Source: Acidaminococcus sp.
GTDB lineage: Bacteria > Bacillota > Negativicutes > Acidaminococcales > Acidaminococcaceae
NCBI RefSeq assembly: GCF_050873445.1
Contig: NZ_JBNMIU010000004.1
Coordinates: forward strand, 2,092 to 66,091
Length of the DNA stretch: 64,000 nt
Direction of reading: 5' to 3'
The first letter of the stretch is position 1. Each line of letters begins with the position of its first letter. Below the pieces are notes generated by a model. It saw nothing but the letters and a program-made list of their open reading frames with translations. It was not told the origin of the DNA and did no database searches. Below are positions 1 to 64,000 of the stretch, one piece after another. The translations under genes and the position numbers were made by a program.

Positions 1-45
1 ACTACAGCAACAGCTGCTGAACCGGAAGCGTCGACACAGGCGTAA
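1..45 (+). CDS. 3' end of an unidentified CDS (partial, runs off the window)
   Basis: Frame 1 is open from base 1 to TAA at 43-45 and is followed by an intrinsic terminator. Too short to name. Confidence 0.3.
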   Translation, partial: TTATAAEPEASTQA

Positions 46-64
46 GATTCAATCAGAAACAATA

Positions 65-97
65 GGGGAGGTGTGGAAATCCGCACCTCCTTTTTGA
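65..97 (+). terminator. Rho-independent terminator
   Basis: Stem GGAGGTGTGG (67-76) pairs with CCGCACCTCC (81-90), loop AAAT, followed by TTTTT. Confidence 0.8.
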
Positions 98-112
98 TTT
101 TTTGTCTTTTTA

Positions 113-121
113 TGGTATAAT
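113..121 (+). promoter_or_regulatory. Extended -10 promoter candidate (TGgTATAAT)
   Basis: TGG + TATAAT at 113-121, just after the upstream terminator. This places the TSS downstream of the TTG at 102 used by the ORF track. Confidence 0.35.
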
Positions 122-158
122 GGATATCCTACATAGCTATACATTTTTGGAAAATAGG

Positions 159-1763
159 ATGAGAATGATGGAAACACGCACAAAACCCTGGAAGCAGGGA
201 AAAAGCATATTTGGTTATATCAAGAGCAACCTGGACGCTGATGGTTTTTTTACCAAGGAGACCCTGGAGGATCGGGCTATCGTAGTTGGAGATAATGAAG
301 CCCTGCTGGAGCCAGGGGCAGCCGATGCGTTCCTGGCCAGCAACAGTCAGGCGGAAGAAGCGGCCGGTTCGGTGGGTACCCAGATCTACCAGGTGCTGCA
401 GGCCTATGCAGAAGACCCTACCCCGGAAAACGCCACCATGCTGTACATGGGGATTTCCTCCACGCCCTGCATTCTGTACTATGAGAGCCTGGTGGATCAG
501 CTTTCTGAAGAGCGGATCCCTCAGCCCTTATGGGAATTGGCCCGGGAATGGCTCTATGAAGCTTCCAGCCGGGAAACAGTGAAACTGGCTGTTGTAATCT
601 GTGGGTTGTATATGCTGAACGAGCAGGATCTGGTGGTGAACTGGCAGCTGAAAAAAGACCTGCTGGTGCTGGCCCGCTGCGAGGAATTCACCAGCTTTGT
701 AATCTATGCCCTGGAGTTGTGTCACCAGCTGGCCCAGAAGGATTTGTGGGACATGCTGCAGCATACTATGGGCTGGGGCAAGCTGTGCGCCATGCAGGCT
801 TATGAGTTTGAGACACCGGAAGATCAGGCCTGGCTGGTGGTCCATGGTTGTGATCTGACCATCAATTATCCGGCAGTCTCCCTGCTACTCTTCTCCAAGG
901 TAAACATTCCAGCGCTGCTGGATGAATCCCACCTGGAGCACCCCATGTTCCAGGGTATCAGCCGTCTGCTGCTGAATTATCTGGCCTTCCTGCTGGGTTT
1001 CCAGCAATTAGATATCTCCGAAGAAGAAAAGTTGCCGGTGGTGGACCTGTTCTCCATCATGCAGAAGTTCCTGTGTCATGCCAAAGAGTATCATACCGAT
1101 CTGATGGACGCAGCCGCTCTCATCAATATGGCAGAAGGGCTGCGGACCATGGTGGACGATGAATGCTGGGATTATCTGACCATGAACCAGTGTCACCTTC
1201 TGATCAGCGACCTGGAATCCCTGGTATTTTCCATTGACTGGCTACCTCAGATCAAGGCCAATCTGCTGGAAAAGGATGGCCGGGTGAATCTGATCGTGGC
1301 CCATATGGCCTATGCCCTGGATCTGGATATCCATAAGGAATTATGGGCCCTCCTGAAGAAAGATCCCATGCGGACGGAGCTGTACAGCTTCCTGCTGGAT
1401 ACGGACGACAAGCGCCGGTTCAACCGGGTGATGAAGTTTGCCCGGGAACATGCGGATGAATATCTGACGGAAGAGTATGCCATGGAACCGCTGCTGCAGG
1501 CACTGGCTGATTATCCGGGAGAAGGGGAGGATCTGCTGGAAAAGGCACTGACTTCCATTTACGATTCCTGCCGGGGCACTGCGCTGAGCGTATTAGATTC
1601 CTGGCCGGATAAGAACTGGTCGTCCCAGATGAGGCTGGCTCTGTTAAAAGCACGGGAAATGAGTCAGCATCCCCTGCTGAAACTGCGGGTGGATGTGCTG
1701 TTAAAGAAACGGACGATGGATTTCGCCAGTTTCCTAGATGTGATCCACGAACAGAAACGGTAA
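159..1763 (+). CDS. Hypothetical protein, large, predicted all-helical, no recognisable catalytic motif
   Basis: Long ORF (track 102-1763) with typical codon usage. The start is moved to the first ATG cluster (159/165/168) because 102-158 overlaps the promoter. Start is uncertain. Confidence 0.6.
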   Translation: MRMMETRTKPWKQGKSIFGYIKSNLDADGFFTKETLEDRAIVVGDNEALLEPGAADAFLASNSQAEEAAGSVGTQIYQVLQAYAEDPTPENATMLYMGISSTPCILYYESLVDQLSEERIPQPLWELAREWLYEASSRETVKLAVVICGLYMLNEQDLVVNWQLKKDLLVLARCEEFTSFVIYALELCHQLAQKDLWDMLQHTMGWGKLCAMQAYEFETPEDQAWLVVHGCDLTINYPAVSLLLFSKVNIPALLDESHLEHPMFQGISRLLLNYLAFLLGFQQLDISEEEKLPVVDLFSIMQKFLCHAKEYHTDLMDAAALINMAEGLRTMVDDECWDYLTMNQCHLLISDLESLVFSIDWLPQIKANLLEKDGRVNLIVAHMAYALDLDIHKELWALLKKDPMRTELYSFLLDTDDKRRFNRVMKFAREHADEYLTEEYAMEPLLQALADYPGEGEDLLEKALTSIYDSCRGTALSVLDSWPDKNWSSQMRLALLKAREMSQHPLLKLRVDVLLKKRTMDFASFLDVIHEQKR

Positions 1764-1779
1764 TAAAAAATAACACAAG

Positions 1780-1817
1780 AAAACCGGGATCCCTGGGGGG
1801 AAAATCCCGGTTTTTTG
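1780..1817. terminator. Bidirectional intrinsic terminator between convergent genes
   Basis: CCGGGAT (1784-1790) pairs with ATCCCGG (1804-1810), flanked by an A-run upstream and TTTTTT downstream. Confidence 0.7.
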
Positions 1818-1863
1818 ATTTTGTATCTGATAAGGGGGTGTTCCTGCATGAATCAGGCGGAAT

Positions 1864-3066
1864 TCAAGCCAGCATATTCATGGCAATGGTGACAAACAGA
1901 GCAATCATGATGTCGGAGAAGAATCCGCCTGTAATCGGAACAATCAGGTAGGCCTTCTGGGTAGGCCCGAAGGTCTTGGTCAGCGCATCCATGTTTGCCA
2001 TAGCGTTGGGCGTAGCTCCCATGCCGAATCCGCATTGTCCTGTTACCAGCACCGCTGCGTCGTAGTCCCGGCCGCAGGCATTGAAGGTGACGTAGGTGGT
2101 GAACAGCGCTACGATGATGGTCTGTACCAGCAGGATGACAATCATGGGCAGAGCCAGGCCGACCAGCTGCTGCAGTTTCAAGCTCATCATGGCCAGGATC
2201 AGGAAAAAATTCAGGCTTATATTACCGATGGTGCTGATTTCCTGAATGGGCAGTTCAATATGGCTGGTATCACAGAAATTACGGATGAGGATGCCGCAGA
2301 TCATGGCGCCGCAATAGGTGGCAACTGTAATATGGGCAGCTTTAAAAGCCATGGTGACAAAAATGCCGCCGCCCAGAGCGATGAACAACAGGGCCAGACC
2401 GGAAGTCCCTTTTACAGGATCCAGTACATGGGTCAGAGCAGAGTTTTTTTCCAGTTCTGCTTGGGCTTCCGCATCAACTTTGCTGCTGCTGTGTTCCGTC
2501 AGATGATTTTTCAGAATCAGACGGCGGGCAATGGGGTTGCCGATCAGGTTACCGGCAATCAGTCCGTAGGTTGCAGAAGCAACGGCAACGGTAAAGGCAC
2601 TCTGTACGCCCATATCTTCCAGGAGAGGGCCAAAGGCTCCGCAGTTCCCGTGGCCGCCGGTCAGCGGAATGGAACCTACGCACAGGCCCAGCAGTGGATC
2701 CAGGCCAAAGAATTGGCACATGGCTACGCCGACCACATTCTGGATGCAGATCAGGCTAGCCACACAAATCAGGAAAATTACCAGGGTCTTACCGCCTTTT
2801 TTCACCATGGCGAGACTTGCACCGAAACCAACACTGGTAAAAAATAAGTTCATGAAAACGGACTGCAAGCTGCTGTCCAGGGTTAAGTCCAGCACACCGG
2901 CTTCGTAGAAGCCAAACTGCAGGAGCGCAAAAATCAGGCCGCCGATAACCGGGCTGGGAATACAGTAGGTACGGAAAAACTTGACTTTCTTTTTGAGGAA
3001 TTCGCCCAGGTAGAAAAACAACACTGCCAGAGCCATGGTCAGGTACAGATTCAGAGATAGTTTCAT
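1864..3066 (-). CDS. gltS: Sodium/glutamate symporter (GltS family)
   Basis: 400 aa polytopic membrane protein with a GltS-like N-terminus (MKLSLNLYLTMALAVLFFYLGEFLKKKV...). RBS AAGGAG is 7 nt upstream. Confidence 0.85.
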   Translation of the reverse strand: MKLSLNLYLTMALAVLFFYLGEFLKKKVKFFRTYCIPSPVIGGLIFALLQFGFYEAGVLDLTLDSSLQSVFMNLFFTSVGFGASLAMVKKGGKTLVIFLICVASLICIQNVVGVAMCQFFGLDPLLGLCVGSIPLTGGHGNCGAFGPLLEDMGVQSAFTVAVASATYGLIAGNLIGNPIARRLILKNHLTEHSSSKVDAEAQAELEKNSALTHVLDPVKGTSGLALLFIALGGGIFVTMAFKAAHITVATYCGAMICGILIRNFCDTSHIELPIQEISTIGNISLNFFLILAMMSLKLQQLVGLALPMIVILLVQTIIVALFTTYVTFNACGRDYDAAVLVTGQCGFGMGATPNAMANMDALTKTFGPTQKAYLIVPITGGFFSDIMIALFVTIAMNMLA

Positions 3067-3094
3067 AATGGACTCCTTCTTTTTGGGGAATGTT

Positions 3095-3265
3095 TTATTC
3101 GATGCCGTACACTGCTTTGCCAGTGGTGACGGAAGGTTTTTGGCTGACTTTTGCAGCAGTTTTCTTTTCCACTGCCTTCATCAGCCTGCCGGACAGTTTG
3201 CTCCGGTACATTTCGTCAAAATCCGGTTTGGTGACCCAATCCAGTGCATACTTTTTTGTCATCAT
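3095..3265 (-). CDS. Small basic hypothetical protein (56 aa) immediately upstream of gltS
   Basis: GGAGG at 3272-3276 (minus strand), 6 nt spacer, ATGATG at 3265. The stop is 29 nt before the gltS start. No TM segment and no family recognised. Confidence 0.4.
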   Translation of the reverse strand: MMTKKYALDWVTKPDFDEMYRSKLSGRLMKAVEKKTAAKVSQKPSVTTGKAVYGIE

Positions 3266-3299
3266 CTTCAGCCTCCATTTGCTTTTTTTCTTTGTTTTC

Positions 3300-3329
3300 A
3301 TCATAGCAAAAGAGAAATTAAAAGTACAA
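3300..3329 (-). promoter_or_regulatory. Sigma-70-like promoter candidate for small ORF + gltS
   Basis: Minus strand TTGTAC (3324-3329), 18 nt spacer, TATGAT (3300-3305). Confidence 0.35.
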
Positions 3330-3469
3330 CTGTTAAATAAAGTAAGTAAAACAGGAAATATCCTGTAAATAAAAATATATACAGGGAAAATACGAAATCT
3401 CCTACCGGAAATAACAGTTTCCATTTTTATTTTTATCTTGTTACAATAAAAATAGAAGGAGGTGGCGGT

Positions 3470-4387
3470 ATGGATATACTGCGTTTGGCAAATTTACAAA
3501 TTACGTTATTTCTGCTGATTTTGGCAGGATTGCTGCTGAAAAAGAAGGGAATCCTGGATAAAGAGGGGAAACGCTGCTTGACGGATCTGTGTGTCAATGT
3601 GGTGATTCCCTGCAATATTTTAAAATCCTGTCTGGCACCTTTGGGAAACGATGTGCTGAATACCTGCGGCCGGATCCTTTTGGCGGCATTTTTCATGCAG
3701 GCAGTTTATCTGGTCTTAAATAGATTCCTTTTTAACCGGTATACGGAAGGCAGGAAAAAAGTACTGCAGTACTGTACCATTGCGTCCAACGGAGGCTTTC
3801 TGGGGAACCCGGTGGCAGAAGGGGTATATGGGCCCCTGGGACTTTTGTATGCGTCCGTATTTCTGATTCCCATGCGGATCATTATGTGGTCCGTGGGCAC
3901 ATCGTATTTTGTAGCGAAAAAAGTAGATGGGAAAGCAGCTTTGAAAAAGGTGCTGACCCATCCGTGTCTGGTGGCGATTTATATCGGCATGATCTGCATG
4001 GTGTTCCAACTGCATCTGCCGCGTTTTTTGGAAATGACCGTGACTTACATTGGCAACTGCAACTCCGCTCTTACCATGTTCATTGTGGGTACGATTCTGG
4101 CGGATGTGCCGTTATCCACCATTGTAAACCGGGACAGCGTACTCTACAGTGTGTTCCGGCTGGGATTGTTGCCGCTGATTGCCCTGGTGCTCTGCCATAT
4201 GCTGGGGGGCCTGGACAATGTGGGCACCGGTGTGTCTGTGGTTATGACCGGCATGCCCGCTCCGGCCACTGCAGCGATTTTTGCCGCCCAGTATGACAGT
4301 GATTTTCCTTTTGCGACCCAGTTGGTCATCCTGTCCACCCTGTTATCCATGTTCACCATTCCCGTCTGGTGTTATTTTATCGGCTGA
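3470..4387 (+). CDS. AEC (auxin efflux carrier) family transporter
   Basis: 305 aa with about 10 TM segments and an N-terminus typical of AEC/malate-permease-like proteins. RBS GAAGGAGG lies upstream. Confidence 0.8.
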   Translation: MDILRLANLQITLFLLILAGLLLKKKGILDKEGKRCLTDLCVNVVIPCNILKSCLAPLGNDVLNTCGRILLAAFFMQAVYLVLNRFLFNRYTEGRKKVLQYCTIASNGGFLGNPVAEGVYGPLGLLYASVFLIPMRIIMWSVGTSYFVAKKVDGKAALKKVLTHPCLVAIYIGMICMVFQLHLPRFLEMTVTYIGNCNSALTMFIVGTILADVPLSTIVNRDSVLYSVFRLGLLPLIALVLCHMLGGLDNVGTGVSVVMTGMPAPATAAIFAAQYDSDFPFATQLVILSTLLSMFTIPVWCYFIG

Positions 4388-4448
4388 ATGATTGAGTGAG
4401 CTGACAGGCCAGTCCTGATAAAGGAACAAAGCATCCATGAAACGAAAA

Positions 4449-4490
4449 AGAGAAGTTGTGAAAGAATCATTCGCAACTCCTCTTTTTTTG
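4449..4490. terminator. Bidirectional intrinsic terminator (hairpin part of repeat copy A)
   Basis: AGAGAAGTTG pairs with CAACTCCTCT, loop TGAAAGAATCATTCG. A5 lies upstream and T7 downstream. Confidence 0.7.
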
Positions 4491-4540
4491 CCAGTATCAG
4501 CTGGACTCCATTGGACAGTGACTGGTGACGGGGTGTGGGA
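4491..4540 (-). repeat. Conserved tail of intergenic repeat, copy A (3' UTR of hutD)
   Basis: GCCAGTATCAGCTGGACTCCATTGGACAGTGACTGGTGACGGGGTGTGG matches 34 of 44 aligned positions of 47153-47196. Confidence 0.5.
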
Positions 4541-4563
4541 AATTCTATTTGCACCCCTATTTT

Positions 4564-5127
4564 TCAGCAGACTGTGGTATAAATGACTTCACATCTTGGC
4601 GGCAGCAGCAGACCTGATGGTTTTGATCCGGTGATTACATACAGGGTATCGGCTTTCAGCGGGTGGCCTTCCAGGGCGGCGCCCAGCAGCTGTTCGTCTG
4701 TCAGGAAGGGGACGAACACGAAACGGTGGGCAGCCGGAGCCAGGAACTGGCTTTTTGCCAGCCGGGCATAGGTAGCGGTGAGGCCCTTCCGGGTCATCAC
4801 GTTGAAATCCACAGCTTTTCCTTCGGAATGGGTGTGCCAGGCACCGTCAAAATATGCTTCTTCCAGAGGTCTAAGGGGTATCTGGCGATTCCCATCTTCT
4901 GGAAAGGTCAGGGTAAAACCGCCCTCCAGGGGGCAGATGATCCGGTTGAAATCCGGCAGCAGGGTGAAATCTGAGGCATCCAGATCCACCGTGGCAGAAC
5001 TGATCCGGATCTGGAAATCCCGTTTGGCATAAGCAGCACTTCTGGGAAAAATATAGAATTCAGTCGTAGTTCCTCCAGACCAGCGGGTGGTCACGGCCTG
5101 GGAACGGGGAATGGCCTGGATGGTCAT
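4564..5127 (-). CDS. hutD: HutD/Ves family protein
   Basis: 187 aa with the HutD-like N-terminal signature (TTRWSGGTTTEFYIFP). Sits beside hut genes. RBS GGAGGT is 9 nt upstream. Confidence 0.7.
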   Translation of the reverse strand: MTIQAIPRSQAVTTRWSGGTTTEFYIFPRSAAYAKRDFQIRISSATVDLDASDFTLLPDFNRIICPLEGGFTLTFPEDGNRQIPLRPLEEAYFDGAWHTHSEGKAVDFNVMTRKGLTATYARLAKSQFLAPAAHRFVFVPFLTDEQLLGAALEGHPLKADTLYVITGSKPSGLLLPPRCEVIYTTVC

Positions 5128-5335
5128 AGGGCAGCACCTCCATCTGTGTTTGTACGCTTTCTTTCAGTATAGTAAAAAAACTTACGTCCATAAAGTGTCA
5201 AAAAATAAAAATATCGAAAAAAATTGATTTCAGACGTTTTTTAGGCGAAGAAATCATAATATAATAGCAGATAGGGCAAGGAATTGCCTTTCAGCTAAAC
5301 CAGTTAACGATAATAGGACTATGGAGGTGCCCATT

Positions 5336-6241
5336 ATGGCGAAAAAGTTGGTTGAATTTGTACCGAATTTCAGTGAAGGCCGGGATAAGGAAAAGGTTGA
5401 AAAAATCGTTGACGAAGCCCGCAAAATCAAAGGCCTGAAAATCCTGGATTACTCCAGCGATCCGGATCATAACCGTTCGGTGGTTACCATCATCGGTTCT
5501 CCTGAAGCGGTGACGGAAGCTGCCATCAACATGGCCAGGGTAGCCATCCAGCTGATCGACATGCGGACTCATCATGGTGCCCATCCCCGTTTCGGAGCTG
5601 TGGATGTGGTTCCCTTTACGCCTGTCATGGGCGTGACCATGGATGAATGTGTTGCCATTGCCAATGCTGTAGGCAAGGCTTATGGCGAAATGGGCATCCC
5701 CGTTTATCTGTATGAAGACGCCTGCACCAGGGAAGCCCGTCGGAACCTGGCTTCTGTCCGCAAGGGGCAGTATGAGGGCTTCTTTGAAAAAATCAAGGAT
5801 CCGGAATGGAAACCGGATTATGGCCCGGCTGTCATGAATGAAAAATCCGGTTGTTCTGCAGTGGGGGCCCGTGTACCATTGGTTGCCTTCAACGTGAACC
5901 TGGACTGCAGCGACAAGGCTGTGGCAGATGCCATCGCCCGCAAGGTCCGGAACATCGGCGGCGGTCTGCACTATGTAAAGGCCATGGGTGTAAAACTGGA
6001 AGAACGGAATCAGGTACAGGTTTCCATGAATCTGGTGAACTACGAAAAATCCGCTGTGTACCAGGCTTTCGAAATGATTAAGATGGAAGCCCGCCGGTAT
6101 GGCGTCAACGTAGTGGGCAGTGAAGTCATTGGGACCGTTCCCATGAAGGCACTGCTGATGGCTGCGGAATATTATCTGCAGATCGAAAACTTCAACCTGG
6201 ACGAAATCCTGGAAAAACGTCTGCTGGAACTGGAAGAATAA
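5336..6241 (+). CDS. ftcD: Glutamate formimidoyltransferase (FtcD N-terminal-type)
   Basis: MAKKLVEFVPNFSEGRD... is the canonical formiminotransferase N-terminus. GGAGG is 8 nt before the ATG at 5336. Confidence 0.85.
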   Translation: MAKKLVEFVPNFSEGRDKEKVEKIVDEARKIKGLKILDYSSDPDHNRSVVTIIGSPEAVTEAAINMARVAIQLIDMRTHHGAHPRFGAVDVVPFTPVMGVTMDECVAIANAVGKAYGEMGIPVYLYEDACTREARRNLASVRKGQYEGFFEKIKDPEWKPDYGPAVMNEKSGCSAVGARVPLVAFNVNLDCSDKAVADAIARKVRNIGGGLHYVKAMGVKLEERNQVQVSMNLVNYEKSAVYQAFEMIKMEARRYGVNVVGSEVIGTVPMKALLMAAEYYLQIENFNLDEILEKRLLELEE

Positions 6242-6271
6242 TTCCTTACCCAGAGAGAAGGAGGGACTTTG

Positions 6272-7948
6272 ATGCTGAGTGACATCGAGATTGCGCAAAA
6301 GAACGTCATGGAACCCATCAGCAAAATCGCTGACAATCTGGGAATCCTGCCGGAAGAACTGGAACAATATGGCCATTACAAGGCCAAACTTTCTCTGGAT
6401 GTACTGAAACGTCTGGAAAATAAACCCAACGGGAAATTGGTCCTGGTGACTGCCATCACCCCTACTCCTGCCGGGGAGGGAAAATCCACTACCAGCATTG
6501 GCCTGGCTGATGCTCTGCGGAAAATCGGCAAACACCCTGTGGTTGCCCTGCGTGAACCGTCCCTGGGTCCCGTATTCGGCATCAAGGGCGGTGCTGCCGG
6601 CGGCGGCTATGCCCAGGTGGTACCCATGGATGATATCAACCTGCATTTCACCGGTGATATGCATGCCATTACTGCCGTGAACAACCTGCTGGCCGCTATG
6701 ATCGACAACCACATCCATCATGGCAACCAGCTGCGGATCGATGCCCGTCAGATTACCTGGCGCCGGGTACTGGATATGAATGACCGCGCCCTGCGGAAAG
6801 TAGTGGTGGGGCTGGGCGGAAAAGTGAACGGCTTCCCCCGGGAAGATGCCTTTACCATTACCGTGGCCTCTGAAATCATGGCCATCCTGTGCCTGGCCAA
6901 AGATCTGGAAGATCTGAAAGCGCGGTTCGGCCGGATCGTCATCGGCAGCGATCTGGATGGAAATCCGGTGTACGTGCACCAGCTGGGCTGCGAGGGCGCC
7001 ATGGCCATGCTGATGAAGGATGCCATCAAACCGAATCTGGTCCAGACCCTGGAATACACTCCGGCCATCATCCACGGCGGTCCTTTTGCCAATATCGCCC
7101 ACGGCTGCAACTCCATTCTGGCCACCAAGATGGCTTTGAAACTGGGGGATGTGGCCATTACGGAAGCCGGTTTCGGTGCTGACCTTGGGGCCGAAAAATT
7201 CATCGACATCAAATGCCACTATGCCGGACTGTATCCGGATGCGGTGGTCGTGGTAGCTACCATCCGTGCCTTGAAGATGCACGGCGGCGTAGCCAAGGCC
7301 GATTTGGGCAAGGAAAATGTCCAGGCTCTCAGCGACGGATTCAGCAATCTGGCCAAACAGGTGGAAAATATGCGGAGCTTCGGGCTGCCGGTCCTGGTGG
7401 CCATCAATAAGTTTGCTACGGATACGCCGGCAGAAATCGATATGCTGCTGCAGAAATGCGCCAGCTACGGCGTGGAAGTGACCTTGAACGAAAGCTGGGA
7501 AAAGGGCGGTGAAGGCGGTCTGGATATGGCCCGCAAACTGGCCAAAATCCTGGATGAACAGGGACAGGCTCCCCAAAAGGTAGAACTGTATGATGTGAAT
7601 GATACCATCCCCAACAAGCTGAAAGCCATTGTGACCAAAATCTATGGCGGCGATGGTGTGACCTTCACTCCCAATGCCAGGAAGCAAATCAAACAGCTGG
7701 AAGAATGGGGCCTGGATAAGCTGCCGGTATGCGTAGCCAAGACCCAATATTCGCTCAGCGACAACCCGGCTCTCCTGGGTGCTCCCAGCGGGTTCAAGAT
7801 CAATGTACAGGATGTCCGGGTTTCCAATGGTGCCGGTTTCATCGTTTGTCAGACCAGTAACATCATGGTGATGCCCGGTCTGCCCAAACATCCGGCGGCT
7901 CTGAACATGGACATCGACAACAACGGCAAGATCACTGGTTTGTTCTGA
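6272..7948 (+). CDS. fhs: Formate--tetrahydrofolate ligase
   Basis: 558 aa with the [12 protein letters not shown]-loop motif and a typical Fhs C-terminus. GGAGGG is 7 nt before the ATG at 6272. Confidence 0.95.
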
Positions 7949-7967
7949 TACAGGAGGGATACTCCCC

Positions 7968-8588
7968 ATGGAATTGAAGAAACTCACGGTAGAAGGTTTT
8001 ATCAATGAAACAGCGTCTTCCTCTCCGGCACCTGGGGGCGGCAGCATCGCTGCCCTGAATGCGGCCTCTTCCGCAGCTCTGATCGCCATGGTGGCCCAGC
8101 TGACCCTGGGCAAGGAAAAATATGCTGATTCTCAGGAAGAAATGCAGGAAGTGGTCCGGAAGGCCGGTGCCATGAAAGATCAGTTCCTGGCTTTCATCGA
8201 TGAGGACAGCAATGCTTTCAACAAAATCATGGCTGCCTTTAAGCTGCCCAAGGATACGGACGAAGCCAAGAAGGCCCGCAGCGCAGCCATTCAGGATGCC
8301 ACTAAGGGTGCAGCTCTGGTTCCCTTCAAGGTAGGTCAGACAGCCAATGAGCTGTTTGACCTGGCCGAGGCAGTGATCCTGCGGGGCAACCCCAATGCGG
8401 TGACAGATGGGGCTGTAGCTGCCATGAACGCCCGGGCCGCTGTACGGGGAGCGTTCCTGAATGTGAAAATCAATCTGGGCAGCATCAAAGATGTCCTGTT
8501 TGTGGAAGAGCTGAAGAAACGGATGGCTGAAATCGAAGCCGATGTGGACTCCAGAGAACAGGCCCTGCTGGCCAAGGTGAAGCTGTAA
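7968..8588 (+). CDS. Cyclodeaminase/cyclohydrolase family protein (formimidoyl-THF cyclodeaminase-like, FTCD_C)
   Basis: 206 aa helical protein with SSPAPGGGSIAALNAA..., typical of the FTCD C-terminal / FchA family. Confidence 0.75.
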   Translation: MELKKLTVEGFINETASSSPAPGGGSIAALNAASSAALIAMVAQLTLGKEKYADSQEEMQEVVRKAGAMKDQFLAFIDEDSNAFNKIMAAFKLPKDTDEAKKARSAAIQDATKGAALVPFKVGQTANELFDLAEAVILRGNPNAVTDGAVAAMNARAAVRGAFLNVKINLGSIKDVLFVEELKKRMAEIEADVDSREQALLAKVKL

Positions 8589-8594
8589 TTGTAG

Positions 8595-8635
8595 AAAAAA
8601 TCGGGACTGCTGAAAGAGCGGCCCCGATTTTTTTG
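8595..8635 (+). terminator. Rho-independent terminator after the ftcD-fhs-cyclodeaminase unit
   Basis: AAAAAATCGGG ... CCCGATTTTTTT. Confidence 0.8.
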
Positions 8636-8660
8636 GATGAAATGGAATTTGATGGAAAGC

Positions 8661-8689
8661 TTTACTCCTTTTCTCTACTGTGCTAAAAT
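8661..8689 (+). promoter_or_regulatory. Promoter candidate (TTTACT-17-TGcTAAAAT)
   Basis: -35-like TTTACT at 8661-8666, 17 nt spacer ending in TGC, -10 TAAAAT at 8684-8689. Confidence 0.35.
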
Positions 8690-8714
8690 ACTATATCTGT
8701 TGGACAACCTGCGA

Positions 8715-8743
8715 AAGGGTGTTGCTCATGCAACACCCTTTTT
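8715..8743 (+). terminator. Intrinsic terminator about 20-45 nt downstream of the 8661-8689 promoter
   Basis: AAGGGTGTTGC (8715-8725), loop TCAT, GCAACACCCTT (8730-8740), then TTTTT. Confidence 0.6.
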
Positions 8744-8963
8744 GAGTCCATAGAACGTCCTTGCTTTAGTGCAATACTTTAATAAAAAACATCAAAGTAT
8801 ACAGTATACAGAAAAAAGAAAATTCAAAATTAAATTCAAAAACACGCATCTATTTGACTTTTTTCTGACAGTTACCCGGTACAATGATAGCGTAAAAAGG
8901 ATATGGACGATGCAGGCGTCCCCATCTACGGAAAAGTAAATCAAGAAAAGGAGTGATCAACGT

Positions 8964-10268
8964 ATGGAAATCTTAACCAACCCCATTGTCGTCTCGGTCA
9001 TCGTCATGGCCGTACTCTGCCTGCTGAAAATGAATGTGCTGTTCGCCATTTTGGCGGCGGCCATCGTAGCAGGTGCCACGGGTGGGCTGAACATCGACAA
9101 GACAGTCAGTGTCCTGATCGGCGGGATGGGCGGTAATTCGGAAACCGCTCTGAGTTATATCCTGCTGGGGACTCTGGCTGTAGCCATCGGGCAGTCCGGG
9201 CTGGCAGACATCGTCGCACGGAAAATCACCAAAGTGGTGGGAACGAAAAAAATCGCCTTTGTTTTCCTGATTGCTTTCGTTTCCTGTTTTTCCCAGAACC
9301 TGATCCCTGTCCACATCGCTTTCATCCCTATCCTGATTCCCCCGCTGCTGCTGGTGATGAACCACATGAAACTGGACCGGAGAGCAGTGGCCTGTGCCCT
9401 GACCTTTGGGCTGAAAGCACCGTACGTTTCCCTGCCGGTTGGTTTCGGGCTGCTGTTCATGACCATCATCAAAGATCAGATGGTTGCCAATAATGTACAG
9501 GTCGCCATCAGTGACATCTCTTCCGTGATGTGGATCGGCGGTGCTTCCATGCTGGTGGGCCTGGTGCTGGCCGTTATTTTCTACAGCCGTTCCCGGGAAT
9601 ACCAGGATCTGCCCATCATGGGCCAGGACGAACACGCTGACCAGACAGAAATGAATGCCGACTGCTGGAAGGCCCTGGCCGGGGCAGCAGCTGCTTTCAT
9701 AGCCCAGTTGTACTTCAAATCCCTGCCCATCGGTGCTATATGCGGTCTGCTGGTACTGCTGCTGACCGGCAGCATCAAATGGAACAAAATGGATCTTGTG
9801 GTCAATGACGGCGTCAAGATGATGGGCTTTATTGCTTTCGTCATGCTGGTAGCTGCCGGCTATGCCAACGTCCTGCGGGAAACCCACTCTGTGGAATCCC
9901 TGGTCATGGCTACAACCTCTATCATCAACACCAAGCTTGGCGGTGCCTTCCTGATGCTGGCCGTTGGACTGCTGATTACCATGGGTATCGGGACTTCCTT
10001 CGGGACCATCCCTGTAGTTGCTTCCATCTATATCCCCATGGGTCTGAAATTGGGCTTCGGGATTCCGTCCATCATCCTGCTGATTGGTGTGGCTGCAGCT
10101 CTGGGCGATGCCGGTTCCCCGGCTTCCGACTCCACACTGGGACCCACTTCCGGGCTCAATGCGGACGGACAGCATAATCACATCTGGGATACCTGCGTAC
10201 CCACGTTTCTTTTCTTCGATATCCCTCTGTTCATCGGCGGGCTGATCGGCGCCATGATCCTGGGCTGA
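8964..10268 (+). CDS. NhaC-superfamily membrane transporter, YuiF-like putative histidine permease
   Basis: 434 aa polytopic protein of the Na+/H+-antiporter-like family. It sits directly upstream of hutH. Substrate is inferred from context only. Confidence 0.7.
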   Translation: MEILTNPIVVSVIVMAVLCLLKMNVLFAILAAAIVAGATGGLNIDKTVSVLIGGMGGNSETALSYILLGTLAVAIGQSGLADIVARKITKVVGTKKIAFVFLIAFVSCFSQNLIPVHIAFIPILIPPLLLVMNHMKLDRRAVACALTFGLKAPYVSLPVGFGLLFMTIIKDQMVANNVQVAISDISSVMWIGGASMLVGLVLAVIFYSRSREYQDLPIMGQDEHADQTEMNADCWKALAGAAAAFIAQLYFKSLPIGAICGLLVLLLTGSIKWNKMDLVVNDGVKMMGFIAFVMLVAAGYANVLRETHSVESLVMATTSIINTKLGGAFLMLAVGLLITMGIGTSFGTIPVVASIYIPMGLKLGFGIPSIILLIGVAAALGDAGSPASDSTLGPTSGLNADGQHNHIWDTCVPTFLFFDIPLFIGGLIGAMILG

Positions 10269-10280
10269 TAGAATCAAAAA

Positions 10281-10302
10281 CAGGGGCTGTGTACAGCCCC
10301 TG
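10281..10302 (+). other. Intercistronic GC-rich hairpin without a U-tract
   Basis: CAGGGGCT (10281-10288) pairs with AGCCCCTG (10295-10302). It is followed by TCCTTCT rather than a T-run. Confidence 0.4.
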
Positions 10303-10361
10303 TCCTTCTAAAGGAATAAAAACAAAGATTCAGATACTGGAAATTAAAGGAGGATGCCATT

Positions 10362-11924
10362 ATGTTACTGAAAGATGTAAAAGCCATTAAAGAAGTTGTC
10401 CTGACCGGGAATGACCTGTCCCTGGAACAATTGATCGCTGTCAGCCGCTATGGTGCCAAATTATCTTTTGATCCGGATGCTGTAGCTCGCATCAAAGCTT
10501 CCCGTGCTCTGATCGATGACATCGTCAACAGCGACCGTGTGGTCTATGGTGTTACCACCGGGTTCGGCTCTCTCTGCCGGGTCCATATTTCTAAAGAAGA
10601 CTGCGCTCAGCTCCAGGAAAACCTGATCCGGACCCACTCCTGCGGCTATGGCAAACCTCTGAGTAAGGAAGTGACCCGGGCTGCTATGACCATTCGGGCC
10701 AACGCTCTGGTCAAAGGGTATTCCGGTATCCGTCTGTCCACCCTGCAGACTCTGGTAGATATGATTAACAAGGGTGTCCATCCCTACATCCCTGAAAAAG
10801 GCTCCCTGGGTGCTTCCGGCGATCTGGCGCCGCTGGCCCATATGGTACTGCCCATGCTGGGCCTGGGCGATGCCGAATACCAGGGCACGCTGATGCCGGG
10901 CAGGGAAGCCATGGAAAAGGCCGGTATCCCCATCATCCATCTGGAAGCCAAGGAAGGTCTGGCTTTGATTAACGGTACACCAATCCTGACTGCCATGGGT
11001 GTGTTTGCCCTGTGGGAAGGCATGAGCCTGCTGAAACAGAGCGATATTGCCGCTGCTCTTTCCATTGAAGCACAGCGGGGCATCATCGATGCTTTCGATG
11101 AACGGCTCCACGTAATCCGTCCTCACAGAGGACAGTTGGATACTGCTTATAACATGCGCAGCCTGCTGAAGGGAAGTACCTATGTGACCCATCAGGGCCA
11201 GCTGAAGGTACAGGATGCCTACTGTCTGCGCTGCGTGCCTCAGATCCACGGAGCCAGCAAGGATGCCCTGGGCTTCGTGAAGGACAAGGTTGATATTGAA
11301 ATCAATGCAGCTACGGATAATCCCATCGTCCTGCCGGATGGCGATGTAATCTCCGGCGGCAACTTCCATGGAGAACCCATGGCTCTGCCCTTCGACTTCC
11401 TGGGCATCGGCATTTCGGAAATCGCCAACGTGTCCGAACGGCGTCTGGAACGGCTGATCAATAACTCCCTGAGCGGATTCCCGTCCTTCCTTGTGAAACA
11501 TTCCGGCCTGAACTCCGGTTTCATGATTACCCAATATGCCGCTGCCGCACTGGTCAGTGAAAACAAAGTCCTGGCCCATCCTGCTTCTGTTGACTCCATT
11601 CCTTCCTGCGAAAATCAGGAAGACCTGGTCAGCATGGGTGCCCATGCTGCACGGAAAGCCGGTGAAATTGCCTTCAACGCCCGCCGGGTGGTGGCAACTG
11701 AAATCCTGGCTGCCTGCCAGGCCATCGATCTGCGGGAAGGCGAAGGGTTCAAGCTGGGTGCCGGTACTCAGGCTGCTTATGACGCCGTACGGAAAACCAA
11801 TGATTTCATTGCTTACGATAAAGACATCGAGATGTTCAAAGAACTGGAAAAGATCACCGATCTGGTCCAGAGCGGCGGCATCCTGGATGCGGTAGAAGAC
11901 AAAGTCGACCTGAAATTCTTCTAA
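10362..11924 (+). CDS. hutH: Histidine ammonia-lyase
   Basis: 520 aa with the MIO-forming motif GSLGASGDLAPLAH. Confidence 0.95.
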   Translation: MLLKDVKAIKEVVLTGNDLSLEQLIAVSRYGAKLSFDPDAVARIKASRALIDDIVNSDRVVYGVTTGFGSLCRVHISKEDCAQLQENLIRTHSCGYGKPLSKEVTRAAMTIRANALVKGYSGIRLSTLQTLVDMINKGVHPYIPEKGSLGASGDLAPLAHMVLPMLGLGDAEYQGTLMPGREAMEKAGIPIIHLEAKEGLALINGTPILTAMGVFALWEGMSLLKQSDIAAALSIEAQRGIIDAFDERLHVIRPHRGQLDTAYNMRSLLKGSTYVTHQGQLKVQDAYCLRCVPQIHGASKDALGFVKDKVDIEINAATDNPIVLPDGDVISGGNFHGEPMALPFDFLGIGISEIANVSERRLERLINNSLSGFPSFLVKHSGLNSGFMITQYAAAALVSENKVLAHPASVDSIPSCENQEDLVSMGAHAARKAGEIAFNARRVVATEILAACQAIDLREGEGFKLGAGTQAAYDAVRKTNDFIAYDKDIEMFKELEKITDLVQSGGILDAVEDKVDLKFF

Positions 11925-11957
11925 TACAGACAACTCCCTTATCTCCATCCCTTCATC

Positions 11958-11996
11958 AAAGAGCTGTGGACACGCATCCACAGCTCTTTTCTTTTC
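11958..11996 (+). terminator. Intrinsic terminator after hutH
   Basis: GAGCTGTGGA (11961-11970) pairs with TCCACAGCTC (11977-11986), followed by TTTTCTTTT. Confidence 0.7.
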
Positions 11997-12199
11997 TCCC
12001 GGCAGACAGTCGTTTTTTTGATTTTCTTTTGACGGAATTGGAAGAAAACGTCCAGAGAATGGACGGAAAATCACAGAATTTTTTCTGGAAGAAGAGGGAG
12101 AATTGGACGTTTTTCCGATGAAGGTTCCGTACAATAAAGACGTAATCAGAAAGGAAAGCACGTTTCCTCAAGAAACATACTGAAAAGGAGTGGTTCAAT

Positions 12200-14248
12200 A
12201 TGAAAAATGAAGACATCGGAAAAGCCATGACGATCAAATTGGAGTTCCCCAACGGACTGCCGAAACCAAAACCTTTCCAGGAAGGCATTCGCCGGGCTCC
12301 GGATCGTGGCTTCCGTCTGACGCCTGCCCAGACTGAAATCGCTCTGAAAAACGCACTGCGGTACATCCCTGAAAAATACCATGAAGAACTGATCCCGGAA
12401 TTCCTGGAAGAACTGACTACCCGGGGCCGGATCTATGGCTATCGATTCCGTCCGGAAGGCCGAATTTATGGGAAACCCATTGATGAATATAAAGGCAAAT
12501 GCACCGAAGGCAAGGCCTTCCAGGTGATGATCGACAACAACCTGGACTTTGAAGTGGCCCTGTATCCGTATGAACTGGTAACCTACGGTGAAACCGGCAG
12601 CGTGTGCCATGACTGGATGCAATACCTGCTGATTAAAAAATACCTGGAGAACATGACACCGGACCAGACTCTGGTCATGGAATCCGGCCATCCCCTGGGC
12701 CTGTTCCATTCCAAACCGGAAGCTCCCCGGGTCATCATCACCAACGGCCTGATGATTGGTGAATATGACAATCTGAAAGACTGGGAAATCGCTGAAGAAA
12801 TGGGCGTCGCCAACTACGGGCAGATGACCGCGGGCGGCTGGATGTACATCGGGCCGCAAGGAATCGTGCATGGCACATTCAATACTATTTTGAATGCCGG
12901 CCGTATGAAACTGGGTATCCCTGAAGATGGGGACTTGGGTGGCAAGCTGTTCATCACATCCGGGCTGGGCGGCATGAGCGGTGCTCAGGGCAAGGCGGCA
13001 GAAATTGCCAACTGCACAGCCATCGTTGCCGAAGTGGATGCCTCCCGGATCAAGACCCGTCTGGATCAGGGCTGGATCTCCGGCGTATCCGATTCTCTGC
13101 CGGAAGTATTCGACCTGGCTCATAAATCCATGGCTGAAAAGAAAGGCAAAGCCTACGCATACCATGGCAACATCGTGGATCTGCTGGAATACATCGTGGA
13201 TCATAACATCCATGTGGACCTGGTTTCCGACCAGACTTCCTGCCATAATGCCTACAACGGCGGTTACTGCCCGCAGGGTCTGACTTTTGAACAGCGGACC
13301 CAGATGCTGGCTGAGGATCCCAAATATTTCCGTGAACTGGTGGACAAAACCCTCCATGCCCACTTTGCAGCTCTGAAAAAGATTACTGCCCGCGGTGTAT
13401 ACTTCTTCGATTATGGCAACTCTTTCATGAAGGCTGTGTTCGATTCCGGCGTGAAGGAAATCTCCAAGAACGGTGTGGACGATAAAGACGGGTTCATCTG
13501 GCCGTCCTACGTAGAAGATATCATGGGGCCGCAGCTGTTCGACTATGGCTATGGACCGTTCCGCTGGGTCTGCCTGTCCGGCAAACCGGAAGACCTGCAT
13601 AAGACCGATATGGCAGCCATGAGCTGCATCGACGTGAACCGCCGGTATCAGGATCGGGATAACTACAACTGGATCCGTGACGCCGAAAAGAACAAACTGG
13701 TGGTAGGTACCCAGGCTCGTATCCTGTACCAGGATGAAGTAGGTCGTGTGAAGATTGCCTTGAAATTCAATGAACTGGTCCGCAAAGGCGAAATCGGGCC
13801 TGTGATGATGGGACGTGACCATCACGATGTATCCGGTACGGATTCTCCGTTCCGTGAAACCAGTAACATCAAAGACGGGTCTAATGTGATGGCCGATATG
13901 GCTGTACAGTGCTTCGCCGGGAACGCAGCCAGAGGCATGAGCCTGTGTGCCCTGCACAATGGCGGCGGCGTAGGGATCGGCAAGGCAATCAACGGCGGCT
14001 TTGGGCTGGTGCTGGATGGCAGCCATCGGGTAGACGAAATCATCCGCAGTTCCCTGAGCTGGGATGTAATCAGCGGTGTAGCCCGCCGGAGCTGGGCACG
14101 GAATGAACACGCTATGGAAACTGCGCTGGAATTCAACCAGACTCGTCTGGGCGTCGGACAGATTACTCTGCCTTACCTGACGGACGAAGCCAAGATCAAA
14201 GATGCAGTGGCCAGGGTATATCCGAACGCCCATGTAATCAAAGACTGA
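12200..14248 (+). CDS. hutU: Urocanate hydratase
   Basis: 682 aa with the urocanase NAD-binding motif TSGLGGMSGAQ. Long anaerobe-type form. Confidence 0.95.
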   Translation: MKNEDIGKAMTIKLEFPNGLPKPKPFQEGIRRAPDRGFRLTPAQTEIALKNALRYIPEKYHEELIPEFLEELTTRGRIYGYRFRPEGRIYGKPIDEYKGKCTEGKAFQVMIDNNLDFEVALYPYELVTYGETGSVCHDWMQYLLIKKYLENMTPDQTLVMESGHPLGLFHSKPEAPRVIITNGLMIGEYDNLKDWEIAEEMGVANYGQMTAGGWMYIGPQGIVHGTFNTILNAGRMKLGIPEDGDLGGKLFITSGLGGMSGAQGKAAEIANCTAIVAEVDASRIKTRLDQGWISGVSDSLPEVFDLAHKSMAEKKGKAYAYHGNIVDLLEYIVDHNIHVDLVSDQTSCHNAYNGGYCPQGLTFEQRTQMLAEDPKYFRELVDKTLHAHFAALKKITARGVYFFDYGNSFMKAVFDSGVKEISKNGVDDKDGFIWPSYVEDIMGPQLFDYGYGPFRWVCLSGKPEDLHKTDMAAMSCIDVNRRYQDRDNYNWIRDAEKNKLVVGTQARILYQDEVGRVKIALKFNELVRKGEIGPVMMGRDHHDVSGTDSPFRETSNIKDGSNVMADMAVQCFAGNAARGMSLCALHNGGGVGIGKAINGGFGLVLDGSHRVDEIIRSSLSWDVISGVARRSWARNEHAMETALEFNQTRLGVGQITLPYLTDEAKIKDAVARVYPNAHVIKD

Positions 14249-14270
14249 CTGAGGATTTGAACAACAGGAA

Positions 14271-14299
14271 AAGATTGCCGCCTTACGGGCGGCAATCTT
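14271..14299 (+). other. 12-bp hairpin abutting the hutI RBS (weak terminator or mRNA-processing/stability element)
   Basis: AAGATTGCCGCC pairs with GGCGGCAATCTT, loop TTACG. Only TTTGT follows, and AAGGAGG begins 4 nt later. Confidence 0.4.
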
Positions 14300-14315
14300 T
14301 GTAAGGAGGAAGACT

Positions 14316-15557
14316 ATGAACGATCGCCTGCTCATCAAAAATGCAGCCCAAATCGTCACCCCGCTGGGGAAGACTGCCCGCCGGGGCCGGGAAATGAAAC
14401 AGCTGAAAATCTATGAGAATCAGTCCATCTTGATTGAAAACGGGAAGATCCGCAGCATCGGAAATCAGCCAGACTGGGAAAAGCTGGTGCCGGCGGACAA
14501 ACAGATCGATGCCCGGGGCAAAGCTGTACTCCCCGGCTTTGTGGATTCCCATACCCATCTGGTGTTCGGTGGGTATCGGCCCGATGAATTCCTGTGGCGT
14601 ATGGAAGGCATGAGCTACATGGAAATCATGGAACGGGGAGGCGGTATCCTAAATACTATGAAAGCCACCCGTGAAGCCAGCGAAGAAGAGCTGGTAGACC
14701 ACAGCATGGACTTTTTGAAGAAGATGCTGGCCATGGGGGTCACTACCGTGGAAGCCAAGAGCGGTTATGGCCAGGATCATGATACGGAAATCAAACAGAT
14801 GAAAGTGGTGCAGGAGCTGAACAGCCGCCAGCCCATCGAACTGGTTTCCACGTTCCTTGGAGCTCATGCAGTCCCGCCGGAATTCAAGGACCGGGGCGAT
14901 GACTTCATTGAATTCCTGTTGAAAAACGTGATGCCGGAAGTGGCCAGGGACCATCTGGCAGAATTCTGCGATGTGTTCTGTGAAAAAGGGGTATTTTCCA
15001 TTGAGCAGAGCCGTCATCTTCTTCAGGAAGCACGGAAGATGGGTTTTAAACTAAAAATCCATGCAGATGAAATTGTCAGCCTGGGCGGCGCTGAACTGGC
15101 GGGTGAACTCCATGCCACCAGTGCCGATCATCTGCTCCATGCCAGCGATGCGGGAATCAAGGCCATGGCCGAAAACGGTGTGGTGTCCACTCTGCTGCCC
15201 ACTACGGCCTTCTGCCTGAAGGAACCCTTTGCCCGAGCAAGGAAAATGATCGATGCGGGCTGTGCCGTAGCCCTGGCTACGGACTTCAATCCCGGCAGCG
15301 GTTTTACCTTTTCGGTACCGCTGATGATCGGGCTGGCTGTGATCTACATGAAAATGACGGCGGAGGAAGCCATTACGGCTTTGACCTTGAATGGGGCAGC
15401 AGCTGTGGACCGGGCAGATCGGATCGGTTCCCTGGAACCGGGGAAACAGGCTGATCTGGTGATTCTCCAGTATCCGTCCTATAAATTCCTGCCCTATCAT
15501 ACGGGCATCAACATTGTGGAAATGGTGGTCAAGAACGGCAAAGTGGTGGTCCGCTGA
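14316..15557 (+). CDS. hutI: Imidazolonepropionase
   Basis: 413 aa amidohydrolase with the VDSHTHLVFGG metal-binding motif. Confidence 0.95.
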   Translation: MNDRLLIKNAAQIVTPLGKTARRGREMKQLKIYENQSILIENGKIRSIGNQPDWEKLVPADKQIDARGKAVLPGFVDSHTHLVFGGYRPDEFLWRMEGMSYMEIMERGGGILNTMKATREASEEELVDHSMDFLKKMLAMGVTTVEAKSGYGQDHDTEIKQMKVVQELNSRQPIELVSTFLGAHAVPPEFKDRGDDFIEFLLKNVMPEVARDHLAEFCDVFCEKGVFSIEQSRHLLQEARKMGFKLKIHADEIVSLGGAELAGELHATSADHLLHASDAGIKAMAENGVVSTLLPTTAFCLKEPFARARKMIDAGCAVALATDFNPGSGFTFSVPLMIGLAVIYMKMTAEEAITALTLNGAAAVDRADRIGSLEPGKQADLVILQYPSYKFLPYHTGINIVEMVVKNGKVVVR

Positions 15558-15574
15558 GCCGGAAAGACTTGAAA

Positions 15575-15612
15575 CGGCGGGCGTGCGGAAACGCACGTCC
15601 TGCTTTTTTTTG
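15575..15612 (+). terminator. Strong intrinsic terminator after hutI
   Basis: GGGCGTGCG GAAA CGCACGTCC followed by T8. Confidence 0.85.
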
Positions 15613-15713
15613 TAGTGATTTTATATTATAATAAAAAATAGACTATTGTAACGATTGAGGGGATTTCGCTGATGGACTGAATTCAGCCAATTTTTCTTAA
15701 TGAGGTGCAGGCC

Positions 15714-18700
15714 ATGTCGAGTCTGATTGAAGCAAGATTTCTGGGGGCTCCGGTCATCCGGAAAGATGGAAAAGAGATTTTCTTTCCCTATAACAAAGTC
15801 AATGCATTGGTTTACTATATCCTGGTCAAGGGGACGGTCCTGCGGGATGAGCTCAGTGGTATCTTGTGGGCGGACAAGTCCGATGCCATGGCCCGGAAGA
15901 ATCTGCGGAATGCCCTGTATGAAACAAAAAAAATCATGGGGGCGGATGTATTCATCTCACCCCGAAAGGCCATCATCAAGGTCAATCCGGATATTCAGGT
16001 GAAGGTGGATGTGAAGGACTTCGAGGCAGATCCGGGGCGAAATCTGGATCTGTACCAGGGGTCTTTTCTTCAGGGATTTTTCATCAAGGATGCCGAAGAA
16101 TATGAAAGCTGGTATCTGACAGAACGGGACCGGCTGGAGAGCCTGTACATGGAGGCTTTGCTCCAGAAACTGAAGGATGCAGTGGCGGTGCGGAACCTGC
16201 CGCAGGTGACCCGCTATGGGCGTATGCTGCTAAAACATGATCCCTACGATGAATCCATTTATACCCTGCTGCTTCAGACTTATTGCGAACAGGGGAACAT
16301 GAAGCAGGCCACCGAGCTGTATGAGGAAATGAAGGCCCTGTTCCGGGAGGAACTCCAGACCAGTGTCCCGCCGGAAATCGAAAAGCTCATGCGGGAGCAT
16401 CTTCAGCAGGAAAAAACAAAAGAAACGGCAGAACCTCGGAAAATCCAGGGGGATATTCCTGGACGGGAAACAGAACTGGACCAGCTCAATGGAGCGCTGG
16501 AACAGTTCCTTTCCGGAAAATCTTCCCGGACCCTGCTGCTGCAGGGGGATGCGGGCAGCGGCAAGACCAGCCTGAAGGATGTTCTGGTGCGGGAGCTGCC
16601 ACCGGATGTAGCGGTGATCCAAACCAATTGCTTCAAACCGGAACAGAACATCCCGCTGCGGCCCTGGACCGGTATCGTGGAGGGACTGGACAGCCTGGTC
16701 CGCCGGGAGAACATCAGGATTCCCAATATGGAACCGGGGAAACTCAGCGATCTGTTCCCGCAGATGGATATGAGCGGTGACCGGGAAGCCGGGCTGGGCG
16801 AAATCAAGGACCTGCTGAAATTCGATGCAGTGTTCCATACTCTGTATACGGTACTGGAGAATGCGGCTAAGGCAAGGAGAATCCTGCTGATTTTTGAGGA
16901 TATCCACTGGATGGATTCCCTGAGCCTGTCCCTGCTCAGCAGCCTGATCCTCCATAAACGGTCCGATCGGTTCCTGTTCCTTTTGACGGCCCAGCCCTCC
17001 CGGGAAAAGAATTACCAGCAGTTCGAGACGTCAGTGACCATGTACCACAAGCTGCAGGTGCTGGAACTGAAGCCTCTGGACAAAGAGGGTATCCGGCAGT
17101 ATGCCAGCCGGACCGGGCTGACTGTGCCCGTGGATGGCAATCTGGTGCAGCGGCTCTGGGAGGAATCTGAAGGAAATCTGTTCCTGCTGCGGGAATGCCT
17201 CATGGCTCTGAAGACCACCGGCAGCCTGGATAATCTGACAGAGAACATGCGGAATATTTTCAGGGCCAGCTGCTTTGCTTTGACGGATAACCAGCAGAAA
17301 ATCCTGGACTTTATTTCCCTGTTCTATGACGGAGCACCGCTGGCCATGATCTCCGAATATATGCACATGAACAACCTGCAGACCCTGGAGAATATGGAGA
17401 GCCTGCGCAAGGCCAACTTTATCCGGCCAGTGCCTCAGCAGCCGGAGGTAATCTATAAACTGGTCCACCAGAAAATGAAAGATTATCTCCAGCAGCAGAT
17501 TTCCGTGGACAAGCAGCGGATCCTTCACAGTTACATTGCCAGTCTGTGGGAAAAAAGGCTGACCCATTCGCCTCAGGATATCCGGCTGTACCACCATCTG
17601 GAGTACCATTACCAGGAGGCCGGTGAGCTGGTGAACATGGGGCGGTATAAACTGAAAATCCTCATGTACTACCTGAACTTCAGCAATGAACTGTTCCCAG
17701 TGCTCAGCAGCACGGAACTGGTTCCGGATGACACCAAGAGCCGTTTCATCGAGACCAATCTGGACCAATTCCTGGCGGAAGTGGACGAGATGATGCATAC
17801 CATCAAACGGACCTGCGGAGAGACTCCGGAAGTGAAGGAACTGGAGATGACCTATCTTCATCTCATGGGCCGTCACTACATCCGTGTAGGGGAATATGAA
17901 AAGGGTGTCCGGAACATCCTGAGCCTGATCGAACAGGCAGCAGAGATCCACAACCGGGATTATATGCTCATGGGCTATAAGCAGATGATTTACTACGATA
18001 TCCAGATCGGCAACACGGAAGAAATGAAAAACTATCTGGAAGTGGCCCTGAACCTGGCTGACGAATGCAATTACCACAAGGAAATGGGCATCCTGCTGCG
18101 GCTGAAGGGTCTGAACATGATCATGCAGGGAAACTTCCCGGAAGCGGAGCGACTGCTGAGAGAGTCCATCTCCACCTTTACAGTGACTCAGAATGTGCAG
18201 CACCGGTATGCACTGAACATCGCCGGAGCTTATAATTATCTGGGGGAAATCCGACGGGGTGAGGGAAAATTCCAGGAAGCCCTGGACGAGTACAAAAAGG
18301 CTCTTGAATATGCCAAAGGGCAGGAGGCCTACAGCAGCTGGGTGGTATTTTCCTGCAATGCCGGGGTGGCCTGCTACAATATGGGCCGTTACCCGGAGGC
18401 CCGGAAGTATTTCCTCCAGGCCTATGAATTGTTCCCCCGCTATGTGTTTTACTGGCGGCATCCCATCGTGGAATCCTACCTGGCGCTGCTCTCCATGCGG
18501 AAACAGCAGGAAAAGGAAGCAATCAGCTATCTGGATGATGCTCTCCATAAATTGGGCAATATGAACAATCCCCGGGAAGCTGGTTATGTATATATGGCCA
18601 TTGCGCTGCTGAAACAGAACTATCCGGACAGCCGGATCACCAGCCATTATGAGGGATCGGTGGCCTCTTATGCCACACGGGCCCTCCAGGTGCTGGATCC

Positions 18701-18746
18701 TTATCGGGACTCCTGGGAACGGCAGCAATTGGAAGCATTGTTTTGA
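15714..18746 (+). CDS. Large SARP/BTAD-family transcriptional regulator with P-loop NTPase and TPR-like C-terminus (STAND/AfsR-like architecture)
   Basis: N-terminal winged-helix + BTAD-like region (FLGAPVIRKDGKEI...NALVYYILVKG...ARKNLRNALYE; LLKHDPYDESIYTLLLQTYCEQGNMKQATELYEEMK). Walker A is GDAGSGKTS and Walker B-like is LLIFEDIHWMD. Helical repeats fill the last ~400 aa. ATG at 15714 has GAGG 8 nt upstream. Confidence 0.8.
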   Translation: MSSLIEARFLGAPVIRKDGKEIFFPYNKVNALVYYILVKGTVLRDELSGILWADKSDAMARKNLRNALYETKKIMGADVFISPRKAIIKVNPDIQVKVDVKDFEADPGRNLDLYQGSFLQGFFIKDAEEYESWYLTERDRLESLYMEALLQKLKDAVAVRNLPQVTRYGRMLLKHDPYDESIYTLLLQTYCEQGNMKQATELYEEMKALFREELQTSVPPEIEKLMREHLQQEKTKETAEPRKIQGDIPGRETELDQLNGALEQFLSGKSSRTLLLQGDAGSGKTSLKDVLVRELPPDVAVIQTNCFKPEQNIPLRPWTGIVEGLDSLVRRENIRIPNMEPGKLSDLFPQMDMSGDREAGLGEIKDLLKFDAVFHTLYTVLENAAKARRILLIFEDIHWMDSLSLSLLSSLILHKRSDRFLFLLTAQPSREKNYQQFETSVTMYHKLQVLELKPLDKEGIRQYASRTGLTVPVDGNLVQRLWEESEGNLFLLRECLMALKTTGSLDNLTENMRNIFRASCFALTDNQQKILDFISLFYDGAPLAMISEYMHMNNLQTLENMESLRKANFIRPVPQQPEVIYKLVHQKMKDYLQQQISVDKQRILHSYIASLWEKRLTHSPQDIRLYHHLEYHYQEAGELVNMGRYKLKILMYYLNFSNELFPVLSSTELVPDDTKSRFIETNLDQFLAEVDEMMHTIKRTCGETPEVKELEMTYLHLMGRHYIRVGEYEKGVRNILSLIEQAAEIHNRDYMLMGYKQMIYYDIQIGNTEEMKNYLEVALNLADECNYHKEMGILLRLKGLNMIMQGNFPEAERLLRESISTFTVTQNVQHRYALNIAGAYNYLGEIRRGEGKFQEALDEYKKALEYAKGQEAYSSWVVFSCNAGVACYNMGRYPEARKYFLQAYELFPRYVFYWRHPIVESYLALLSMRKQQEKEAISYLDDALHKLGNMNNPREAGYVYMAIALLKQNYPDSRITSHYEGSVASYATRALQVLDPYRDSWERQQLEALF

Positions 18747-18764
18747 ATGAGGGAGGAATGGAAA

Positions 18765-19127
18765 ATGGTTACTCTGAAAAAAGTGGCGGAAACACTGGGA
18801 GCTCAGGTGGTTTTGGGGCAGGAATCCCTGAACCGCACGGTGAGTTCCGCCTGTGGCAGTGACATGATGAGCGATGTGCTGGCCTATGCGAAGAATGATG
18901 CAGTGCTGCTCACAGGTCTGCTCAATGTACAGGTGGTGCGCACGGCAGATGTGAGTGATGCTGCAGCTCTGATTTTCGTCCGGGATAAGCATCCGGAAAA
19001 CGATGTGCTGCTGGCGGCCCGGGATAAGAACATACCCGTGCTGTATACCCGCTGTACCATGTTCGAAGCATGCGGCCGGCTGTATGGACTGGGTCTGCGG
19101 GGCTGTACTGCTAAGGACAGGAAATAA
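18765..19127 (+). CDS. DRTGG domain protein (small, stand-alone)
   Basis: 120 aa: ...CGSDMMSDVLAYAKNDAVLLTGLLNVQVVRTA...IPVLYT...FEACGRLY, typical of small DRTGG proteins. GGGAGG is 8 nt before the ATG. The gap to the regulator stop is 18 nt. Confidence 0.75.
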   Translation: MVTLKKVAETLGAQVVLGQESLNRTVSSACGSDMMSDVLAYAKNDAVLLTGLLNVQVVRTADVSDAAALIFVRDKHPENDVLLAARDKNIPVLYTRCTMFEACGRLYGLGLRGCTAKDRK

Positions 19128-19130
19128 GGG

Positions 19131-19547
19131 ATGGAAGAAACCTATACCGTCATCCCGGATGACTTCGAACGGGCCGGTGCGGCGTCCACATCTCTGAAAG
19201 GCACCCTGAAACAGCTGGGGCTGTCTCCGGAGCTGATTCGCCGGATTGCCATCGGTACCTATGAAGGTGAGATGAACTGCCTGATTCATGGCGGCGGCGG
19301 TACCATCCGGGCCGAACTGAGCCCTCAAGCCATCCAGGTGATTATCGAGGATAACGGTCCCGGCATCCCGGATGTGCAGAAGGCCATGCAGGAAGGATGG
19401 TCCACCGCTTCGGCTGAAATCCGGGCTATGGGTTTTGGCGCCGGCATGGGACTGCCCAATATGAAAAAGGTGTCGGACGAAATGCAGATCGCTACCCAAG
19501 TGGGGAAAGGGACGAAGGTCACTCTGACGTTCAAGCTGCCTCATTGA
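19131..19547 (+). CDS. HATPase_c-type ATP-binding protein (anti-sigma-factor/Ser-Thr kinase-like)
   Basis: 138 aa with an N-box-like EGEMNCLIHG, G1 box EDNGPGIPD and G2 box GFGAGMGLPN. Confidence 0.75.
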   Translation: MEETYTVIPDDFERAGAASTSLKGTLKQLGLSPELIRRIAIGTYEGEMNCLIHGGGGTIRAELSPQAIQVIIEDNGPGIPDVQKAMQEGWSTASAEIRAMGFGAGMGLPNMKKVSDEMQIATQVGKGTKVTLTFKLPH

Positions 19548-19576
19548 GAAAGACTGCGGGAGGGAGGTGAAGCGGG

Positions 19577-20872
19577 ATGACAGAACCTTATCTGAATTCG
19601 GTGCGGGTAGACAGGGAACGCTGTACCGGCTGCCTGATCTGTGTGAAAGAATGTCTGGTACAGGCCATCCGGGTCAGAAACGGCAAAGCGGAAATCCTGT
19701 CGGACAAATGCATCGACTGCGGAGAATGCATCCGCTGCTGCCCGGTGCGGGCCATGGAAGGCTGGGCCGATTCCCTGGATGAACTGAAGAAGTATAAGGT
19801 GAACATCGCTCTGGCCACCCCCTCTTTCTATGCCCAGTTCGATGGCAACATTGCGGCTTCAGTAATCTGGGAGGGCCTGCGGGAGCTGGGCTTTGACACT
19901 GTCTTTGATGTAGCCCTGGCCGGGGACTACGTGAGCCGGGAAATGGAAGGGTATATTGGCCGTTACAGGGGACCGTTCCCGCTGATTTCCTCAGCCTGTC
20001 CGGCAGTGCTGCGGCTGATCCAGACCAGGTATCCGGAACTGGTGAAGCAGGTGCTGCCCATCCTGGCTCCGGCAGAGGCGGCGGCCATCTATACCCGGAG
20101 AGAGACCACCCGGCGGCTGAAAGTGGCCCCGGAGCAGGTGGGAATCTGGTTCATCTCCCCCTGCCCCTCCAAGGGAACCAACATCCATCAGTCCGTGGAT
20201 GTGGCTCATACGGCTGTCACTGGCTCCTTTACCATCGCCTCCATCTATGGGCCGCTTACCAAGGCCATCAAGCATGTGCAGGAAACCCGGTATGAGGTGC
20301 CGGAGGCCATCCTGGGTTCCTCATACAGTCTCAGCTGGGGCAGCTGGCAGGGTGAACTGGAATCCACCGGAGTGACCGATGCCGTATGTGCCCAGGGGCC
20401 TGAGGAAGTGGATGAACTGCTGGAACAGATCAGCATGGCAAAGCTGAACGATGTGCGGTATGCCTGCTGCTACAGCTGTGCTGGCGGCTGTGTGGGCGGA
20501 CCTTGCGTGGCCGTCAACAAGTTTGTGGCCGCAAAGAATCTGCGGGTGCGGGTGGGGCGGCGCCGGAGCCGGGAAAGTCCCGACCGGCAGGAGACGATGC
20601 AGAACTGCCGGATCCTGGAGGATTTTCCTGCCTCCTGGCGTTACATCAAGCCTCTGGAACCCAGGCCCCATCCGCCTTTGGCGGAAGATTTCGGGGAGGC
20701 ACTGGAAAAGATGCAGCAGCTGAAAGCCCTGGAGCAGGAATTTCCCCAGCTGGACTGCGGAGCCTGTGGTGCTCCGACCTGTAAGGCTTTTGCGGAAGAT
20801 GTGGTTCGGGGACTGGGGCAGAAAGACGATTGTATCTTTCTGCGGAAAAAACAGCAAAAAAAAGAAAAATAG
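19577..20872 (+). CDS. 2x[4Fe-4S] ferredoxin / [FeFe]-hydrogenase large-subunit-like domain / C-terminal RnfB-type FeS domain protein
   Basis: CTGCLICVKEC and CIDCGECIRCCP ferredoxin motifs. H-cluster-like motifs are SSACP (A140-C141), SPCPSK (C196, K199) and CAGGCVGGP (C301, C305). C-terminal motif is LDCGACGAPTCKAFAEDV...DC. Confidence 0.8.
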   Translation: MTEPYLNSVRVDRERCTGCLICVKECLVQAIRVRNGKAEILSDKCIDCGECIRCCPVRAMEGWADSLDELKKYKVNIALATPSFYAQFDGNIAASVIWEGLRELGFDTVFDVALAGDYVSREMEGYIGRYRGPFPLISSACPAVLRLIQTRYPELVKQVLPILAPAEAAAIYTRRETTRRLKVAPEQVGIWFISPCPSKGTNIHQSVDVAHTAVTGSFTIASIYGPLTKAIKHVQETRYEVPEAILGSSYSLSWGSWQGELESTGVTDAVCAQGPEEVDELLEQISMAKLNDVRYACCYSCAGGCVGGPCVAVNKFVAAKNLRVRVGRRRSRESPDRQETMQNCRILEDFPASWRYIKPLEPRPHPPLAEDFGEALEKMQQLKALEQEFPQLDCGACGAPTCKAFAEDVVRGLGQKDDCIFLRKKQQKKEK

Positions 20873-20946
20873 AGAGAAGGTGATAGAAAAGACAGGGAAA
20901 CAGCTACTATTCCGACAATTTCATCGGGTAAAATAGGGGTTTTCCC

Positions 20947-20975
20947 TTGCAAGTTTCATGAAATATTGCTATTAT
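20947..20975 (+). promoter_or_regulatory. Sigma-70-like promoter (TTGCAA-17-TATTAT)
   Basis: TTGCAA at 20947-20952, 17 nt spacer, TATTAT at 20970-20975. Confidence 0.45.
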
Positions 20976-21052
20976 TTATGACGAAGATTCTAAATTTAAA
21001 TATTCAGACAGAAAAGAATTGCCTGGAGAACAGGCAACAGGAGGAAAAGCAA

Positions 21053-22576
21053 ATGATCGATATTACAGATCGAGTCCATTGTGCGGCTGCGCTGAGCAAA
21101 ATCATGCCTGCAGAAAAAGCAGCCGAATTCATTCAGGATGGCATGAACCTGGGTATGAGCGGTTTCACCCCGTCCGGCTATCCCAAAGCTGTGCCCCTGG
21201 CACTGGCTGCCAGAGGGAAGGAACATCCTTTCAAAGTGAATGTATGGACAGTGCTTGCCGGTCCTGAAGTCGATACCGAAATGGTGAAAGCCGGTATCGT
21301 AGGGAACCGGATGCCTTATCAGACGGATAAGAACTGCCGGAATGCCATCAACAACGGCCAGATCAAATATCTGGATACCCATATCAGTACGTTCAATCAA
21401 ATGGCCCGGTTCGGTTTCCTGCCGGATCACCGGGACGTGGATGTAGCTATCATCGAAGCCTGCGCTATCAAGGATCTGGGCAAGGGCAAAATCGGCATTA
21501 TCCCCACCACCAGCCTGGGCGGCAGCTGCAGCTATGTGCAGAGCGCCAAGAAGGTTATCGTGGAAGTGAATACTACTCAGCCTGTGGGCCTGGAAGGGAT
21601 GCACGACTGCTACGTACCGCTGGATCCTCCTTACCGGAAGATTATCCCCATTGAAAAACCGGAAGACCGGATTGGTACCACCTATATCCCCTGCGACCTG
21701 GATAAACTGGTGGCCATCGTTCCCTGCGACATCCCTGATACCCCCAGCAAACTGGCTCCCATCAGCGACATCGCCCGGGCCATGGGTGCCAATCTGGTGG
21801 ATTTCTTGAAGAATGAAGTGAAACAGGGCCGTCTGCCCAAGAATCTGCTTCCCCTGCAATCCGGTGTAGGCTCTGTAGCCAATGCTGTGATCAACGGTCT
21901 GGTCCATTCCGATTTCGAAGATTTGACGGTATATACCGAAGTCATTCAGGATGGCATGTTCGATCTGATCGATGCCGGCAAACTACGTGTGGCTTCCGGG
22001 GCTTCCTTGACCATGTCCGCCGAAGTGCAGAAACGGTTCTACAGCAATCTGGAAAAATATAAATCCCATCTGATTCTGCGGCCTCAGGAAATCTCCAACA
22101 ACCCTGAAGTGGTACGGCGCTTGGGTATTATCGGCATGAACACCGCTATCGAAGTGGACCTGTACGGCAACGTGAACTCTTCCCATATCTGCGGGACCAA
22201 TCTGATGAACGGCATCGGCGGCAGCGGTGATTTCGCCCGGAACGGGTATCTGTCCATCTTCTTTGCCGAATCGGAACGGAAAGACGGCAAGATCAGTTCT
22301 GTGGTTCCCTTCTGCTCTCACATCGACAACAACGAACACGATGTGGATGTTATCGTTTCTGAACGTGGCGTAGCCGATCTGCGTGGACTGTCTCCGAAAG
22401 AAAGAGCTCCGATCATCATTGACAAGATTGCCAGCCCGCGGTATCAGCCTCTGCTGAAAGATTATTTCGAACGGGCCTGCGTTGCCTGCCATAACAGCCA
22501 GACACCCCATATCCTCAAAGAAGCCTTCTCTTTCCATGAAAGAATGTTGGAAACCGGCACCATGGAGAAAAAATAA
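21053..22576 (+). CDS. Acetyl-CoA hydrolase/transferase family protein, succinate/propionate-type CoA-transferase (ScpC/Cat1/ASCT-like)
   Basis: 507 aa. N-terminus ...AAEFIQDGMNLGMSGFTPSGYPKAVP... and C-terminal ...GMNTAIEVDLYGNVNS...NGIGGSGDFARN are typical of the family. AGGAGG is 8 nt before the ATG at 21053. Confidence 0.8.
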   Translation: MIDITDRVHCAAALSKIMPAEKAAEFIQDGMNLGMSGFTPSGYPKAVPLALAARGKEHPFKVNVWTVLAGPEVDTEMVKAGIVGNRMPYQTDKNCRNAINNGQIKYLDTHISTFNQMARFGFLPDHRDVDVAIIEACAIKDLGKGKIGIIPTTSLGGSCSYVQSAKKVIVEVNTTQPVGLEGMHDCYVPLDPPYRKIIPIEKPEDRIGTTYIPCDLDKLVAIVPCDIPDTPSKLAPISDIARAMGANLVDFLKNEVKQGRLPKNLLPLQSGVGSVANAVINGLVHSDFEDLTVYTEVIQDGMFDLIDAGKLRVASGASLTMSAEVQKRFYSNLEKYKSHLILRPQEISNNPEVVRRLGIIGMNTAIEVDLYGNVNSSHICGTNLMNGIGGSGDFARNGYLSIFFAESERKDGKISSVVPFCSHIDNNEHDVDVIVSERGVADLRGLSPKERAPIIIDKIASPRYQPLLKDYFERACVACHNSQTPHILKEAFSFHERMLETGTMEKK

Positions 22577-22688
22577 TTCATAGTGCCACGAAATTTTCGG
22601 AAAACAGGTGGTAACAGGCTCGAATTTATGTTACAATTACCATGTTTTATTTTCGTTGGAACCATGAAGTCTCAGGAGGTGCATATTT

Positions 22689-24215
22689 TTGACAACAAGA
22701 GAAAAAATCGATGATATGTTTGCGCGCTACGAGAAGATCGAAGCGGGCGGCGGCGCCAAAAGAGTAGGGAAACAACACGATGCGGGTAAAATGACAGCCC
22801 GTGAACGTATAAACTCGTTCTTAGATGAGGGAAGTTTTGTAGAACTCGATAAATTTGTGGAACATCGGTGCTCTAACTTCGGCCAGGAAAAGAAATATCT
22901 GGCCGGAGACGGGGTTGTCACCGGCTATGGTACGGTGAACGGCCGCACGGTGTTCGTGTTTGCACAGGATTTCACTGTAGAAGGTGGATCCTTGGGTGAA
23001 ATGCATGCCAACAAGATCGCCAAGGTCCAGGCTATGGCTCTGAAAACCGGTGCTCCCATCGTGGGCATGGCGGATTCTGGCGGTGCCCGGATCCAGGAAG
23101 CTACTGATGCCCTGGCGGGTTTCGGCAAGATGTTCAAGCAGAACACCCTGGCTTCCGGCGTGATTCCCCAGATTTCTGCTATTATGGGACCCTGTGCCGG
23201 CGGTGCTGTATACAGCCCGGCTCTGACCGATTTCATTTACATGGTGAAGCGGAACTCCAAGATGTTCATCACCGGGCCGGAAGTGGTCAAGACCGTGACC
23301 GGCGAAGAAGTAGGCCAGGAAGACCTGGGAGGCACGTTCACCCACTGCACCCGCAGTGGTGTGGCCGACTTTCCTGCGGAAAACGATGCAGACTGCCTGG
23401 AACAGATCCGGTACCTGCTGAGTTTTCTGCCCAGCAACAACCGGGAAAATCCGCCGGTCTATGATACCGGCGACAGTGCCTACCGGATGGATGAAGAACT
23501 GAATACCATTATCCCTGATGATTCCCAGATGCCCTATGACATGTACAAAGTCATCCGCAGCATCGTAGATAATGGGGAATATGTAGAGCCTCATCGGATG
23601 TATGCCCGGAACATCATCACCTGTCTGGCCCGTCTGGACGGCTCCACGGTGGGAATTATTGCCAATCAGCCCCGGATCATGGCCGGCTGCCTGGATATCA
23701 ACGCATCTGACAAAGCCGCCCGGTTCATCCGGTTCTGTGATGCTTTTAAGATTCCTCTGATCAATATCGTGGATGTTCCCGGTTTCCTGCCGGGGACCAA
23801 CCAGGAATATGGCGGCATTATCCGCCACGGTGCCAAGATGCTGTATGCCTACTGCGAAGCCACGGTGCCCAAAATCACCCTGGTTACCCGGAAAGCCTAC
23901 GGCGGTGCCTATCTGGCCATGTGCGCCCAGGATCTGGGTGCGGATCATGTCATTGCCTGGCCTACGGCGGAAATCGCTGTCATGGGGCCTCAGGGAGCTG
24001 CCAAGATCATTTTCCGGCATGATCCGGATGTGGAACAGAAAACCCAGGAGTACATCACCAACTTCGCGACTCCGTACTATGCGGCGAAGCACGGGATGGT
24101 GGAAATGGTCATCGAACCCAAGACCACCCGTCCTACGCTGATCAAAGCATTGCGTATGTTAAAATCAAAGCAGGAAGACCGGCCAACGAAAAAACACGGT
24201 AACATTCCTCTGTGA
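22689..24215 (+). CDS. mmdA: Methylmalonyl-CoA decarboxylase alpha-subunit-like carboxyltransferase (the gene I recall being called gctM in A. fermentans)
   Basis: 508 aa. The N-terminus aligns by eye with the Veillonella MmdA sequence as I recall it (…KIEAGGGAKRVGKQHDAGKMTARERI…FVELD…VVTGYGTVNGR…FAQDFTVEGGSLGEMHA). TTG start with GGAGG upstream. Confidence 0.9.
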   Translation: MTTREKIDDMFARYEKIEAGGGAKRVGKQHDAGKMTARERINSFLDEGSFVELDKFVEHRCSNFGQEKKYLAGDGVVTGYGTVNGRTVFVFAQDFTVEGGSLGEMHANKIAKVQAMALKTGAPIVGMADSGGARIQEATDALAGFGKMFKQNTLASGVIPQISAIMGPCAGGAVYSPALTDFIYMVKRNSKMFITGPEVVKTVTGEEVGQEDLGGTFTHCTRSGVADFPAENDADCLEQIRYLLSFLPSNNRENPPVYDTGDSAYRMDEELNTIIPDDSQMPYDMYKVIRSIVDNGEYVEPHRMYARNIITCLARLDGSTVGIIANQPRIMAGCLDINASDKAARFIRFCDAFKIPLINIVDVPGFLPGTNQEYGGIIRHGAKMLYAYCEATVPKITLVTRKAYGGAYLAMCAQDLGADHVIAWPTAEIAVMGPQGAAKIIFRHDPDVEQKTQEYITNFATPYYAAKHGMVEMVIEPKTTRPTLIKALRMLKSKQEDRPTKKHGNIPL

Positions 24216-24271
24216 TTTTGATATAAACCATTTCAAACCATTCAGGTACAGGAAAGAGAGGTGAAACGTTC

Positions 24272-24598
24272 ATGACCAACAATCCTTGGCTGATTATGCT
24301 GATCAATATGACCATCGTATTCGGCGTGCTGATTGTTCTGGGTCTTTTGATGGTACTGATCCACGCCGTCGATCCGACGAAGAACAAGGCGAAGGGGAAA
24401 AAAAAGCCTGTTGTAGCTAAACCGGCAGCTTCGGCTGCAGCCAGCCAACGGCAGGAAGAAGAAAAAGTGGCAGCCATGGCTGCTGTCCTGGCAATGATCC
24501 AGGATGAGGACGACATGGTGGCCGCTGCACTGACGGCAGCCATTGCCGAGCACCAGAAGAAGATGGAACCGATGGCTCTGCCCCATCATTTCTTCTAA
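24272..24598 (+). CDS. gcdD: Na+-translocating decarboxylase delta subunit (OadG/GcdD family membrane anchor)
   Basis: 108 aa with a single N-terminal TM helix (WLIMLINMTIVFGVLIVLGLLMVLI). Positioned before the biotin carrier. Confidence 0.8.
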   Translation: MTNNPWLIMLINMTIVFGVLIVLGLLMVLIHAVDPTKNKAKGKKKPVVAKPAASAAASQRQEEEKVAAMAAVLAMIQDEDDMVAAALTAAIAEHQKKMEPMALPHHFF

Positions 24599-24672
24599 AC
24601 CATACAGATTGTTGAGGGACGATCTGTCAATCAAAATGCTTGCGTTTTACACAATTTAAGGAGGGTATTCTC

Positions 24673-25101
24673 ATGAGAAAATTCAATGTTAACGTTAACG
24701 GTACTGTTTACACTGTCGAAGTTGAAGAAGTTGGCGGCGCTGTAACCGCAGCTCCTGCTGCTCCCGCCGCTCCGGCTGCTGCTCCTGCTCCTGTAGCTGC
24801 TCCTGCTCCGGCTGCTGCTCCGGCCCCTGCTGCCGCTCCGGCTGCTGCTCCTGCTCCTGCTGCTAAACCGGCTGCTGCTGCTCCTGCTGGCGCTGTAACT
24901 GTAGAAGCTCCGATGCCCGGCAAGATCCTGTCCGTTAACGTGAAACCCGGCGACAAAGTGGAAGCTGGTGACGTGCTGCTGATCCTGGAAGCTATGAAGA
25001 TGCAGAACGAAATCATGGCTCCTGAAGATGGTACGGTTTCTGAAGTCCGCGTAAACGCTGGCGATACCGTAAGCACCGGCGACGTAATGGTAATTCTCTA
25101 A
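24673..25101 (+). CDS. gcdC: Biotin carrier subunit of glutaconyl-CoA decarboxylase
   Basis: 142 aa with a ~50-residue Ala/Pro linker and the biotinyl-lysine motif EAMKMQNEI. AAGGAGG is 8 nt before the ATG at 24673. Confidence 0.9.
   Translation: MRKFNVNVNGTVYTVEVEEVGGAVTAAPAAPAAPAAAPAPVAAPAPAAAPAPAAAPAAAPAPAAKPAAAAPAGAVTVEAPMPGKILSVNVKPGDKVEAGDVLLILEAMKMQNEIMAPEDGTVSEVRVNAGDTVSTGDVMVIL
24748..24890 (+). repeat. Low-complexity GCT/CCT/GCC/CCG tract encoding the GcdC Ala/Pro linker
   Basis: Reiterated gctcctgct / gctgctccggc units within the CDS. Translation is almost pure A/P, with one V and one K. Confidence 0.85.
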
Positions 25102-25134
25102 TACGTCTCCGTATCTAAAGGAGGATTTTAGAAC

Positions 25135-26262
25135 ATGGATGCTTTTGTGGTAGCCCTGACTTCTGTTATCAACGACAGTGGTTTCGTGGCTTTTACCTGG
25201 GGCAATGCCGTCATGATGCTGGTAGGTTGTATCCTGCTGTATCTGGCCATTGTCAAGGGGTTCGAACCCCTGCTGCTGAGCCCGATTGCCTTTGGGTGCA
25301 TTCTGGCCAACGTGCCCCGTACCGGTTTTGAAACCGATCCGGGCGTAATGCAGCTGATCCTGGGCGGGATCAAATACGAAATCTTCCCTCCGCTGATTTT
25401 CATGGGCGTAGGGGCAATGACTGACTTCGGTCCGCTGCTTGCCAACCCGAAGACCCTGCTGTTGGGCGCTGCTGCTCAGATCGGTGTGTTCGTCGCTCTG
25501 CTGGGCGCTATGCTGCTGGGCTTCAACGTACAGGAAGCTTCCGCTATCGGCATCATCGGCGGTGCTGACGGCCCGACTTCTATTTATCTGGCTTCCAAGA
25601 TGGCTCCCCATCTGTTGGGTGCCATTGCCGTAGCTGCTTATTCCTACATGTCTCTGGTGCCACTGATCCAGCCGCCTGTGATGAAGCTGTTCACTTCCGA
25701 GAAAGAACGCCGCATCAAAATGGCTCAGCTGCGTACGGTAACTCACTTCGAAAAAGTAGTGTTCCCAATCGTTGCCACCGTTTTCATTTCCCTGCTGCTG
25801 CCCTCCGTTTGCTCTCTGATTGGGATGCTGATGCTGGGCAACCTGTTCACCGAATCCGGCTGTATGGATCGTCTGTCTGACACGGCACAAAATGCCCTGA
25901 TGAACAGCGTAACCATCATGCTGGCTACCGGTACTGGCCTGACTATGAAGGCTGAAAGCTTCCTGACCGTACAGACCATTGAAATCATCTGCCTGGGTCT
26001 GGTTGCCTTTATCGGTGGTACTGCCGGCGGTGTGCTGTTTGGTAAACTGATGAGCCTCCTGGATGGCGGCAAGACCAATCCGCTGATTGGTTCTGCTGGT
26101 GTTTCCGCTGTGCCTATGGCTGCCCGTGTGTCCCAGGTTGTGGGACAACAGGCTGACCCCGGCAACTTCCTGCTGATGCATGCTATGGGTCCGAACGTGG
26201 CCGGCGTTATCGGTACGGCTGTTGCTGCCGGTACTATGCTGGCAATGGTTGGCTCGAAATAA
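25135..26262 (+). CDS. gcdB: Na+-pumping decarboxylase beta subunit (integral membrane)
   Basis: 375 aa polytopic protein of the OadB/MmdB/GcdB type. RBS AAAGGAGG lies upstream. Confidence 0.9.
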
Positions 26263-26284
26263 TCCAACCTGTACTTGAATGGTT

Positions 26285-26320
26285 AAAAGAGCTGTTGCTT
26301 CGGCAACAGCTCTTTTTTTA
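26285..26320 (+). terminator. Intrinsic terminator after gcdB
   Basis: AAAGAGCTGTTGC TTCG GCAACAGCTCTTT followed by a T-run. Confidence 0.85.
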
Positions 26321-26351
26321 TGGAAAAACGCCTTTCTATTGGAAAAAATTT

Positions 26352-26360
26352 TGTTATAAT
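26352..26360 (+). promoter_or_regulatory. Extended -10 promoter candidate (TGtTATAAT)
   Basis: TGT + TATAAT at 26352-26360, downstream of the gcdB terminator. Confidence 0.4.
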
Positions 26361-26408
26361 AAGAGAGATATTGCTTTTCGTGATGGAAATGGAGCAAAGG
26401 AGTCAAAT

Positions 26409-26906
26409 TTGGAAGCATACAAAGAATATTCAACAGTGAGCGCCAGCCGGAAGCTGCTGCAATGGACCACATTAGGATTCATTGCTCTGTCCTGGATCTA
26501 TGAGGGATACCATACCTTTGCCATGGGTCAGTTCAGCCTGATGGGATGGGGGTATAATGTCCTTTTTGTGATTCTGTGGGCTTGGCGCTGTCTGTACCGG
26601 TACAGTTATGAACTGACGGAACAGGAAATGATCATTGAGATGACGGGCCTGGGCATACGCCGTACCCTGCGCATTCCCCTGGATCAGATGGAAAGCTTCA
26701 CCAATCACTATAAGCGGAGTTTCTTTCGCAAGACCGCCATCAAAAGGTATGTTCGCCGGTATTCTTCCATTGATTCCCAGCCGGACCGGCTGCTGGTATA
26801 TCGGGATAAGGGAACTCTGTGCGGACTGCTGTTCAAATGCAGCGACCGGATGATCGACCTGCTGGCCCGGCGGTATCCCAATCAGTTTTTAGATTTTCCA
26901 GAATAA
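26409..26906 (+). CDS. Hypothetical membrane protein (two TM helices + soluble C-terminal domain)
   Basis: The track ORF 26295-26906 starts inside the terminator stem. An in-frame TTG at 26409 has AAGGAG 6 nt upstream. Start is uncertain. Confidence 0.55.
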   Translation: MEAYKEYSTVSASRKLLQWTTLGFIALSWIYEGYHTFAMGQFSLMGWGYNVLFVILWAWRCLYRYSYELTEQEMIIEMTGLGIRRTLRIPLDQMESFTNHYKRSFFRKTAIKRYVRRYSSIDSQPDRLLVYRDKGTLCGLLFKCSDRMIDLLARRYPNQFLDFPE

Positions 26907-26918
26907 AGGAGTAGAACC

Positions 26919-27356
26919 ATGAGCAACAACAGTGTGTATGTAGGTAAAGTCATCGCTGTGAACAAACAGCGTGCCAAGGTAAAGATTGAACAGCGTCCCG
27001 GGGAACAACGTCCCAAGATGCTGGACTGCTGGAATGCCTGCGAAGCCAAGCGGGGGACCCGGGTCATCGTAGGGAAACAGACTCTGGATGAAAAGAAGGC
27101 CAAGATGATTATCTATGGAATCCCCGTGCTGACCGTTCTGGCTGGCCTGGCCTTCGGCAAGGCAATCGCCCATTTCTTTGCATCTGACAGCAGCATTGTG
27201 CTGTTGAGCAGCGTAATCGTATGGCTGGCACTGGGCCTGTACTATGCCCGGAATTTCAAGAAGAGTGTAAAGACGAAAGTGGAACAATGGACCATCACCG
27301 GTTATTTCAGTGACGGGGAAATCTACGATGCCAAGGGGAAAAAAGTGGAGGTTTGA
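26919..27356 (+). CDS. RseC/MucC-like small membrane protein (tentative)
   Basis: 145 aa with an N-terminal beta-rich segment containing CWNAC followed by two TM helices. The architecture resembles SoxR-reducing-system RseC proteins. Confidence 0.45.
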   Translation: MSNNSVYVGKVIAVNKQRAKVKIEQRPGEQRPKMLDCWNACEAKRGTRVIVGKQTLDEKKAKMIIYGIPVLTVLAGLAFGKAIAHFFASDSSIVLLSSVIVWLALGLYYARNFKKSVKTKVEQWTITGYFSDGEIYDAKGKKVEV

Positions 27357-27359
27357 TCC

Positions 27360-27623
27360 ATGCTGGGGAAAAACAACCTGACTCTGCTGCTGGTACTGGC
27401 AGCAGGTGCCATCATGGGTGGCCTGGCCGGTGACAGTCTCCAGGCTGCCCAGCCCTTCGGGACGGCCACAGACTTCCTGGTACGGAGATACCAGGTGCTG
27501 CAGATTCCGCCCACGGAGCTGGATCTGTATGTGTTCAAGCTGACCCTGGGACTGGTGTTTTCTCCCAATCTGGTGGCTATCCTAGGAATGCTTCTGGCAG
27601 GATTCCTGTTCCATAAACTGTAA
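27360..27623 (+). CDS. DUF4321-like small membrane protein
   Basis: 87 aa with two hydrophobic segments. It occupies the position directly upstream of maf that I recall as typical for this family in Firmicutes. Confidence 0.55.
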   Translation: MLGKNNLTLLLVLAAGAIMGGLAGDSLQAAQPFGTATDFLVRRYQVLQIPPTELDLYVFKLTLGLVFSPNLVAILGMLLAGFLFHKL

Positions 27624-27632
27624 GGAGGAACC

Positions 27633-28244
27633 ATGGATCTGATTTTGGCTTCCGGCTCTCCCCGCCGGCTGGAACTGCTCCGGCAGATCGGAGTGGAACC
27701 GAAGGTGGTGGTGAGCCACAGCGAAGAAGAAAAGAAGGCGGCATCTCCGGCAGAACTGGTGCAGGATAATGCTCTGACCAAGGGCCGGGATGTGGTTCGG
27801 ACAATGGGCGATACAGTGCCGGTGCTGGCTGCCGATACGGTGGTGGCGCTGGCTGGGCATGTTTTGGGAAAACCCGGTACTCCGGAAAAGGCCAGGTCCA
27901 TGCTGCGTCAGCTCAGCGGAAAGACCCATCAGGTGCTCACCGGCATGGCCCTGTATTATCAGGGTAAGGTATGGAAGCATGTGGAGATCACGGAAGTGAC
28001 CTTTGCGGACTTGACCGATCGGGAAATCGACCATTATGTAGCCACCGGTGAACCTCTGGATAAGGCAGGTGCCTATGGCATTCAGGGGCGGGCAGCCCTT
28101 TTCATCCCTTCCATCAGAGGGTCCTACAGCAATGTAGTGGGCCTTCCTCTGGCTCCTTTACGTACAATATTCGCAGAATTGGATGTGACAACCCATGACA
28201 CACTACCTGATACGAGAAATGATACCGGAGGAGCGGCCTCGTGA
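27633..28244 (+). CDS. maf: Maf-like nucleoside triphosphate pyrophosphatase
   Basis: MDLILASGSPRRLELLRQIG... and ...GAYGIQG...NVVGLPL motifs. Confidence 0.9.
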   Translation: MDLILASGSPRRLELLRQIGVEPKVVVSHSEEEKKAASPAELVQDNALTKGRDVVRTMGDTVPVLAADTVVALAGHVLGKPGTPEKARSMLRQLSGKTHQVLTGMALYYQGKVWKHVEITEVTFADLTDREIDHYVATGEPLDKAGAYGIQGRAALFIPSIRGSYSNVVGLPLAPLRTIFAELDVTTHDTLPDTRNDTGGAAS

Positions 28245-28881
28245 ACGGCTGCTGAGCCGGGGACCGGCAGCTCTGAGCATTACTGAGCTGCTGGCCATTT
28301 TGATTGGTACCGGCCGCAGGAACCATTCGGCCCTGGACATTGCCCGGGAACTGACTGGAGATTTGCTGAAGGATGCCCGTCTGGTACGGACCCAGGATCC
28401 CCGGGAACTGACCCGGATTTCGGGCATCGGACCGGCTAAAGCCACGGTGATTATGGCAGCCCTGGAACTGGGACGCCGGCTGGCGGGCGCCGAAGGGAAA
28501 CCCATGAAGGCCATCCACTGTCCGGAGGATGGGGCCATGCTGGTGATGCCTCAGTTGCGCTATAAGACCCATGAGCATTTCCTGGTGATCCTTTTGAACA
28601 GCAAGGGGAAGGTGATAGGCATCGAACCCATCTCGGAAGGCTCGCTGAACGCATCAGTAGTCCATCCCCGGGAAGCGTTTGCTCCGGCTCTGCTGCAGCA
28701 TGCGGCGGCCATCCTGGCGGTACATAACCATCCGTCCGGAGATCCCACACCCAGCCGGGAGGACCGGGAACTGACCCGGACCCTGTGGGATACGGGCAAG
28801 GTGATGGGCATTCCCCTGGTGGACCACCTGATCATCGGCGATGGGATTTATTACAGTTTTAAGGAACATGGTTTATTATAA
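28195..28881 (+). CDS. radC: RadC-family JAB-domain protein
   Basis: ...EERPRERLL..G...LS..ELLAILIGTG... N-terminus and the HNHPSGDPTPSREDRELT JAMM motif. Overlaps the maf 3' end by 50 nt. Confidence 0.9.
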   Translation: MTHYLIREMIPEERPRERLLSRGPAALSITELLAILIGTGRRNHSALDIARELTGDLLKDARLVRTQDPRELTRISGIGPAKATVIMAALELGRRLAGAEGKPMKAIHCPEDGAMLVMPQLRYKTHEHFLVILLNSKGKVIGIEPISEGSLNASVVHPREAFAPALLQHAAAILAVHNHPSGDPTPSREDRELTRTLWDTGKVMGIPLVDHLIIGDGIYYSFKEHGLL

Positions 28882-28901
28882 CAAAAGGGAGGGAAAACAG
28901 G

Positions 28902-29933
28902 ATGTTTGATCTTTTGGGGTCTTTCAGCACGGACCTGGGGGTGGATCTGGGGACGGATCATACCCGGATCCTGCTGAAGGAGGAAGGTATCGTCCTGGAT
29001 GAACCCTCTGTGGTGGCAGTAGAAGAGAGGCGGGGCAAGATCCTGGCCGTGGGGAAGGAAGCCCGGCAGATGCTGGGCCGGACGCCGGAAGGGATTCGGG
29101 TGGTACGTCCCCTGCAGGACGGGGTCATAGCTGACTTCGATCTGACGAAGGATATGCTGAAGGATTTCCTGCACCAGGCCCTGGGCAAACGTCCGCTGCT
29201 GCGGCCCCGGCTTGTCCTGAGTGTGCCCTGCGGGGTGAACAGCGTGGAGCGGAGGGCTGTGCTGGATGCGGCAATGGAGGCAGGGGCCGGGGAGGCCTAT
29301 CTGTTGGAGGGCCCTCTGGCAGCGGCACTTGGCGCTGGACTGGATGTGAAAGAAGCCAGAGGACGGCTGATTGTGGAACTGGGAGCCGGCTGCACGGAAG
29401 CGGCGGTTTTGACCCAGGGCAAAATCACCTTGTCTCGGACTCTGCGCTGCGGCGGCCGGGATCTGGATCAGGCTCTTGTCCAGTACTGCAAGAAAAAGTA
29501 TAATCTTCTTATCGGGCTGCTCCAGGCGGAGCAGGCCAAGATTGAAATCGGTACGATGCGGGAGACGGCGCCGCCGGCCTATATGGATATCAGGGGCCGG
29601 GATCTGATAACTGGACTGCCCCGCAGTGTGACGGTGGATCAGAACCAGCTTCGGGAAGCATTCTGGGAACCGGCCCATCGGATGGTGGAGTGTGTCCGGG
29701 GATTGCTGGAAACCCTGCCGGACCTTCTGGCACGGGATGTAATCGAAGAGGGTATCGTACTCACTGGCGGGAGTGCTCTGCTGCGGAATTTCGACTGGCT
29801 CCTGGCCCGGGAAACGGGTCTGCGGGTCCGGGTGGCAGAAAACACCCTGTCCTGTGTGGTGAAGGGAACGGGCGTAGCCGCCGATAATATGAATTTGTTC
29901 CGGGAAGGGCCTCGGCCCCGGCGGAATGGCTAA
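28902..29933 (+). CDS. mreB: Rod shape-determining protein MreB
   Basis: 343 aa actin-like ATPase (DLGVDLGTDHT..., ...LTGGSALLRN...). Confidence 0.95.
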   Translation: MFDLLGSFSTDLGVDLGTDHTRILLKEEGIVLDEPSVVAVEERRGKILAVGKEARQMLGRTPEGIRVVRPLQDGVIADFDLTKDMLKDFLHQALGKRPLLRPRLVLSVPCGVNSVERRAVLDAAMEAGAGEAYLLEGPLAAALGAGLDVKEARGRLIVELGAGCTEAAVLTQGKITLSRTLRCGGRDLDQALVQYCKKKYNLLIGLLQAEQAKIEIGTMRETAPPAYMDIRGRDLITGLPRSVTVDQNQLREAFWEPAHRMVECVRGLLETLPDLLARDVIEEGIVLTGGSALLRNFDWLLARETGLRVRVAENTLSCVVKGTGVAADNMNLFREGPRPRRNG

Positions 29934-29951
29934 CGGAGAGATAGAAAAAAT

Positions 29952-30839
29952 ATGAGAAAGGAACAGAAAGCAAGACTGGGAGCACTCCTGGTAGTGCTCC
30001 TCCTGATCGGGGGCGTGCTGTGGGATGCTTTCCACCGGTTTCCGGCCGTGAATACGGTGTTGTCCACTCTGACACGGCCCATCAGCTTTGTGGTGGGCGG
30101 CGTTGGCGGCGGTTTCAAGGGGACGGGGAATTATTTTGCTTCCAAGTCGGCTCTGGAAAAAGAAAATGCGGCCCTGAAGGCGGAAAACGAAGAGCTGCGC
30201 CAGAGCAATGTGGAACTGATCGGGATGAAAGCGGAGAACCAGCGGCTGGCCAAGCTGCTGAAGTTCAGTGAACTCCATCCCCAGTGGAAGATGGTATCCA
30301 CCAGAGTCATCAGCCGGGACCTGGGAGACTTCAGGGATGTGATCCTGATTGACAAAGGCAGGGCTGATGGTCTGGAAGTGAACATGCCCGTGGTAAGTTC
30401 CTCCGGGCTGATCGGCATTGTGGACGGGGTGTATCCCCACATGGCCAAGGTCCTGCTGATTTCCAGTCCCCGCAGCCGCATCGGCGGTCTGAACCTGCGG
30501 GGTGATTCCCGTGCTCCCGGCATCGTGAACGGTGTGGCCGGTCCGGACCAGCTGCTGGAAATGCGCAACCTGAGCCGGAATGCGGATATCCTGCCCGGGG
30601 ATACTATTGTGACCAGCGGTTACAGCGGTTACCATCCGGAAGGTCTGGTCATCGGCACTGTGGAGGATATCCAGATGGATGCCGGCGGGCTGACCAAGAC
30701 GGCATCCATTGCTCCCTCTGTGGATTACGGGCATCTGGAGGAAGCCAGGGTCATCACCAATTATCAAGGCTTTGCGGACTTCCTGCGCCGGGAGGGCCAG
30801 GATCCGGACGCCCAGTCGGGTAAAGGAGGTAAAGGATGA
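29952..30839 (+). CDS. mreC: Rod shape-determining protein MreC
   Basis: N-terminal TM helix, then coiled coil (ENAALKAENEELRQSN), then beta-domains. Positioned after mreB. Confidence 0.9.
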   Translation: MRKEQKARLGALLVVLLLIGGVLWDAFHRFPAVNTVLSTLTRPISFVVGGVGGGFKGTGNYFASKSALEKENAALKAENEELRQSNVELIGMKAENQRLAKLLKFSELHPQWKMVSTRVISRDLGDFRDVILIDKGRADGLEVNMPVVSSSGLIGIVDGVYPHMAKVLLISSPRSRIGGLNLRGDSRAPGIVNGVAGPDQLLEMRNLSRNADILPGDTIVTSGYSGYHPEGLVIGTVEDIQMDAGGLTKTASIAPSVDYGHLEEARVITNYQGFADFLRREGQDPDAQSGKGGKG

Positions 30840-31348
30840 TCCTTCTTGCACTGGCCTGGCTGTTTTTTACCCTGTTCCTTTTCACTCTGGAAAATCATTG
30901 GTTCTTATTTTTCAACACCACCCAGTCTCCTGACCTGCTGCTGTTGTTCCTCCTGCTCTATGCCATGGACCAGGGGGAGCGCAGAGGGGCATGGTACGGA
31001 CTGGGTATTGGTGCTTTATTGGACATTGTCACGTTCAGCTATTTTGGCTGGCATATGGTGACCCGGGCTGCCCTGGGTTATCTGGTGGGACGCAACCGGA
31101 TGAACATGTTCGCTGACCGGCTGCCTACCTATCTGATCCTTACCGGGCTGGTGACTCTGCTGCTGCAGGTAGCCCGGGGACTGTTCCTGTGCGTGGTGCT
31201 GGGACGCTGGCTGCCTCTGCTGCCCTTTGTGTTCCTGACCCTGAAAAGCCTGGGCTGGAACCTGGTGGCGGCTCCGGTGATGTGGTTTTTATACCATAAA
31301 CTGAAGAAACGGGTCCGCAGCCGCATGGATTATTATTATCATCTGTAG
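30836..31348 (+). CDS. mreD: Rod shape-determining protein MreD
   Basis: 170 aa polytopic membrane protein. ATGA overlap with mreC. Confidence 0.8.
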   Translation: MILLALAWLFFTLFLFTLENHWFLFFNTTQSPDLLLLFLLLYAMDQGERRGAWYGLGIGALLDIVTFSYFGWHMVTRAALGYLVGRNRMNMFADRLPTYLILTGLVTLLLQVARGLFLCVVLGRWLPLLPFVFLTLKSLGWNLVAAPVMWFLYHKLKKRVRSRMDYYYHL

Positions 31349-31357
31349 GAGTCTGCT

Positions 31358-33151
31358 GTGCTGAATAAGAAATATGCATACCGTCTGGAATTCATGATGG
31401 TGGCCGGGTTCCTGGTCATCCTGATCCTGATCGGACGGATGTTCTATCTGCAAATCATCAAAGGGAACTACTACCGCCGTCAGGCAGAAGGGAACCGGAC
31501 CCGTTATACCCGGATTCTGGCACCCCGGGGCATCATCTATGACTGCAACGGGGAGGAACTGGCCAATAACAAGCCCGGCGTCATGGTATCCCTGGTGCGT
31601 CAGACCGGGGCTTATAAGGAAGAAACCCTGGAACGGCTGAGCCAGCTGCTGAACATCCCGGTGGAGGACATCAAGGAAACCATCCGGCTGTCCGGGGGCA
31701 GTTCGGAGCCTATCCGTCTGGTACGCAATGCATCGCCGGAAGTGGTGGACAAGGTAGAGGAGAATCTGCGGTATCTGCCCGGTGTCATGCTGGAAGTACA
31801 GCCGGTGCGGAACTATCCCAATAAACAGCTGGCTGTCCATGCCTTGGGTTATGTGGGTGAAATCAGTGACTATGAAATTTCCCAGGGCGCTTACAGTGAC
31901 CTGAAGGCTGGGGATATCATCGGCAAATTCGGCCTGGAGAACTATTATGATTCCTATCTGCGGGGCGAAGACGGCAGTTACAGGGAAGAAGTGGATGTCG
32001 CCGGCCGGGTGGTCCAGATCATGGATAAAGTGGAACCGAAACCGGGACAGGGCCTGGTGCTGACAATCGATGCCAAGCTGCAGCGGGTGGCGGAAGAAGC
32101 CATGGACCGGCAGCTGCGGGCCATTGGGGCACGAGGGGCTGCGGTGGTAGCTATCGACCCCAACAATGGGGAAGTAAAGGCTCTGGTTTCTCGGCCCGGG
32201 TTCGACCCCAACTGGTTCGTAAACGGGATCAGCGAGAAAAACTGGAAATACCTGAACACAGATCCTTTCCATCCCATGACGGATAAGGCCATCGGCGGGG
32301 AATATCCTCCCGGATCCACCTTCAAGATTGTTACCGGTTCCGCAGCTCTGGAAGAAAAGAAAGTGACTCCGGATGAACTGATCTATGACTCCGGCCGGCA
32401 TTGGCTGATCGATATGCGGAATGCCGGCGGTGAAGCGCTGGGGTACATCAATTTCAAACGGGCTCTGGCGGCTTCTGATAACGTGTACTTCTACGAAATG
32501 GGCAACCGGGTAGGTATCGGAGCCCTGGATAAATATGCCAGGGAGTTCGGCTTTGGCCAGACTACCGGCATCGACCTTCACGGAGAGGCCCAGGGACTGA
32601 TTGCTTCACCGGAATATAAGAAAAAGGTCTTCGATGATGAATGGTATCTGGGGGATACGTTCAACACGGCTATCGGTCAGGGCTTTACCCTGGCTACCCC
32701 CATCCAGGTGGCGGAGATGCTCAGTGCGGTGGCCACCGACGGCAAACGATACAAACCTCATCTGGTCAGCAAGATCCTGAATGATGACGGCAGTGTGGCC
32801 AAAACTTTCGAGCCGGAAGAAGAAGGGCGGCTGCCCATTTCTGAATCCACTCTGAAGCTGATCCAGGAAGGTCTGGAAGCCGTTACGGAAAGCGGTGGTA
32901 CTGCTTCGTTCCTGAAGAGCCTGCCGGTACCCGTAGCCGGCAAGACCGGTACGGCCGAAAACCCCCATGGTCTGGAACATGGCTGGTTCATCGCCTATGC
33001 ACCGACTACCAAGCCTCAGCTGGTAGTGGTCTGCATTGTGGAACAGGGCAGTTTCGGGACTATTTCTGCAGCCCCTATCGTTAAGAGCATCCTGGAATAC
33101 GTATTCACAGATCCCCGGGTGCGGCGGCAGGGGAAGGCCATGCCCAAGTAA
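31358..33151 (+). CDS. mrdA: Penicillin-binding protein 2 (elongasome transpeptidase)
   Basis: STFK, SDN and KTGTA motifs are present. GTG start with TAGGAG upstream. Confidence 0.9.
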   Translation: MLNKKYAYRLEFMMVAGFLVILILIGRMFYLQIIKGNYYRRQAEGNRTRYTRILAPRGIIYDCNGEELANNKPGVMVSLVRQTGAYKEETLERLSQLLNIPVEDIKETIRLSGGSSEPIRLVRNASPEVVDKVEENLRYLPGVMLEVQPVRNYPNKQLAVHALGYVGEISDYEISQGAYSDLKAGDIIGKFGLENYYDSYLRGEDGSYREEVDVAGRVVQIMDKVEPKPGQGLVLTIDAKLQRVAEEAMDRQLRAIGARGAAVVAIDPNNGEVKALVSRPGFDPNWFVNGISEKNWKYLNTDPFHPMTDKAIGGEYPPGSTFKIVTGSAALEEKKVTPDELIYDSGRHWLIDMRNAGGEALGYINFKRALAASDNVYFYEMGNRVGIGALDKYAREFGFGQTTGIDLHGEAQGLIASPEYKKKVFDDEWYLGDTFNTAIGQGFTLATPIQVAEMLSAVATDGKRYKPHLVSKILNDDGSVAKTFEPEEEGRLPISESTLKLIQEGLEAVTESGGTASFLKSLPVPVAGKTGTAENPHGLEHGWFIAYAPTTKPQLVVVCIVEQGSFGTISAAPIVKSILEYVFTDPRVRRQGKAMPK

Positions 33152-33160
33152 GGAGATACC

Positions 33161-34288
33161 ATGCGTCTGCATTTTCAATTTTCGTTGAAAAAATATTTTA
33201 GGAATATTGATAAGCCTCTGCTGATCAGCGTCCTGCTTCTGATCACCATCGGCATCCTGCTCATCGGCAGTGCTACCCATGCCAACATCCCGGGACCCAA
33301 ACGCTACAGCTTCGTACTGCGCCAGCTGAGTTTTGCGGCTATTAACCTGGTACTGGGAGCGTTCCTCATGCGTTTCGATTACCGGGTGCTGAAAAGCCTG
33401 GCCCGGCCGCTTTACATCTTCAACATTCTGATGCTGCTGGCCGTTATGCTGGTGGGGAAGAGCGCCCTGGGTGCCCAGCGGTGGCTGCAGCTGGGCCCTA
33501 TCAGCATCCAGCCCAGCGAATTTGCCAAGGCAATCATGATTATCAGCCTGTCCTCCTTTGTGGATGACCGGCTGCCTCTTCTGACAGATTTCCGCAGCTG
33601 GCTGCCGGTATTCGGTTATGTGCTGATTCCGTTCCTGTTTGTTATGAAGCAGCCTGATCTGGGCACTTCTCTGGTGTTTCTGGCCATTTTGCTGGGCCTT
33701 ATCATCTGCTGTGGTTTCCGCATCCGGTACTTTCTGATCATGGGAGGGCTGGGGCTGGCTTCGGCACCGCTGGTGTGGAGATTTCTCCACGAATACCAGC
33801 GGAACCGGATCCGGGTGTTCCTGAACCCGGGTCTGGAACCCTATGGCAGCGGCTATCACGTGATCCAGTCCATGATTGCCATCGGGTCCGGTCTGTTCAC
33901 AGGCAAGGGCCTGTTTGCCGGAACCCAGAGCCAGTTGAACTTTCTGCCGGAGAACCACACGGATTTCATCTTTGCTGTGGCCGGAGAGGAATTCGGTTTC
34001 ATCGGTACCACGATTATCCTGCTGTTATATGGCATCGTGATTTACAGAGGTCTGTCCATTGCCATCCATGCGGCGGACGATTTTGGTACCCTGCTTTCTG
34101 TGGGCATCGTTTCCATGTTCCTGTTCCATATCCTGGTCAATGTGGGGATGACCAGCGGCATCATGCCGGTCACCGGTGTGCCGCTGCCCTTCATGAGCTA
34201 TGGGGTCAGCTCTCTGACTACCAATATGCTCATGGTGGCCCTGCTGCTGAACATCAACGCCCACCATCAGACTTTGCGTTTTCATTAA
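33161..34288 (+). CDS. rodA: Rod shape-determining protein RodA (FtsW/RodA/SpoVE family)
   Basis: 375 aa SEDS-family membrane protein. Positioned after mrdA. Confidence 0.9.
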   Translation: MRLHFQFSLKKYFRNIDKPLLISVLLLITIGILLIGSATHANIPGPKRYSFVLRQLSFAAINLVLGAFLMRFDYRVLKSLARPLYIFNILMLLAVMLVGKSALGAQRWLQLGPISIQPSEFAKAIMIISLSSFVDDRLPLLTDFRSWLPVFGYVLIPFLFVMKQPDLGTSLVFLAILLGLIICCGFRIRYFLIMGGLGLASAPLVWRFLHEYQRNRIRVFLNPGLEPYGSGYHVIQSMIAIGSGLFTGKGLFAGTQSQLNFLPENHTDFIFAVAGEEFGFIGTTIILLLYGIVIYRGLSIAIHAADDFGTLLSVGIVSMFLFHILVNVGMTSGIMPVTGVPLPFMSYGVSSLTTNMLMVALLLNINAHHQTLRFH

Positions 34289-34297
34289 GGAGAGATT

Positions 34298-36160
34298 ATG
34301 CATAAAGATTTTCCCATTGACATCCTCAGTGCTGTGGAGAAACCGGCACGGTATACAGGCATGGAATTCGGCAGCATTGTAAAGCCGGAAACGGAGACGG
34401 AAGTTTCTTTCTGTCTGGCTTTTCCCGATACTTACGAAATCGGGATGAGTTACCTGGGCTATAAGATTTTGTACGAAATCCTGAACAAATTGCCAAAAGT
34501 GGCAGCGGAACGGGCCTTTGCTCCTTGGGTGGACATGGAGGAGAAGATGCGTGAGCGGAAACTGCCGCTGACCAGTCTGGAAAATTCCCGGAAACTGGAT
34601 GACTTCGATTTGCTGGGCTTCACGCTGCTGTACGAAATGTCCTATTCCAATATCCTGAATATGATGGACCTGGGTGGTGTGCCCGTCCTGGCCAAAGACC
34701 GGACGCTGGACGATCCTTTCGTATGCGCTGGAGGCTGCTGTGTCTTCAACAGTGAACCCCTGACAGATTTCCTGGATTTCTGCATGCTGGGCGATGGGGA
34801 ACGGATCATCCAGGAAGTGACCCTGCTGTACCGGGACTGGAAACGGGAAGGCAAACCCGGCGGCCGGCTGGAATTTTTGCGTCGGGTGTCGAAGATTCAG
34901 GGAGTATACGTACCCTGTTTCTATGAAGTGACCTATGGATCGGACGGTACCATTACCGGCAAGAAATCTTTGGAGCCCACAGCGCCTGCGGTGGTGTACA
35001 AGCGGGCGGAACCGGATCTGGAAACGCTGGATTTTCCCACTCATCCCATTGTGCCCTATAGTGATACGGTCCACGACCGGATCATGCTGGAACTGTTCCG
35101 GGGCTGCAGCCGGGGCTGCCGGTTCTGCAATGCTGGTATCATCTACCGGCCGGTGCGGGAACGGAAACCCCAGACGGCGATGGAGCTGGCACGGAAGCTG
35201 GTTCCGGCTACCGGTTATAACGAAATATCTCTGTTTTCGTTGAGCACAGCGGATTATTCCCATCTGGAGCCGCTGATTTTGAATCTTCTGAAGGAATTCG
35301 GCGATAAAAAGGTCAGTGTTTCCCTGCCTTCCCTGCGGATTGACAGCTTCTCGGTGAAGCTGGCCCAGGAAGTGCAGCAGGTGCGGAAGAGCGGCCTGAC
35401 CTTTGCCCCAGAAGCAGGCAGCCAGCGCATGCGGGATGTAATCAATAAGGGCGTGACGGAAGAGAACCTGATGAATGCAGCGGGCGCCGCGTTCGAGAAC
35501 GGCTGGACCAAGGTGAAGCTGTACTTCATGATTGGTCTGCCTACGGAAACTGACGAGGATGTGCTGGCCATTGCCAAACTGGCCCAGAAGGTCCAGTGGA
35601 AATACAAACAGGTCACCGGTCATATGGGGGCCCAGGTCACTGTCAGTGTGTCCAATTTCGTACCAAAACCCTATACGCCATTTCAGTGGGTGGGGCAGAA
35701 TACCAAAGAAGAGTTCGACCGGAAGCATATGCTGCTGAAGCATGCCTTTGCCAGCCTGAAGAACATCCATTACCAGTACCATGATTCCCGTACCAGCCTG
35801 ATGGAAGGAGTGCTGGCCCGGGGCGACCGGCGGCTGGGCAAGGCCATTTACCTGGCCTGGAAGCGGGGTGCCAAGTTCGACAGCTGGGGCGAATTTTTCG
35901 ATTATGACCGGTGGAAGCAGGCCATCGAAGACTGCGGACTGACCACTGATTTTTATAACAGCCGGCCACGGGGCAAAGAAGAAATCTTTCCCTGGGAGCA
36001 TACCAGCTGCGGGGTGAGCAGGAGGTTCCTGTGGAGCGAATACGAAAAAGCCCAGCAGGCAGCCCTGACCCATGACTGTCGGCGGAGTACGTGTACGGGC
36101 TGCGGCGTGTGCCAGCAATTGGGCATCAAGATCATTGACTGGAAGGGGAAGAACGTATGA
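34298..36160 (+). CDS. Radical SAM protein of uncharacterised function (TIGR03960-like, B12-binding-like N-domain)
   Basis: CSRGCRFC (CxxxCxxC) motif in a 620 aa protein. Classic pairing with the following DUF2344-type gene. Confidence 0.8.
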   Translation: MHKDFPIDILSAVEKPARYTGMEFGSIVKPETETEVSFCLAFPDTYEIGMSYLGYKILYEILNKLPKVAAERAFAPWVDMEEKMRERKLPLTSLENSRKLDDFDLLGFTLLYEMSYSNILNMMDLGGVPVLAKDRTLDDPFVCAGGCCVFNSEPLTDFLDFCMLGDGERIIQEVTLLYRDWKREGKPGGRLEFLRRVSKIQGVYVPCFYEVTYGSDGTITGKKSLEPTAPAVVYKRAEPDLETLDFPTHPIVPYSDTVHDRIMLELFRGCSRGCRFCNAGIIYRPVRERKPQTAMELARKLVPATGYNEISLFSLSTADYSHLEPLILNLLKEFGDKKVSVSLPSLRIDSFSVKLAQEVQQVRKSGLTFAPEAGSQRMRDVINKGVTEENLMNAAGAAFENGWTKVKLYFMIGLPTETDEDVLAIAKLAQKVQWKYKQVTGHMGAQVTVSVSNFVPKPYTPFQWVGQNTKEEFDRKHMLLKHAFASLKNIHYQYHDSRTSLMEGVLARGDRRLGKAIYLAWKRGAKFDSWGEFFDYDRWKQAIEDCGLTTDFYNSRPRGKEEIFPWEHTSCGVSRRFLWSEYEKAQQAALTHDCRRSTCTGCGVCQQLGIKIIDWKGKNV

Positions 36161-36849
36161 AATTGAGGCTGCAGATCACCAAGGAACCGGGCATCCGGTT
36201 CATTTCCCATCTGGAATACCAGCGGAGCATCGAAAAAGCCCTGCGCCGGGCCGGGACCCCCGTGGCCTATTCGGAGGGGTTCAATCCCCATATGCGGTTT
36301 TCCCTGGCTTCCGCCCTCAGTGTGGGTGTGACCAGTTCCTGCGAATTCGTGGAAATCAAGCTTCAGGAGGAGCATCCTCTGGAGGAACTGGTGGAACCAA
36401 TCCGCCGTGCCCTGCCCATGGGAATCCATATTGTGAAGGCCGACCTGGCTGATGACAAAGCACCCAAACTGATGGCTGTAGCCCAGGGAGCCCGTTACGA
36501 AGTATCCGTCCCCTGTAGCGAAGATCCGGCAACCGGGCTGGCGGCTTTTGCTGCAGCGGAAACGGTGTCCTATACAAAGACCCATAAAAAGGGCAAGGGC
36601 AAACCCAAGACCATCGATGTGAAGGAATTCATCCCCAGTACGGAGAGTGAATGGAAGGGCGGGGAACTGAAACTGGCTTTCGACTGTAAGATTACCCCCA
36701 CCGGGAGCATGAAGGCTTCCGAATTCCTCCAGGTACTCCTGGACCAGTTCCAGGTGCCACTGTCCTTTGAACAGGCAGATATCCGCCGGGTGGATCTGTA
36801 CACCCGGGATGAGGCCGGCAATAAGAAACCCCTGATCGGGGAAGAATGA
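36157..36849 (+). CDS. Radical-SAM-linked protein (DUF2344 / TIGR03936-like)
   Basis: 230 aa (MKLRLQITKEPGIRFISHLE...). ATGA overlap with the radical SAM gene. Confidence 0.7.
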   Translation: MKLRLQITKEPGIRFISHLEYQRSIEKALRRAGTPVAYSEGFNPHMRFSLASALSVGVTSSCEFVEIKLQEEHPLEELVEPIRRALPMGIHIVKADLADDKAPKLMAVAQGARYEVSVPCSEDPATGLAAFAAAETVSYTKTHKKGKGKPKTIDVKEFIPSTESEWKGGELKLAFDCKITPTGSMKASEFLQVLLDQFQVPLSFEQADIRRVDLYTRDEAGNKKPLIGEE

Positions 36850-36858
36850 GGAGGCGCC

Positions 36859-38259
36859 ATGGATACCATCTACGTAAGCGTCCGGCCGGAAGAGACCCGT
36901 ATGGGGCTGGTCAAGGATGATAAGCTCCAGGAATATGCGGTGGAACGACGCCACTCGGACAATCTGGTGGGGAATGTGTATCGGGGCCGGGTGTCCAATG
37001 TGGTCCCCGGTATCCAGGCAGCTTTTATCGATCTGAATGTGGGAAAGAACGGTTTTCTGACTCTGCAGAAGGGGGAGAAGCTGTCGGAAGGACAGATGCT
37101 CCTGGTACAGGTGGTGAAGGACGCCCGGGGGAACAAAGGTCCGGCTGTGACCAGGAATGTCACCCTGCCGGGCCGGTATGTGGTGCTGGAACCCTACGGA
37201 AATCGCATCAGTCTGTCCCGGAAGATTACCTGCAAGACACAGCGGAAAGTGCTGCGGGAATGGGCGGAGGAACTGCTGCCGGAGCATATGGGGCTGGTCA
37301 TCCGTACGGCGGCAGCCCAGGCGGAGGAAGAGGATATCCGGGCCGATCTGGAGCAGCTGCTCCGCAGCTGGGATGTGCTGCTGCGCCGGAGCAAGGTGGG
37401 ACGGGGAGCCCAGCTGCTGTACCGGGAACTGGACCTGGCCATCCGGCTGATCCGTGATTATGCCACGCCGAAAATCCAGCGCATCATCGTAGATGAGGAA
37501 AACACCTGCCGGCGGCTGGAGGAACTGCTGAAGGAGATGGGGCTGTCCCAGATCCAGGTAAAGTGGTACAAGGGGAAGGAAGATCTGTTCTCCTTCTATC
37601 ACCTGGATGAAGATATCGAAAGTATTTCTGACCGGGTGGTGTGGCTGCCGGGGGGCGGTTACCTGGTGTTCGATTACACGGAGGCCATGACCGTCATCGA
37701 TGTGAACAGCGGCAAGTTCGCTTCGGCGGCAGATCGGGACGCCACCAGCATGGTCACCAACCGGGAGGCGGCCCGGGAAATCGCCCGTCAGCTGCGGCTG
37801 CGGGACATCGGCGGCATCATCGTGGCTGACTTCATCGACATGGATAGCCGGGAGGAGCAGGAGGAAATCCTGCAGATATTGAAGCACGCTTTTGCTTCTG
37901 ACAAGATGAAACCCAAGGTCATCGATATTACCCATCTGAACCTGGTGGAAATGACCCGGATGAAGGCGCGGAAGAACTTATCCAGTATCCTGTACAGCAC
38001 CTGTCCTCTGTGCGGAGGCAGCGGCCGGGTGGAATCTCCAGAGAGCGTGTATGTGGAGATCCGGCGTCGGCTGCGCAGCAGTTTCAATGAGGGAAATATG
38101 AGCCATACCCTGCTGCTGACGGTCCATCCCATGGTTTACAGCTGGCTGCGGGAAAAGGGTGTGAAGGATATGGAGAAGGAATTCCACTGCACCCTGAAGC
38201 TGGCCAGTGATCCGGCTCTGGAAGCAGGCGTCTTTGCCTTGCTGGCGGTGGATCATTGA
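36859..38259 (+). CDS. rng: Ribonuclease G/E family protein
   Basis: S1 domain (GNVYRGRVSNVVPGIQAAFIDLN) plus an RNase E/G catalytic core (...VIDVNSGKF...). Confidence 0.85.
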   Translation: MDTIYVSVRPEETRMGLVKDDKLQEYAVERRHSDNLVGNVYRGRVSNVVPGIQAAFIDLNVGKNGFLTLQKGEKLSEGQMLLVQVVKDARGNKGPAVTRNVTLPGRYVVLEPYGNRISLSRKITCKTQRKVLREWAEELLPEHMGLVIRTAAAQAEEEDIRADLEQLLRSWDVLLRRSKVGRGAQLLYRELDLAIRLIRDYATPKIQRIIVDEENTCRRLEELLKEMGLSQIQVKWYKGKEDLFSFYHLDEDIESISDRVVWLPGGGYLVFDYTEAMTVIDVNSGKFASAADRDATSMVTNREAAREIARQLRLRDIGGIIVADFIDMDSREEQEEILQILKHAFASDKMKPKVIDITHLNLVEMTRMKARKNLSSILYSTCPLCGGSGRVESPESVYVEIRRRLRSSFNEGNMSHTLLLTVHPMVYSWLREKGVKDMEKEFHCTLKLASDPALEAGVFALLAVDH

Positions 38260-38283
38260 CTCTGGAGAGAAAGGGGAACCATC

Positions 38284-39732
38284 ATGGAATTACGGCTTCC
38301 TTCTTATGTGAATCAAGTGCTGGATATATTGCTTGCAGCCGGTTATGAGGCTCATGTGGTGGGCGGTGCCGTTCGGGATCTGCTGCTGGGACGGGTGCCT
38401 GACGATTACGATGTGGTGACCAACGCCCGGCCGGACGAGATCAGGCAGGTGGCGGAGCAGGCTGGTCTTCCAGTGATCAGTGAACTGGGGCAGAACTTCG
38501 GGGTGGTCATCCTGCGGGTGGAGAAACATGGGGTGGAAGTGGCCGCCTACCGGAACGAAGCCTACGGAGTGGAGGATGCTCACCGGCCGGCAGCGGTCTG
38601 GTATTGCCGGACCTTGGAAGAAGACTTGGCCCGCCGGGATTTCACCATCAATGCCCTGGCCCTGGGGCAGGACGGAGAAATCATCGACTGTTTCCATGGA
38701 CTGGAGGATTTGCACGGCCGGGTGCTGCGCACCGTGGGGGATGCAAATCAGCGGTTCCAGGAGGATGCCCTGCGCATGTTCAGAGCCTGCCGGTTCATTG
38801 GCCAGCTGGGCTTTGCTCCGGATCCTTCCATCCTGCCTGCCATCCGGAAGAACCTGGAACGGGTCCGGGGTCTTTCTCTGGAGCGGGTGCGTACGGAACT
38901 GAACAAGCTGCTGATGGGTACCTGGGCAGGGGAAGGCATGGATCTGATGGTACGCAGCGGCCTGGCAGCGGAAAGCTGCCGAATCAAGAAACAGGGAAAA
39001 TATGAAGCAGTGCCCATTCTGCCGGAATTGGAACATCTGGTGGATCTGCCTCAGAACCCCTGTTTTCACCGGTTCGATGCCTGGAAGCATACGGCAGTGG
39101 CTCTGGATAAAGGGGACCGGAGCCTGGAAGTGGGCTGGGCTCTGCTGCTCCACGATGTGGCCAAGGGACTGGAGGGAGTCCGGGGCGTCAACAAAGAAGG
39201 AATGCCCAGTGACCATGGCCACGAAGCGGTAGGGACAGCCATGGCCCGGCAGATCCTGAACCGGCTGCGGCTGCCCTGGGAAACGGTAGAACGGGTGGCC
39301 TGGCTGGTGAAGAACCATATGCATTTTGGCTTTATCAGCGCTCAGGAAGATGACAAGACCTGGCGCTGGCTGCGGAAAGAGGCCCGCAGCGGCCATTTCA
39401 GGGTGAATAAGGAAATGGCAGAGGCTTTCAAGCAGCTGACGGCTGTATGCATCGCCGATGTGGCTGCTACCAACGCAGACAAGAACGACGTAATCCATGT
39501 CCAGATGTACGGCAAACGGCTGGTGAAGATGGCATATCTCATGCCCGTCCATACTTCGGATCTGGATTTTTCCGGCCGGGATGCCCTGGCTCTGGGTGCC
39601 CGTCCGGCACAGCTGAAGGAACTGATGCCCGTACTGCTCCGGCGGGTCCAGGATGGTACCCTGAAAAACGCTCCAGCGGAACTGGGCGAAGCCGTGAAGC
39701 GGTGGCTGAAGCGTCAGGAACAGGCGGAATGA
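38284..39732 (+). CDS. cca: CCA tRNA nucleotidyltransferase / poly(A) polymerase family protein with HD domain
   Basis: GGAVRDLLLG...DYDV nucleotidyltransferase motif and the LLLHDVAKG HD motif. Confidence 0.85.
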   Translation: MELRLPSYVNQVLDILLAAGYEAHVVGGAVRDLLLGRVPDDYDVVTNARPDEIRQVAEQAGLPVISELGQNFGVVILRVEKHGVEVAAYRNEAYGVEDAHRPAAVWYCRTLEEDLARRDFTINALALGQDGEIIDCFHGLEDLHGRVLRTVGDANQRFQEDALRMFRACRFIGQLGFAPDPSILPAIRKNLERVRGLSLERVRTELNKLLMGTWAGEGMDLMVRSGLAAESCRIKKQGKYEAVPILPELEHLVDLPQNPCFHRFDAWKHTAVALDKGDRSLEVGWALLLHDVAKGLEGVRGVNKEGMPSDHGHEAVGTAMARQILNRLRLPWETVERVAWLVKNHMHFGFISAQEDDKTWRWLRKEARSGHFRVNKEMAEAFKQLTAVCIADVAATNADKNDVIHVQMYGKRLVKMAYLMPVHTSDLDFSGRDALALGARPAQLKELMPVLLRRVQDGTLKNAPAELGEAVKRWLKRQEQAE

Positions 39733-39747
39733 CAATATATTTGGAAA

Positions 39748-39786
39748 GAAAAAGAAGGTGTTTCTTATGAAACACCTTCTTTTTTG
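39748..39786 (+). terminator. Intrinsic terminator after cca
   Basis: AGAAGGTGTTTC TTAT GAAACACCTTCT followed by TTTTT. Confidence 0.85.
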
Positions 39787-39909
39787 TGTAAAGATTGATG
39801 TAAAAGAACACAAAAAAACGCCATTTTGCTACAAGTTATTAGAATTCTTATATATTTTCAAAAAAATCAACGAATGAGGTCAAGAAAGATTTAAAAAAAA
39901 AATTATTTG

Positions 39910-39918
39910 TGTTATAAT
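39910..39918 (+). promoter_or_regulatory. Extended -10 promoter candidate for the hydroxyglutarate operon (TGtTATAAT)
   Basis: TGT + TATAAT at 39910-39918, preceded by a long A-tract (UP-like). This leaves a ~130 nt leader before gctA. Confidence 0.45.
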
Positions 39919-40054
39919 CATTTCGTACACTGAATACAGTCGGTCCAACCGGAGTGCGAATGTAAAAAATACTCATAAAGGGGGATGGATTATTTCTTAG
40001 AGGAGGATTCCGGTTGTTTCAGAAACTGGTTTGGATCATAAGGAGGTTTTTGCT

Positions 40055-41017
40055 TTGAGTAAAGTAATGACGTTAAAAGACGCAATCGCAAAGTACGTAC
40101 ACAGCGGTGATCACATTGCTCTGGGTGGCTTTACGACTGACCGTAAACCGTATGCAGCTGTGTATGAAATCCTGAGACAGGGTATCACTGACCTGACCGG
40201 CCTGAGCGGCGCTGCCGGCGGCGACTGGGATATGCTGATCGGCAATGGCCGTGTGAAAGCCTACATCAACTGCTACACTGCCAACTCTGGTGTAACCAAC
40301 GTTTCCAGACGGTTCAGAAAATGGTTCGAAGCCGGCAAACTGACCATGGAAGACTACTCCCAGGACGTAATCTACATGATGTGGCATGCCGCTGCTCTGG
40401 GTCTGCCGTTCCTGCCTGTAACCCTGATGCAGGGCTCTGGCCTGACCGATGAATGGGGCATCAGCAAAGAAGTTCGCAAAACTCTGGATAAGGTGCCCGA
40501 TGACAAATTCAAATATATCGACAACCCCTTCAAGCCGGGTGAAAAAGTCGTGGCTGTACCGGTTCCGCAAATCGATGTGGCCATCATCCATGCCCAGCAG
40601 GCTTCTCCGGATGGCACCGTTCGCATCTGGGGCGGCAAATTCCAGGATGTGGATATTGCTGAAGCTGCTAAATATACCATTGTTACCTGCGAAGAAATCG
40701 TCAGCAATGAAGAAATCCGCAGAGATCCCACCAAGAATGATATCCCCGGCATGTGCGTAGATGCTGTGGTACTGGCTCCTTATGGTGCTCATCCTTCTCA
40801 GTGCTATGGCCTGTATGACTATGATAATCCGTTCCTGAAAGTCTATGACGTAGTCAGCAAGACCCAGGAAGACTTCGATGCCTTCTGCAAAGAATGGGTG
40901 TTTGACCTGAAAGATCATGACGAATACCTGAACAAACTGGGTGCTACCCGTCTGATCAACCTGAAGGTTGTTCCTGGTCTGGGCTATCATATCGACATGA
41001 CGAAGGAGGACAAATAA
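40055..41017 (+). CDS. gctA: Glutaconate CoA-transferase subunit A
   Basis: TTG start with AAGGAGG 8 nt upstream gives (M)SKVMTLKDAIAKYVHSGDHIALGGFTTDRKPY..., 320 aa. This matches the A. fermentans GctA N-terminus as I remember it. Confidence 0.95.
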   Translation: MSKVMTLKDAIAKYVHSGDHIALGGFTTDRKPYAAVYEILRQGITDLTGLSGAAGGDWDMLIGNGRVKAYINCYTANSGVTNVSRRFRKWFEAGKLTMEDYSQDVIYMMWHAAALGLPFLPVTLMQGSGLTDEWGISKEVRKTLDKVPDDKFKYIDNPFKPGEKVVAVPVPQIDVAIIHAQQASPDGTVRIWGGKFQDVDIAEAAKYTIVTCEEIVSNEEIRRDPTKNDIPGMCVDAVVLAPYGAHPSQCYGLYDYDNPFLKVYDVVSKTQEDFDAFCKEWVFDLKDHDEYLNKLGATRLINLKVVPGLGYHIDMTKEDK

Positions 41018-41019
41018 CA

Positions 41020-41823
41020 ATGGCTGATTACACGAATTATACCAATAAAGAAATGCAGGCTGTGACCATTGCCAAGCAGATCAAAAATGGTCAGGTCGTA
41101 ACCGTTGGTACCGGCCTGCCTCTGATCGGCGCCAGCGTGGCCAAGAGAGTATATGCTCCTGACTGCCATATCATCGTGGAAAGTGGTCTGATGGACTGCT
41201 CTCCTGTTGAAGTTCCCCGTTCCGTAGGTGACCTGCGGTTCATGGCTCATTGCGGCTGCATCTGGCCGAACGTCCGGTTCGTTGGTTTTGAAATCAACGA
41301 ATACCTGCACAAGGCAGACCGTCTGATCGCTTTCATCGGCGGTGCTCAGATCGACCCGTACGGCAACGTGAACTCCACCTCCATCGGTGACTACCATCAT
41401 CCGAAAACCCGTTTCACCGGGTCCGGCGGCGCCAACGGCATTGCTACGTACTCCAACACCATTATCATGATGCAGCATGAAAAACGCAGATTCATGAAAC
41501 AGATCGACTATGTGACCAGCCCGGGCTGGATCGATGGCCCTGGCGGACGTGAAAGACTGGGTCTGCCCGGTGATGTAGGTCCGCAACTGGTCGTAACCGA
41601 TAAAGGGATCCTGAAATTCGATCCGAAGACCAAACGGATGTACCTGGCTGCCTACTATCCTTCTTCTTCTCCGGAAGATGTACTGGAAAACACGGGCTTC
41701 GATCTGGATGTTTCCCAGGCTGTTGAACTGGAACCGCCTGATCCTGCCGTTATCAAACTGATCCGTGAAGAAATCGACCCGGGCCAGGCTTTCATTAAAG
41801 TCCCTGTTCCGGAAGCAAAATAA
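41020..41823 (+). CDS. gctB: Glutaconate CoA-transferase subunit B
   Basis: 267 aa (MADYTNYTNKEMQAVTIAKQIKNGQVV...), immediately after gctA. Confidence 0.95.
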   Translation: MADYTNYTNKEMQAVTIAKQIKNGQVVTVGTGLPLIGASVAKRVYAPDCHIIVESGLMDCSPVEVPRSVGDLRFMAHCGCIWPNVRFVGFEINEYLHKADRLIAFIGGAQIDPYGNVNSTSIGDYHHPKTRFTGSGGANGIATYSNTIIMMQHEKRRFMKQIDYVTSPGWIDGPGGRERLGLPGDVGPQLVVTDKGILKFDPKTKRMYLAAYYPSSSPEDVLENTGFDLDVSQAVELEPPDPAVIKLIREEIDPGQAFIKVPVPEAK

Positions 41824-41846
41824 ACCATTCAGGAGGAAAAATTTAA

Positions 41847-43610
41847 ATGGGTTTCTACTCTATGCCTAGATATTTTCAACAACTGCCTCAAGTAGGCAAA
41901 CCGCTGAAAAAAGCAGATGCTGACAATACCGAAAAGCTGAAGAAAATCGAAGACGAGATCCATGCGCTGATCCAACAAGCGCAGGATGCCGGTAAGGCTG
42001 ATGCTGACGTCAACAAGAGAGGCGAACTGACTGCCCGCCAGAGATTGGAAAAACTGGTGGAACCTGGTACTTGGAGACCGCTGAACAGCCTGTTCAACCC
42101 CCAGGGCAACAAGAATGGTTCTGTGGGTATCCTGAAGGGCCTGGGCCGTGTAAACGGCAAATGGTGCGTGATTGTTGCTTCCGATAACAAGAAGCTGGCC
42201 GGTGCCTGGGTGCCTGGGCAGGCTGAATGCCTGCTGCGGGCTTCCGATACCGCCAAGACCCTGCACATTCCTCTGGTGTATGTGCTGAACTGCTCCGGCG
42301 TTAAATTCGATGAACAGGAAAAAGTATATCCCAACCGTCGCGGCGGCGGTACTCCTTTCTTCCGCAATGCTGCACTGAATCAGATGGGCGTTCCTGTCAT
42401 CGTAGGAATCTACGGGACGAACCCTGCAGGCGGCGGCTACCATTCCATCAGCCCGACTGTGATCATCGCTCATGAAAAAGCCAACATGGCTGTAGGCGGT
42501 GCCGGCATCATGGGCGGCATGAACCCCAAAGGCCATGTGGATACGGAATATGCCAACGAAATCGCTGATATGGTGGATCGCTCCGGCAAGACTGAACCTC
42601 CGGGAGCTGTCGACATCCACTATACGGAAACCGGTTTCATCCGCGAAGTGTACGCTTCTGAAGAAGGCGTCCTGGAAGGCATCAAGAAATATGTAGGCAT
42701 GCTGCCGAAATATGATCCTGAATTCTTCCGTGTAGACGATCCGAAAGAACCTGCTTTCCCGGCTGACGATCTGTACAGCATGGTCCCGCTGAACGACAAA
42801 CGGGCTTATGATATCTACAATGTAATCGGCCGTCTGTTCGATAACAGCGAATTCAAAGAATACAAGAAAGGCTATGGCCCTGAAATGGTTACGGGCATGG
42901 CCAAAGTCAACGGTCTGCTGGTTGGTGTTGTGGCCAACGTCCAGGGCCTGCTGATGAACTATCCTGAATACAAGGCTGCCGGCTCTGTGGGTATCGGCGG
43001 CAAGCTGTATCGCCAGGGCCTGATGAAGATGAACGAATTCGTCGCTCTGTGCACCAGAGACCGTCTGCCCATCGTATGGATCCAGGACACCACTGGTATC
43101 GATGTAGGCAATGATGCAGAAAAGGCTGAACTGCTGGGTCTGGGTCAATCCCTGATCTATTCCATCCAGAGTTCCAAGATTCCGCAATTCGAAATCACTC
43201 TGAGAAAAGGTACTGCTGCTGCCCACTATGTACTGGGTGGCCCGCAGGGCAATGATACCAACGCTTTCTCCATCGGTACTGCCGCTACGGAAATCGCCGT
43301 TATGAACGGTGAAACCGCTGCTACGGCCATGTACTCCCGGAGACTGGCCAAAGACCGGAAAGCCGGTAAGGACCTGCAGCCGACCATCGACAAGATGAAT
43401 ACCCTGATGCAGGCATTCTACACCAAATCTCGTCCGAAAGTTTGCGCCGAACTGGGCCTGGTGGACGAAATCGTGGATATGAACAAACTGCGTGGCTATG
43501 TGGTTGCCTTTACGGAAGCTGCTTACCAGAATCCGGAAAGCATCTGCCCGTTCCATCAAATGCTGCTGCCTCGTGCCATCAGAGAGTTCGACACTTTCGT
43601 AAAGAAATAA
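41847..43610 (+). CDS. gcdA: Glutaconyl-CoA decarboxylase alpha subunit (carboxyltransferase)
   Basis: 587 aa carboxyltransferase-fold protein in the gct-gcd-hgd gene order. Confidence 0.95.
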   Translation: MGFYSMPRYFQQLPQVGKPLKKADADNTEKLKKIEDEIHALIQQAQDAGKADADVNKRGELTARQRLEKLVEPGTWRPLNSLFNPQGNKNGSVGILKGLGRVNGKWCVIVASDNKKLAGAWVPGQAECLLRASDTAKTLHIPLVYVLNCSGVKFDEQEKVYPNRRGGGTPFFRNAALNQMGVPVIVGIYGTNPAGGGYHSISPTVIIAHEKANMAVGGAGIMGGMNPKGHVDTEYANEIADMVDRSGKTEPPGAVDIHYTETGFIREVYASEEGVLEGIKKYVGMLPKYDPEFFRVDDPKEPAFPADDLYSMVPLNDKRAYDIYNVIGRLFDNSEFKEYKKGYGPEMVTGMAKVNGLLVGVVANVQGLLMNYPEYKAAGSVGIGGKLYRQGLMKMNEFVALCTRDRLPIVWIQDTTGIDVGNDAEKAELLGLGQSLIYSIQSSKIPQFEITLRKGTAAAHYVLGGPQGNDTNAFSIGTAATEIAVMNGETAATAMYSRRLAKDRKAGKDLQPTIDKMNTLMQAFYTKSRPKVCAELGLVDEIVDMNKLRGYVVAFTEAAYQNPESICPFHQMLLPRAIREFDTFVKK

Positions 43611-43632
43611 TTCTTACGGAGGCTAACCATTC

Positions 43633-44424
43633 ATGAGTATCTATACCTTGGGAATCGATGTTGGATCTACGGCATCCAAGTGCGTTATCCTGAAAGACGG
43701 AAAAGACATCGTGGCAAAATCCCTGGTAGACGTGGGGACCGGTACATCCGGTCCCGCACGTTCTATTAAGGAAGTGCTGGAAAATGCCCACATGAAGCGG
43801 GAAGATATGGCCTTTACCCTGGCTACCGGCTACGGACGCAATTCGCTGGAAGGCATTGCTGACAAACAGATGAGCGAACTGAGCTGCCATGCCATGGGTG
43901 CCAGTTTCCTGTGGCCCAATGTCCATACGGTCATCGATATCGGCGGCCAGGATGTGAAGGTCATCCATGTGGATAACGGTGCCTTGACCAATTTCCAGAT
44001 GAATGATAAATGCGCTGCCGGGACAGGCCGTTTCCTGGATGTAATGGCAAATATCCTGGAGGTGAAAGTTTCTCAGTTGGCTGAGCTGGGTGCCCAGTCT
44101 AAGAAACGGATCTCCATCAGCTCCACTTGTACGGTATTTGCCGAAAGTGAAGTCATCAGCCAGCTGTCCAAAGGCGCGGATAAGGTCGACATCATTGCCG
44201 GGATCCATCGTTCCGTAGCCAGCCGTGTCGTCGGCCTTGCCAACCGGGTGGGGGTTGTGAAGGACGTAGTGATGACGGGCGGTGTGGCCCAGAACTATGG
44301 TGTGAGACAGGCCTTGGAAGAAGGTCTTGGTGTGGAAATCAAGACATCTCCTCTGGCACAGTATAATGGTGCCCTGGGTGCTGCCCTGTATGCATATAAA
44401 AAAGCGTTGAAAAATCAAGCGTAA
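43633..44424 (+). CDS. hgdC: (R)-2-hydroxyglutaryl-CoA dehydratase activator (ATP-dependent, BcrAD/BadFG family)
   Basis: LGIDVGSTASKCVIL N-terminal ATPase motif, 263 aa. Confidence 0.95.
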   Translation: MSIYTLGIDVGSTASKCVILKDGKDIVAKSLVDVGTGTSGPARSIKEVLENAHMKREDMAFTLATGYGRNSLEGIADKQMSELSCHAMGASFLWPNVHTVIDIGGQDVKVIHVDNGALTNFQMNDKCAAGTGRFLDVMANILEVKVSQLAELGAQSKKRISISSTCTVFAESEVISQLSKGADKVDIIAGIHRSVASRVVGLANRVGVVKDVVMTGGVAQNYGVRQALEEGLGVEIKTSPLAQYNGALGAALYAYKKALKNQA

Positions 44425-44458
44425 GCGTGATTTCATTTCGAGAGAAGGAAGGATCATT

Positions 44459-45892
44459 ATGCCAAAGAAAGTAAGCCCTGGCGTTCAGGCATTGAGAGAT
44501 GTAGTTGAAAAGGTTTACAGAGAATTGCGGGAAGCCAAAGAAAGAGGAGAAAAAGTAGGCTGGTCCTCTTCCAAGTTCCCCTGCGAATTGGCTGAATCTT
44601 TCGGTCTGCACGTAGGTTATCCTGAAAACCAGGCTGCTGGTATCGCTGCCAACCGTGACGGTGAAGTAATGTGCCAGGCTGCTGAAGATATGGGATACGA
44701 TAACGATATCTGCGGGTATGCCCGGATTTCCCTGGCTTATTCTGCCGGTTATCGTGGTGCCAATAAGATGGACAAAGATGGCAACTACGTCATCAACCCC
44801 AACAGCGGCAAACAGAAGAAAGACGAAAACGGCAAGAAGGTCTTTGATGAAAACGGCAAACCCGTAATCGATCCCAAGACGCTGAAACCGTATCCGACTG
44901 TTGATAACATTTATGAAATTGCTGCTCTGCCCGAAGGGGAAGAAAAGACCCGCCGGCAGAATGCACTGCATAAATATCGTCAGATGACCATGCCTCAGCC
45001 GGACTTCCTGCTGTGCTGCAACAACATCTGCAACTGCATGACCAAATGGTATGAAGACATTGCCCGTCGTCATAACATTCCCCTGATCATGATCGATGTT
45101 CCTTACAATGAATTCGACCATGTAAACGAATCCAACGTAAAATATATCCGTGCTCAGCTGGATACGGCCATCCATCAAATGGAAGAAATCTCCGGCAAGA
45201 AGTTCGATGAAGACAAGTTCGAACAATGCTGCCAGAACGCCAACCGTACTGCTAAAGCTTGGTTGAAGGTTTGCGACTATCTGCAATACAAACCGGCTCC
45301 GTTCAACGGGTTCGATTTGTTCAACCACATGGCTGATGTAGTAACCGCTCGTGGCCGTGTAGAAGCTGCTGAAGCTTTCGAACTGCTGGCCAGCGAACTG
45401 GAACAGCATGTAAAAGAGGGTACCACCACTGCTCCGTTCAAAGAACAGCATCGTATCATGTTCGAAGGTATCCCCTGCTGGCCGAAACTGCCGAACCTGT
45501 TCAAACCGCTGAAAGCCAACGGCCTGAACATCACCGGCGTTGTGTATGCTCCTGCTTTTGGGTTCGTGTACGACAACTTGGATGGTCTGGTCAAAGCCTA
45601 CTGCAAAGCGCCTAACTCCGTCAGCATCGAACAAGGTGTTGCTTGGCGTGAAGGTCTGATCCGTGACAACAAGGTCGACGGTGTACTGGTCCATTACAAC
45701 CGGTCCTGCAAACCTTGGAGCGGTTATATGCCTGAAATGCAGCGCCGGTTCACCAAAGACATGGGTATCCCCACTGCCGGATTCGACGGTGACCAGGCTG
45801 ACCCGAGAAACTTCAATGCGGCTCAGTATGAGACCCGTGTTCAAGGCTTGGTCGAAGCCATGGAAGCAAATGATGAAAAGAAGGGGAAATAA
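44459..45892 (+). CDS. hgdA: (R)-2-hydroxyglutaryl-CoA dehydratase alpha subunit
   Basis: 477 aa 2-hydroxyacyl-CoA dehydratase D-component. Identified by gene order and length. Confidence 0.95.
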   Translation: MPKKVSPGVQALRDVVEKVYRELREAKERGEKVGWSSSKFPCELAESFGLHVGYPENQAAGIAANRDGEVMCQAAEDMGYDNDICGYARISLAYSAGYRGANKMDKDGNYVINPNSGKQKKDENGKKVFDENGKPVIDPKTLKPYPTVDNIYEIAALPEGEEKTRRQNALHKYRQMTMPQPDFLLCCNNICNCMTKWYEDIARRHNIPLIMIDVPYNEFDHVNESNVKYIRAQLDTAIHQMEEISGKKFDEDKFEQCCQNANRTAKAWLKVCDYLQYKPAPFNGFDLFNHMADVVTARGRVEAAEAFELLASELEQHVKEGTTTAPFKEQHRIMFEGIPCWPKLPNLFKPLKANGLNITGVVYAPAFGFVYDNLDGLVKAYCKAPNSVSIEQGVAWREGLIRDNKVDGVLVHYNRSCKPWSGYMPEMQRRFTKDMGIPTAGFDGDQADPRNFNAAQYETRVQGLVEAMEANDEKKGK

Positions 45893-45894
45893 CA

Positions 45895-47034
45895 ATGGCT
45901 ATCAGTGCACTGCTTGATGAATTCAAACAAATCTCTGCCAGCCCGAAAACCATGCTGGCAAAATATAAAGCCCAGGGTAAAAAAGCCATCGGCTGTCTGC
46001 CTTACTATAGCCCGGAAGAACTGGTCTATGCTGCAGGCATGGTTCCCATGGGTGTATGGGGCTGCAACGGCAAACAGGAAGTCCGTTCCAAGGAATATTG
46101 CGCTTCTTTCTACTGCACCGTTGCCCAACAATCCCTGGAAATGCTGCTGGACGGCACTCTGGACGGCCTGGACGGCATTATCACTACGGTTCTGTGCGAT
46201 ACCCTGCGTCCTATGAGCCAGAATTTCAAAGTTGCCATGGCTGGCAAGATGCCTGTCATTTTCCTGGCTCATCCGCAGGTCCGTCAAACTGCTGCCGGCC
46301 GCCAGTTCACCTATGATGCCTACAATGAAGTGAAGGGCCATCTGGAAGAAATCTGCGGTCATGAAATCACCAACGATGCCATCAAAGATGCCATCAAAGT
46401 GTACAATAAGAGCCGTCAGGCCCGCCGTGAATTCTGCAAACTGGCCAACGAACATCCGGATCTGATTCCGGCTTCTGCTCGTGCTGCTGTTCTGCGTGCA
46501 GCTTACTTCATGCTGAAGGATGAATATACCGCAAAGCTGGAAGAACTGAACAAAGAACTGGCTGCTGCTCCGGCTGGCAAGTTCGATGGCCACAAAGTGG
46601 TTGTTTCCGGTATCATCTACAATATGCCCGGCGTGCTGAAAGCTATGGACGACAACAAGCTGGTCGTAGCTGCAGATGACTGCGCTTACGAAAGCCGCAG
46701 CTTCGCAGTGGATGCTCCGGAAGACCTGGATAATGGTCTGCAGGCCCTGGCTGTACAGTTCTCCAAACAGAAGAACGATGTACTGCTGTACGACCCGACT
46801 TATCAACAAAACACTCGTGCTGAATATGTGTGCCAGCTGGTAAAAGACAGCGGCGCTGAAGGTGTTGTGGTCTTCATGATGCAATTCTGCGATCCGGAAG
46901 AAATGGAATATCCTGACCTGAAGAAGGCTCTGGATGCCCATCACATTCCTCATGTGAAGATCGGTGTGGATCAACAGACCCGTGACTTCGGGCAAGCCCA
47001 GACCGCTCTGGAAGCTTTTGCAGAAAGCCTGTAA
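45895..47034 (+). CDS. hgdB: (R)-2-hydroxyglutaryl-CoA dehydratase beta subunit
   Basis: 379 aa with a 2-nt gap after hgdA. Confidence 0.95.
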   Translation: MAISALLDEFKQISASPKTMLAKYKAQGKKAIGCLPYYSPEELVYAAGMVPMGVWGCNGKQEVRSKEYCASFYCTVAQQSLEMLLDGTLDGLDGIITTVLCDTLRPMSQNFKVAMAGKMPVIFLAHPQVRQTAAGRQFTYDAYNEVKGHLEEICGHEITNDAIKDAIKVYNKSRQARREFCKLANEHPDLIPASARAAVLRAAYFMLKDEYTAKLEELNKELAAAPAGKFDGHKVVVSGIIYNMPGVLKAMDDNKLVVAADDCAYESRSFAVDAPEDLDNGLQALAVQFSKQKNDVLLYDPTYQQNTRAEYVCQLVKDSGAEGVVVFMMQFCDPEEMEYPDLKKALDAHHIPHVKIGVDQQTRDFGQAQTALEAFAESL

Positions 47035-47043
47035 GATTACGAT

Positions 47044-47081
47044 AAAAGAGGGAACTGTGGAAATCACAGTTCCCTCTTTTG
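47044..47081 (+). terminator. Strong intrinsic terminator after hgdB
   Basis: AGAGGGAACTGTG (47047-47059), loop GAAAT, CACAGTTCCCTCT (47065-47077), then TTTT. Confidence 0.85.
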
Positions 47082-47113
47082 CGATTTGGGTATCGAATTT
47101 TTGGCTTAAAAAT

Positions 47114-47152
47114 AGGGACTGCGAAATCATTCTTCACAGTTCCTATTTTTTT
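47114..47152. terminator. Second, bidirectional terminator hairpin (hairpin part of repeat copy B)
   Basis: AGGGACTG pairs with CAGTTCCT, loop CGAAATCATTCTTCA. A5 lies upstream and T7 downstream. Confidence 0.6.
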
Positions 47153-47205
47153 GCCAGCATCAGCTGGCTTCCCTCGGATAGTGATTCATGACGGGGATGT
47201 GGTTA
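47153..47205 (-). repeat. Conserved tail of intergenic repeat, copy B (directly after the stop of the minus-strand CoA-transferase gene)
   Basis: GCCAGCATCAGCTGGCTTCCCTCGGATAGTGATTCATGACGGGGATGTGG. See copy A at 4491-4540. Confidence 0.5.
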
Positions 47206-48537
47206 GAAAAGCAGACCGCATTTTTTTGCATCCGCAGTGAGCTGTTCCCGGAAGGACGGATGGGCAATGGAAATGAGGGCTTTGGCCCGCTTGTCCAGGG
47301 GCAGGCCCCGGAGCCAGGCCGTACCATATTCGGTGACCACATAATCCACATCGTTCCGGGAGGTGGAAACGACGGTCCCCGGCCGGAAGGAAAGGACAAT
47401 CTTGGAACGCAGGATTTTTTCTCCATTCTGCTTTCGGGCAGTATAGCAGGAAGGAAGGGCCAGGATGGATTTGCCTCCCGGAGAGAGCTGGGCGCCTTCA
47501 ATCGTTTCTGTCTGGGCACCGGTGGCACTCCATTGGGTAAAGCCCATGGATTCAGCAGAACACTGGCCGGTCAGATCGATTTCCAGGGCTGTATTCAGGG
47601 AAACCATGTTCCGATTCCGTGCGATGACGGCCGGGGAGTTGGTATAATAGCCTCCTTTGATCAGGATGGTCCTGTTTTCATGAAGGAACTGGTACAGCTT
47701 TTGGCTGCCGGCGGCAAAAGCTGTCACCGTCTGTCCCGTATGGAAGTCTTTTTGGGAATTATCTACGGCTCCGCAGCGGATCAGCTCCATAAGGCTTTCA
47801 CTGAACATGCCGGAATGGATGCCCAGGTGACGGCGGTCTTTCAGCCGGATGGCCACCGCATCGGGGATGTGCCCCACGCCCAGCTGGAGGGTGGAACCGT
47901 CCGGAATCAGTTCAGCAACCCGGGTACCGATGGCTTCATCCACAGGACGCAGGGTGGCTTGCGGCATTTCCGGTACCGGCCGGTCTGTTTCCACAAAGGC
48001 GGTCACCCTCGAAAGGGGCAGAGTGGTATCCCCATAGGTCCGGGGAAAGCGGGAGCTCACTTCCAGGAGGACCAGCGCTCCGCTGTCAATGATTTCCCGT
48101 TCGAACAGGGCGCTGATGGAAAGAGAAAAATTTCCCTGCGCATCCAGAGGAGAAGCTGTGGCCAGAAGTACCGGACGGCGGTCTTCAGACCGGAGCCGCT
48201 GGAAGGTCTTTCGGACCAGGTTGGTGGAGTAACCGGGAATGAAGCTGCACAGTCCTTCCTGATGGGCTTTCCGTGCCGGCGGGCTGAAGAACCAACAGAC
48301 ATGTTCCAGGGTCTCCTGCATGGCCGGGTCATGGTACCAGGGAAGATCCCGGGCAGGCATACAGGAATTGAATATGATGTTTTTCCGACCCATCCTGTGG
48401 AGCAGGGGCAGCTGTTCCAGCAGCGTCACCGGCTCGGCCAGGGCCTGGGCGGACAGGATATAGTCACCGTCCCGGAGAAGGCTTAGCAGCTCTGGAACGG
48501 TCTTTTTTTTTGTATTGTATTCATTTAGCAAAGACAA
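47203..48537 (-). CDS. Acetyl-CoA hydrolase/transferase family protein (4-hydroxybutyrate / butyryl-CoA:acetate CoA-transferase-like)
   Basis: 444 aa (...LQLGVGHIPDAV..., ...NTALEIDLTGQCSAES...). TTG start with AAGGAGG 8 nt upstream. Confidence 0.85.
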   Translation of the reverse strand: MSLLNEYNTKKKTVPELLSLLRDGDYILSAQALAEPVTLLEQLPLLHRMGRKNIIFNSCMPARDLPWYHDPAMQETLEHVCWFFSPPARKAHQEGLCSFIPGYSTNLVRKTFQRLRSEDRRPVLLATASPLDAQGNFSLSISALFEREIIDSGALVLLEVSSRFPRTYGDTTLPLSRVTAFVETDRPVPEMPQATLRPVDEAIGTRVAELIPDGSTLQLGVGHIPDAVAIRLKDRRHLGIHSGMFSESLMELIRCGAVDNSQKDFHTGQTVTAFAAGSQKLYQFLHENRTILIKGGYYTNSPAVIARNRNMVSLNTALEIDLTGQCSAESMGFTQWSATGAQTETIEGAQLSPGGKSILALPSCYTARKQNGEKILRSKIVLSFRPGTVVSTSRNDVDYVVTEYGTAWLRGLPLDKRAKALISIAHPSFREQLTADAKKCGLLF

Positions 48538-48728
48538 AGGGAATTCCTCCTTATAAGATGGTCCGGACGATTTTACACAGCAGATTGCTCAGGGACTCAG
48601 GTACTGGAGCTCTGATTGATTGGATTTATTATACCATGGAACCCGGGCTCAACAGGGAAAGCGGTGGAAAAAGTCAGGAAATTGATGGGAAAACCGGAAT
48701 TTGTAACGGTTGTCTTATGAGAGGACAC

Positions 48729-48786
48729 ATACTGCTTATTGTGTCTACAACGTCGAAATCGAAGAGAAAAACACAATATATAGTAA
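48729..48786 (+). promoter_or_regulatory. Candidate tandem NrdR boxes
   Basis: Box 2 ACACAATATATAGTAA (48771-48786) matches the remembered consensus acaCwAtATaTwGtgt at 14 of 16 positions. Box 1 ATACTGCTTATTGTGT (48729-48744) matches only in its right half. The box starts are 42 bp apart. Confidence 0.4.
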
Positions 48787-48792
48787 TTTTCC

Positions 48793-48821
48793 TTGCAGAA
48801 AACAGGAAAGTATTGTATGAT
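48793..48821 (+). promoter_or_regulatory. Sigma-70-like promoter for nrdDG (TTGCAG-17-TATGAT)
   Basis: TTGCAG at 48793-48798, 17 nt spacer, TATGAT at 48816-48821. Confidence 0.45.
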
Positions 48822-48916
48822 AATAAAAGATTTTTCAAAGCCATTTAGAAAATAAATTCAATGAGATATTAATTATTGAAAAAAGAAAATAAGGATACCA
48901 GAGAAGGGGAGCGGCT

Positions 48917-51043
48917 ATGAAGGTTATCAAAAGAGACGGCTCTACGGTTTCTTTCGACCGGAGCAAGATCGTCAGAGCCATATCGAAAGCCAATAAGGCT
49001 GTGGAAGAAAAAGAACGGCTTCTGCAGGAAGATATCGAAGAGATTGCGTCTTTCGTAGAGCATAAGAACAAAAAGAGACTTCTGGTGGAAGATATCCAGG
49101 ATATGGTGGAAAAACAGATCATGATCCGGGGCCGATACGAACTGGCCAAGGCCTATATCATCTACCGCTACAACCGGGCTCTGGTCCGCAAGGCCAATAC
49201 CACCGATGATTCCATCCTGAGCCTGATCAGCAACAAGAACAAGGATGTGATGGAGGAAAACTCCAACAAGAATGCCGTCATGGTTTCCACCCAGCGTGAC
49301 TTGATTGCCGGAGAAGTATCCCGTGACCTGACCCGCCGTGTGGTGTTGCCGGAAAAGATTTCCCGGGCCCATGACGAAGGGGTCATTCATTTCCATGATT
49401 CGGATTACTTCATCCAGCCCATGTTCAACTGCTGCCTGGTGAACCTGGGCGATATGCTGGATAACGGTACGGTGATGCACGGCAAACTGATTGAAAGTCC
49501 CAAGAGCTTCCAGGTGGCCTGTACCGTCATGACCCAGATCATTGCCTCTGTGGCTTCCGCCCAGTACGGCGGCCAGTCCGTGGATGTGTCCCACCTTGGT
49601 AAATACCTGCGCCGCAGCCGGGAAAAATTCAGGAAGCGCCTGATTGAAACCACCCATGGTGATTTGCCGGAAGATGAGATGGAAGCCATCCTGGACAGCC
49701 GGATGAAAGATGAACTGGCCAGCGGGGTACAGACCATCCAATATCAGATCAATACATTGATGACTACAAACGGACAATCTCCTTTCGTGACATTGTTCCT
49801 GCATCTGGACCCCAACGATGAATACATTGAGGAAAATGCCCAGATCATCGAAGAAATCCTGCAGCAGCGCCTGGAGGGCATCAAGAATGAAGTGGGCGTC
49901 TATGTGACTCCGGCCTTCCCGAAACTGGTGTACGTACTGGACGAATTCAACTGCCTGAAGGGCGGTAAGTACGATTATCTGACTAAGCTGGCTGTGAAGT
50001 GCTCCATCAAACGGATGTATCCGGATTACATTTCCGCCAAGAAAATGCGGGAAATCTATCAGGGCAATGTGTTTTCTCCCATGGGCTGCCGTTCCTTCCT
50101 GTCTCCCTGGAAGGATAAGGATGGCAACTACAAGTTCGAAGGAAGATTCAATCAGGGTGTTGTTTCTCTGAATCTGCCCCAGATCGGTATCATTGCCAAA
50201 GGTGACGAAGACAAGTTCTGGAAACTGCTGGATGAACGGCTGGAACTGTGCTATGAAGCCCTGATGGTGCGCCACAATGCGCTGAAGGGCATCCGCAGCG
50301 ATGTGAGTCCCATCCACTGGCAGAACGGTGCCATCGCCCGGCTGAAGAAGGGTGAGACCATCGATAAACTGCTGGAAGGCGGCTATTCTACCCTGAGCCT
50401 GGGCTATATCGGACTGTACGAATGTACCAAGGCCATGAAGGGTGTCAGCCATACCACCCCTGAAGGGGAAGAATTTGCTATGCGGGTGATGAAGCGCCTG
50501 CGCAAGGCTTGTGATGACTGGAAAGCCAAAACCGGCCTGGGCTTCGCCCTGTACGGTACTCCGGCGGAATCCTTGTGTTATCGATTTGCCCGGATTGACA
50601 AAGAACGGTTCGGCACCATCAAAGACATTACCGACAAGGGCTACTACACCAACTCCTACCATGTGGATGTACGGGAACCCATTGATGCCTTCAGCAAGTT
50701 CAAGTTCGAATCTCAGTTCCAGCCCATTTCTTCCGGCGGCTGCATTTCCTATGTAGAAATCCCTAACATGAAGAAGAATCCCACAGCCATCGAAGACGTG
50801 GTCCGGTTTATCTACGACAATATCCAGTATGCGGAATTCAATACAAAATCCGATTACTGCCAGGTATGCGGCTTTGACGGAGAAATCCAGATCAACGACA
50901 ATCTGGAATGGGAATGCCCGCAATGCCACAACAAGGACCAGTCCAAGATGAACGTAACCCGGCGGACCTGCGGGTACCTGGGCGAAAACTTCTGGAATGT
51001 GGGCAAGACCAAAGAAATCAAATCGAGAGTGCTGCATCTGTAA
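48917..51043 (+). CDS. nrdD: Anaerobic ribonucleoside-triphosphate reductase
   Basis: 708 aa with an N-terminal ATP-cone (MKVIKRDGSTVSFDRSKI), a C-terminal Zn-ribbon (CQVCG...CPQC) and the glycyl-radical motif RRTCGYLG. Confidence 0.95.
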   Translation: MKVIKRDGSTVSFDRSKIVRAISKANKAVEEKERLLQEDIEEIASFVEHKNKKRLLVEDIQDMVEKQIMIRGRYELAKAYIIYRYNRALVRKANTTDDSILSLISNKNKDVMEENSNKNAVMVSTQRDLIAGEVSRDLTRRVVLPEKISRAHDEGVIHFHDSDYFIQPMFNCCLVNLGDMLDNGTVMHGKLIESPKSFQVACTVMTQIIASVASAQYGGQSVDVSHLGKYLRRSREKFRKRLIETTHGDLPEDEMEAILDSRMKDELASGVQTIQYQINTLMTTNGQSPFVTLFLHLDPNDEYIEENAQIIEEILQQRLEGIKNEVGVYVTPAFPKLVYVLDEFNCLKGGKYDYLTKLAVKCSIKRMYPDYISAKKMREIYQGNVFSPMGCRSFLSPWKDKDGNYKFEGRFNQGVVSLNLPQIGIIAKGDEDKFWKLLDERLELCYEALMVRHNALKGIRSDVSPIHWQNGAIARLKKGETIDKLLEGGYSTLSLGYIGLYECTKAMKGVSHTTPEGEEFAMRVMKRLRKACDDWKAKTGLGFALYGTPAESLCYRFARIDKERFGTIKDITDKGYYTNSYHVDVREPIDAFSKFKFESQFQPISSGGCISYVEIPNMKKNPTAIEDVVRFIYDNIQYAEFNTKSDYCQVCGFDGEIQINDNLEWECPQCHNKDQSKMNVTRRTCGYLGENFWNVGKTKEIKSRVLHL

Positions 51044-51055
51044 GGAGGCTTTTTC

Positions 51056-51589
51056 GTGAATTACGCGACCATCAAGAAAGTGGACGTGGCCAACGGCCCG
51101 GGCGTGCGGGTTTCCTTGTACGTCAGTGGCTGCACCCACCACTGCAAAGGTTGTTTCAACCAGGAAACCTGGGATTTTGCTTATGGAAAGCCTTTTACGC
51201 AGGCCCAGCTGAAAGAAATCCTGGAAGATTTGGAACCGGACTACATCCGGGGCTTCTCCCTTTTGGGCGGAGAACCCTTCGAACCGGTCAACCAGGAAGT
51301 GCTGGTGGGCGTACTCCGTCATATCCGGGAGCGCTATCCGCAAAAGACCATCTGGTGCTACAGCGGCTATCTGTTCGATCATGATATGCTGACCGGGAAG
51401 CTGGGCGACCCAGCCATTACCCGGGAAATGCTGGGGTATCTGGATGTACTGGTAGACGGGGAATTCGTGGAAAGCAAAAAAAATCTGAATCTGCGGTTCA
51501 AAGGCAGCGAAAACCAGCGGATCATCAATGTACCCAAGTCTCTGGAAACGGGCAGTATCGTTTTGTGGGACGGAGAGGAATACGCGTAA
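51056..51589 (+). CDS. nrdG: Anaerobic ribonucleotide reductase activating protein (radical SAM)
   Basis: CTHHCKGC cluster motif, 177 aa. GTG start with AAGGAGG upstream. Confidence 0.9.
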   Translation: MNYATIKKVDVANGPGVRVSLYVSGCTHHCKGCFNQETWDFAYGKPFTQAQLKEILEDLEPDYIRGFSLLGGEPFEPVNQEVLVGVLRHIRERYPQKTIWCYSGYLFDHDMLTGKLGDPAITREMLGYLDVLVDGEFVESKKNLNLRFKGSENQRIINVPKSLETGSIVLWDGEEYA

Positions 51590-51627
51590 AAAAATCCTGT
51601 CGCCGAATGCGGCAGGATTTTTTTACG
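51589..51627 (+). terminator. Intrinsic terminator after nrdG
   Basis: AAAAAATCCTGTCGC CGAAT GCGGCAGGATTTTTTT. Confidence 0.85.
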
Positions 51628-51814
51628 GGCGGTTTGCAGCCACCCTATGTTTCCAGTTTCTCGTCTCTGGTCAAAGAAAAAATTTTCGAAAGCCAATCTT
51701 CAATATGGGGCAAACGATTTTCTCTTTCTGTTTTCAAATGTTTGAAAAAATGGTACAATAAATTTGATGATTCTCTATAGAAATTTCTCATGTTGTATAG
51801 ATACAGGAGGATGA

Positions 51815-53026
51815 ATGATGGACGTATTGGCTATGACGGAAGACGAACTGCAAGCGAAATGTGTGGAATGGCGCCGGTGGTTCCATGAACACCCGGAAGT
51901 GAGTACCAAGGAGCAGCATACTTCTGAAAAGATTTATTCCATTCTGGAGGAACTGGGGCTGGATCCGGTCCGGGGCCAGGGACATTACGGGGTGGCTGCT
52001 ACTCTCAAAGGAGGCAAACCGGGACCTATGGTGGCGCTGCGGGCGGACATGGATGCCCTTTCGGTGAAAGAAGATACGGGTCTGCCCTATGCTTCCCAAA
52101 ATCCTGGGGTCATGCATGCATGCGGTCATGATGTCCATATGACCACGTTGCTGGAAACCATCCTGCGGCTGCTGCGCCGGAAGGATGAAATCCAGGGCAG
52201 CGTACGGATTCTGTTCCAGCCGTCGGAGGAACTGGCTCCCACCGGTGGTGCTCGGTACATGATCAAGGACGGATTTCTGAAGGATGTGAAGGCGGTGTTC
52301 GGGCTTCACGTCTGGCCCAACTATGTATGCGGACAGATCGGTGTGAAACCGGGGGCCATGATGGCCGGTTCTGATCGGATCAAAGTGGTGATCAAAGGGA
52401 AGACTTCCCATGCAGGTCATCCCCAGGAAGGTATCGATGCCATCATGGCGGCCGCGGATTTTCTGGAACAGGTCAGCCACATCGTCAGTCGGCGGGTGAG
52501 CCCTCTGGCCACAGCGACCATCAATATCGGCACCATCCACGGGGGTTCCCGGTACAATGTAGTGCCCGATGAAGTGACCCTGGAAGGCACCATCCGTACC
52601 CTGGACGAAACCAATCGGAAGAACATCCCGGAATTCATCCAGGGGATCCTGGACGGATTGAAAAAGTCCGCTGGGGTGGATTATGAATTCAACTATTACT
52701 ATGGCTATCCGGTGCTGGACAACTGGCCGGTGCCGGCGAAACTGGTGGCAGATACGGCCCGGCAGGTACTGGGCGAAAAGGGACTGGCATCCCATGTGGT
52801 GCCGGATCTGACGGCAGAGGACTTTGGCTTCTATATGCAGGATATCCCTGGTTCATTCCTGTGGCTGGGTTGTGGTACGGAAGGGCAGGCCGTCCATGGC
52901 CTGCACAATGCCAAGATGTGCCCCAATGAAAATGCCCTGGTGGTGGGGTCCAAGCTGATGAGCCAGGTAGTGATCAATGCCCTGGATGCATTGCACAAAG
53001 GCGTGGATTTTACCCACAGGGACTGA
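51815..53026 (+). CDS. M20-family amidohydrolase (N-acyl-amino-acid amidohydrolase / hippurate hydrolase-like)
   Basis: MHACGHDVH metal-binding motif, 403 aa. Confidence 0.85.
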   Translation: MMDVLAMTEDELQAKCVEWRRWFHEHPEVSTKEQHTSEKIYSILEELGLDPVRGQGHYGVAATLKGGKPGPMVALRADMDALSVKEDTGLPYASQNPGVMHACGHDVHMTTLLETILRLLRRKDEIQGSVRILFQPSEELAPTGGARYMIKDGFLKDVKAVFGLHVWPNYVCGQIGVKPGAMMAGSDRIKVVIKGKTSHAGHPQEGIDAIMAAADFLEQVSHIVSRRVSPLATATINIGTIHGGSRYNVVPDEVTLEGTIRTLDETNRKNIPEFIQGILDGLKKSAGVDYEFNYYYGYPVLDNWPVPAKLVADTARQVLGEKGLASHVVPDLTAEDFGFYMQDIPGSFLWLGCGTEGQAVHGLHNAKMCPNENALVVGSKLMSQVVINALDALHKGVDFTHRD

Positions 53027-53039
53027 AAAGGAGATAGGT

Positions 53040-53633
53040 ATGAAACTGGCATTTATCGGTGACAGTCTGGTGAGCTGCACCAACGTAACCCTGGCGGACA
53101 CATGGTATGATATTGCCTCTAAAAAGAGAGGCTTCGATGTGGTGAACAATGCGGCCGGGGGCAAGCTGACCCTGGTCATGTGGGGGATGTTCAATATGGA
53201 CGTGGTGGATGAAAAAGCCGATGGGGTGTTCATCTGCTGCGGCATGAACGACATCCTGCTGGATGACCCGCTGAGCAAGGTGAAGGAAAATATGTCCGGT
53301 ACCTTCGACAAGGCGGAAAAGGCCGGGCTGGATCCGATCTTCATCGGGCTGCTGCCGCTCACCCGCATCGAAAGCACGGAAAAGGGCTGGCAGCTGCCCA
53401 GCGAATTTGAAAAGCACAATGCCGTGCTGAAGGAATACCGCCAATGGCTGAAGGAAGAAGCAGCCCGGCGGAACCTGCCCACACTGGACTATGAACAGGT
53501 GCTTAGCGACGCTGAAAAGGCCGCCGGCCACTCTCTGTTCGAAGATGGACTTCATCCCACGCCGGAAGGGTATCGGGCCATTGCCGATGCCTTTGTGGCC
53601 CTGCTGGACGAAACCCAGAAGGAGAAAGCATGA
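53040..53633 (+). CDS. SGNH/GDSL-family hydrolase
   Basis: MKLAFIGDSL block I motif and a C-terminal DGLHPTPEG (DxxH) block. AAAGGAG is 6 nt before the ATG at 53040. Confidence 0.75.
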   Translation: MKLAFIGDSLVSCTNVTLADTWYDIASKKRGFDVVNNAAGGKLTLVMWGMFNMDVVDEKADGVFICCGMNDILLDDPLSKVKENMSGTFDKAEKAGLDPIFIGLLPLTRIESTEKGWQLPSEFEKHNAVLKEYRQWLKEEAARRNLPTLDYEQVLSDAEKAAGHSLFEDGLHPTPEGYRAIADAFVALLDETQKEKA

Positions 53634-54016
53634 TCCGGGACCCAAAGGCTCCTGTGATTATGACCCGCTCAGTGATGCTGAAAATGGCTAACTCCGCTGG
53701 GAACCTGTTCGGGGGTACTCTCATGGGCTGGATGGATGAAGTGAGCGGCATTGCAGCCCATCGGTTTACCTGGACCAGGGTGACCACGGCAGCAGTGAAA
53801 AACCTGAACTTCCGGAAACCCATTCCCTACGGCTCCGTACTGCAGCTGGAAGGACGAGTGGTTCGGGTAGGTCATGCCTCCATGGACGTGGAAGTGGTGG
53901 CCTGGCTGGAGCAGGAACAGGAAGACCAGGAACCCATCCGGGCGGCGGATGCCCTGTTCGTATACGTTTCACTGGACGATGAAGGAAAACCGAAAAAGAT
54001 AGAACGGACGCTGTAA
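53630..54016 (+). CDS. Acyl-CoA thioesterase (hotdog fold, YciA-like)
   Basis: 128 aa (...ANSAGNLFGGTLMGWMDEVSGIAA...). ATGA overlap with the GDSL gene. Confidence 0.8.
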   Translation: MIRDPKAPVIMTRSVMLKMANSAGNLFGGTLMGWMDEVSGIAAHRFTWTRVTTAAVKNLNFRKPIPYGSVLQLEGRVVRVGHASMDVEVVAWLEQEQEDQEPIRAADALFVYVSLDDEGKPKKIERTL

Positions 54017-54018
54017 GC

Positions 54019-54060
54019 AAGAGGGGTGTGAAAAAGCATTTTTTCACACCCCTCTTTTTC
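54019..54060 (+). terminator. Intrinsic terminator
   Basis: AGAGGGGTGTGAAAAA .. TTTTTCACACCCCTCT followed by TTTTT. Confidence 0.85.
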
Positions 54061-54198
54061 TATAAACCTCCGGGTTTCCTCCTTTTAGACAATGGAGACT
54101 TCTGATTCCAGCTTCTTTTCGGTAGAGTATAGGAGTAAGGCAAAAACCGGTCTATCCAACTGGAAAGAAGAGAAAATCAAATCAGAGAGGTGTCAGTT

Positions 54199-55194
54199 AT
54201 GAAAAAAAGGATGTTAGGGAAAAGCGGTATCCAGGTCAATCCCGTAGGATTGGGCTGTATGGGGTTCAGCCATGCTTATGGTCATGCTATGGACGAACAG
54301 GAAGCAATTTCCATTTTGCGCCAGTCCCAGGACGTAGGGTATGATTTTTTCGATACGGCTGAAGTCTATAAAGAAAAACTGGCTGATGGAACCCTGTCCT
54401 GGAATGAAGAAGTGGTAGGGAAGGCCCTGGCGCCGGTACGCCAGCAGGTGGTTATCGCTACCAAGATGGGGATCCGGATTGAACCGGACCAGTCACTGAG
54501 TACTGATGCCCGGCCGGAAGTCATCCGGAAAAGTCTGGAAGGTAGCCTGAAACGGCTGGGTACGGACTATGTGGATCTATATTACCAGCACCGGATCGAT
54601 CCGGCGGTGGAACCGGAAGTGGTGGCAGATACCATGGCCAAGCTGATCAGGGAAGGCAAAATCCGGGCTTGGGGGATTTCGGAAGCCAATGAAGAATATC
54701 TGCGGCGGGCCAATGCGGTCTGCCCGGTGGCAGCTATCCAGAACAGGTACTCCATGATGGCTCGCTGGCATGAAAACCTGTTCCCTGTATGTGAAGAACT
54801 GGGTGTCTCTTTTGTGGCATTTTCTCCCCTGGCCAACGGATTCCTGACCGGGAAATACACGAAGACCGGTCAGTTTACAGACAAGAAGGATTACCGCTCC
54901 AAGATGCCCCAGTTCACGGCAGAAGGAGAAGAAAAAGGGAAACAGCTCCTGCAGCTGCTCCAGGAACTGGGGGAACAGAAAAAGGCTTCCGTGGGGCAAT
55001 TGTCCCTGGCCTGGATGCTCTGCAAAAAAACGTATATCATCCCTATCCCCGGATCGCGGAAAATTTCCCGTTTAAAAGAGAACTTTTCGGCTCTCCAGGT
55101 ATTCCTTTCTCCGGGAGAAATCGAACAGCTCGACCGGGCACTGGATCGGATGGAACTGCCTGTCTTCGGGGGCAGTAAGATCGCTTCCAAATAA
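54199..55194 (+). CDS. Aldo/keto reductase (Tas/AKR11-14-like)
   Basis: MKKRMLGKSGIQVNPVGLGCMGFS... and DLYYQHRID motifs. Confidence 0.85.
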   Translation: MKKRMLGKSGIQVNPVGLGCMGFSHAYGHAMDEQEAISILRQSQDVGYDFFDTAEVYKEKLADGTLSWNEEVVGKALAPVRQQVVIATKMGIRIEPDQSLSTDARPEVIRKSLEGSLKRLGTDYVDLYYQHRIDPAVEPEVVADTMAKLIREGKIRAWGISEANEEYLRRANAVCPVAAIQNRYSMMARWHENLFPVCEELGVSFVAFSPLANGFLTGKYTKTGQFTDKKDYRSKMPQFTAEGEEKGKQLLQLLQELGEQKKASVGQLSLAWMLCKKTYIIPIPGSRKISRLKENFSALQVFLSPGEIEQLDRALDRMELPVFGGSKIASK

Positions 55195-55204
55195 GGAGAA
55201 TATC

Positions 55205-56056
55205 ATGGAAAAAGTAACTTTGAACAACGGGATTTCCATGCCCCTGGAGGGCTTTGGTGTCTTCCAGATCACCGATTCCAGGGAATGTGAAGAAGTCACC
55301 TGGGGGGCATTGAAAGCCGGGTATCGGATGATCGATACAGCAGCGGCCTATGGTAATGAAGAAGCCGTAGGTCGGGCTATCCGGAAAAGCGGGATTCCCA
55401 GGGAGGAAATTTTTATCGTTTCCAAATTGTGGCTGCAGGATTATGGCTACGAAAATGCCCAGAACGGCCTGAAAGTTTCCCTGAAAAAACTGGGCCAGGA
55501 ATATGTAGACCTGTACTTGCTGCACCAGCCTCTGGGAGATACTATGGGAGCCTGGAGGGCCCTGGAGGATGCTTATCAGGAAGGAAGAGTCCGGGCTATC
55601 GGCGTAGCCAATTTTTCTCCGGCTCAGCTGACCGATTTCTGTGAAAGCGTCACTCTGCGTCCAGCTGTGGATCAGGTGGAAATCCATCCGTTTTTTGCCC
55701 AGAAAATTGCCTTGGACACAATGAATGAATATGGAGTTCAGCCTCAGGCATGGGCTCCTCTGGCAGAAGGAAATTTCGGCATCTTTTCCCATCCGCTGCT
55801 GGCAGAAATTGGGAGACGATACGGTAAATCACCGGCACAGGTGGCTCTGCGCTGGAATGTACAGCGAGGCATTTCCGTCATCCCGAAGACCACCCATTGC
55901 CGGTATGTGAAGCAGAACCTGGATATCTGGAATTTCCAGCTGACAGAGGAGGAAATGACCCAAGTAGATTCTCTGGATATGGGACACAGTGAAATTGTGG
56001 ACTTCAATAATCCAGCCTTTATCCGGAAACTGCATAACTGGAAAATCCATTCGTAA
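55205..56056 (+). CDS. Aldo/keto reductase (2,5-diketo-D-gluconate reductase-like)
   Basis: LNNGISMPLEGFGVFQ, DTAAAYGNEE and DLYLLHQP motifs, 283 aa. Confidence 0.85.
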   Translation: MEKVTLNNGISMPLEGFGVFQITDSRECEEVTWGALKAGYRMIDTAAAYGNEEAVGRAIRKSGIPREEIFIVSKLWLQDYGYENAQNGLKVSLKKLGQEYVDLYLLHQPLGDTMGAWRALEDAYQEGRVRAIGVANFSPAQLTDFCESVTLRPAVDQVEIHPFFAQKIALDTMNEYGVQPQAWAPLAEGNFGIFSHPLLAEIGRRYGKSPAQVALRWNVQRGISVIPKTTHCRYVKQNLDIWNFQLTEEEMTQVDSLDMGHSEIVDFNNPAFIRKLHNWKIHS

Positions 56057-56156
56057 AAAAGAGCAGGGAACAGAAAAATTTTTGTTAAAAAAAGCAGGAA
56101 GTAGTTACTACTGGAGTGAATAAGGAGTATAGAGGATTTTCGAAAGGATGGATTAT

Positions 56157-57080
56157 ATGGCAAATTCCTTATACAATCCCCAACTCCTGACGTTTCTTAA
56201 AGTAGCAGAAGCGGGAAGTTTCAATAAAGCGGCGGAGGAGCTGTTCATTTCTCCTCCAGCGGTGATCAAGCAGATCAATCTGCTGGAAAATGCTCTGGAT
56301 TTGCGGCTGTTCAACCGGTCCCACAGAGGCCTTTCTCTGACCACGGCCGGAGAATCCCTGCTCCAGGATGCCAAATATCTGGTGCAGTACTGTGATGATT
56401 CCATCCAGCGGGCACAGGCGGCCCGGGGAAAGGAACATCAGATGATCCGGCTGGGCGCCAGTCTCATGACACCGGTGGATTTCCTGCTGGATCTGTGGCC
56501 CAGCCTCCAGGAAGTGAGTCCGGATATTCAGTTCCATCTAGTACCCTATGACAATACGCCGGCCAATGCCCGGGAAATCCTGAAAAATCTGGGGCAGAAT
56601 ATCGATGTGGTGGCAGGAGTGTACGATGAAGGCATGTTCCATGTACATAGCTATTGCACTGGCTTTCCTCTGCAGGATCAGCCCATGGAAATCTATATGC
56701 CGGTGATGCACCCGCTGACAAAGAAAGCACTGCTTTACTGGAAAGATCTGGAGGGGCAGACACTGTGTATGATCCAGCCCGGATGGAGCAGCCAGATGGA
56801 CAAGCTGCGGGGGGATATCACGGTGAATCATCCCAAAATCAAACTGCGGAACTTTCCTTTTTACAGTTTGGAAATCTTCAATCATTGCGTCAACCAGGGA
56901 GAGCTGCTGGTTGGTTTCCCCATGTGGGAAAATACCCATCCCCTGCTGACCAGCCGTTCTATGGACTGGGAATATAGGATGCCCTATGGCATCCTGTACA
57001 ATCCGCAACCTTCGGAGTCTGTCAGGCATTTTCTGAAGGCTTTGTGCACAGTACTGGGTATTGAAATGAAAAAGAAATAA
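56157..57080 (+). CDS. LysR-family transcriptional regulator
   Basis: HTH segment LLTFLKVAEAGSFNKAAEELFISPPAVIKQINLLE. Start is either 56148 or 56157. Confidence 0.85.
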   Translation: MANSLYNPQLLTFLKVAEAGSFNKAAEELFISPPAVIKQINLLENALDLRLFNRSHRGLSLTTAGESLLQDAKYLVQYCDDSIQRAQAARGKEHQMIRLGASLMTPVDFLLDLWPSLQEVSPDIQFHLVPYDNTPANAREILKNLGQNIDVVAGVYDEGMFHVHSYCTGFPLQDQPMEIYMPVMHPLTKKALLYWKDLEGQTLCMIQPGWSSQMDKLRGDITVNHPKIKLRNFPFYSLEIFNHCVNQGELLVGFPMWENTHPLLTSRSMDWEYRMPYGILYNPQPSESVRHFLKALCTVLGIEMKKK

Positions 57081-57121
57081 AAAAGCGGGAGCTGTGAAAA
57101 TCAATCACGGCTCCTGCTTTC
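57081..57121. terminator. Bidirectional terminator between lysR-type gene and adh
   Basis: GCGGGAGCTGTG ... CACGGCTCCTGC, flanked by A5 and TTTC. Confidence 0.7.
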
Positions 57122-58282
57122 TTATTTACATTCTTCCAGCACTTTCAGCAGTTCTTCCCGGCTGAAGGTTTTGCAGCAGCCGCCAGTCAGAATCGTGGAA
57201 TCTGCTACTGCTTTCAGATTGGTGTCCGCAGGGATTCCCAGCTCCCGGAAATTGGTGGGCAGGCCGATTTCCCTGATGAAGGCAGCCAGTTTTTCTACGA
57301 AGGCATCGGCCAGCTCTTCCTGGCTCTTTCCTTCGTCAGGGACTTGCCAGACTTCCACTGCCAGACGGGAGAACTGTGCTGCGGCGGCCGGCAGATAATG
57401 ACGGTACAGCACCGGGTGCAGGACGGCCAGGCCTCTGCCATGATTGCAGTTGGTGTAGGCTCCCAGCTGGTGTTCCAGCATATGGCACTGGAAATCACCC
57501 TGTTTCCCGATTTTCAGGATACCGTTTTCGGCCATGGCGGCAGCCCAGACCAGTTCGCTGCGAGCCTGGATATCCTGAGAATTCTGCAGGGTCTGACGGA
57601 TGTTGCGGATGATATTTCGCTGGCAGGCCTCGTTGATTTCGTCCGACAGGTTGATCATACGGGGATTGCCCATATACGTTTCCATACAGTGGCTCAGGGA
57701 ATCGAAGGCTCCGGAAATCACCTGTTCCAGGGGCATGGTCAGCGTATAGGCCGGATCCAGGATGGTAAATCGATAGTAGGAACCGGTCAGGGGGGATTTG
57801 CTCTTTTTTGCTTCGTGGGTAATGACGGCCCCGTTGTTCATTTCGGCTCCGGTACCGAAGGCCGTAACCACGGCCCCCATGGGGATGAACTGGTTGGGAA
57901 TCTGCTTTTTGCTGTATTCATAGTCCCAGATATCTTCATCCAGGAGGGCCTGGGCAGAGATAATCTTGCAGCAGTCGATAACAGAGCCTCCGCCCACCGC
58001 CAGGATGAAGTCGATCTTCTGATTCCGGGCCAGCTGGGCACCTTCCTGGACTTTTGCATAGGTGGGGTTGGACATGATGCCCGAGAAATCAATAATGGTT
58101 TTCCCGGCTGCCTGCAGCAGCTGGGTCAGTTCTGCGTAGATGCCATTCCGCTTGATGGAACCACCCCCGTAGGCCAGCAGTACATTGGGTCCGACCTTGG
58201 CCAGTTCACTGGGAAGTGTCCGGGCTGCTGCTCCTTTGCCGAAATAAGTCTTAACAGGGTATGCATAAGTAAATGGATTCAT
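57122..58282 (-). CDS. Iron-containing alcohol dehydrogenase (butanol dehydrogenase-like)
   Basis: 386 aa from MNPFTYAYPVKTYFGKGAA, with the GGGSVIDCCK motif. The upstream in-frame extension in the track (to 58354) lacks an RBS. Confidence 0.85.
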   Translation of the reverse strand: MNPFTYAYPVKTYFGKGAAARTLPSELAKVGPNVLLAYGGGSIKRNGIYAELTQLLQAAGKTIIDFSGIMSNPTYAKVQEGAQLARNQKIDFILAVGGGSVIDCCKIISAQALLDEDIWDYEYSKKQIPNQFIPMGAVVTAFGTGAEMNNGAVITHEAKKSKSPLTGSYYRFTILDPAYTLTMPLEQVISGAFDSLSHCMETYMGNPRMINLSDEINEACQRNIIRNIRQTLQNSQDIQARSELVWAAAMAENGILKIGKQGDFQCHMLEHQLGAYTNCNHGRGLAVLHPVLYRHYLPAAAAQFSRLAVEVWQVPDEGKSQEELADAFVEKLAAFIREIGLPTNFRELGIPADTNLKAVADSTILTGGCCKTFSREELLKVLEECK

Positions 58283-58333
58283 AATGGATAGTCCTTTCTG
58301 TAAAATCTGAGTGATTTTGCTTTTCCTGTTTTT

Positions 58334-58364
58334 ACTGTAGTACCCGGGAGCCACTACCGGTCAA
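58334..58364 (-). promoter_or_regulatory. MerR-type promoter with 19-bp spacer upstream of adh
   Basis: Minus strand TTGACC (58359-58364), 19 nt spacer GGTAGTGGCTCCCGGGTAC, TACAGT (58334-58339). The arms GTAGT / ACTAC are inverted. Confidence 0.5.
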
Positions 58365-58600
58365 GGCTTTTTTATGACAACTTCAGTAGAAACCTGGAGG
58401 TTCGTCCCTGTTAATCAGGGGAATCTTTTGGATTGGAAGAATTCCTTTATAATAAAAGGTGTATCAGAGTCAAGAACTCGCCACCTTTCCGATGTATGAT
58501 ACTGAGAAATCGGAATGGGATTTTGAAAAGCCCCTTGATCGGTTGTCCACATTGGATGCTAAAGTAAAAAATCAATGGATAACAAAAGGAGATGACGTTT

Positions 58601-59008
58601 ATGTACACCATGAAACAGGCATGTGAGGTATCCGGATTATCCTATGAAACATTGAAATTCTATTGTAATGAGGGCCTGGTTCCCAATCTGAAACGGGACC
58701 GGCTGAACCGGCGGGTCTTTGATGACCGTGCCGTGAGCTGGATCAAGAGCCTGAAATGCCTGAAGGGCTGTGGCATGGGAATCCGGGAGATGCGGGATTA
58801 CATGTACTTGTGCCTGGAAGGGAAAAAGTCGATTCCGGAACGGATGGCCATGCTCCAGAAGAAGGCCGATTTGAAAGTCCAGATCCGGCAGGTGGAACGG
58901 TCCATCGAATATATCGAGGAAAAAGAGAAATTCTATCAGGAAGTTCAGAAAGGAAAACGGGACTATATCAGCAATCTCCTGTCGGAAGAGAACCAAAAAC
59001 AGGAATAA
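58601..59008 (+). CDS. MerR-family transcriptional regulator (possibly NmlR/AdhR-like)
   Basis: HTH segment MKQACEVSGLSYETLKFYCNEGLV followed by a coiled coil. Cys53 and Cys57 (numbered from MYTMKQ). Divergent from the Fe-ADH gene. Confidence 0.85.
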   Translation: MYTMKQACEVSGLSYETLKFYCNEGLVPNLKRDRLNRRVFDDRAVSWIKSLKCLKGCGMGIREMRDYMYLCLEGKKSIPERMAMLQKKADLKVQIRQVERSIEYIEEKEKFYQEVQKGKRDYISNLLSEENQKQE

Positions 59009-59217
59009 GGAAGAACAGAGCAGAACTTCTCAGCTCAGACACAGGTCCTTCTTTTTCTTTTGCCACAAATGGGGTACAATAGGGAAAATCAACAGTCAGC
59101 AGAGGAAAGTACATATGATTTATTATTTTTCGGCTGCCGGGCGGTATTGAAAGAAAATCAGTGGCGGCATCCGGGGATAACGGTGCAGGAGTTGGAACGA
59201 TAGGAGGAATACAGGAA

Positions 59218-59808
59218 ATGATGGACGAACGATTTGCAAAACAGCTGCAGTTCATTCTGGAGCTGGATAAGGAAAAGACCATTCTGCGGCAGACCCATCT
59301 CACCGGGTACAGACGGCAGGAGGATGATGCGGAACATGCCTGGCACATGGCAGTGATGGCCTGCCTTCTGAAGGAATATGCCAATGAGCCGTTTGACCTG
59401 GCAAAAACGTTGCTCATGATCTTGCTCCACGATGTGGTGGAAATCGATGCAGGGGATACGTATGCTTATGATGCGGAGGCGGTAAAGAGCCAGCGGCAGC
59501 GGGAAGAAAAGGCAGCGGACCGGATCTTTGGCCTGCTGCCAGAGGACCAGGCGAAAGAATTCAGGGCCCTGTTCGAGGAATTCGACAAAGGGGATACGCC
59601 GGAGGCACGGTATGCCCATGCGTTGGATAACTTCCAGCCCGTTTTGCTGAACGATGCCAATCATGGGAAGGACTGGCGGCTTCATCAGGTGAATCGGCGG
59701 CAGGTGGAAAAGCGGAATGCCCGCACCCACGAAGGCAGTGAAAAAATTGGGCAGGTCGTCCAGGCCATTATTGACCGGAATGTGAAAAAGGGCAATTTGT
59801 TGCCGTAA
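59218..59808 (+). CDS. HD-domain hydrolase (YfbR / HD_3-like)
   Basis: ...EDDAEHAWHMAVMA...LLHDVVEIDAGDT... HD motifs. AGGAGG is 9 nt before ATGATG at 59218. Confidence 0.75.
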   Translation: MMDERFAKQLQFILELDKEKTILRQTHLTGYRRQEDDAEHAWHMAVMACLLKEYANEPFDLAKTLLMILLHDVVEIDAGDTYAYDAEAVKSQRQREEKAADRIFGLLPEDQAKEFRALFEEFDKGDTPEARYAHALDNFQPVLLNDANHGKDWRLHQVNRRQVEKRNARTHEGSEKIGQVVQAIIDRNVKKGNLLP

Positions 59809-59843
59809 AAAAAGGAGGTGTAAAAATCACACCTCCTTTTTTC
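59807..59843. terminator. Bidirectional terminator, overlapping the last codons of the minus-strand NSS gene
   Basis: AAGGAGGTGT (59812-59821) pairs with ACACCTCCTT (59829-59838), flanked by A7 and T6. Confidence 0.8.
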
Positions 59844-61302
59844 CTTTTACGCAATACCAGATCCATATCAGAAACGCCACTGCAATGGCCATCCATTGGG
59901 CCAGGGCTGCAGAACCCTGTTTGGCGAACAGATCATCGTATCCTTTCAGGTAGATGCCCAGGATCAGCAGCGGCAGCCCATAGGTCAGATAGGACCTCCA
60001 GAAACCGGGCAGGTTCCGGCCCTGCCCAGCATTTACTTCGGTCAGGAAATTATTCCAGCCCCAGCCATTCTGCCGGGTACAGAACAGCACGAAGGTCAGT
60101 CCTCCCAGAGGCAGCAGGTTGTTGGAAACAATGAAGTCTTCCAGGTCCAGCACGCCTGTACCCGGACCCAGGGGCTGGAAGCTGCTCCATACATTGAAGC
60201 CCAGCACGCAGGGGAGGCTGCCGATGGCAATCAGGGCGAAGACAACCCAGGCACTCTTGGACCGCTTCCAGTCGAACAGTTCACGGAAACAGGCGATAAT
60301 GCTTTCCATAACGGCGATGACCGTGGACAGGGCAGCGAAGGACAGAAAAATGAAGAACAGGCTTCCCCAGATTCGGCCGCCGGGCATCAGAGTGAATAGA
60401 TTGGGGATGGTCAGGAAGATCAGGGAGGGGCCGGCGTCAGGCTGGATGCCGTAGGCAAAGCAGGCAGGGATGATGATGAACCCGCTCATGAGGGCTACAA
60501 AGGTATCCAGGGCCGTGATGGTCATGGCTTCACCGGGCAGGCCCCTTTTTTTGTCCATATAGGAAGCAAAGATCATCATGGCCCCGTTGCCGGCGCTCAG
60601 GGTGAAGAAAGCCTGGCTCATGGCGGCGTAGATGACGTTTCCCCAGCCGATTTTTCCCAGGGCAGTGAAGTTGGGAATCAGGTAGAATTCGATCCCCTTT
60701 TCAGCGCCGGGCAGGAATACGGAATGGACGGCCAGTACCATCATGAGCAGCAGCAGGGCGCTCATGATGACTTTGGTAATCCGTTCGATCCCCTTTTCCA
60801 GGCCCATGTAGCAGACAGTGAAGCCGATCAGGCAGGAGAGGAATGTCCAGCCTCCCATGGTAATCGGCTGGGCCAGCATCTGTTTGAATGTGGCCTGGAT
60901 GAAGGCCGGAGACTGGCCCATGAAGGTGCCCTTCAGGTGCAGCCAGCAGTATTCCAGCATCCAACCGGTGACAGTGGTGTAATACAGCATCAGGATGGTT
61001 ACCCCGGCTATGCCGATGTACTTCAGATACGGCCAGCGGCTGCCTTTGGGGGCCAGTACATCGAAGCACCGGGCTACGCTGCGGCGGCCGCCCCGGCCCA
61101 TGGCGAATTCGCACAAAAGCACAGGGATCCCCAGGATCAGCAGGAACAGCAGATACAGCAGAATGAAAGCTGCCCCACCGTACTGGCCGCACAGATAGGG
61201 GAATTTCCACACATTGCCGATACCGATGGCACAGCCGGCGCTGACCAGGATGAACCCCAGCCGGGATTGGAAGGAATCACGTTTGGGAGTTTGTTCCGTC
61301 AT
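59827..61302 (-). CDS. Sodium-dependent transporter, NSS (SNF) family, paralog 1
   Basis: 491 aa with the GIGNVWKFPYLCGQYGGAAF signature and about 11-12 TM segments. Confidence 0.9.
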   Translation of the reverse strand: MTEQTPKRDSFQSRLGFILVSAGCAIGIGNVWKFPYLCGQYGGAAFILLYLLFLLILGIPVLLCEFAMGRGGRRSVARCFDVLAPKGSRWPYLKYIGIAGVTILMLYYTTVTGWMLEYCWLHLKGTFMGQSPAFIQATFKQMLAQPITMGGWTFLSCLIGFTVCYMGLEKGIERITKVIMSALLLLMMVLAVHSVFLPGAEKGIEFYLIPNFTALGKIGWGNVIYAAMSQAFFTLSAGNGAMMIFASYMDKKRGLPGEAMTITALDTFVALMSGFIIIPACFAYGIQPDAGPSLIFLTIPNLFTLMPGGRIWGSLFFIFLSFAALSTVIAVMESIIACFRELFDWKRSKSAWVVFALIAIGSLPCVLGFNVWSSFQPLGPGTGVLDLEDFIVSNNLLPLGGLTFVLFCTRQNGWGWNNFLTEVNAGQGRNLPGFWRSYLTYGLPLLILGIYLKGYDDLFAKQGSAALAQWMAIAVAFLIWIWYCVKGKKEV

Positions 61303-61361
61303 AAAGTCTACCTCGCTTCTTTGCTACAAATACATATACGATTACCGTTACATACGATACG

Positions 61362-61390
61362 ATTTTATAATATCTTTCTGCATCTTGCAA
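61362..61390 (-). promoter_or_regulatory. Sigma-70-like promoter for NSS paralog 1 (TTGCAA-17-TAAAAT)
   Basis: Minus strand TTGCAA (61385-61390), 17 nt spacer, TAAAAT (61362-61367). Confidence 0.5.
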
Positions 61391-61392
61391 AT

Positions 61393-61431
61393 GAAAAAAG
61401 GGGGTGTGAAAAAATGTCTTTTCACACCTCG
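61393..61431 (-). terminator. Intrinsic terminator after NSS paralog 2 and its structured 3' region
   Basis: Minus strand GAGGTGTGAAAA GACATT TTTTCACACCCC followed by CTTTTTT. Confidence 0.8.
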
Positions 61432-61440
61432 TCAAAGAAC

Positions 61441-61564
61441 GACAGTTAAAATTTTGTTGATGGGAAACGAAAAATCAACCCATCAGGCCACGGATGGGCT
61501 TACCGGGCGGAATCCCTTCGGGACCCTTGGTAAAGCCCCTACGGGTTGCAATCGAACATTCGAA
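61441..61564 (-). other. GC-rich structured RNA-like segment of unknown class (3' UTR of NSS paralog 2)
   Basis: Several helices of 6-9 bp, some mutually exclusive (see finding). No ORF with an RBS. Strand is assigned only from the flanking stop codon and terminator. Confidence 0.35.
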
Positions 61565-63037
61565 TTACTTTTTTCGCCCTGCTGCCGTATAGAAAATGAA
61601 GCCCAGGAACAGGGCAGCCACGCACAGCCAGAAAGCCAGGACCCTGGGACCCTGCTTCACGAACATGTCGTAGTATCCTTTGATATAGATGGTGATGATC
61701 ATCAGCGGCAGTACATACAGCAGATACCTCCGCAGGGAGGCAGGCAGGTTGCGGCCTTCTCCGTCGTTGGCCTCTGCCAGGAAATTATTCCAGCCCCAGC
61801 CGTTCTTTTTGGTGCAGAACAGGACAAAGGCCAGGCTGCCCAGTGGCAGCAGGTTGTTGGAAACAATGAAGTCTTCCAGATCCAACACGGAAGAACCGGG
61901 GCCCAGGGGTTGGAAGCCGCTCCACAGGTTGAAACCCAGCACGCAGGGTATGCTCAGCAGGATGATCAGCAGTCCGTTGACGAGTACGCTCTTCTTCCGT
62001 TCCCAGCCGTACAGATTCATGCCAAAGGCAATGATGTTCTCGAATACGGCGATGACCGTGGACAGGGCGGCAAAGGAGAGAAAGATGAAGAACAGCATGC
62101 CCCAGAAGCGGCCGCCGGGCATCAGGGTGAACAGGTTGGGGATGGTCAGGAAAATCAGGGAAGGCCCGGCATCCGGTTTGATACCATAGGCGAAGCAGGC
62201 GGGGATGATGATGAAACCAGCCATGAGGGCTACAAAGGTATCCAGGGTCGTGATGGTGGAGGCTTCTCCGAACAGGCTGCGGCCGTGGGGCAGGTAGGCA
62301 CCGAAAATCAGCATGGCGCCGATGCCGATGGACAGGGTGAAGAAAGCCTGGCTCATGGCGGCATAGATGACGTTGCCCCAGCCCAGGCGGTTCATGGTCT
62401 CCCAGTTGGGTACCAGATAGAATTCAATGCCTTTCTCCGCACCTTCCAGGAACAGAGAGTGGGCAGCCAATACGATCATGAGCAGCAGTAGGGCAGTCAT
62501 CATCCATTTGGTGATCCGCTCCACTCCGTTCTGGATGCCCAGATAGCAAACGGAAAAGCCCAGCAGGCAGGTGACTACCATCCAGGACAGCAGAGTGGCT
62601 GGATCCTTCAGCAGAGTACCGAAAGTTGCGCCGATGAACTGGGTGGAAGCACCTACGAAGGTCCCTTTGATGTGGAGCCAGCAATAATAGAGCATCCAGC
62701 CGGTGACTGTAGTATAGTACATCATCAGCATGTAGCAGCCTACGATACTGATGCCCTTGAACCGATGCCAGCGAGTACCCGAGGACTCCAGTTTTTCGAA
62801 GCTTTTGGCAGCGCTGCAGCGGCTGCCCCGGCCGATGGCGAACTCGCATACCATTACCGGGATGCCCATAATCAGCAGGAAGACCAGATAGATCAGGATG
62901 AAGGCAGCTCCGCCGAACTGACCGCACAGGTAGGGGAATTTCCACACATTCCCGATGCCGATGGCACAGCCTGCGCTGACAAGGATGAAACCCAGACGGG
63001 AACTGAAGGATTCCGTGGAAACAGTTTTCTCAGACAC
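61565..63037 (-). CDS. Sodium-dependent transporter, NSS (SNF) family, paralog 2
   Basis: 490 aa with the GIGNVWKFPYLCGQFGGAAF signature. GTG start with GAGGTG upstream. Confidence 0.9.
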   Translation of the reverse strand: MSEKTVSTESFSSRLGFILVSAGCAIGIGNVWKFPYLCGQFGGAAFILIYLVFLLIMGIPVMVCEFAIGRGSRCSAAKSFEKLESSGTRWHRFKGISIVGCYMLMMYYTTVTGWMLYYCWLHIKGTFVGASTQFIGATFGTLLKDPATLLSWMVVTCLLGFSVCYLGIQNGVERITKWMMTALLLLMIVLAAHSLFLEGAEKGIEFYLVPNWETMNRLGWGNVIYAAMSQAFFTLSIGIGAMLIFGAYLPHGRSLFGEASTITTLDTFVALMAGFIIIPACFAYGIKPDAGPSLIFLTIPNLFTLMPGGRFWGMLFFIFLSFAALSTVIAVFENIIAFGMNLYGWERKKSVLVNGLLIILLSIPCVLGFNLWSGFQPLGPGSSVLDLEDFIVSNNLLPLGSLAFVLFCTKKNGWGWNNFLAEANDGEGRNLPASLRRYLLYVLPLMIITIYIKGYYDMFVKQGPRVLAFWLCVAALFLGFIFYTAAGRKK

Positions 63038-63078
63038 AAAAACACCTCATTTCAAAATGTGACAAATATGTGATTTCT

Positions 63079-63107
63079 ATTGTAATATAGTGTGTAAAAA
63101 GTTGCAA
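63079..63107 (-). promoter_or_regulatory. Sigma-70-like promoter for NSS paralog 2 (TTGCAA-17-TACAAT)
   Basis: Minus strand TTGCAA (63102-63107), 17 nt spacer, TACAAT (63079-63084). Confidence 0.5.
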
Positions 63108-63115
63108 TAGGACTT

Positions 63116-63538
63116 TTATCGGACTTTCGGCTGGATCATGGGCAGGGTCTGAGCCTGTACTTTGGGTCCGGTGGGCATGGGGGCCTGGGGCATGGGCTGC
63201 GTTTGTTGGCTCTGCTGCATCATTTGGCCCTGCTGTACCTTTGTGCTTGTCTGCTGTTGCTGCGGGCGGGTCTGCTGGGCCGGCAGCTTTTTCTGGGGAG
63301 TATTCTGCTGGGCACGGCGGAAGATTTCCTGTTCCATTCGCTGCTGCCGCTCCTGGGCGGCTTTTTCCGCAGCCCGTTTCATGGACTGCTGGTGCCAGAA
63401 AAACAGGCCCAGGCACAGGAATACCAGCACAGCCAGGGCCAGGATTTGATGGTGCGGGGAGCGGGGGCCTTTTTCATCATTTTTTCTCCGGAATCCCTCC
63501 ACCAGGAAATTTTGGATTTTCTTGAGCATATCATACAT
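63116..63538 (-). CDS. Hypothetical single-pass membrane protein with a Gln/Pro-rich C-terminal tail
   Basis: 140 aa with TM segment ILALAVLVFLCLGLFFW, then a charged helix and a Q/P-rich low-complexity tail. AAGGAAGG lies upstream. Start is M1 or M4. Confidence 0.5.
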   Translation of the reverse strand: MYDMLKKIQNFLVEGFRRKNDEKGPRSPHHQILALAVLVFLCLGLFFWHQQSMKRAAEKAAQERQQRMEQEIFRRAQQNTPQKKLPAQQTRPQQQQTSTKVQQGQMMQQSQQTQPMPQAPMPTGPKVQAQTLPMIQPKVR

Positions 63539-63680
63539 CCTTCCTTATTGATAAAAATAAAAAGTCTGAGATTATTGTATCGTTCTCTTGCTAAAATTAC
63601 AATCGGCAGGGCAGGGACTGTGTGATATAATAGGAAAGCATTGAATAGAATTTATCTTGAAAAGAAAGTGCAGGAAACCC

Positions 63681-64000
63681 ATGCGGAAAAAATATTTCTT
63701 CTTTGATATTGATCAGACACTGGGTCTGGGCATCACCCGGCAGGTTCCGCCCGATACCCAGTATTGTGTGGATGAGCTCCAGCGGGAAGGCCATTTTGTA
63801 GCCCTGGCTACCGGGCGGATCCAGTGTGATGCGGCGGCTTTCGCGGAAAAACATGGCATCCATTCCCTGGTGGCTGACGGAGGTAACAGCCTCACTGTAG
63901 ATGGGAAGATCCTGGAGATGGAGGGACTGCCCCTGGCGCCAGCCAAAGCGCTGCTCCATGAGCTTACAGACCGGAAACGGCCCTGGTCCGTGGTGCTGGA
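63681..64000 (+). CDS. HAD-superfamily hydrolase (Cof/IIB-like), 5' partial, runs off the window
   Basis: MRKKYFFFDIDQTLG... carries the DxDxT motif. The frame stays open to the window end. Confidence 0.7.
   Translation, partial: MRKKYFFFDIDQTLGLGITRQVPPDTQYCVDELQREGHFVALATGRIQCDAAAFAEKHGIHSLVADGGNSLTVDGKILEMEGLPLAPAKALLHELTDRKRPWSVVL

Follow-up and report, generated by a model that had tools for sequence, protein, structure and literature searches.

A candidate histidine-utilisation regulator and a putative sensory hydrogenase trio, probably two independent units brought together in Acidaminococcus

Organisation of the locus

In the window (the whole 64-kb stretch of DNA that was analysed, from the gut bacterium Acidaminococcus), a gene for a large SARP/STAND regulator (g1) is followed by a trio (g2 to g4) encoding a DRTGG protein, a small GHKL ATPase and a hydrogenase-like protein. 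Our results indicate that g1 and the trio are probably two independent conserved units that came to lie side by side in the Acidaminococcus lineage and are probably co-transcribed there, and that a functional coupling of the two is unlikely. The original prediction had described the layout correctly: the four open reading frames lie close-set on the + strand, with gaps of 18, 3 and 29 nt. It had further read them as one signalling system, which did not hold up: the pairing occurs in a single genus only, where synteny extends equally to the flanking genes; about 78 other HydS loci carry no adjacent g1-type gene, and relatives of g1 occur in histidine-utilisation (hut) clusters without the trio; a box with SARP geometry is found at hut promoters and not at those of the trio or of the CoA-transferase/decarboxylase genes; and in one lineage (L001) a transporter gene and two strong terminators part g1 from the trio.

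An AfsR-like regulator in the hut neighbourhood

The g1 gene (15714-18746, + strand, 1010 aa; alternative GTG start at 15705) encodes an AfsR-like large SARP, with a winged helix and BTAD, a STAND ATPase and TPR repeats. Pfam searches matched BTAD (2.7e-12), AAA_16 (1.3e-20), TPR_12 (2.9e-16) and TPR_MalT (4.4e-12), placing the NOD/AAA_16 region at aa 249-421 and the TPR repeats at aa about 680-950. Sequence motifs correspond to Walker A (GDAGSGKTS, aa 278-286, 16545-16571, + strand) and Walker B (LLIFEDIHWMD, aa 391-401, 16884-16916, + strand). The Trans_reg_C profile gave no match to the N-terminus even at E = 10. On the other hand, AlphaFold modelling of residues 1-245 (pLDDT 92.5) gave a structure that matched the AfsR SARP domains 8k60 and 8hvr in Foldseek (E 1e-10 to 2e-9), and also EmbR; the SARP domain takes up aa 1-240. 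Hence the BTAD, Walker, NOD and TPR assignments for g1 stand on profiles and motifs, while the proposed winged helix is backed by its fold and not by the profile.

The likeness to AfsR of Streptomyces coelicolor extends to the whole SARP-NOD-TPR architecture, with Walker A and B present in g1, and the N-terminal model and the SARP domain of AfsR can be superposed along about 250 columns (E 1e-10), although identity in this domain is only about 18-20% and g1 lacks the Trans_reg_C match. Unlike for AfsR, an AfsK-type kinase is not evident for g1; moreover, AfsR serves antibiotic biosynthesis in an actinomycete, whereas the g1 host is a Negativicute and the process concerned is primary amino-acid catabolism (hut). 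With MalT of E. coli, g1 shares a STAND ATPase joined to a TPR-like sensor and a placement in or next to a catabolic operon presumably activated on a small-molecule inducer, but MalT bears a C-terminal LuxR-type HTH where g1 has an N-terminal SARP domain.

As had been predicted, a strong terminator lies upstream of g1. Our scan located it after hutI, between the hut structural genes and g1 (15579-15610, + strand), as a 9-bp stem with 7 G-C pairs (15579-15600) followed by a T run. Relatives of g1 (29-61% identity) sit inside hut clusters that have no trio, in Streptococcus koreensis (L006), Clostridium sp. Mt-5 (L007) and three contigs (L092-L094), the last three holding orthologues 51-61% identical to g1 in the order hutU-hutI-g1-NhaC-hutH.

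A candidate g1 binding site, TTGGACGTTTTTCCGATGA, was found at the hutU promoter (12103-12121, + strand). It comprises GACG and GATG 11 bp apart, and its 3′ end lies 8 nt from the -10 hexamer TACAAT (12130-12135). The box TTRGACGTTTTTYNGATGA is unvarying across five Acidaminococcus lineages, with the 8-nt spacing to the -10 in every one. Its exact core is present as a single copy in every locus that carries g1 and covers a hutU promoter, the trio-less L092 and L093 among them, and is absent from 88 other loci. Allowing up to three mismatches, the only match in the window besides the seed was a second copy, TCAGACGTTTTTTAGGCGA (5230-5248, + strand; chance expectation 0.11), which precedes the formiminotransferase gene (5321) and stands 8 nt before a TAATAT -10-like hexamer, in the same geometry as the hutU box. 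The same search of the 64 kb found no box near the trio, gct, the CoA-transferase or the decarboxylase genes, and the trio's own promoter region in L001 has none either. Two 11-bp repeats in the hut box overlap the -35, and 8 bp lie between the 3′ repeat and the -10; this geometry is that of the published SARP rule (PMC10936776) and matches the AfsR afs box. Gene neighbourhood and cis-element together suggest that g1 is most likely a regulator belonging to the hut genes.

The DRTGG, GHKL and HydS proteins

All three proteins of the trio matched the Pfam families foreseen for them, and many homologues were found for each, as for g1. The stand-alone DRTGG protein g2 (18765-19127, + strand, 120 aa; DRTGG 4.2e-07) starts at the ATG at 18765 behind a GGGAGG ribosome-binding site, in agreement with the start of its homologues, and gave a profile match to AF_1212 (PDB 2ioj). 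The small GHKL ATPase/kinase g3 (19131-19547, + strand; HATPase_c 1.1e-12, HATPase_c_2 2.5e-11) is SpoIIAB-like: it has the size of SpoIIAB and the same ATP-binding boxes (N box 19263-19292, G1 19347-19370, G2 19431-19454, + strand), and its closest PDB chains are SpoIIAB 1til and 1th8, although its score against NCBIfam spoIIAB (8.5e-16) is under the family cut-off. As in the SpoIIAB/SpoIIAA and RsbW/RsbV pairs, g3 is paired with a small single-domain protein, which here is the DRTGG protein instead of a STAS protein. Contrary to those modules, there is no PP2C phosphatase (canonical HydS clusters carry PHP instead, missing here) and no sigma factor gene adjoins the trio. In Thermoanaerobacterium (L032) a DRTGG of the g2 type is fused to the HATPase, and such fusions in some Thermoanaerobacterales suggest that the two proteins act together.

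The sequence of g4 (19577-20872, + strand) assigns it to the group D (M2e) putative sensory [FeFe] hydrogenases, of the HydS type. It matched Fer4 types, Fe_hyd_lg_C (8.4e-23) and FeS (PF04060, 8e-12), and comprises two N-terminal [4Fe-4S] motifs, an H-domain with L1 SSACPA (19988-20005), L2 SPCPSK (20156-20173) and L3 CAGGCVGG (20477-20500), and a C-terminal Cx2Cx4Cx16C (20756-20833), all on the + strand. Alignment to CpI showed that C300, C355, C499 and C503 are retained (CpI numbering), with Ala at 299 and Ser at 353, and no PAS domain is present. Indeed, g4 has all H-cluster ligands and every tested group D hallmark, as these are defined in PMC8163306, and its cofactor-ligand cysteines are invariant in the homologue alignment. 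A motif survey of 82 loci showed that the C-terminal tail of HydS counts 9-15 residues in Acidaminococcus versus 36-45 in other Acidaminococcaceae.

The trio had been thought to have no assigned function, yet group D includes a characterised member, TamHydS of Thermoanaerobacter mathranii (PMC8163306, PMC13104023). Like g4, TamHydS has 2x[4Fe-4S], the H-domain, the C-terminal Cx2Cx4Cx16C and no PAS, the active-site substitutions of C299 (not Cys) and M353 (to Ser), and a GHKL (histidine-kinase-like) ATPase gene directly upstream. It differs in that its gene lies upstream of a trimeric bifurcating hydrogenase, whereas the window is without hydABC, PHP, a second DRTGG and a second HATPase, the g4 tail is shortened, and the upstream neighbour of the module is a SARP/STAND gene.

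Context of the trio and loss of the hydrogenase genes

In the 80 trio loci that we kept from a genome scan, and among about 78 loci outside Acidaminococcus, the conserved order is DRTGG-HATPase-HydS-DRTGG2-PHP-HydC-HATPase2-Fd-HydB-HydA, with the trio at the head, and among loci with at least 7 kb downstream HydA/B was found within 8 kb in 37 of 55; the original statement that the trio normally lies beside hydABC is therefore correct for Bacillota. A g1-type gene adjoins the trio in none of the roughly 78 loci from other taxa. Outside Acidaminococcus, a SARP-domain HMM detected such a gene near HydS at one Christensenella locus only, and there an opposite-strand gene pair separates the SARP gene from the trio.

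The absence of a nearby hydrogenase structural gene, noted originally, was confirmed by tblastn, which found no homologue of HydA, HydB, HydC or PHP in the window, and maturase-like families were not seen among the large ORFs sampled there. Downstream of g4, the promoter proposed there coincides with a promoter-like site detected by scan (TTGCAA-17-TATTAT with an extended -10 TG, 20947-20975, + strand), ahead of an AcetylCoA_hydro-family CoA-transferase gene (21053-22576, + strand, by tblastn). This gene is a 71%-identity orthologue of the gene located after hydA in Phascolarctobacterium, Sporomusa and Anaerospora, as read from gene order in L003, L010, L012, L040, L048 and L056; across Negativicutes the CoA-transferase after hydA is 65-88% identical to that of the window, and where the cluster is canonical, hyd genes spanning about 6.5 kb separate it from the trio. 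Since its orthologue follows hydA elsewhere, the CoA-transferase gene marks the far edge of a lost DRTGG2-PHP-hydCBA block, and the stretch from DRTGG2 to hydA appears to have been deleted within Acidaminococcus. Trios without hydABC also exist in some Phascolarctobacterium (L009, L015, L016, L019, L025, L027) and at Clostridia loci, there with unrelated neighbours, downstream genes included.

Conservation of the pairing

The expectation that the pairing recurs in related genomes was borne out: g1 and the trio are paired in all seven Acidaminococcus lineages examined, with gaps of 17-35 nt in six, and close pairing spans divergence down to 64% (g4) and 68% (g1) identity. Because these six lineages have no terminator in so short a gap, co-transcription is probably ancestral and prevalent in the genus. 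Operon partners often work together. However, the flanking genes are as syntenic as the pair itself, and a separation of the two units is tolerated: in L001 one terminator stands behind g1 and another behind the inserted transporter gene, followed by about 270 nt of AT-rich sequence and then the trio. Decarboxylase genes come after the trio in every lineage; L088 and L090 retain the trio and lack the CoA-transferase. Reading frames are intact in the seven lineages, and dN/dS against four other Acidaminococcus lineages was 0.06-0.27 for all four genes (approximate values, dS being saturated), which shows purifying selection on each.

A model of two units and its alternatives

In the two-unit reading, g1 would be an AfsR/MalT-style STAND activator belonging to the hut cluster. 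By analogy with AfsR and MalT, its TPR/NOD part would keep the N-terminal SARP domain inactive until ATP and an effector free it, the likeliest effectors being histidine, urocanate or a later intermediate; two SARP domains would then bind the 22-bp box of two 11-bp repeats overlapping the -35 region and so recruit RNA polymerase to the promoters of hutU and of the formiminotransferase gene. The second unit, g2 to g4, would be the minimal core of a group D HydS module, in which HydS binds H2 at its intact H-cluster site and relays a conformational signal to the pair formed by the DRTGG protein and the SpoIIAB-like GHKL protein. The ancestral trio would have stood first in a cluster of ten genes, with hydCBA for the bifurcating hydrogenase at its end, until the DRTGG2-to-hydA deletion left it beside the CoA-transferase gene formerly following hydA. 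The trio remains under selection, and presumably its action is in trans, on H2/redox metabolism whose genes lie elsewhere. A HydDB-based table lists a group A2 [FeFe] hydrogenase for A. fermentans, which is an H2 producer, so a hydrogenase target and maturases are plausibly found elsewhere in the genome.

A counterpoint to the two-unit reading is that the trio itself lacks a DNA-binding output and that its usual partners DRTGG2, PHP and HATPase2 were lost in the genus, which makes a new partner conceivable. The orphaned trio might have been rewired so that an H2/redox signal reaches the neighbouring STAND activator and H2 pressure adjusts the amino-acid fermentation genes. One route would be for the SpoIIAB-like protein to bind g1 or, as AfsK does with AfsR, to phosphorylate it; Ser/Thr phosphorylation is known to modulate the activity of AfsR (PMC10936776). 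The short, terminator-free g1-g2 gap in six of seven lineages, the purifying selection on all four genes and the H2 yielded by glutamate fermentation, which histidine feeds, are consistent with such rewiring. We nevertheless consider it unlikely, given an adjacency limited to one genus with equally syntenic flanks, g1 orthologues in hut clusters devoid of any trio, HydS trios elsewhere devoid of a g1-type neighbour, the L001 trio insulated by two terminators and a promoter region of its own, and the lack of a g1-type box near gct, the CoA-transferase or the decarboxylase genes.

Less probable still is that the target of the trio is neither g1 nor a distant hydrogenase but the downstream genes of the CoA-transferase and the Na+-pumping decarboxylase cluster. 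Our terminator scan found none between g4 and the CoA-transferase gene, and the persistence of this gene after the hyd cluster throughout Negativicutes, like that of the decarboxylase genes after the trio in Acidaminococcus, would fit; but L088 and L090 keep the trio without the CoA-transferase, this gene has a separate promoter-like site, canonical clusters interpose their hyd genes, and the orphan trios of Clostridia precede unrelated genes. A last reading, in which the trio has no function and is merely what remains of the deleted hydrogenase operon, carried by read-through from g1, was already disfavoured and is highly improbable: the loss of the neighbouring hydABC, PHP and DRTGG2 and the shortened HydS tail speak for it, whereas the intact frames and low dN/dS (with dS saturated) speak against it, as do the cofactor ligands and ATP-binding boxes, all of which are invariant.

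The four-gene locus and its boundaries

Our analysis recovered four closely spaced genes on the + strand: g1 (15714-18746, 1010 aa), g2 (18765-19127), g3 (19131-19547) and g4 (19577-20872). They are separated by 18, 3 and 29 nt, which bears out the co-directional arrangement described in the original prediction. A GGGAGG ribosome-binding site precedes the start of g2 at 18765, and this start agrees with the N-termini of g2 homologues. The boundaries proposed for the locus were also found, with a terminator at 15579-15600, followed by a T run, 3′ of hutI, and a promoter-like site with an extended -10 at 20947-20975, 5′ of the gene that follows g4. No terminator was detected at the g1-g2 junction in a terminator scan. 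Most of the real genes of the window, g1-g3 included, have a very long ORF on the opposite strand (up to 940 aa; for example, 17031-19544, 12146-14359 and 5291-8113, all on the - strand); we take these ORFs to be artefacts of composition and not genes.

g4 has the hallmarks of a group D putative sensory hydrogenase

All the domains named in the original prediction were confirmed by Pfam, with the exception of Trans_reg_C in g1. In g4 we found Fer4-type matches (Fer4_6, Fer4_10 and Fer4_9), Fe_hyd_lg_C (8.4e-23) and FeS (PF04060, 8e-12), together with CxxCxxCxxxC motifs at aa 16-26 and 45-55. Residues C141, C196, C301 and C305 align to the H-cluster ligands C300, C355, C499 and C503 of Clostridium pasteurianum hydrogenase I (CpI), and these four cysteines are invariant in 12 homologues. 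Group D (M2e) enzymes are recognized by the absence of Cys299 and the replacement of Met353 by Ser or Thr (PMC8163306). In g4 the proton-relay Cys299 (CpI numbering) is absent, since SSACPA has Ala at this position, and Met353 is replaced by Ser in SPCPSK, a pattern common to most of 82 surveyed loci. The C terminus carries an exact Cx2Cx4Cx16C motif, CGACGAPTCKAFAEDVVRGLGQKDDC (aa 394-419), and no PAS domain was matched by Pfam. On the basis of the H-domain ligands, Ala299, Ser353, the C-terminal motif and the lack of a PAS domain, g4 is, by all the sequence hallmarks tested, a group D (M2e) ‘putative sensory’ [FeFe] hydrogenase (HydS). The class has a biochemically characterized member, TamHydS of Thermoanaerobacter mathranii (PMC8163306, PMC13104023).

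The tail that follows the Cx2Cx4Cx16C motif (20834-20872, + strand, in g4) is 9-15 residues long in Acidaminococcus versus 36-45 in other Acidaminococcaceae. Among the HydS ORFs of the fetched loci L001-L087, the tail tends to be shorter where hydABC is not adjacent (median 25 versus 33; Mann-Whitney p = 0.03).

g2 and g3 probably act together

The two genes upstream of g4 encode a stand-alone DRTGG protein (g2, Pfam DRTGG) and a small ATPase (g3) matching HATPase_c and HATPase_c_2. In the latter the N, G1 and G2 boxes for ATP binding are retained (EGEMNCLIHG, EDNGPGIP and GFGAGMGL), and the nearest solved chain is the anti-sigma factor and serine kinase SpoIIAB (1til, E 1.2e-05); its score with the NCBIfam spoIIAB model is 58 bits, under the cut-off of 135. 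With these boxes g3 resembles the small GHKL kinase of a SpoIIAB/RsbW partner switch. Unlike in that switch, however, its small partner is a DRTGG protein, and neither the four genes nor the regions flanking them yielded a STAS-domain antagonist, a PP2C phosphatase or a cognate sigma factor.

In Thermoanaerobacterium locus L032 (9160-9969), DRTGG and HATPase_c_2 are fused, as verified by Pfam, in one protein of 269 aa encoded 5′ of HydS, and ORFs of the same size, recognized by size only, are present in five related loci (L033, L035, L036, L044 and L045). Following the Rosetta-stone logic, this fusion indicates that g2 and g3 work together. The genomes of the fusion group are Thermoanaerobacterium and Tepidanaerobacter-like. 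We found nothing relevant in the literature on a link between DRTGG proteins and hydrogenases.

The trio is probably what is left of a conserved ten-gene context

To define the usual context of the trio formed by g2, g3 and g4, we used an alignment of g4 homologues to scan one genome per species and kept the best 80 loci, whose neighbouring genes were labelled by BLASTP, with the accessory proteins confirmed by Pfam. Among these 80 best loci the canonical order is DRTGG-HATPase-HydS-DRTGG2-PHP-HydC-HATPase2-Fd-HydB-HydA, in which Fd is a small ferredoxin-like protein, and it spans Negativicutes, Clostridia and Thermoanaerobacterales. HydA or HydB is found within 8 kb in 37 of the 55 loci that have at least 7 kb of downstream sequence, in agreement with the claim that the trio normally adjoins hydABC. 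Upstream of HydS, DRTGG is present in 71/82 loci and HATPase in 79/82, and both are retained in the window as g2 and g3. Downstream, a second DRTGG gene is found in 67 of 75 loci and PHP in 61 of 73; tblastn detected neither of them in the 64 kb window. By the same search, homologues of HydA, HydB and HydC are missing from the window, save for weak matches to g4 itself, so that the trio indeed has no hydrogenase structural gene nearby, as had been predicted. As far as we could find, this ten-gene HydS context, with its DRTGG-HATPase fusion, is new.

The gene after g4 in the window is orthologous (71% identity) to a CoA-transferase gene that comes after hydA in Phascolarctobacterium, Sporomusa and Anaerospora. 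Because the hydrogenase, PHP and DRTGG2 genes are missing and this orthologue lies directly after g4, the simplest reading of the sequences is that a deletion in the Acidaminococcus lineage removed the ~6.5 kb that run from DRTGG2 to hydA. Some Phascolarctobacterium loci (L009, L015, L016, L019, L025 and L027) have DRTGG-HATPase-HydS-DRTGG2 followed by the CoA-transferase gene, without PHP and hydCBA, and represent an independent and smaller deletion (PHP to hydA); sister species of this genus keep the full HydS-HydABC cluster. Clostridia, too, have orphan trios or quintets, amid unrelated neighbouring genes.

g1 is predicted to be an AfsR-like large SARP associated with hut clusters

Pfam matches in g1 are BTAD (2.7e-12), AAA_16 (1.3e-20), NACHT (1.9e-06), TPR_12 and TPR_MalT, and the Walker A (GDAGSGKTS) and Walker B (LLIFEDIHWMD) motifs are present where they had been placed. 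The winged helix gave no useful match, either with Pfam Trans_reg_C at E = 10 or by phmmer against the PDB. An AlphaFold model of residues 1-245 (pLDDT 92.5), in turn, matches, along its full length, the SARP domains of AfsR and of EmbR. Hence the BTAD, nucleotide-binding (NOD) and TPR parts of the SARP/STAND assignment stand on profiles, and the winged helix preceding BTAD, missed by the profile, on structure prediction. Taking the SARP-domain model together with the STAND ATPase and the TPR region, g1 is predicted to be an AfsR-like large SARP (N-terminal SARP, central STAND ATPase, C-terminal TPR).

The usual view of SARPs is that they regulate antibiotic synthesis, mainly in actinomycetes. 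Their known distribution is indeed centred on actinomycetes (PMC10936776). While g1 shares the domain order of AfsR-type large SARPs, it departs from their usual, though not strictly defining, setting in its host, which the best database matches identify as Acidaminococcus instead of an actinomycete, and in its context, which is not secondary metabolism but a cluster of histidine-utilisation (hut) genes. It lies at the end of this cluster, in the order formiminotransferase (5321), formate-THF ligase, cyclodeaminase, NhaC-family transporter, hutH, hutU, hutI and g1. A 187-aa ORF resembling HutD in sequence (4564-5127, - strand) is divergent from the formiminotransferase gene.

We examined relatives of g1 in seven contexts outside Acidaminococcus. 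In Streptococcus koreensis and Clostridium sp. Mt-5, relatives with ~30% identity lie inside hut clusters, and in loci L092-L094 orthologues with 51-61% identity are found in the order hutU-hutI-g1-NhaC-hutH. Clostridiaceae bacterium 35-E11 (L005, 9001-15127) carries two tandem g1-like SARP-STAND-TPR paralogues, followed by a Cache/HAMP protein. Around them are M20 peptidase, amidohydrolase and NhaC-family genes, a neighbourhood suggesting that further clusters for amino-acid or peptide catabolism are also controlled by this family. The trio was absent from all the loci of g1 relatives examined outside Acidaminococcus. Conversely, a profile of the g1 SARP domain found no g1-type gene near HydS outside this genus, with one exception in Christensenella hongkongensis (L085, 5118-6356), a 412-aa Trans_reg_C + BTAD + weak GGDEF protein located 2.8 kb upstream of the trio. 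This is the only case of a SARP near the trio among ~78 loci, and we rejected it as trio-linked because a pair of genes on the opposite strand (543 and 96 aa) lies between them.

A candidate box whose distribution tracks g1 and the hut genes

Alignment of the hutH-hutU spacer across five Acidaminococcus lineages revealed one invariant block, TTRGACGTTTTTYNGATGA. It contains GACG and GATG 11 bp apart, and its end is always 8 nt before the -10 hexamer. This spacing is that of published SARP boxes, in which 11-bp direct repeats overlap the -35 and the 3′ repeat is 8 bp from the -10 (PMC10936776). In the window this hut box lies in the hutU promoter (12103-12121), with a second copy in the formiminotransferase promoter (5230-5248), both 8 nt upstream of the -10. 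No further match was found in the 64 kb, with 0.11 expected by chance. The box is also found at L008 2506-2520, L088 2341-2355, L090 2334-2348 and L095 4451-4465, and in loci lacking the trio at L092 6231-6245 and L093 6135-6149. Indeed, its exact core occurs once in each fetched locus having a g1 orthologue and a hutU promoter, L092 and L093 included, and in 0/88 of the other loci. We found no hut box near the trio, the CoA-transferase or the decarboxylase genes, nor, in L001, in the separate promoter region of the trio. The occurrence of the box hence tracks g1 and hut, not the trio, and from these patterns we infer that g1 would bind it.

In L092 the interval between the g1 orthologue and NhaC contains a second copy, with 2 mismatches (13080-13098, - strand), on the opposite strand to NhaC. 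An alternative hut motif, the hexamer TGGACG, was enriched but only weakly (41 observed versus 29 expected) and had been picked post hoc; it was replaced by the longer footprinted box. The window also holds a hydroxyglutarate-pathway operon ~19 kb downstream (40031-47034: CoA_trans, ORF 41020-41823, Carboxyl_trans, ORF 43633-44424 and two HGD-D dehydratase subunits), with no hut box nearby.

Hut clusters in Negativicutes, Clostridia and streptococci thus contain an AfsR-type large SARP and, with it, a conserved afs-box-like site, an association in Bacillota that is new as far as we could find, and which suggests that the large SARP family also controls primary amino-acid catabolism in this phylum. 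Our search of the accessible literature returned nothing relevant on a STAND or SARP regulator of hut genes, nor any described hut regulator of this kind, and we nominate g1 for this role.

A probable juxtaposition of two conserved units

We compared seven Acidaminococcus lineages, in which g4 is 64-87% identical to that of the window. The distance between g1 and g2 is 17-35 nt in six of them. In the remaining one (L001, NSJ-142-like), g1 is followed by a strong terminator, an NhaC-family gene, a second strong terminator and ~270 nt of AT-rich sequence before the trio. The insertion was rejected as the ancestral state since two more lineages are also tightly spaced; the most parsimonious account is that the genus began with the tight spacing and that the insertion came later. 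The insertion implies too that co-transcription of g1 and the trio is dispensable. Gene order is conserved to the same degree on either side of the junction, so the adjacency of g1 and the trio alone says little, and tight spacing within a single genus is weak evidence for a functional module.

We favour, with reasonable confidence, the reading that the locus juxtaposes two conserved units, a hut-cluster AfsR-like activator and a minimal HydS sensor module that has become an orphan. This module would have come to lie beside g1 when the hydrogenase genes were deleted, and it is probably co-transcribed with g1 in most of the genus. The original prediction had the four genes forming one sensing-to-transcription system; the adjacency it relied on is kept within Acidaminococcus but is found in none of the HydS loci of other taxa, and nothing beyond the adjacency itself supports the system. 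We regard a coupling of the trio to g1 as unlikely. It deserves attention nevertheless, because the literature on group D sensory [FeFe] hydrogenases itself asks how their signal is passed on (PMC8163306, PMC13104023). In a similarly doubtful version, the trio was captured into the g1 operon once the hydrogenase operon and the accessory proteins had been lost, the SpoIIAB-like protein would modulate g1 by binding or serine phosphorylation, and the partial pressure of H2 would gate the histidine/glutamate fermentation genes; if true, group D sensory [FeFe] hydrogenases would thereby gain their first defined route of output.

Control of the downstream genes by the trio is a less likely alternative to the juxtaposition of two units, and so is the possibility that the trio is a relic. 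All four genes show dN/dS of 0.06-0.27 (with saturated dS), that is, purifying selection, which rules against a decaying remnant. As for a target at a distance, A. fermentans produces H2 (PMC5861303), and a HydDB-based table (PMC12578642 supplement) assigns it a group A2 [FeFe] hydrogenase; from the data on this species, a distant target of the trio and the maturases plausibly exist in the genome. Acidaminococcus offers a natural minimal case of the conserved context defined here, in which the fusion ties DRTGG to HATPase: DRTGG, HATPase and HydS alone are left, and they are under selection with no hydrogenase beside them, making the trio a convenient system for finding the output of HydS.

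The gene order after the g4 homologue differs in L088 and L090, where the CoA-transferase gene is absent and the decarboxylase alpha-subunit gene is directly next; in L088 a DDE transposase gene lies further downstream.
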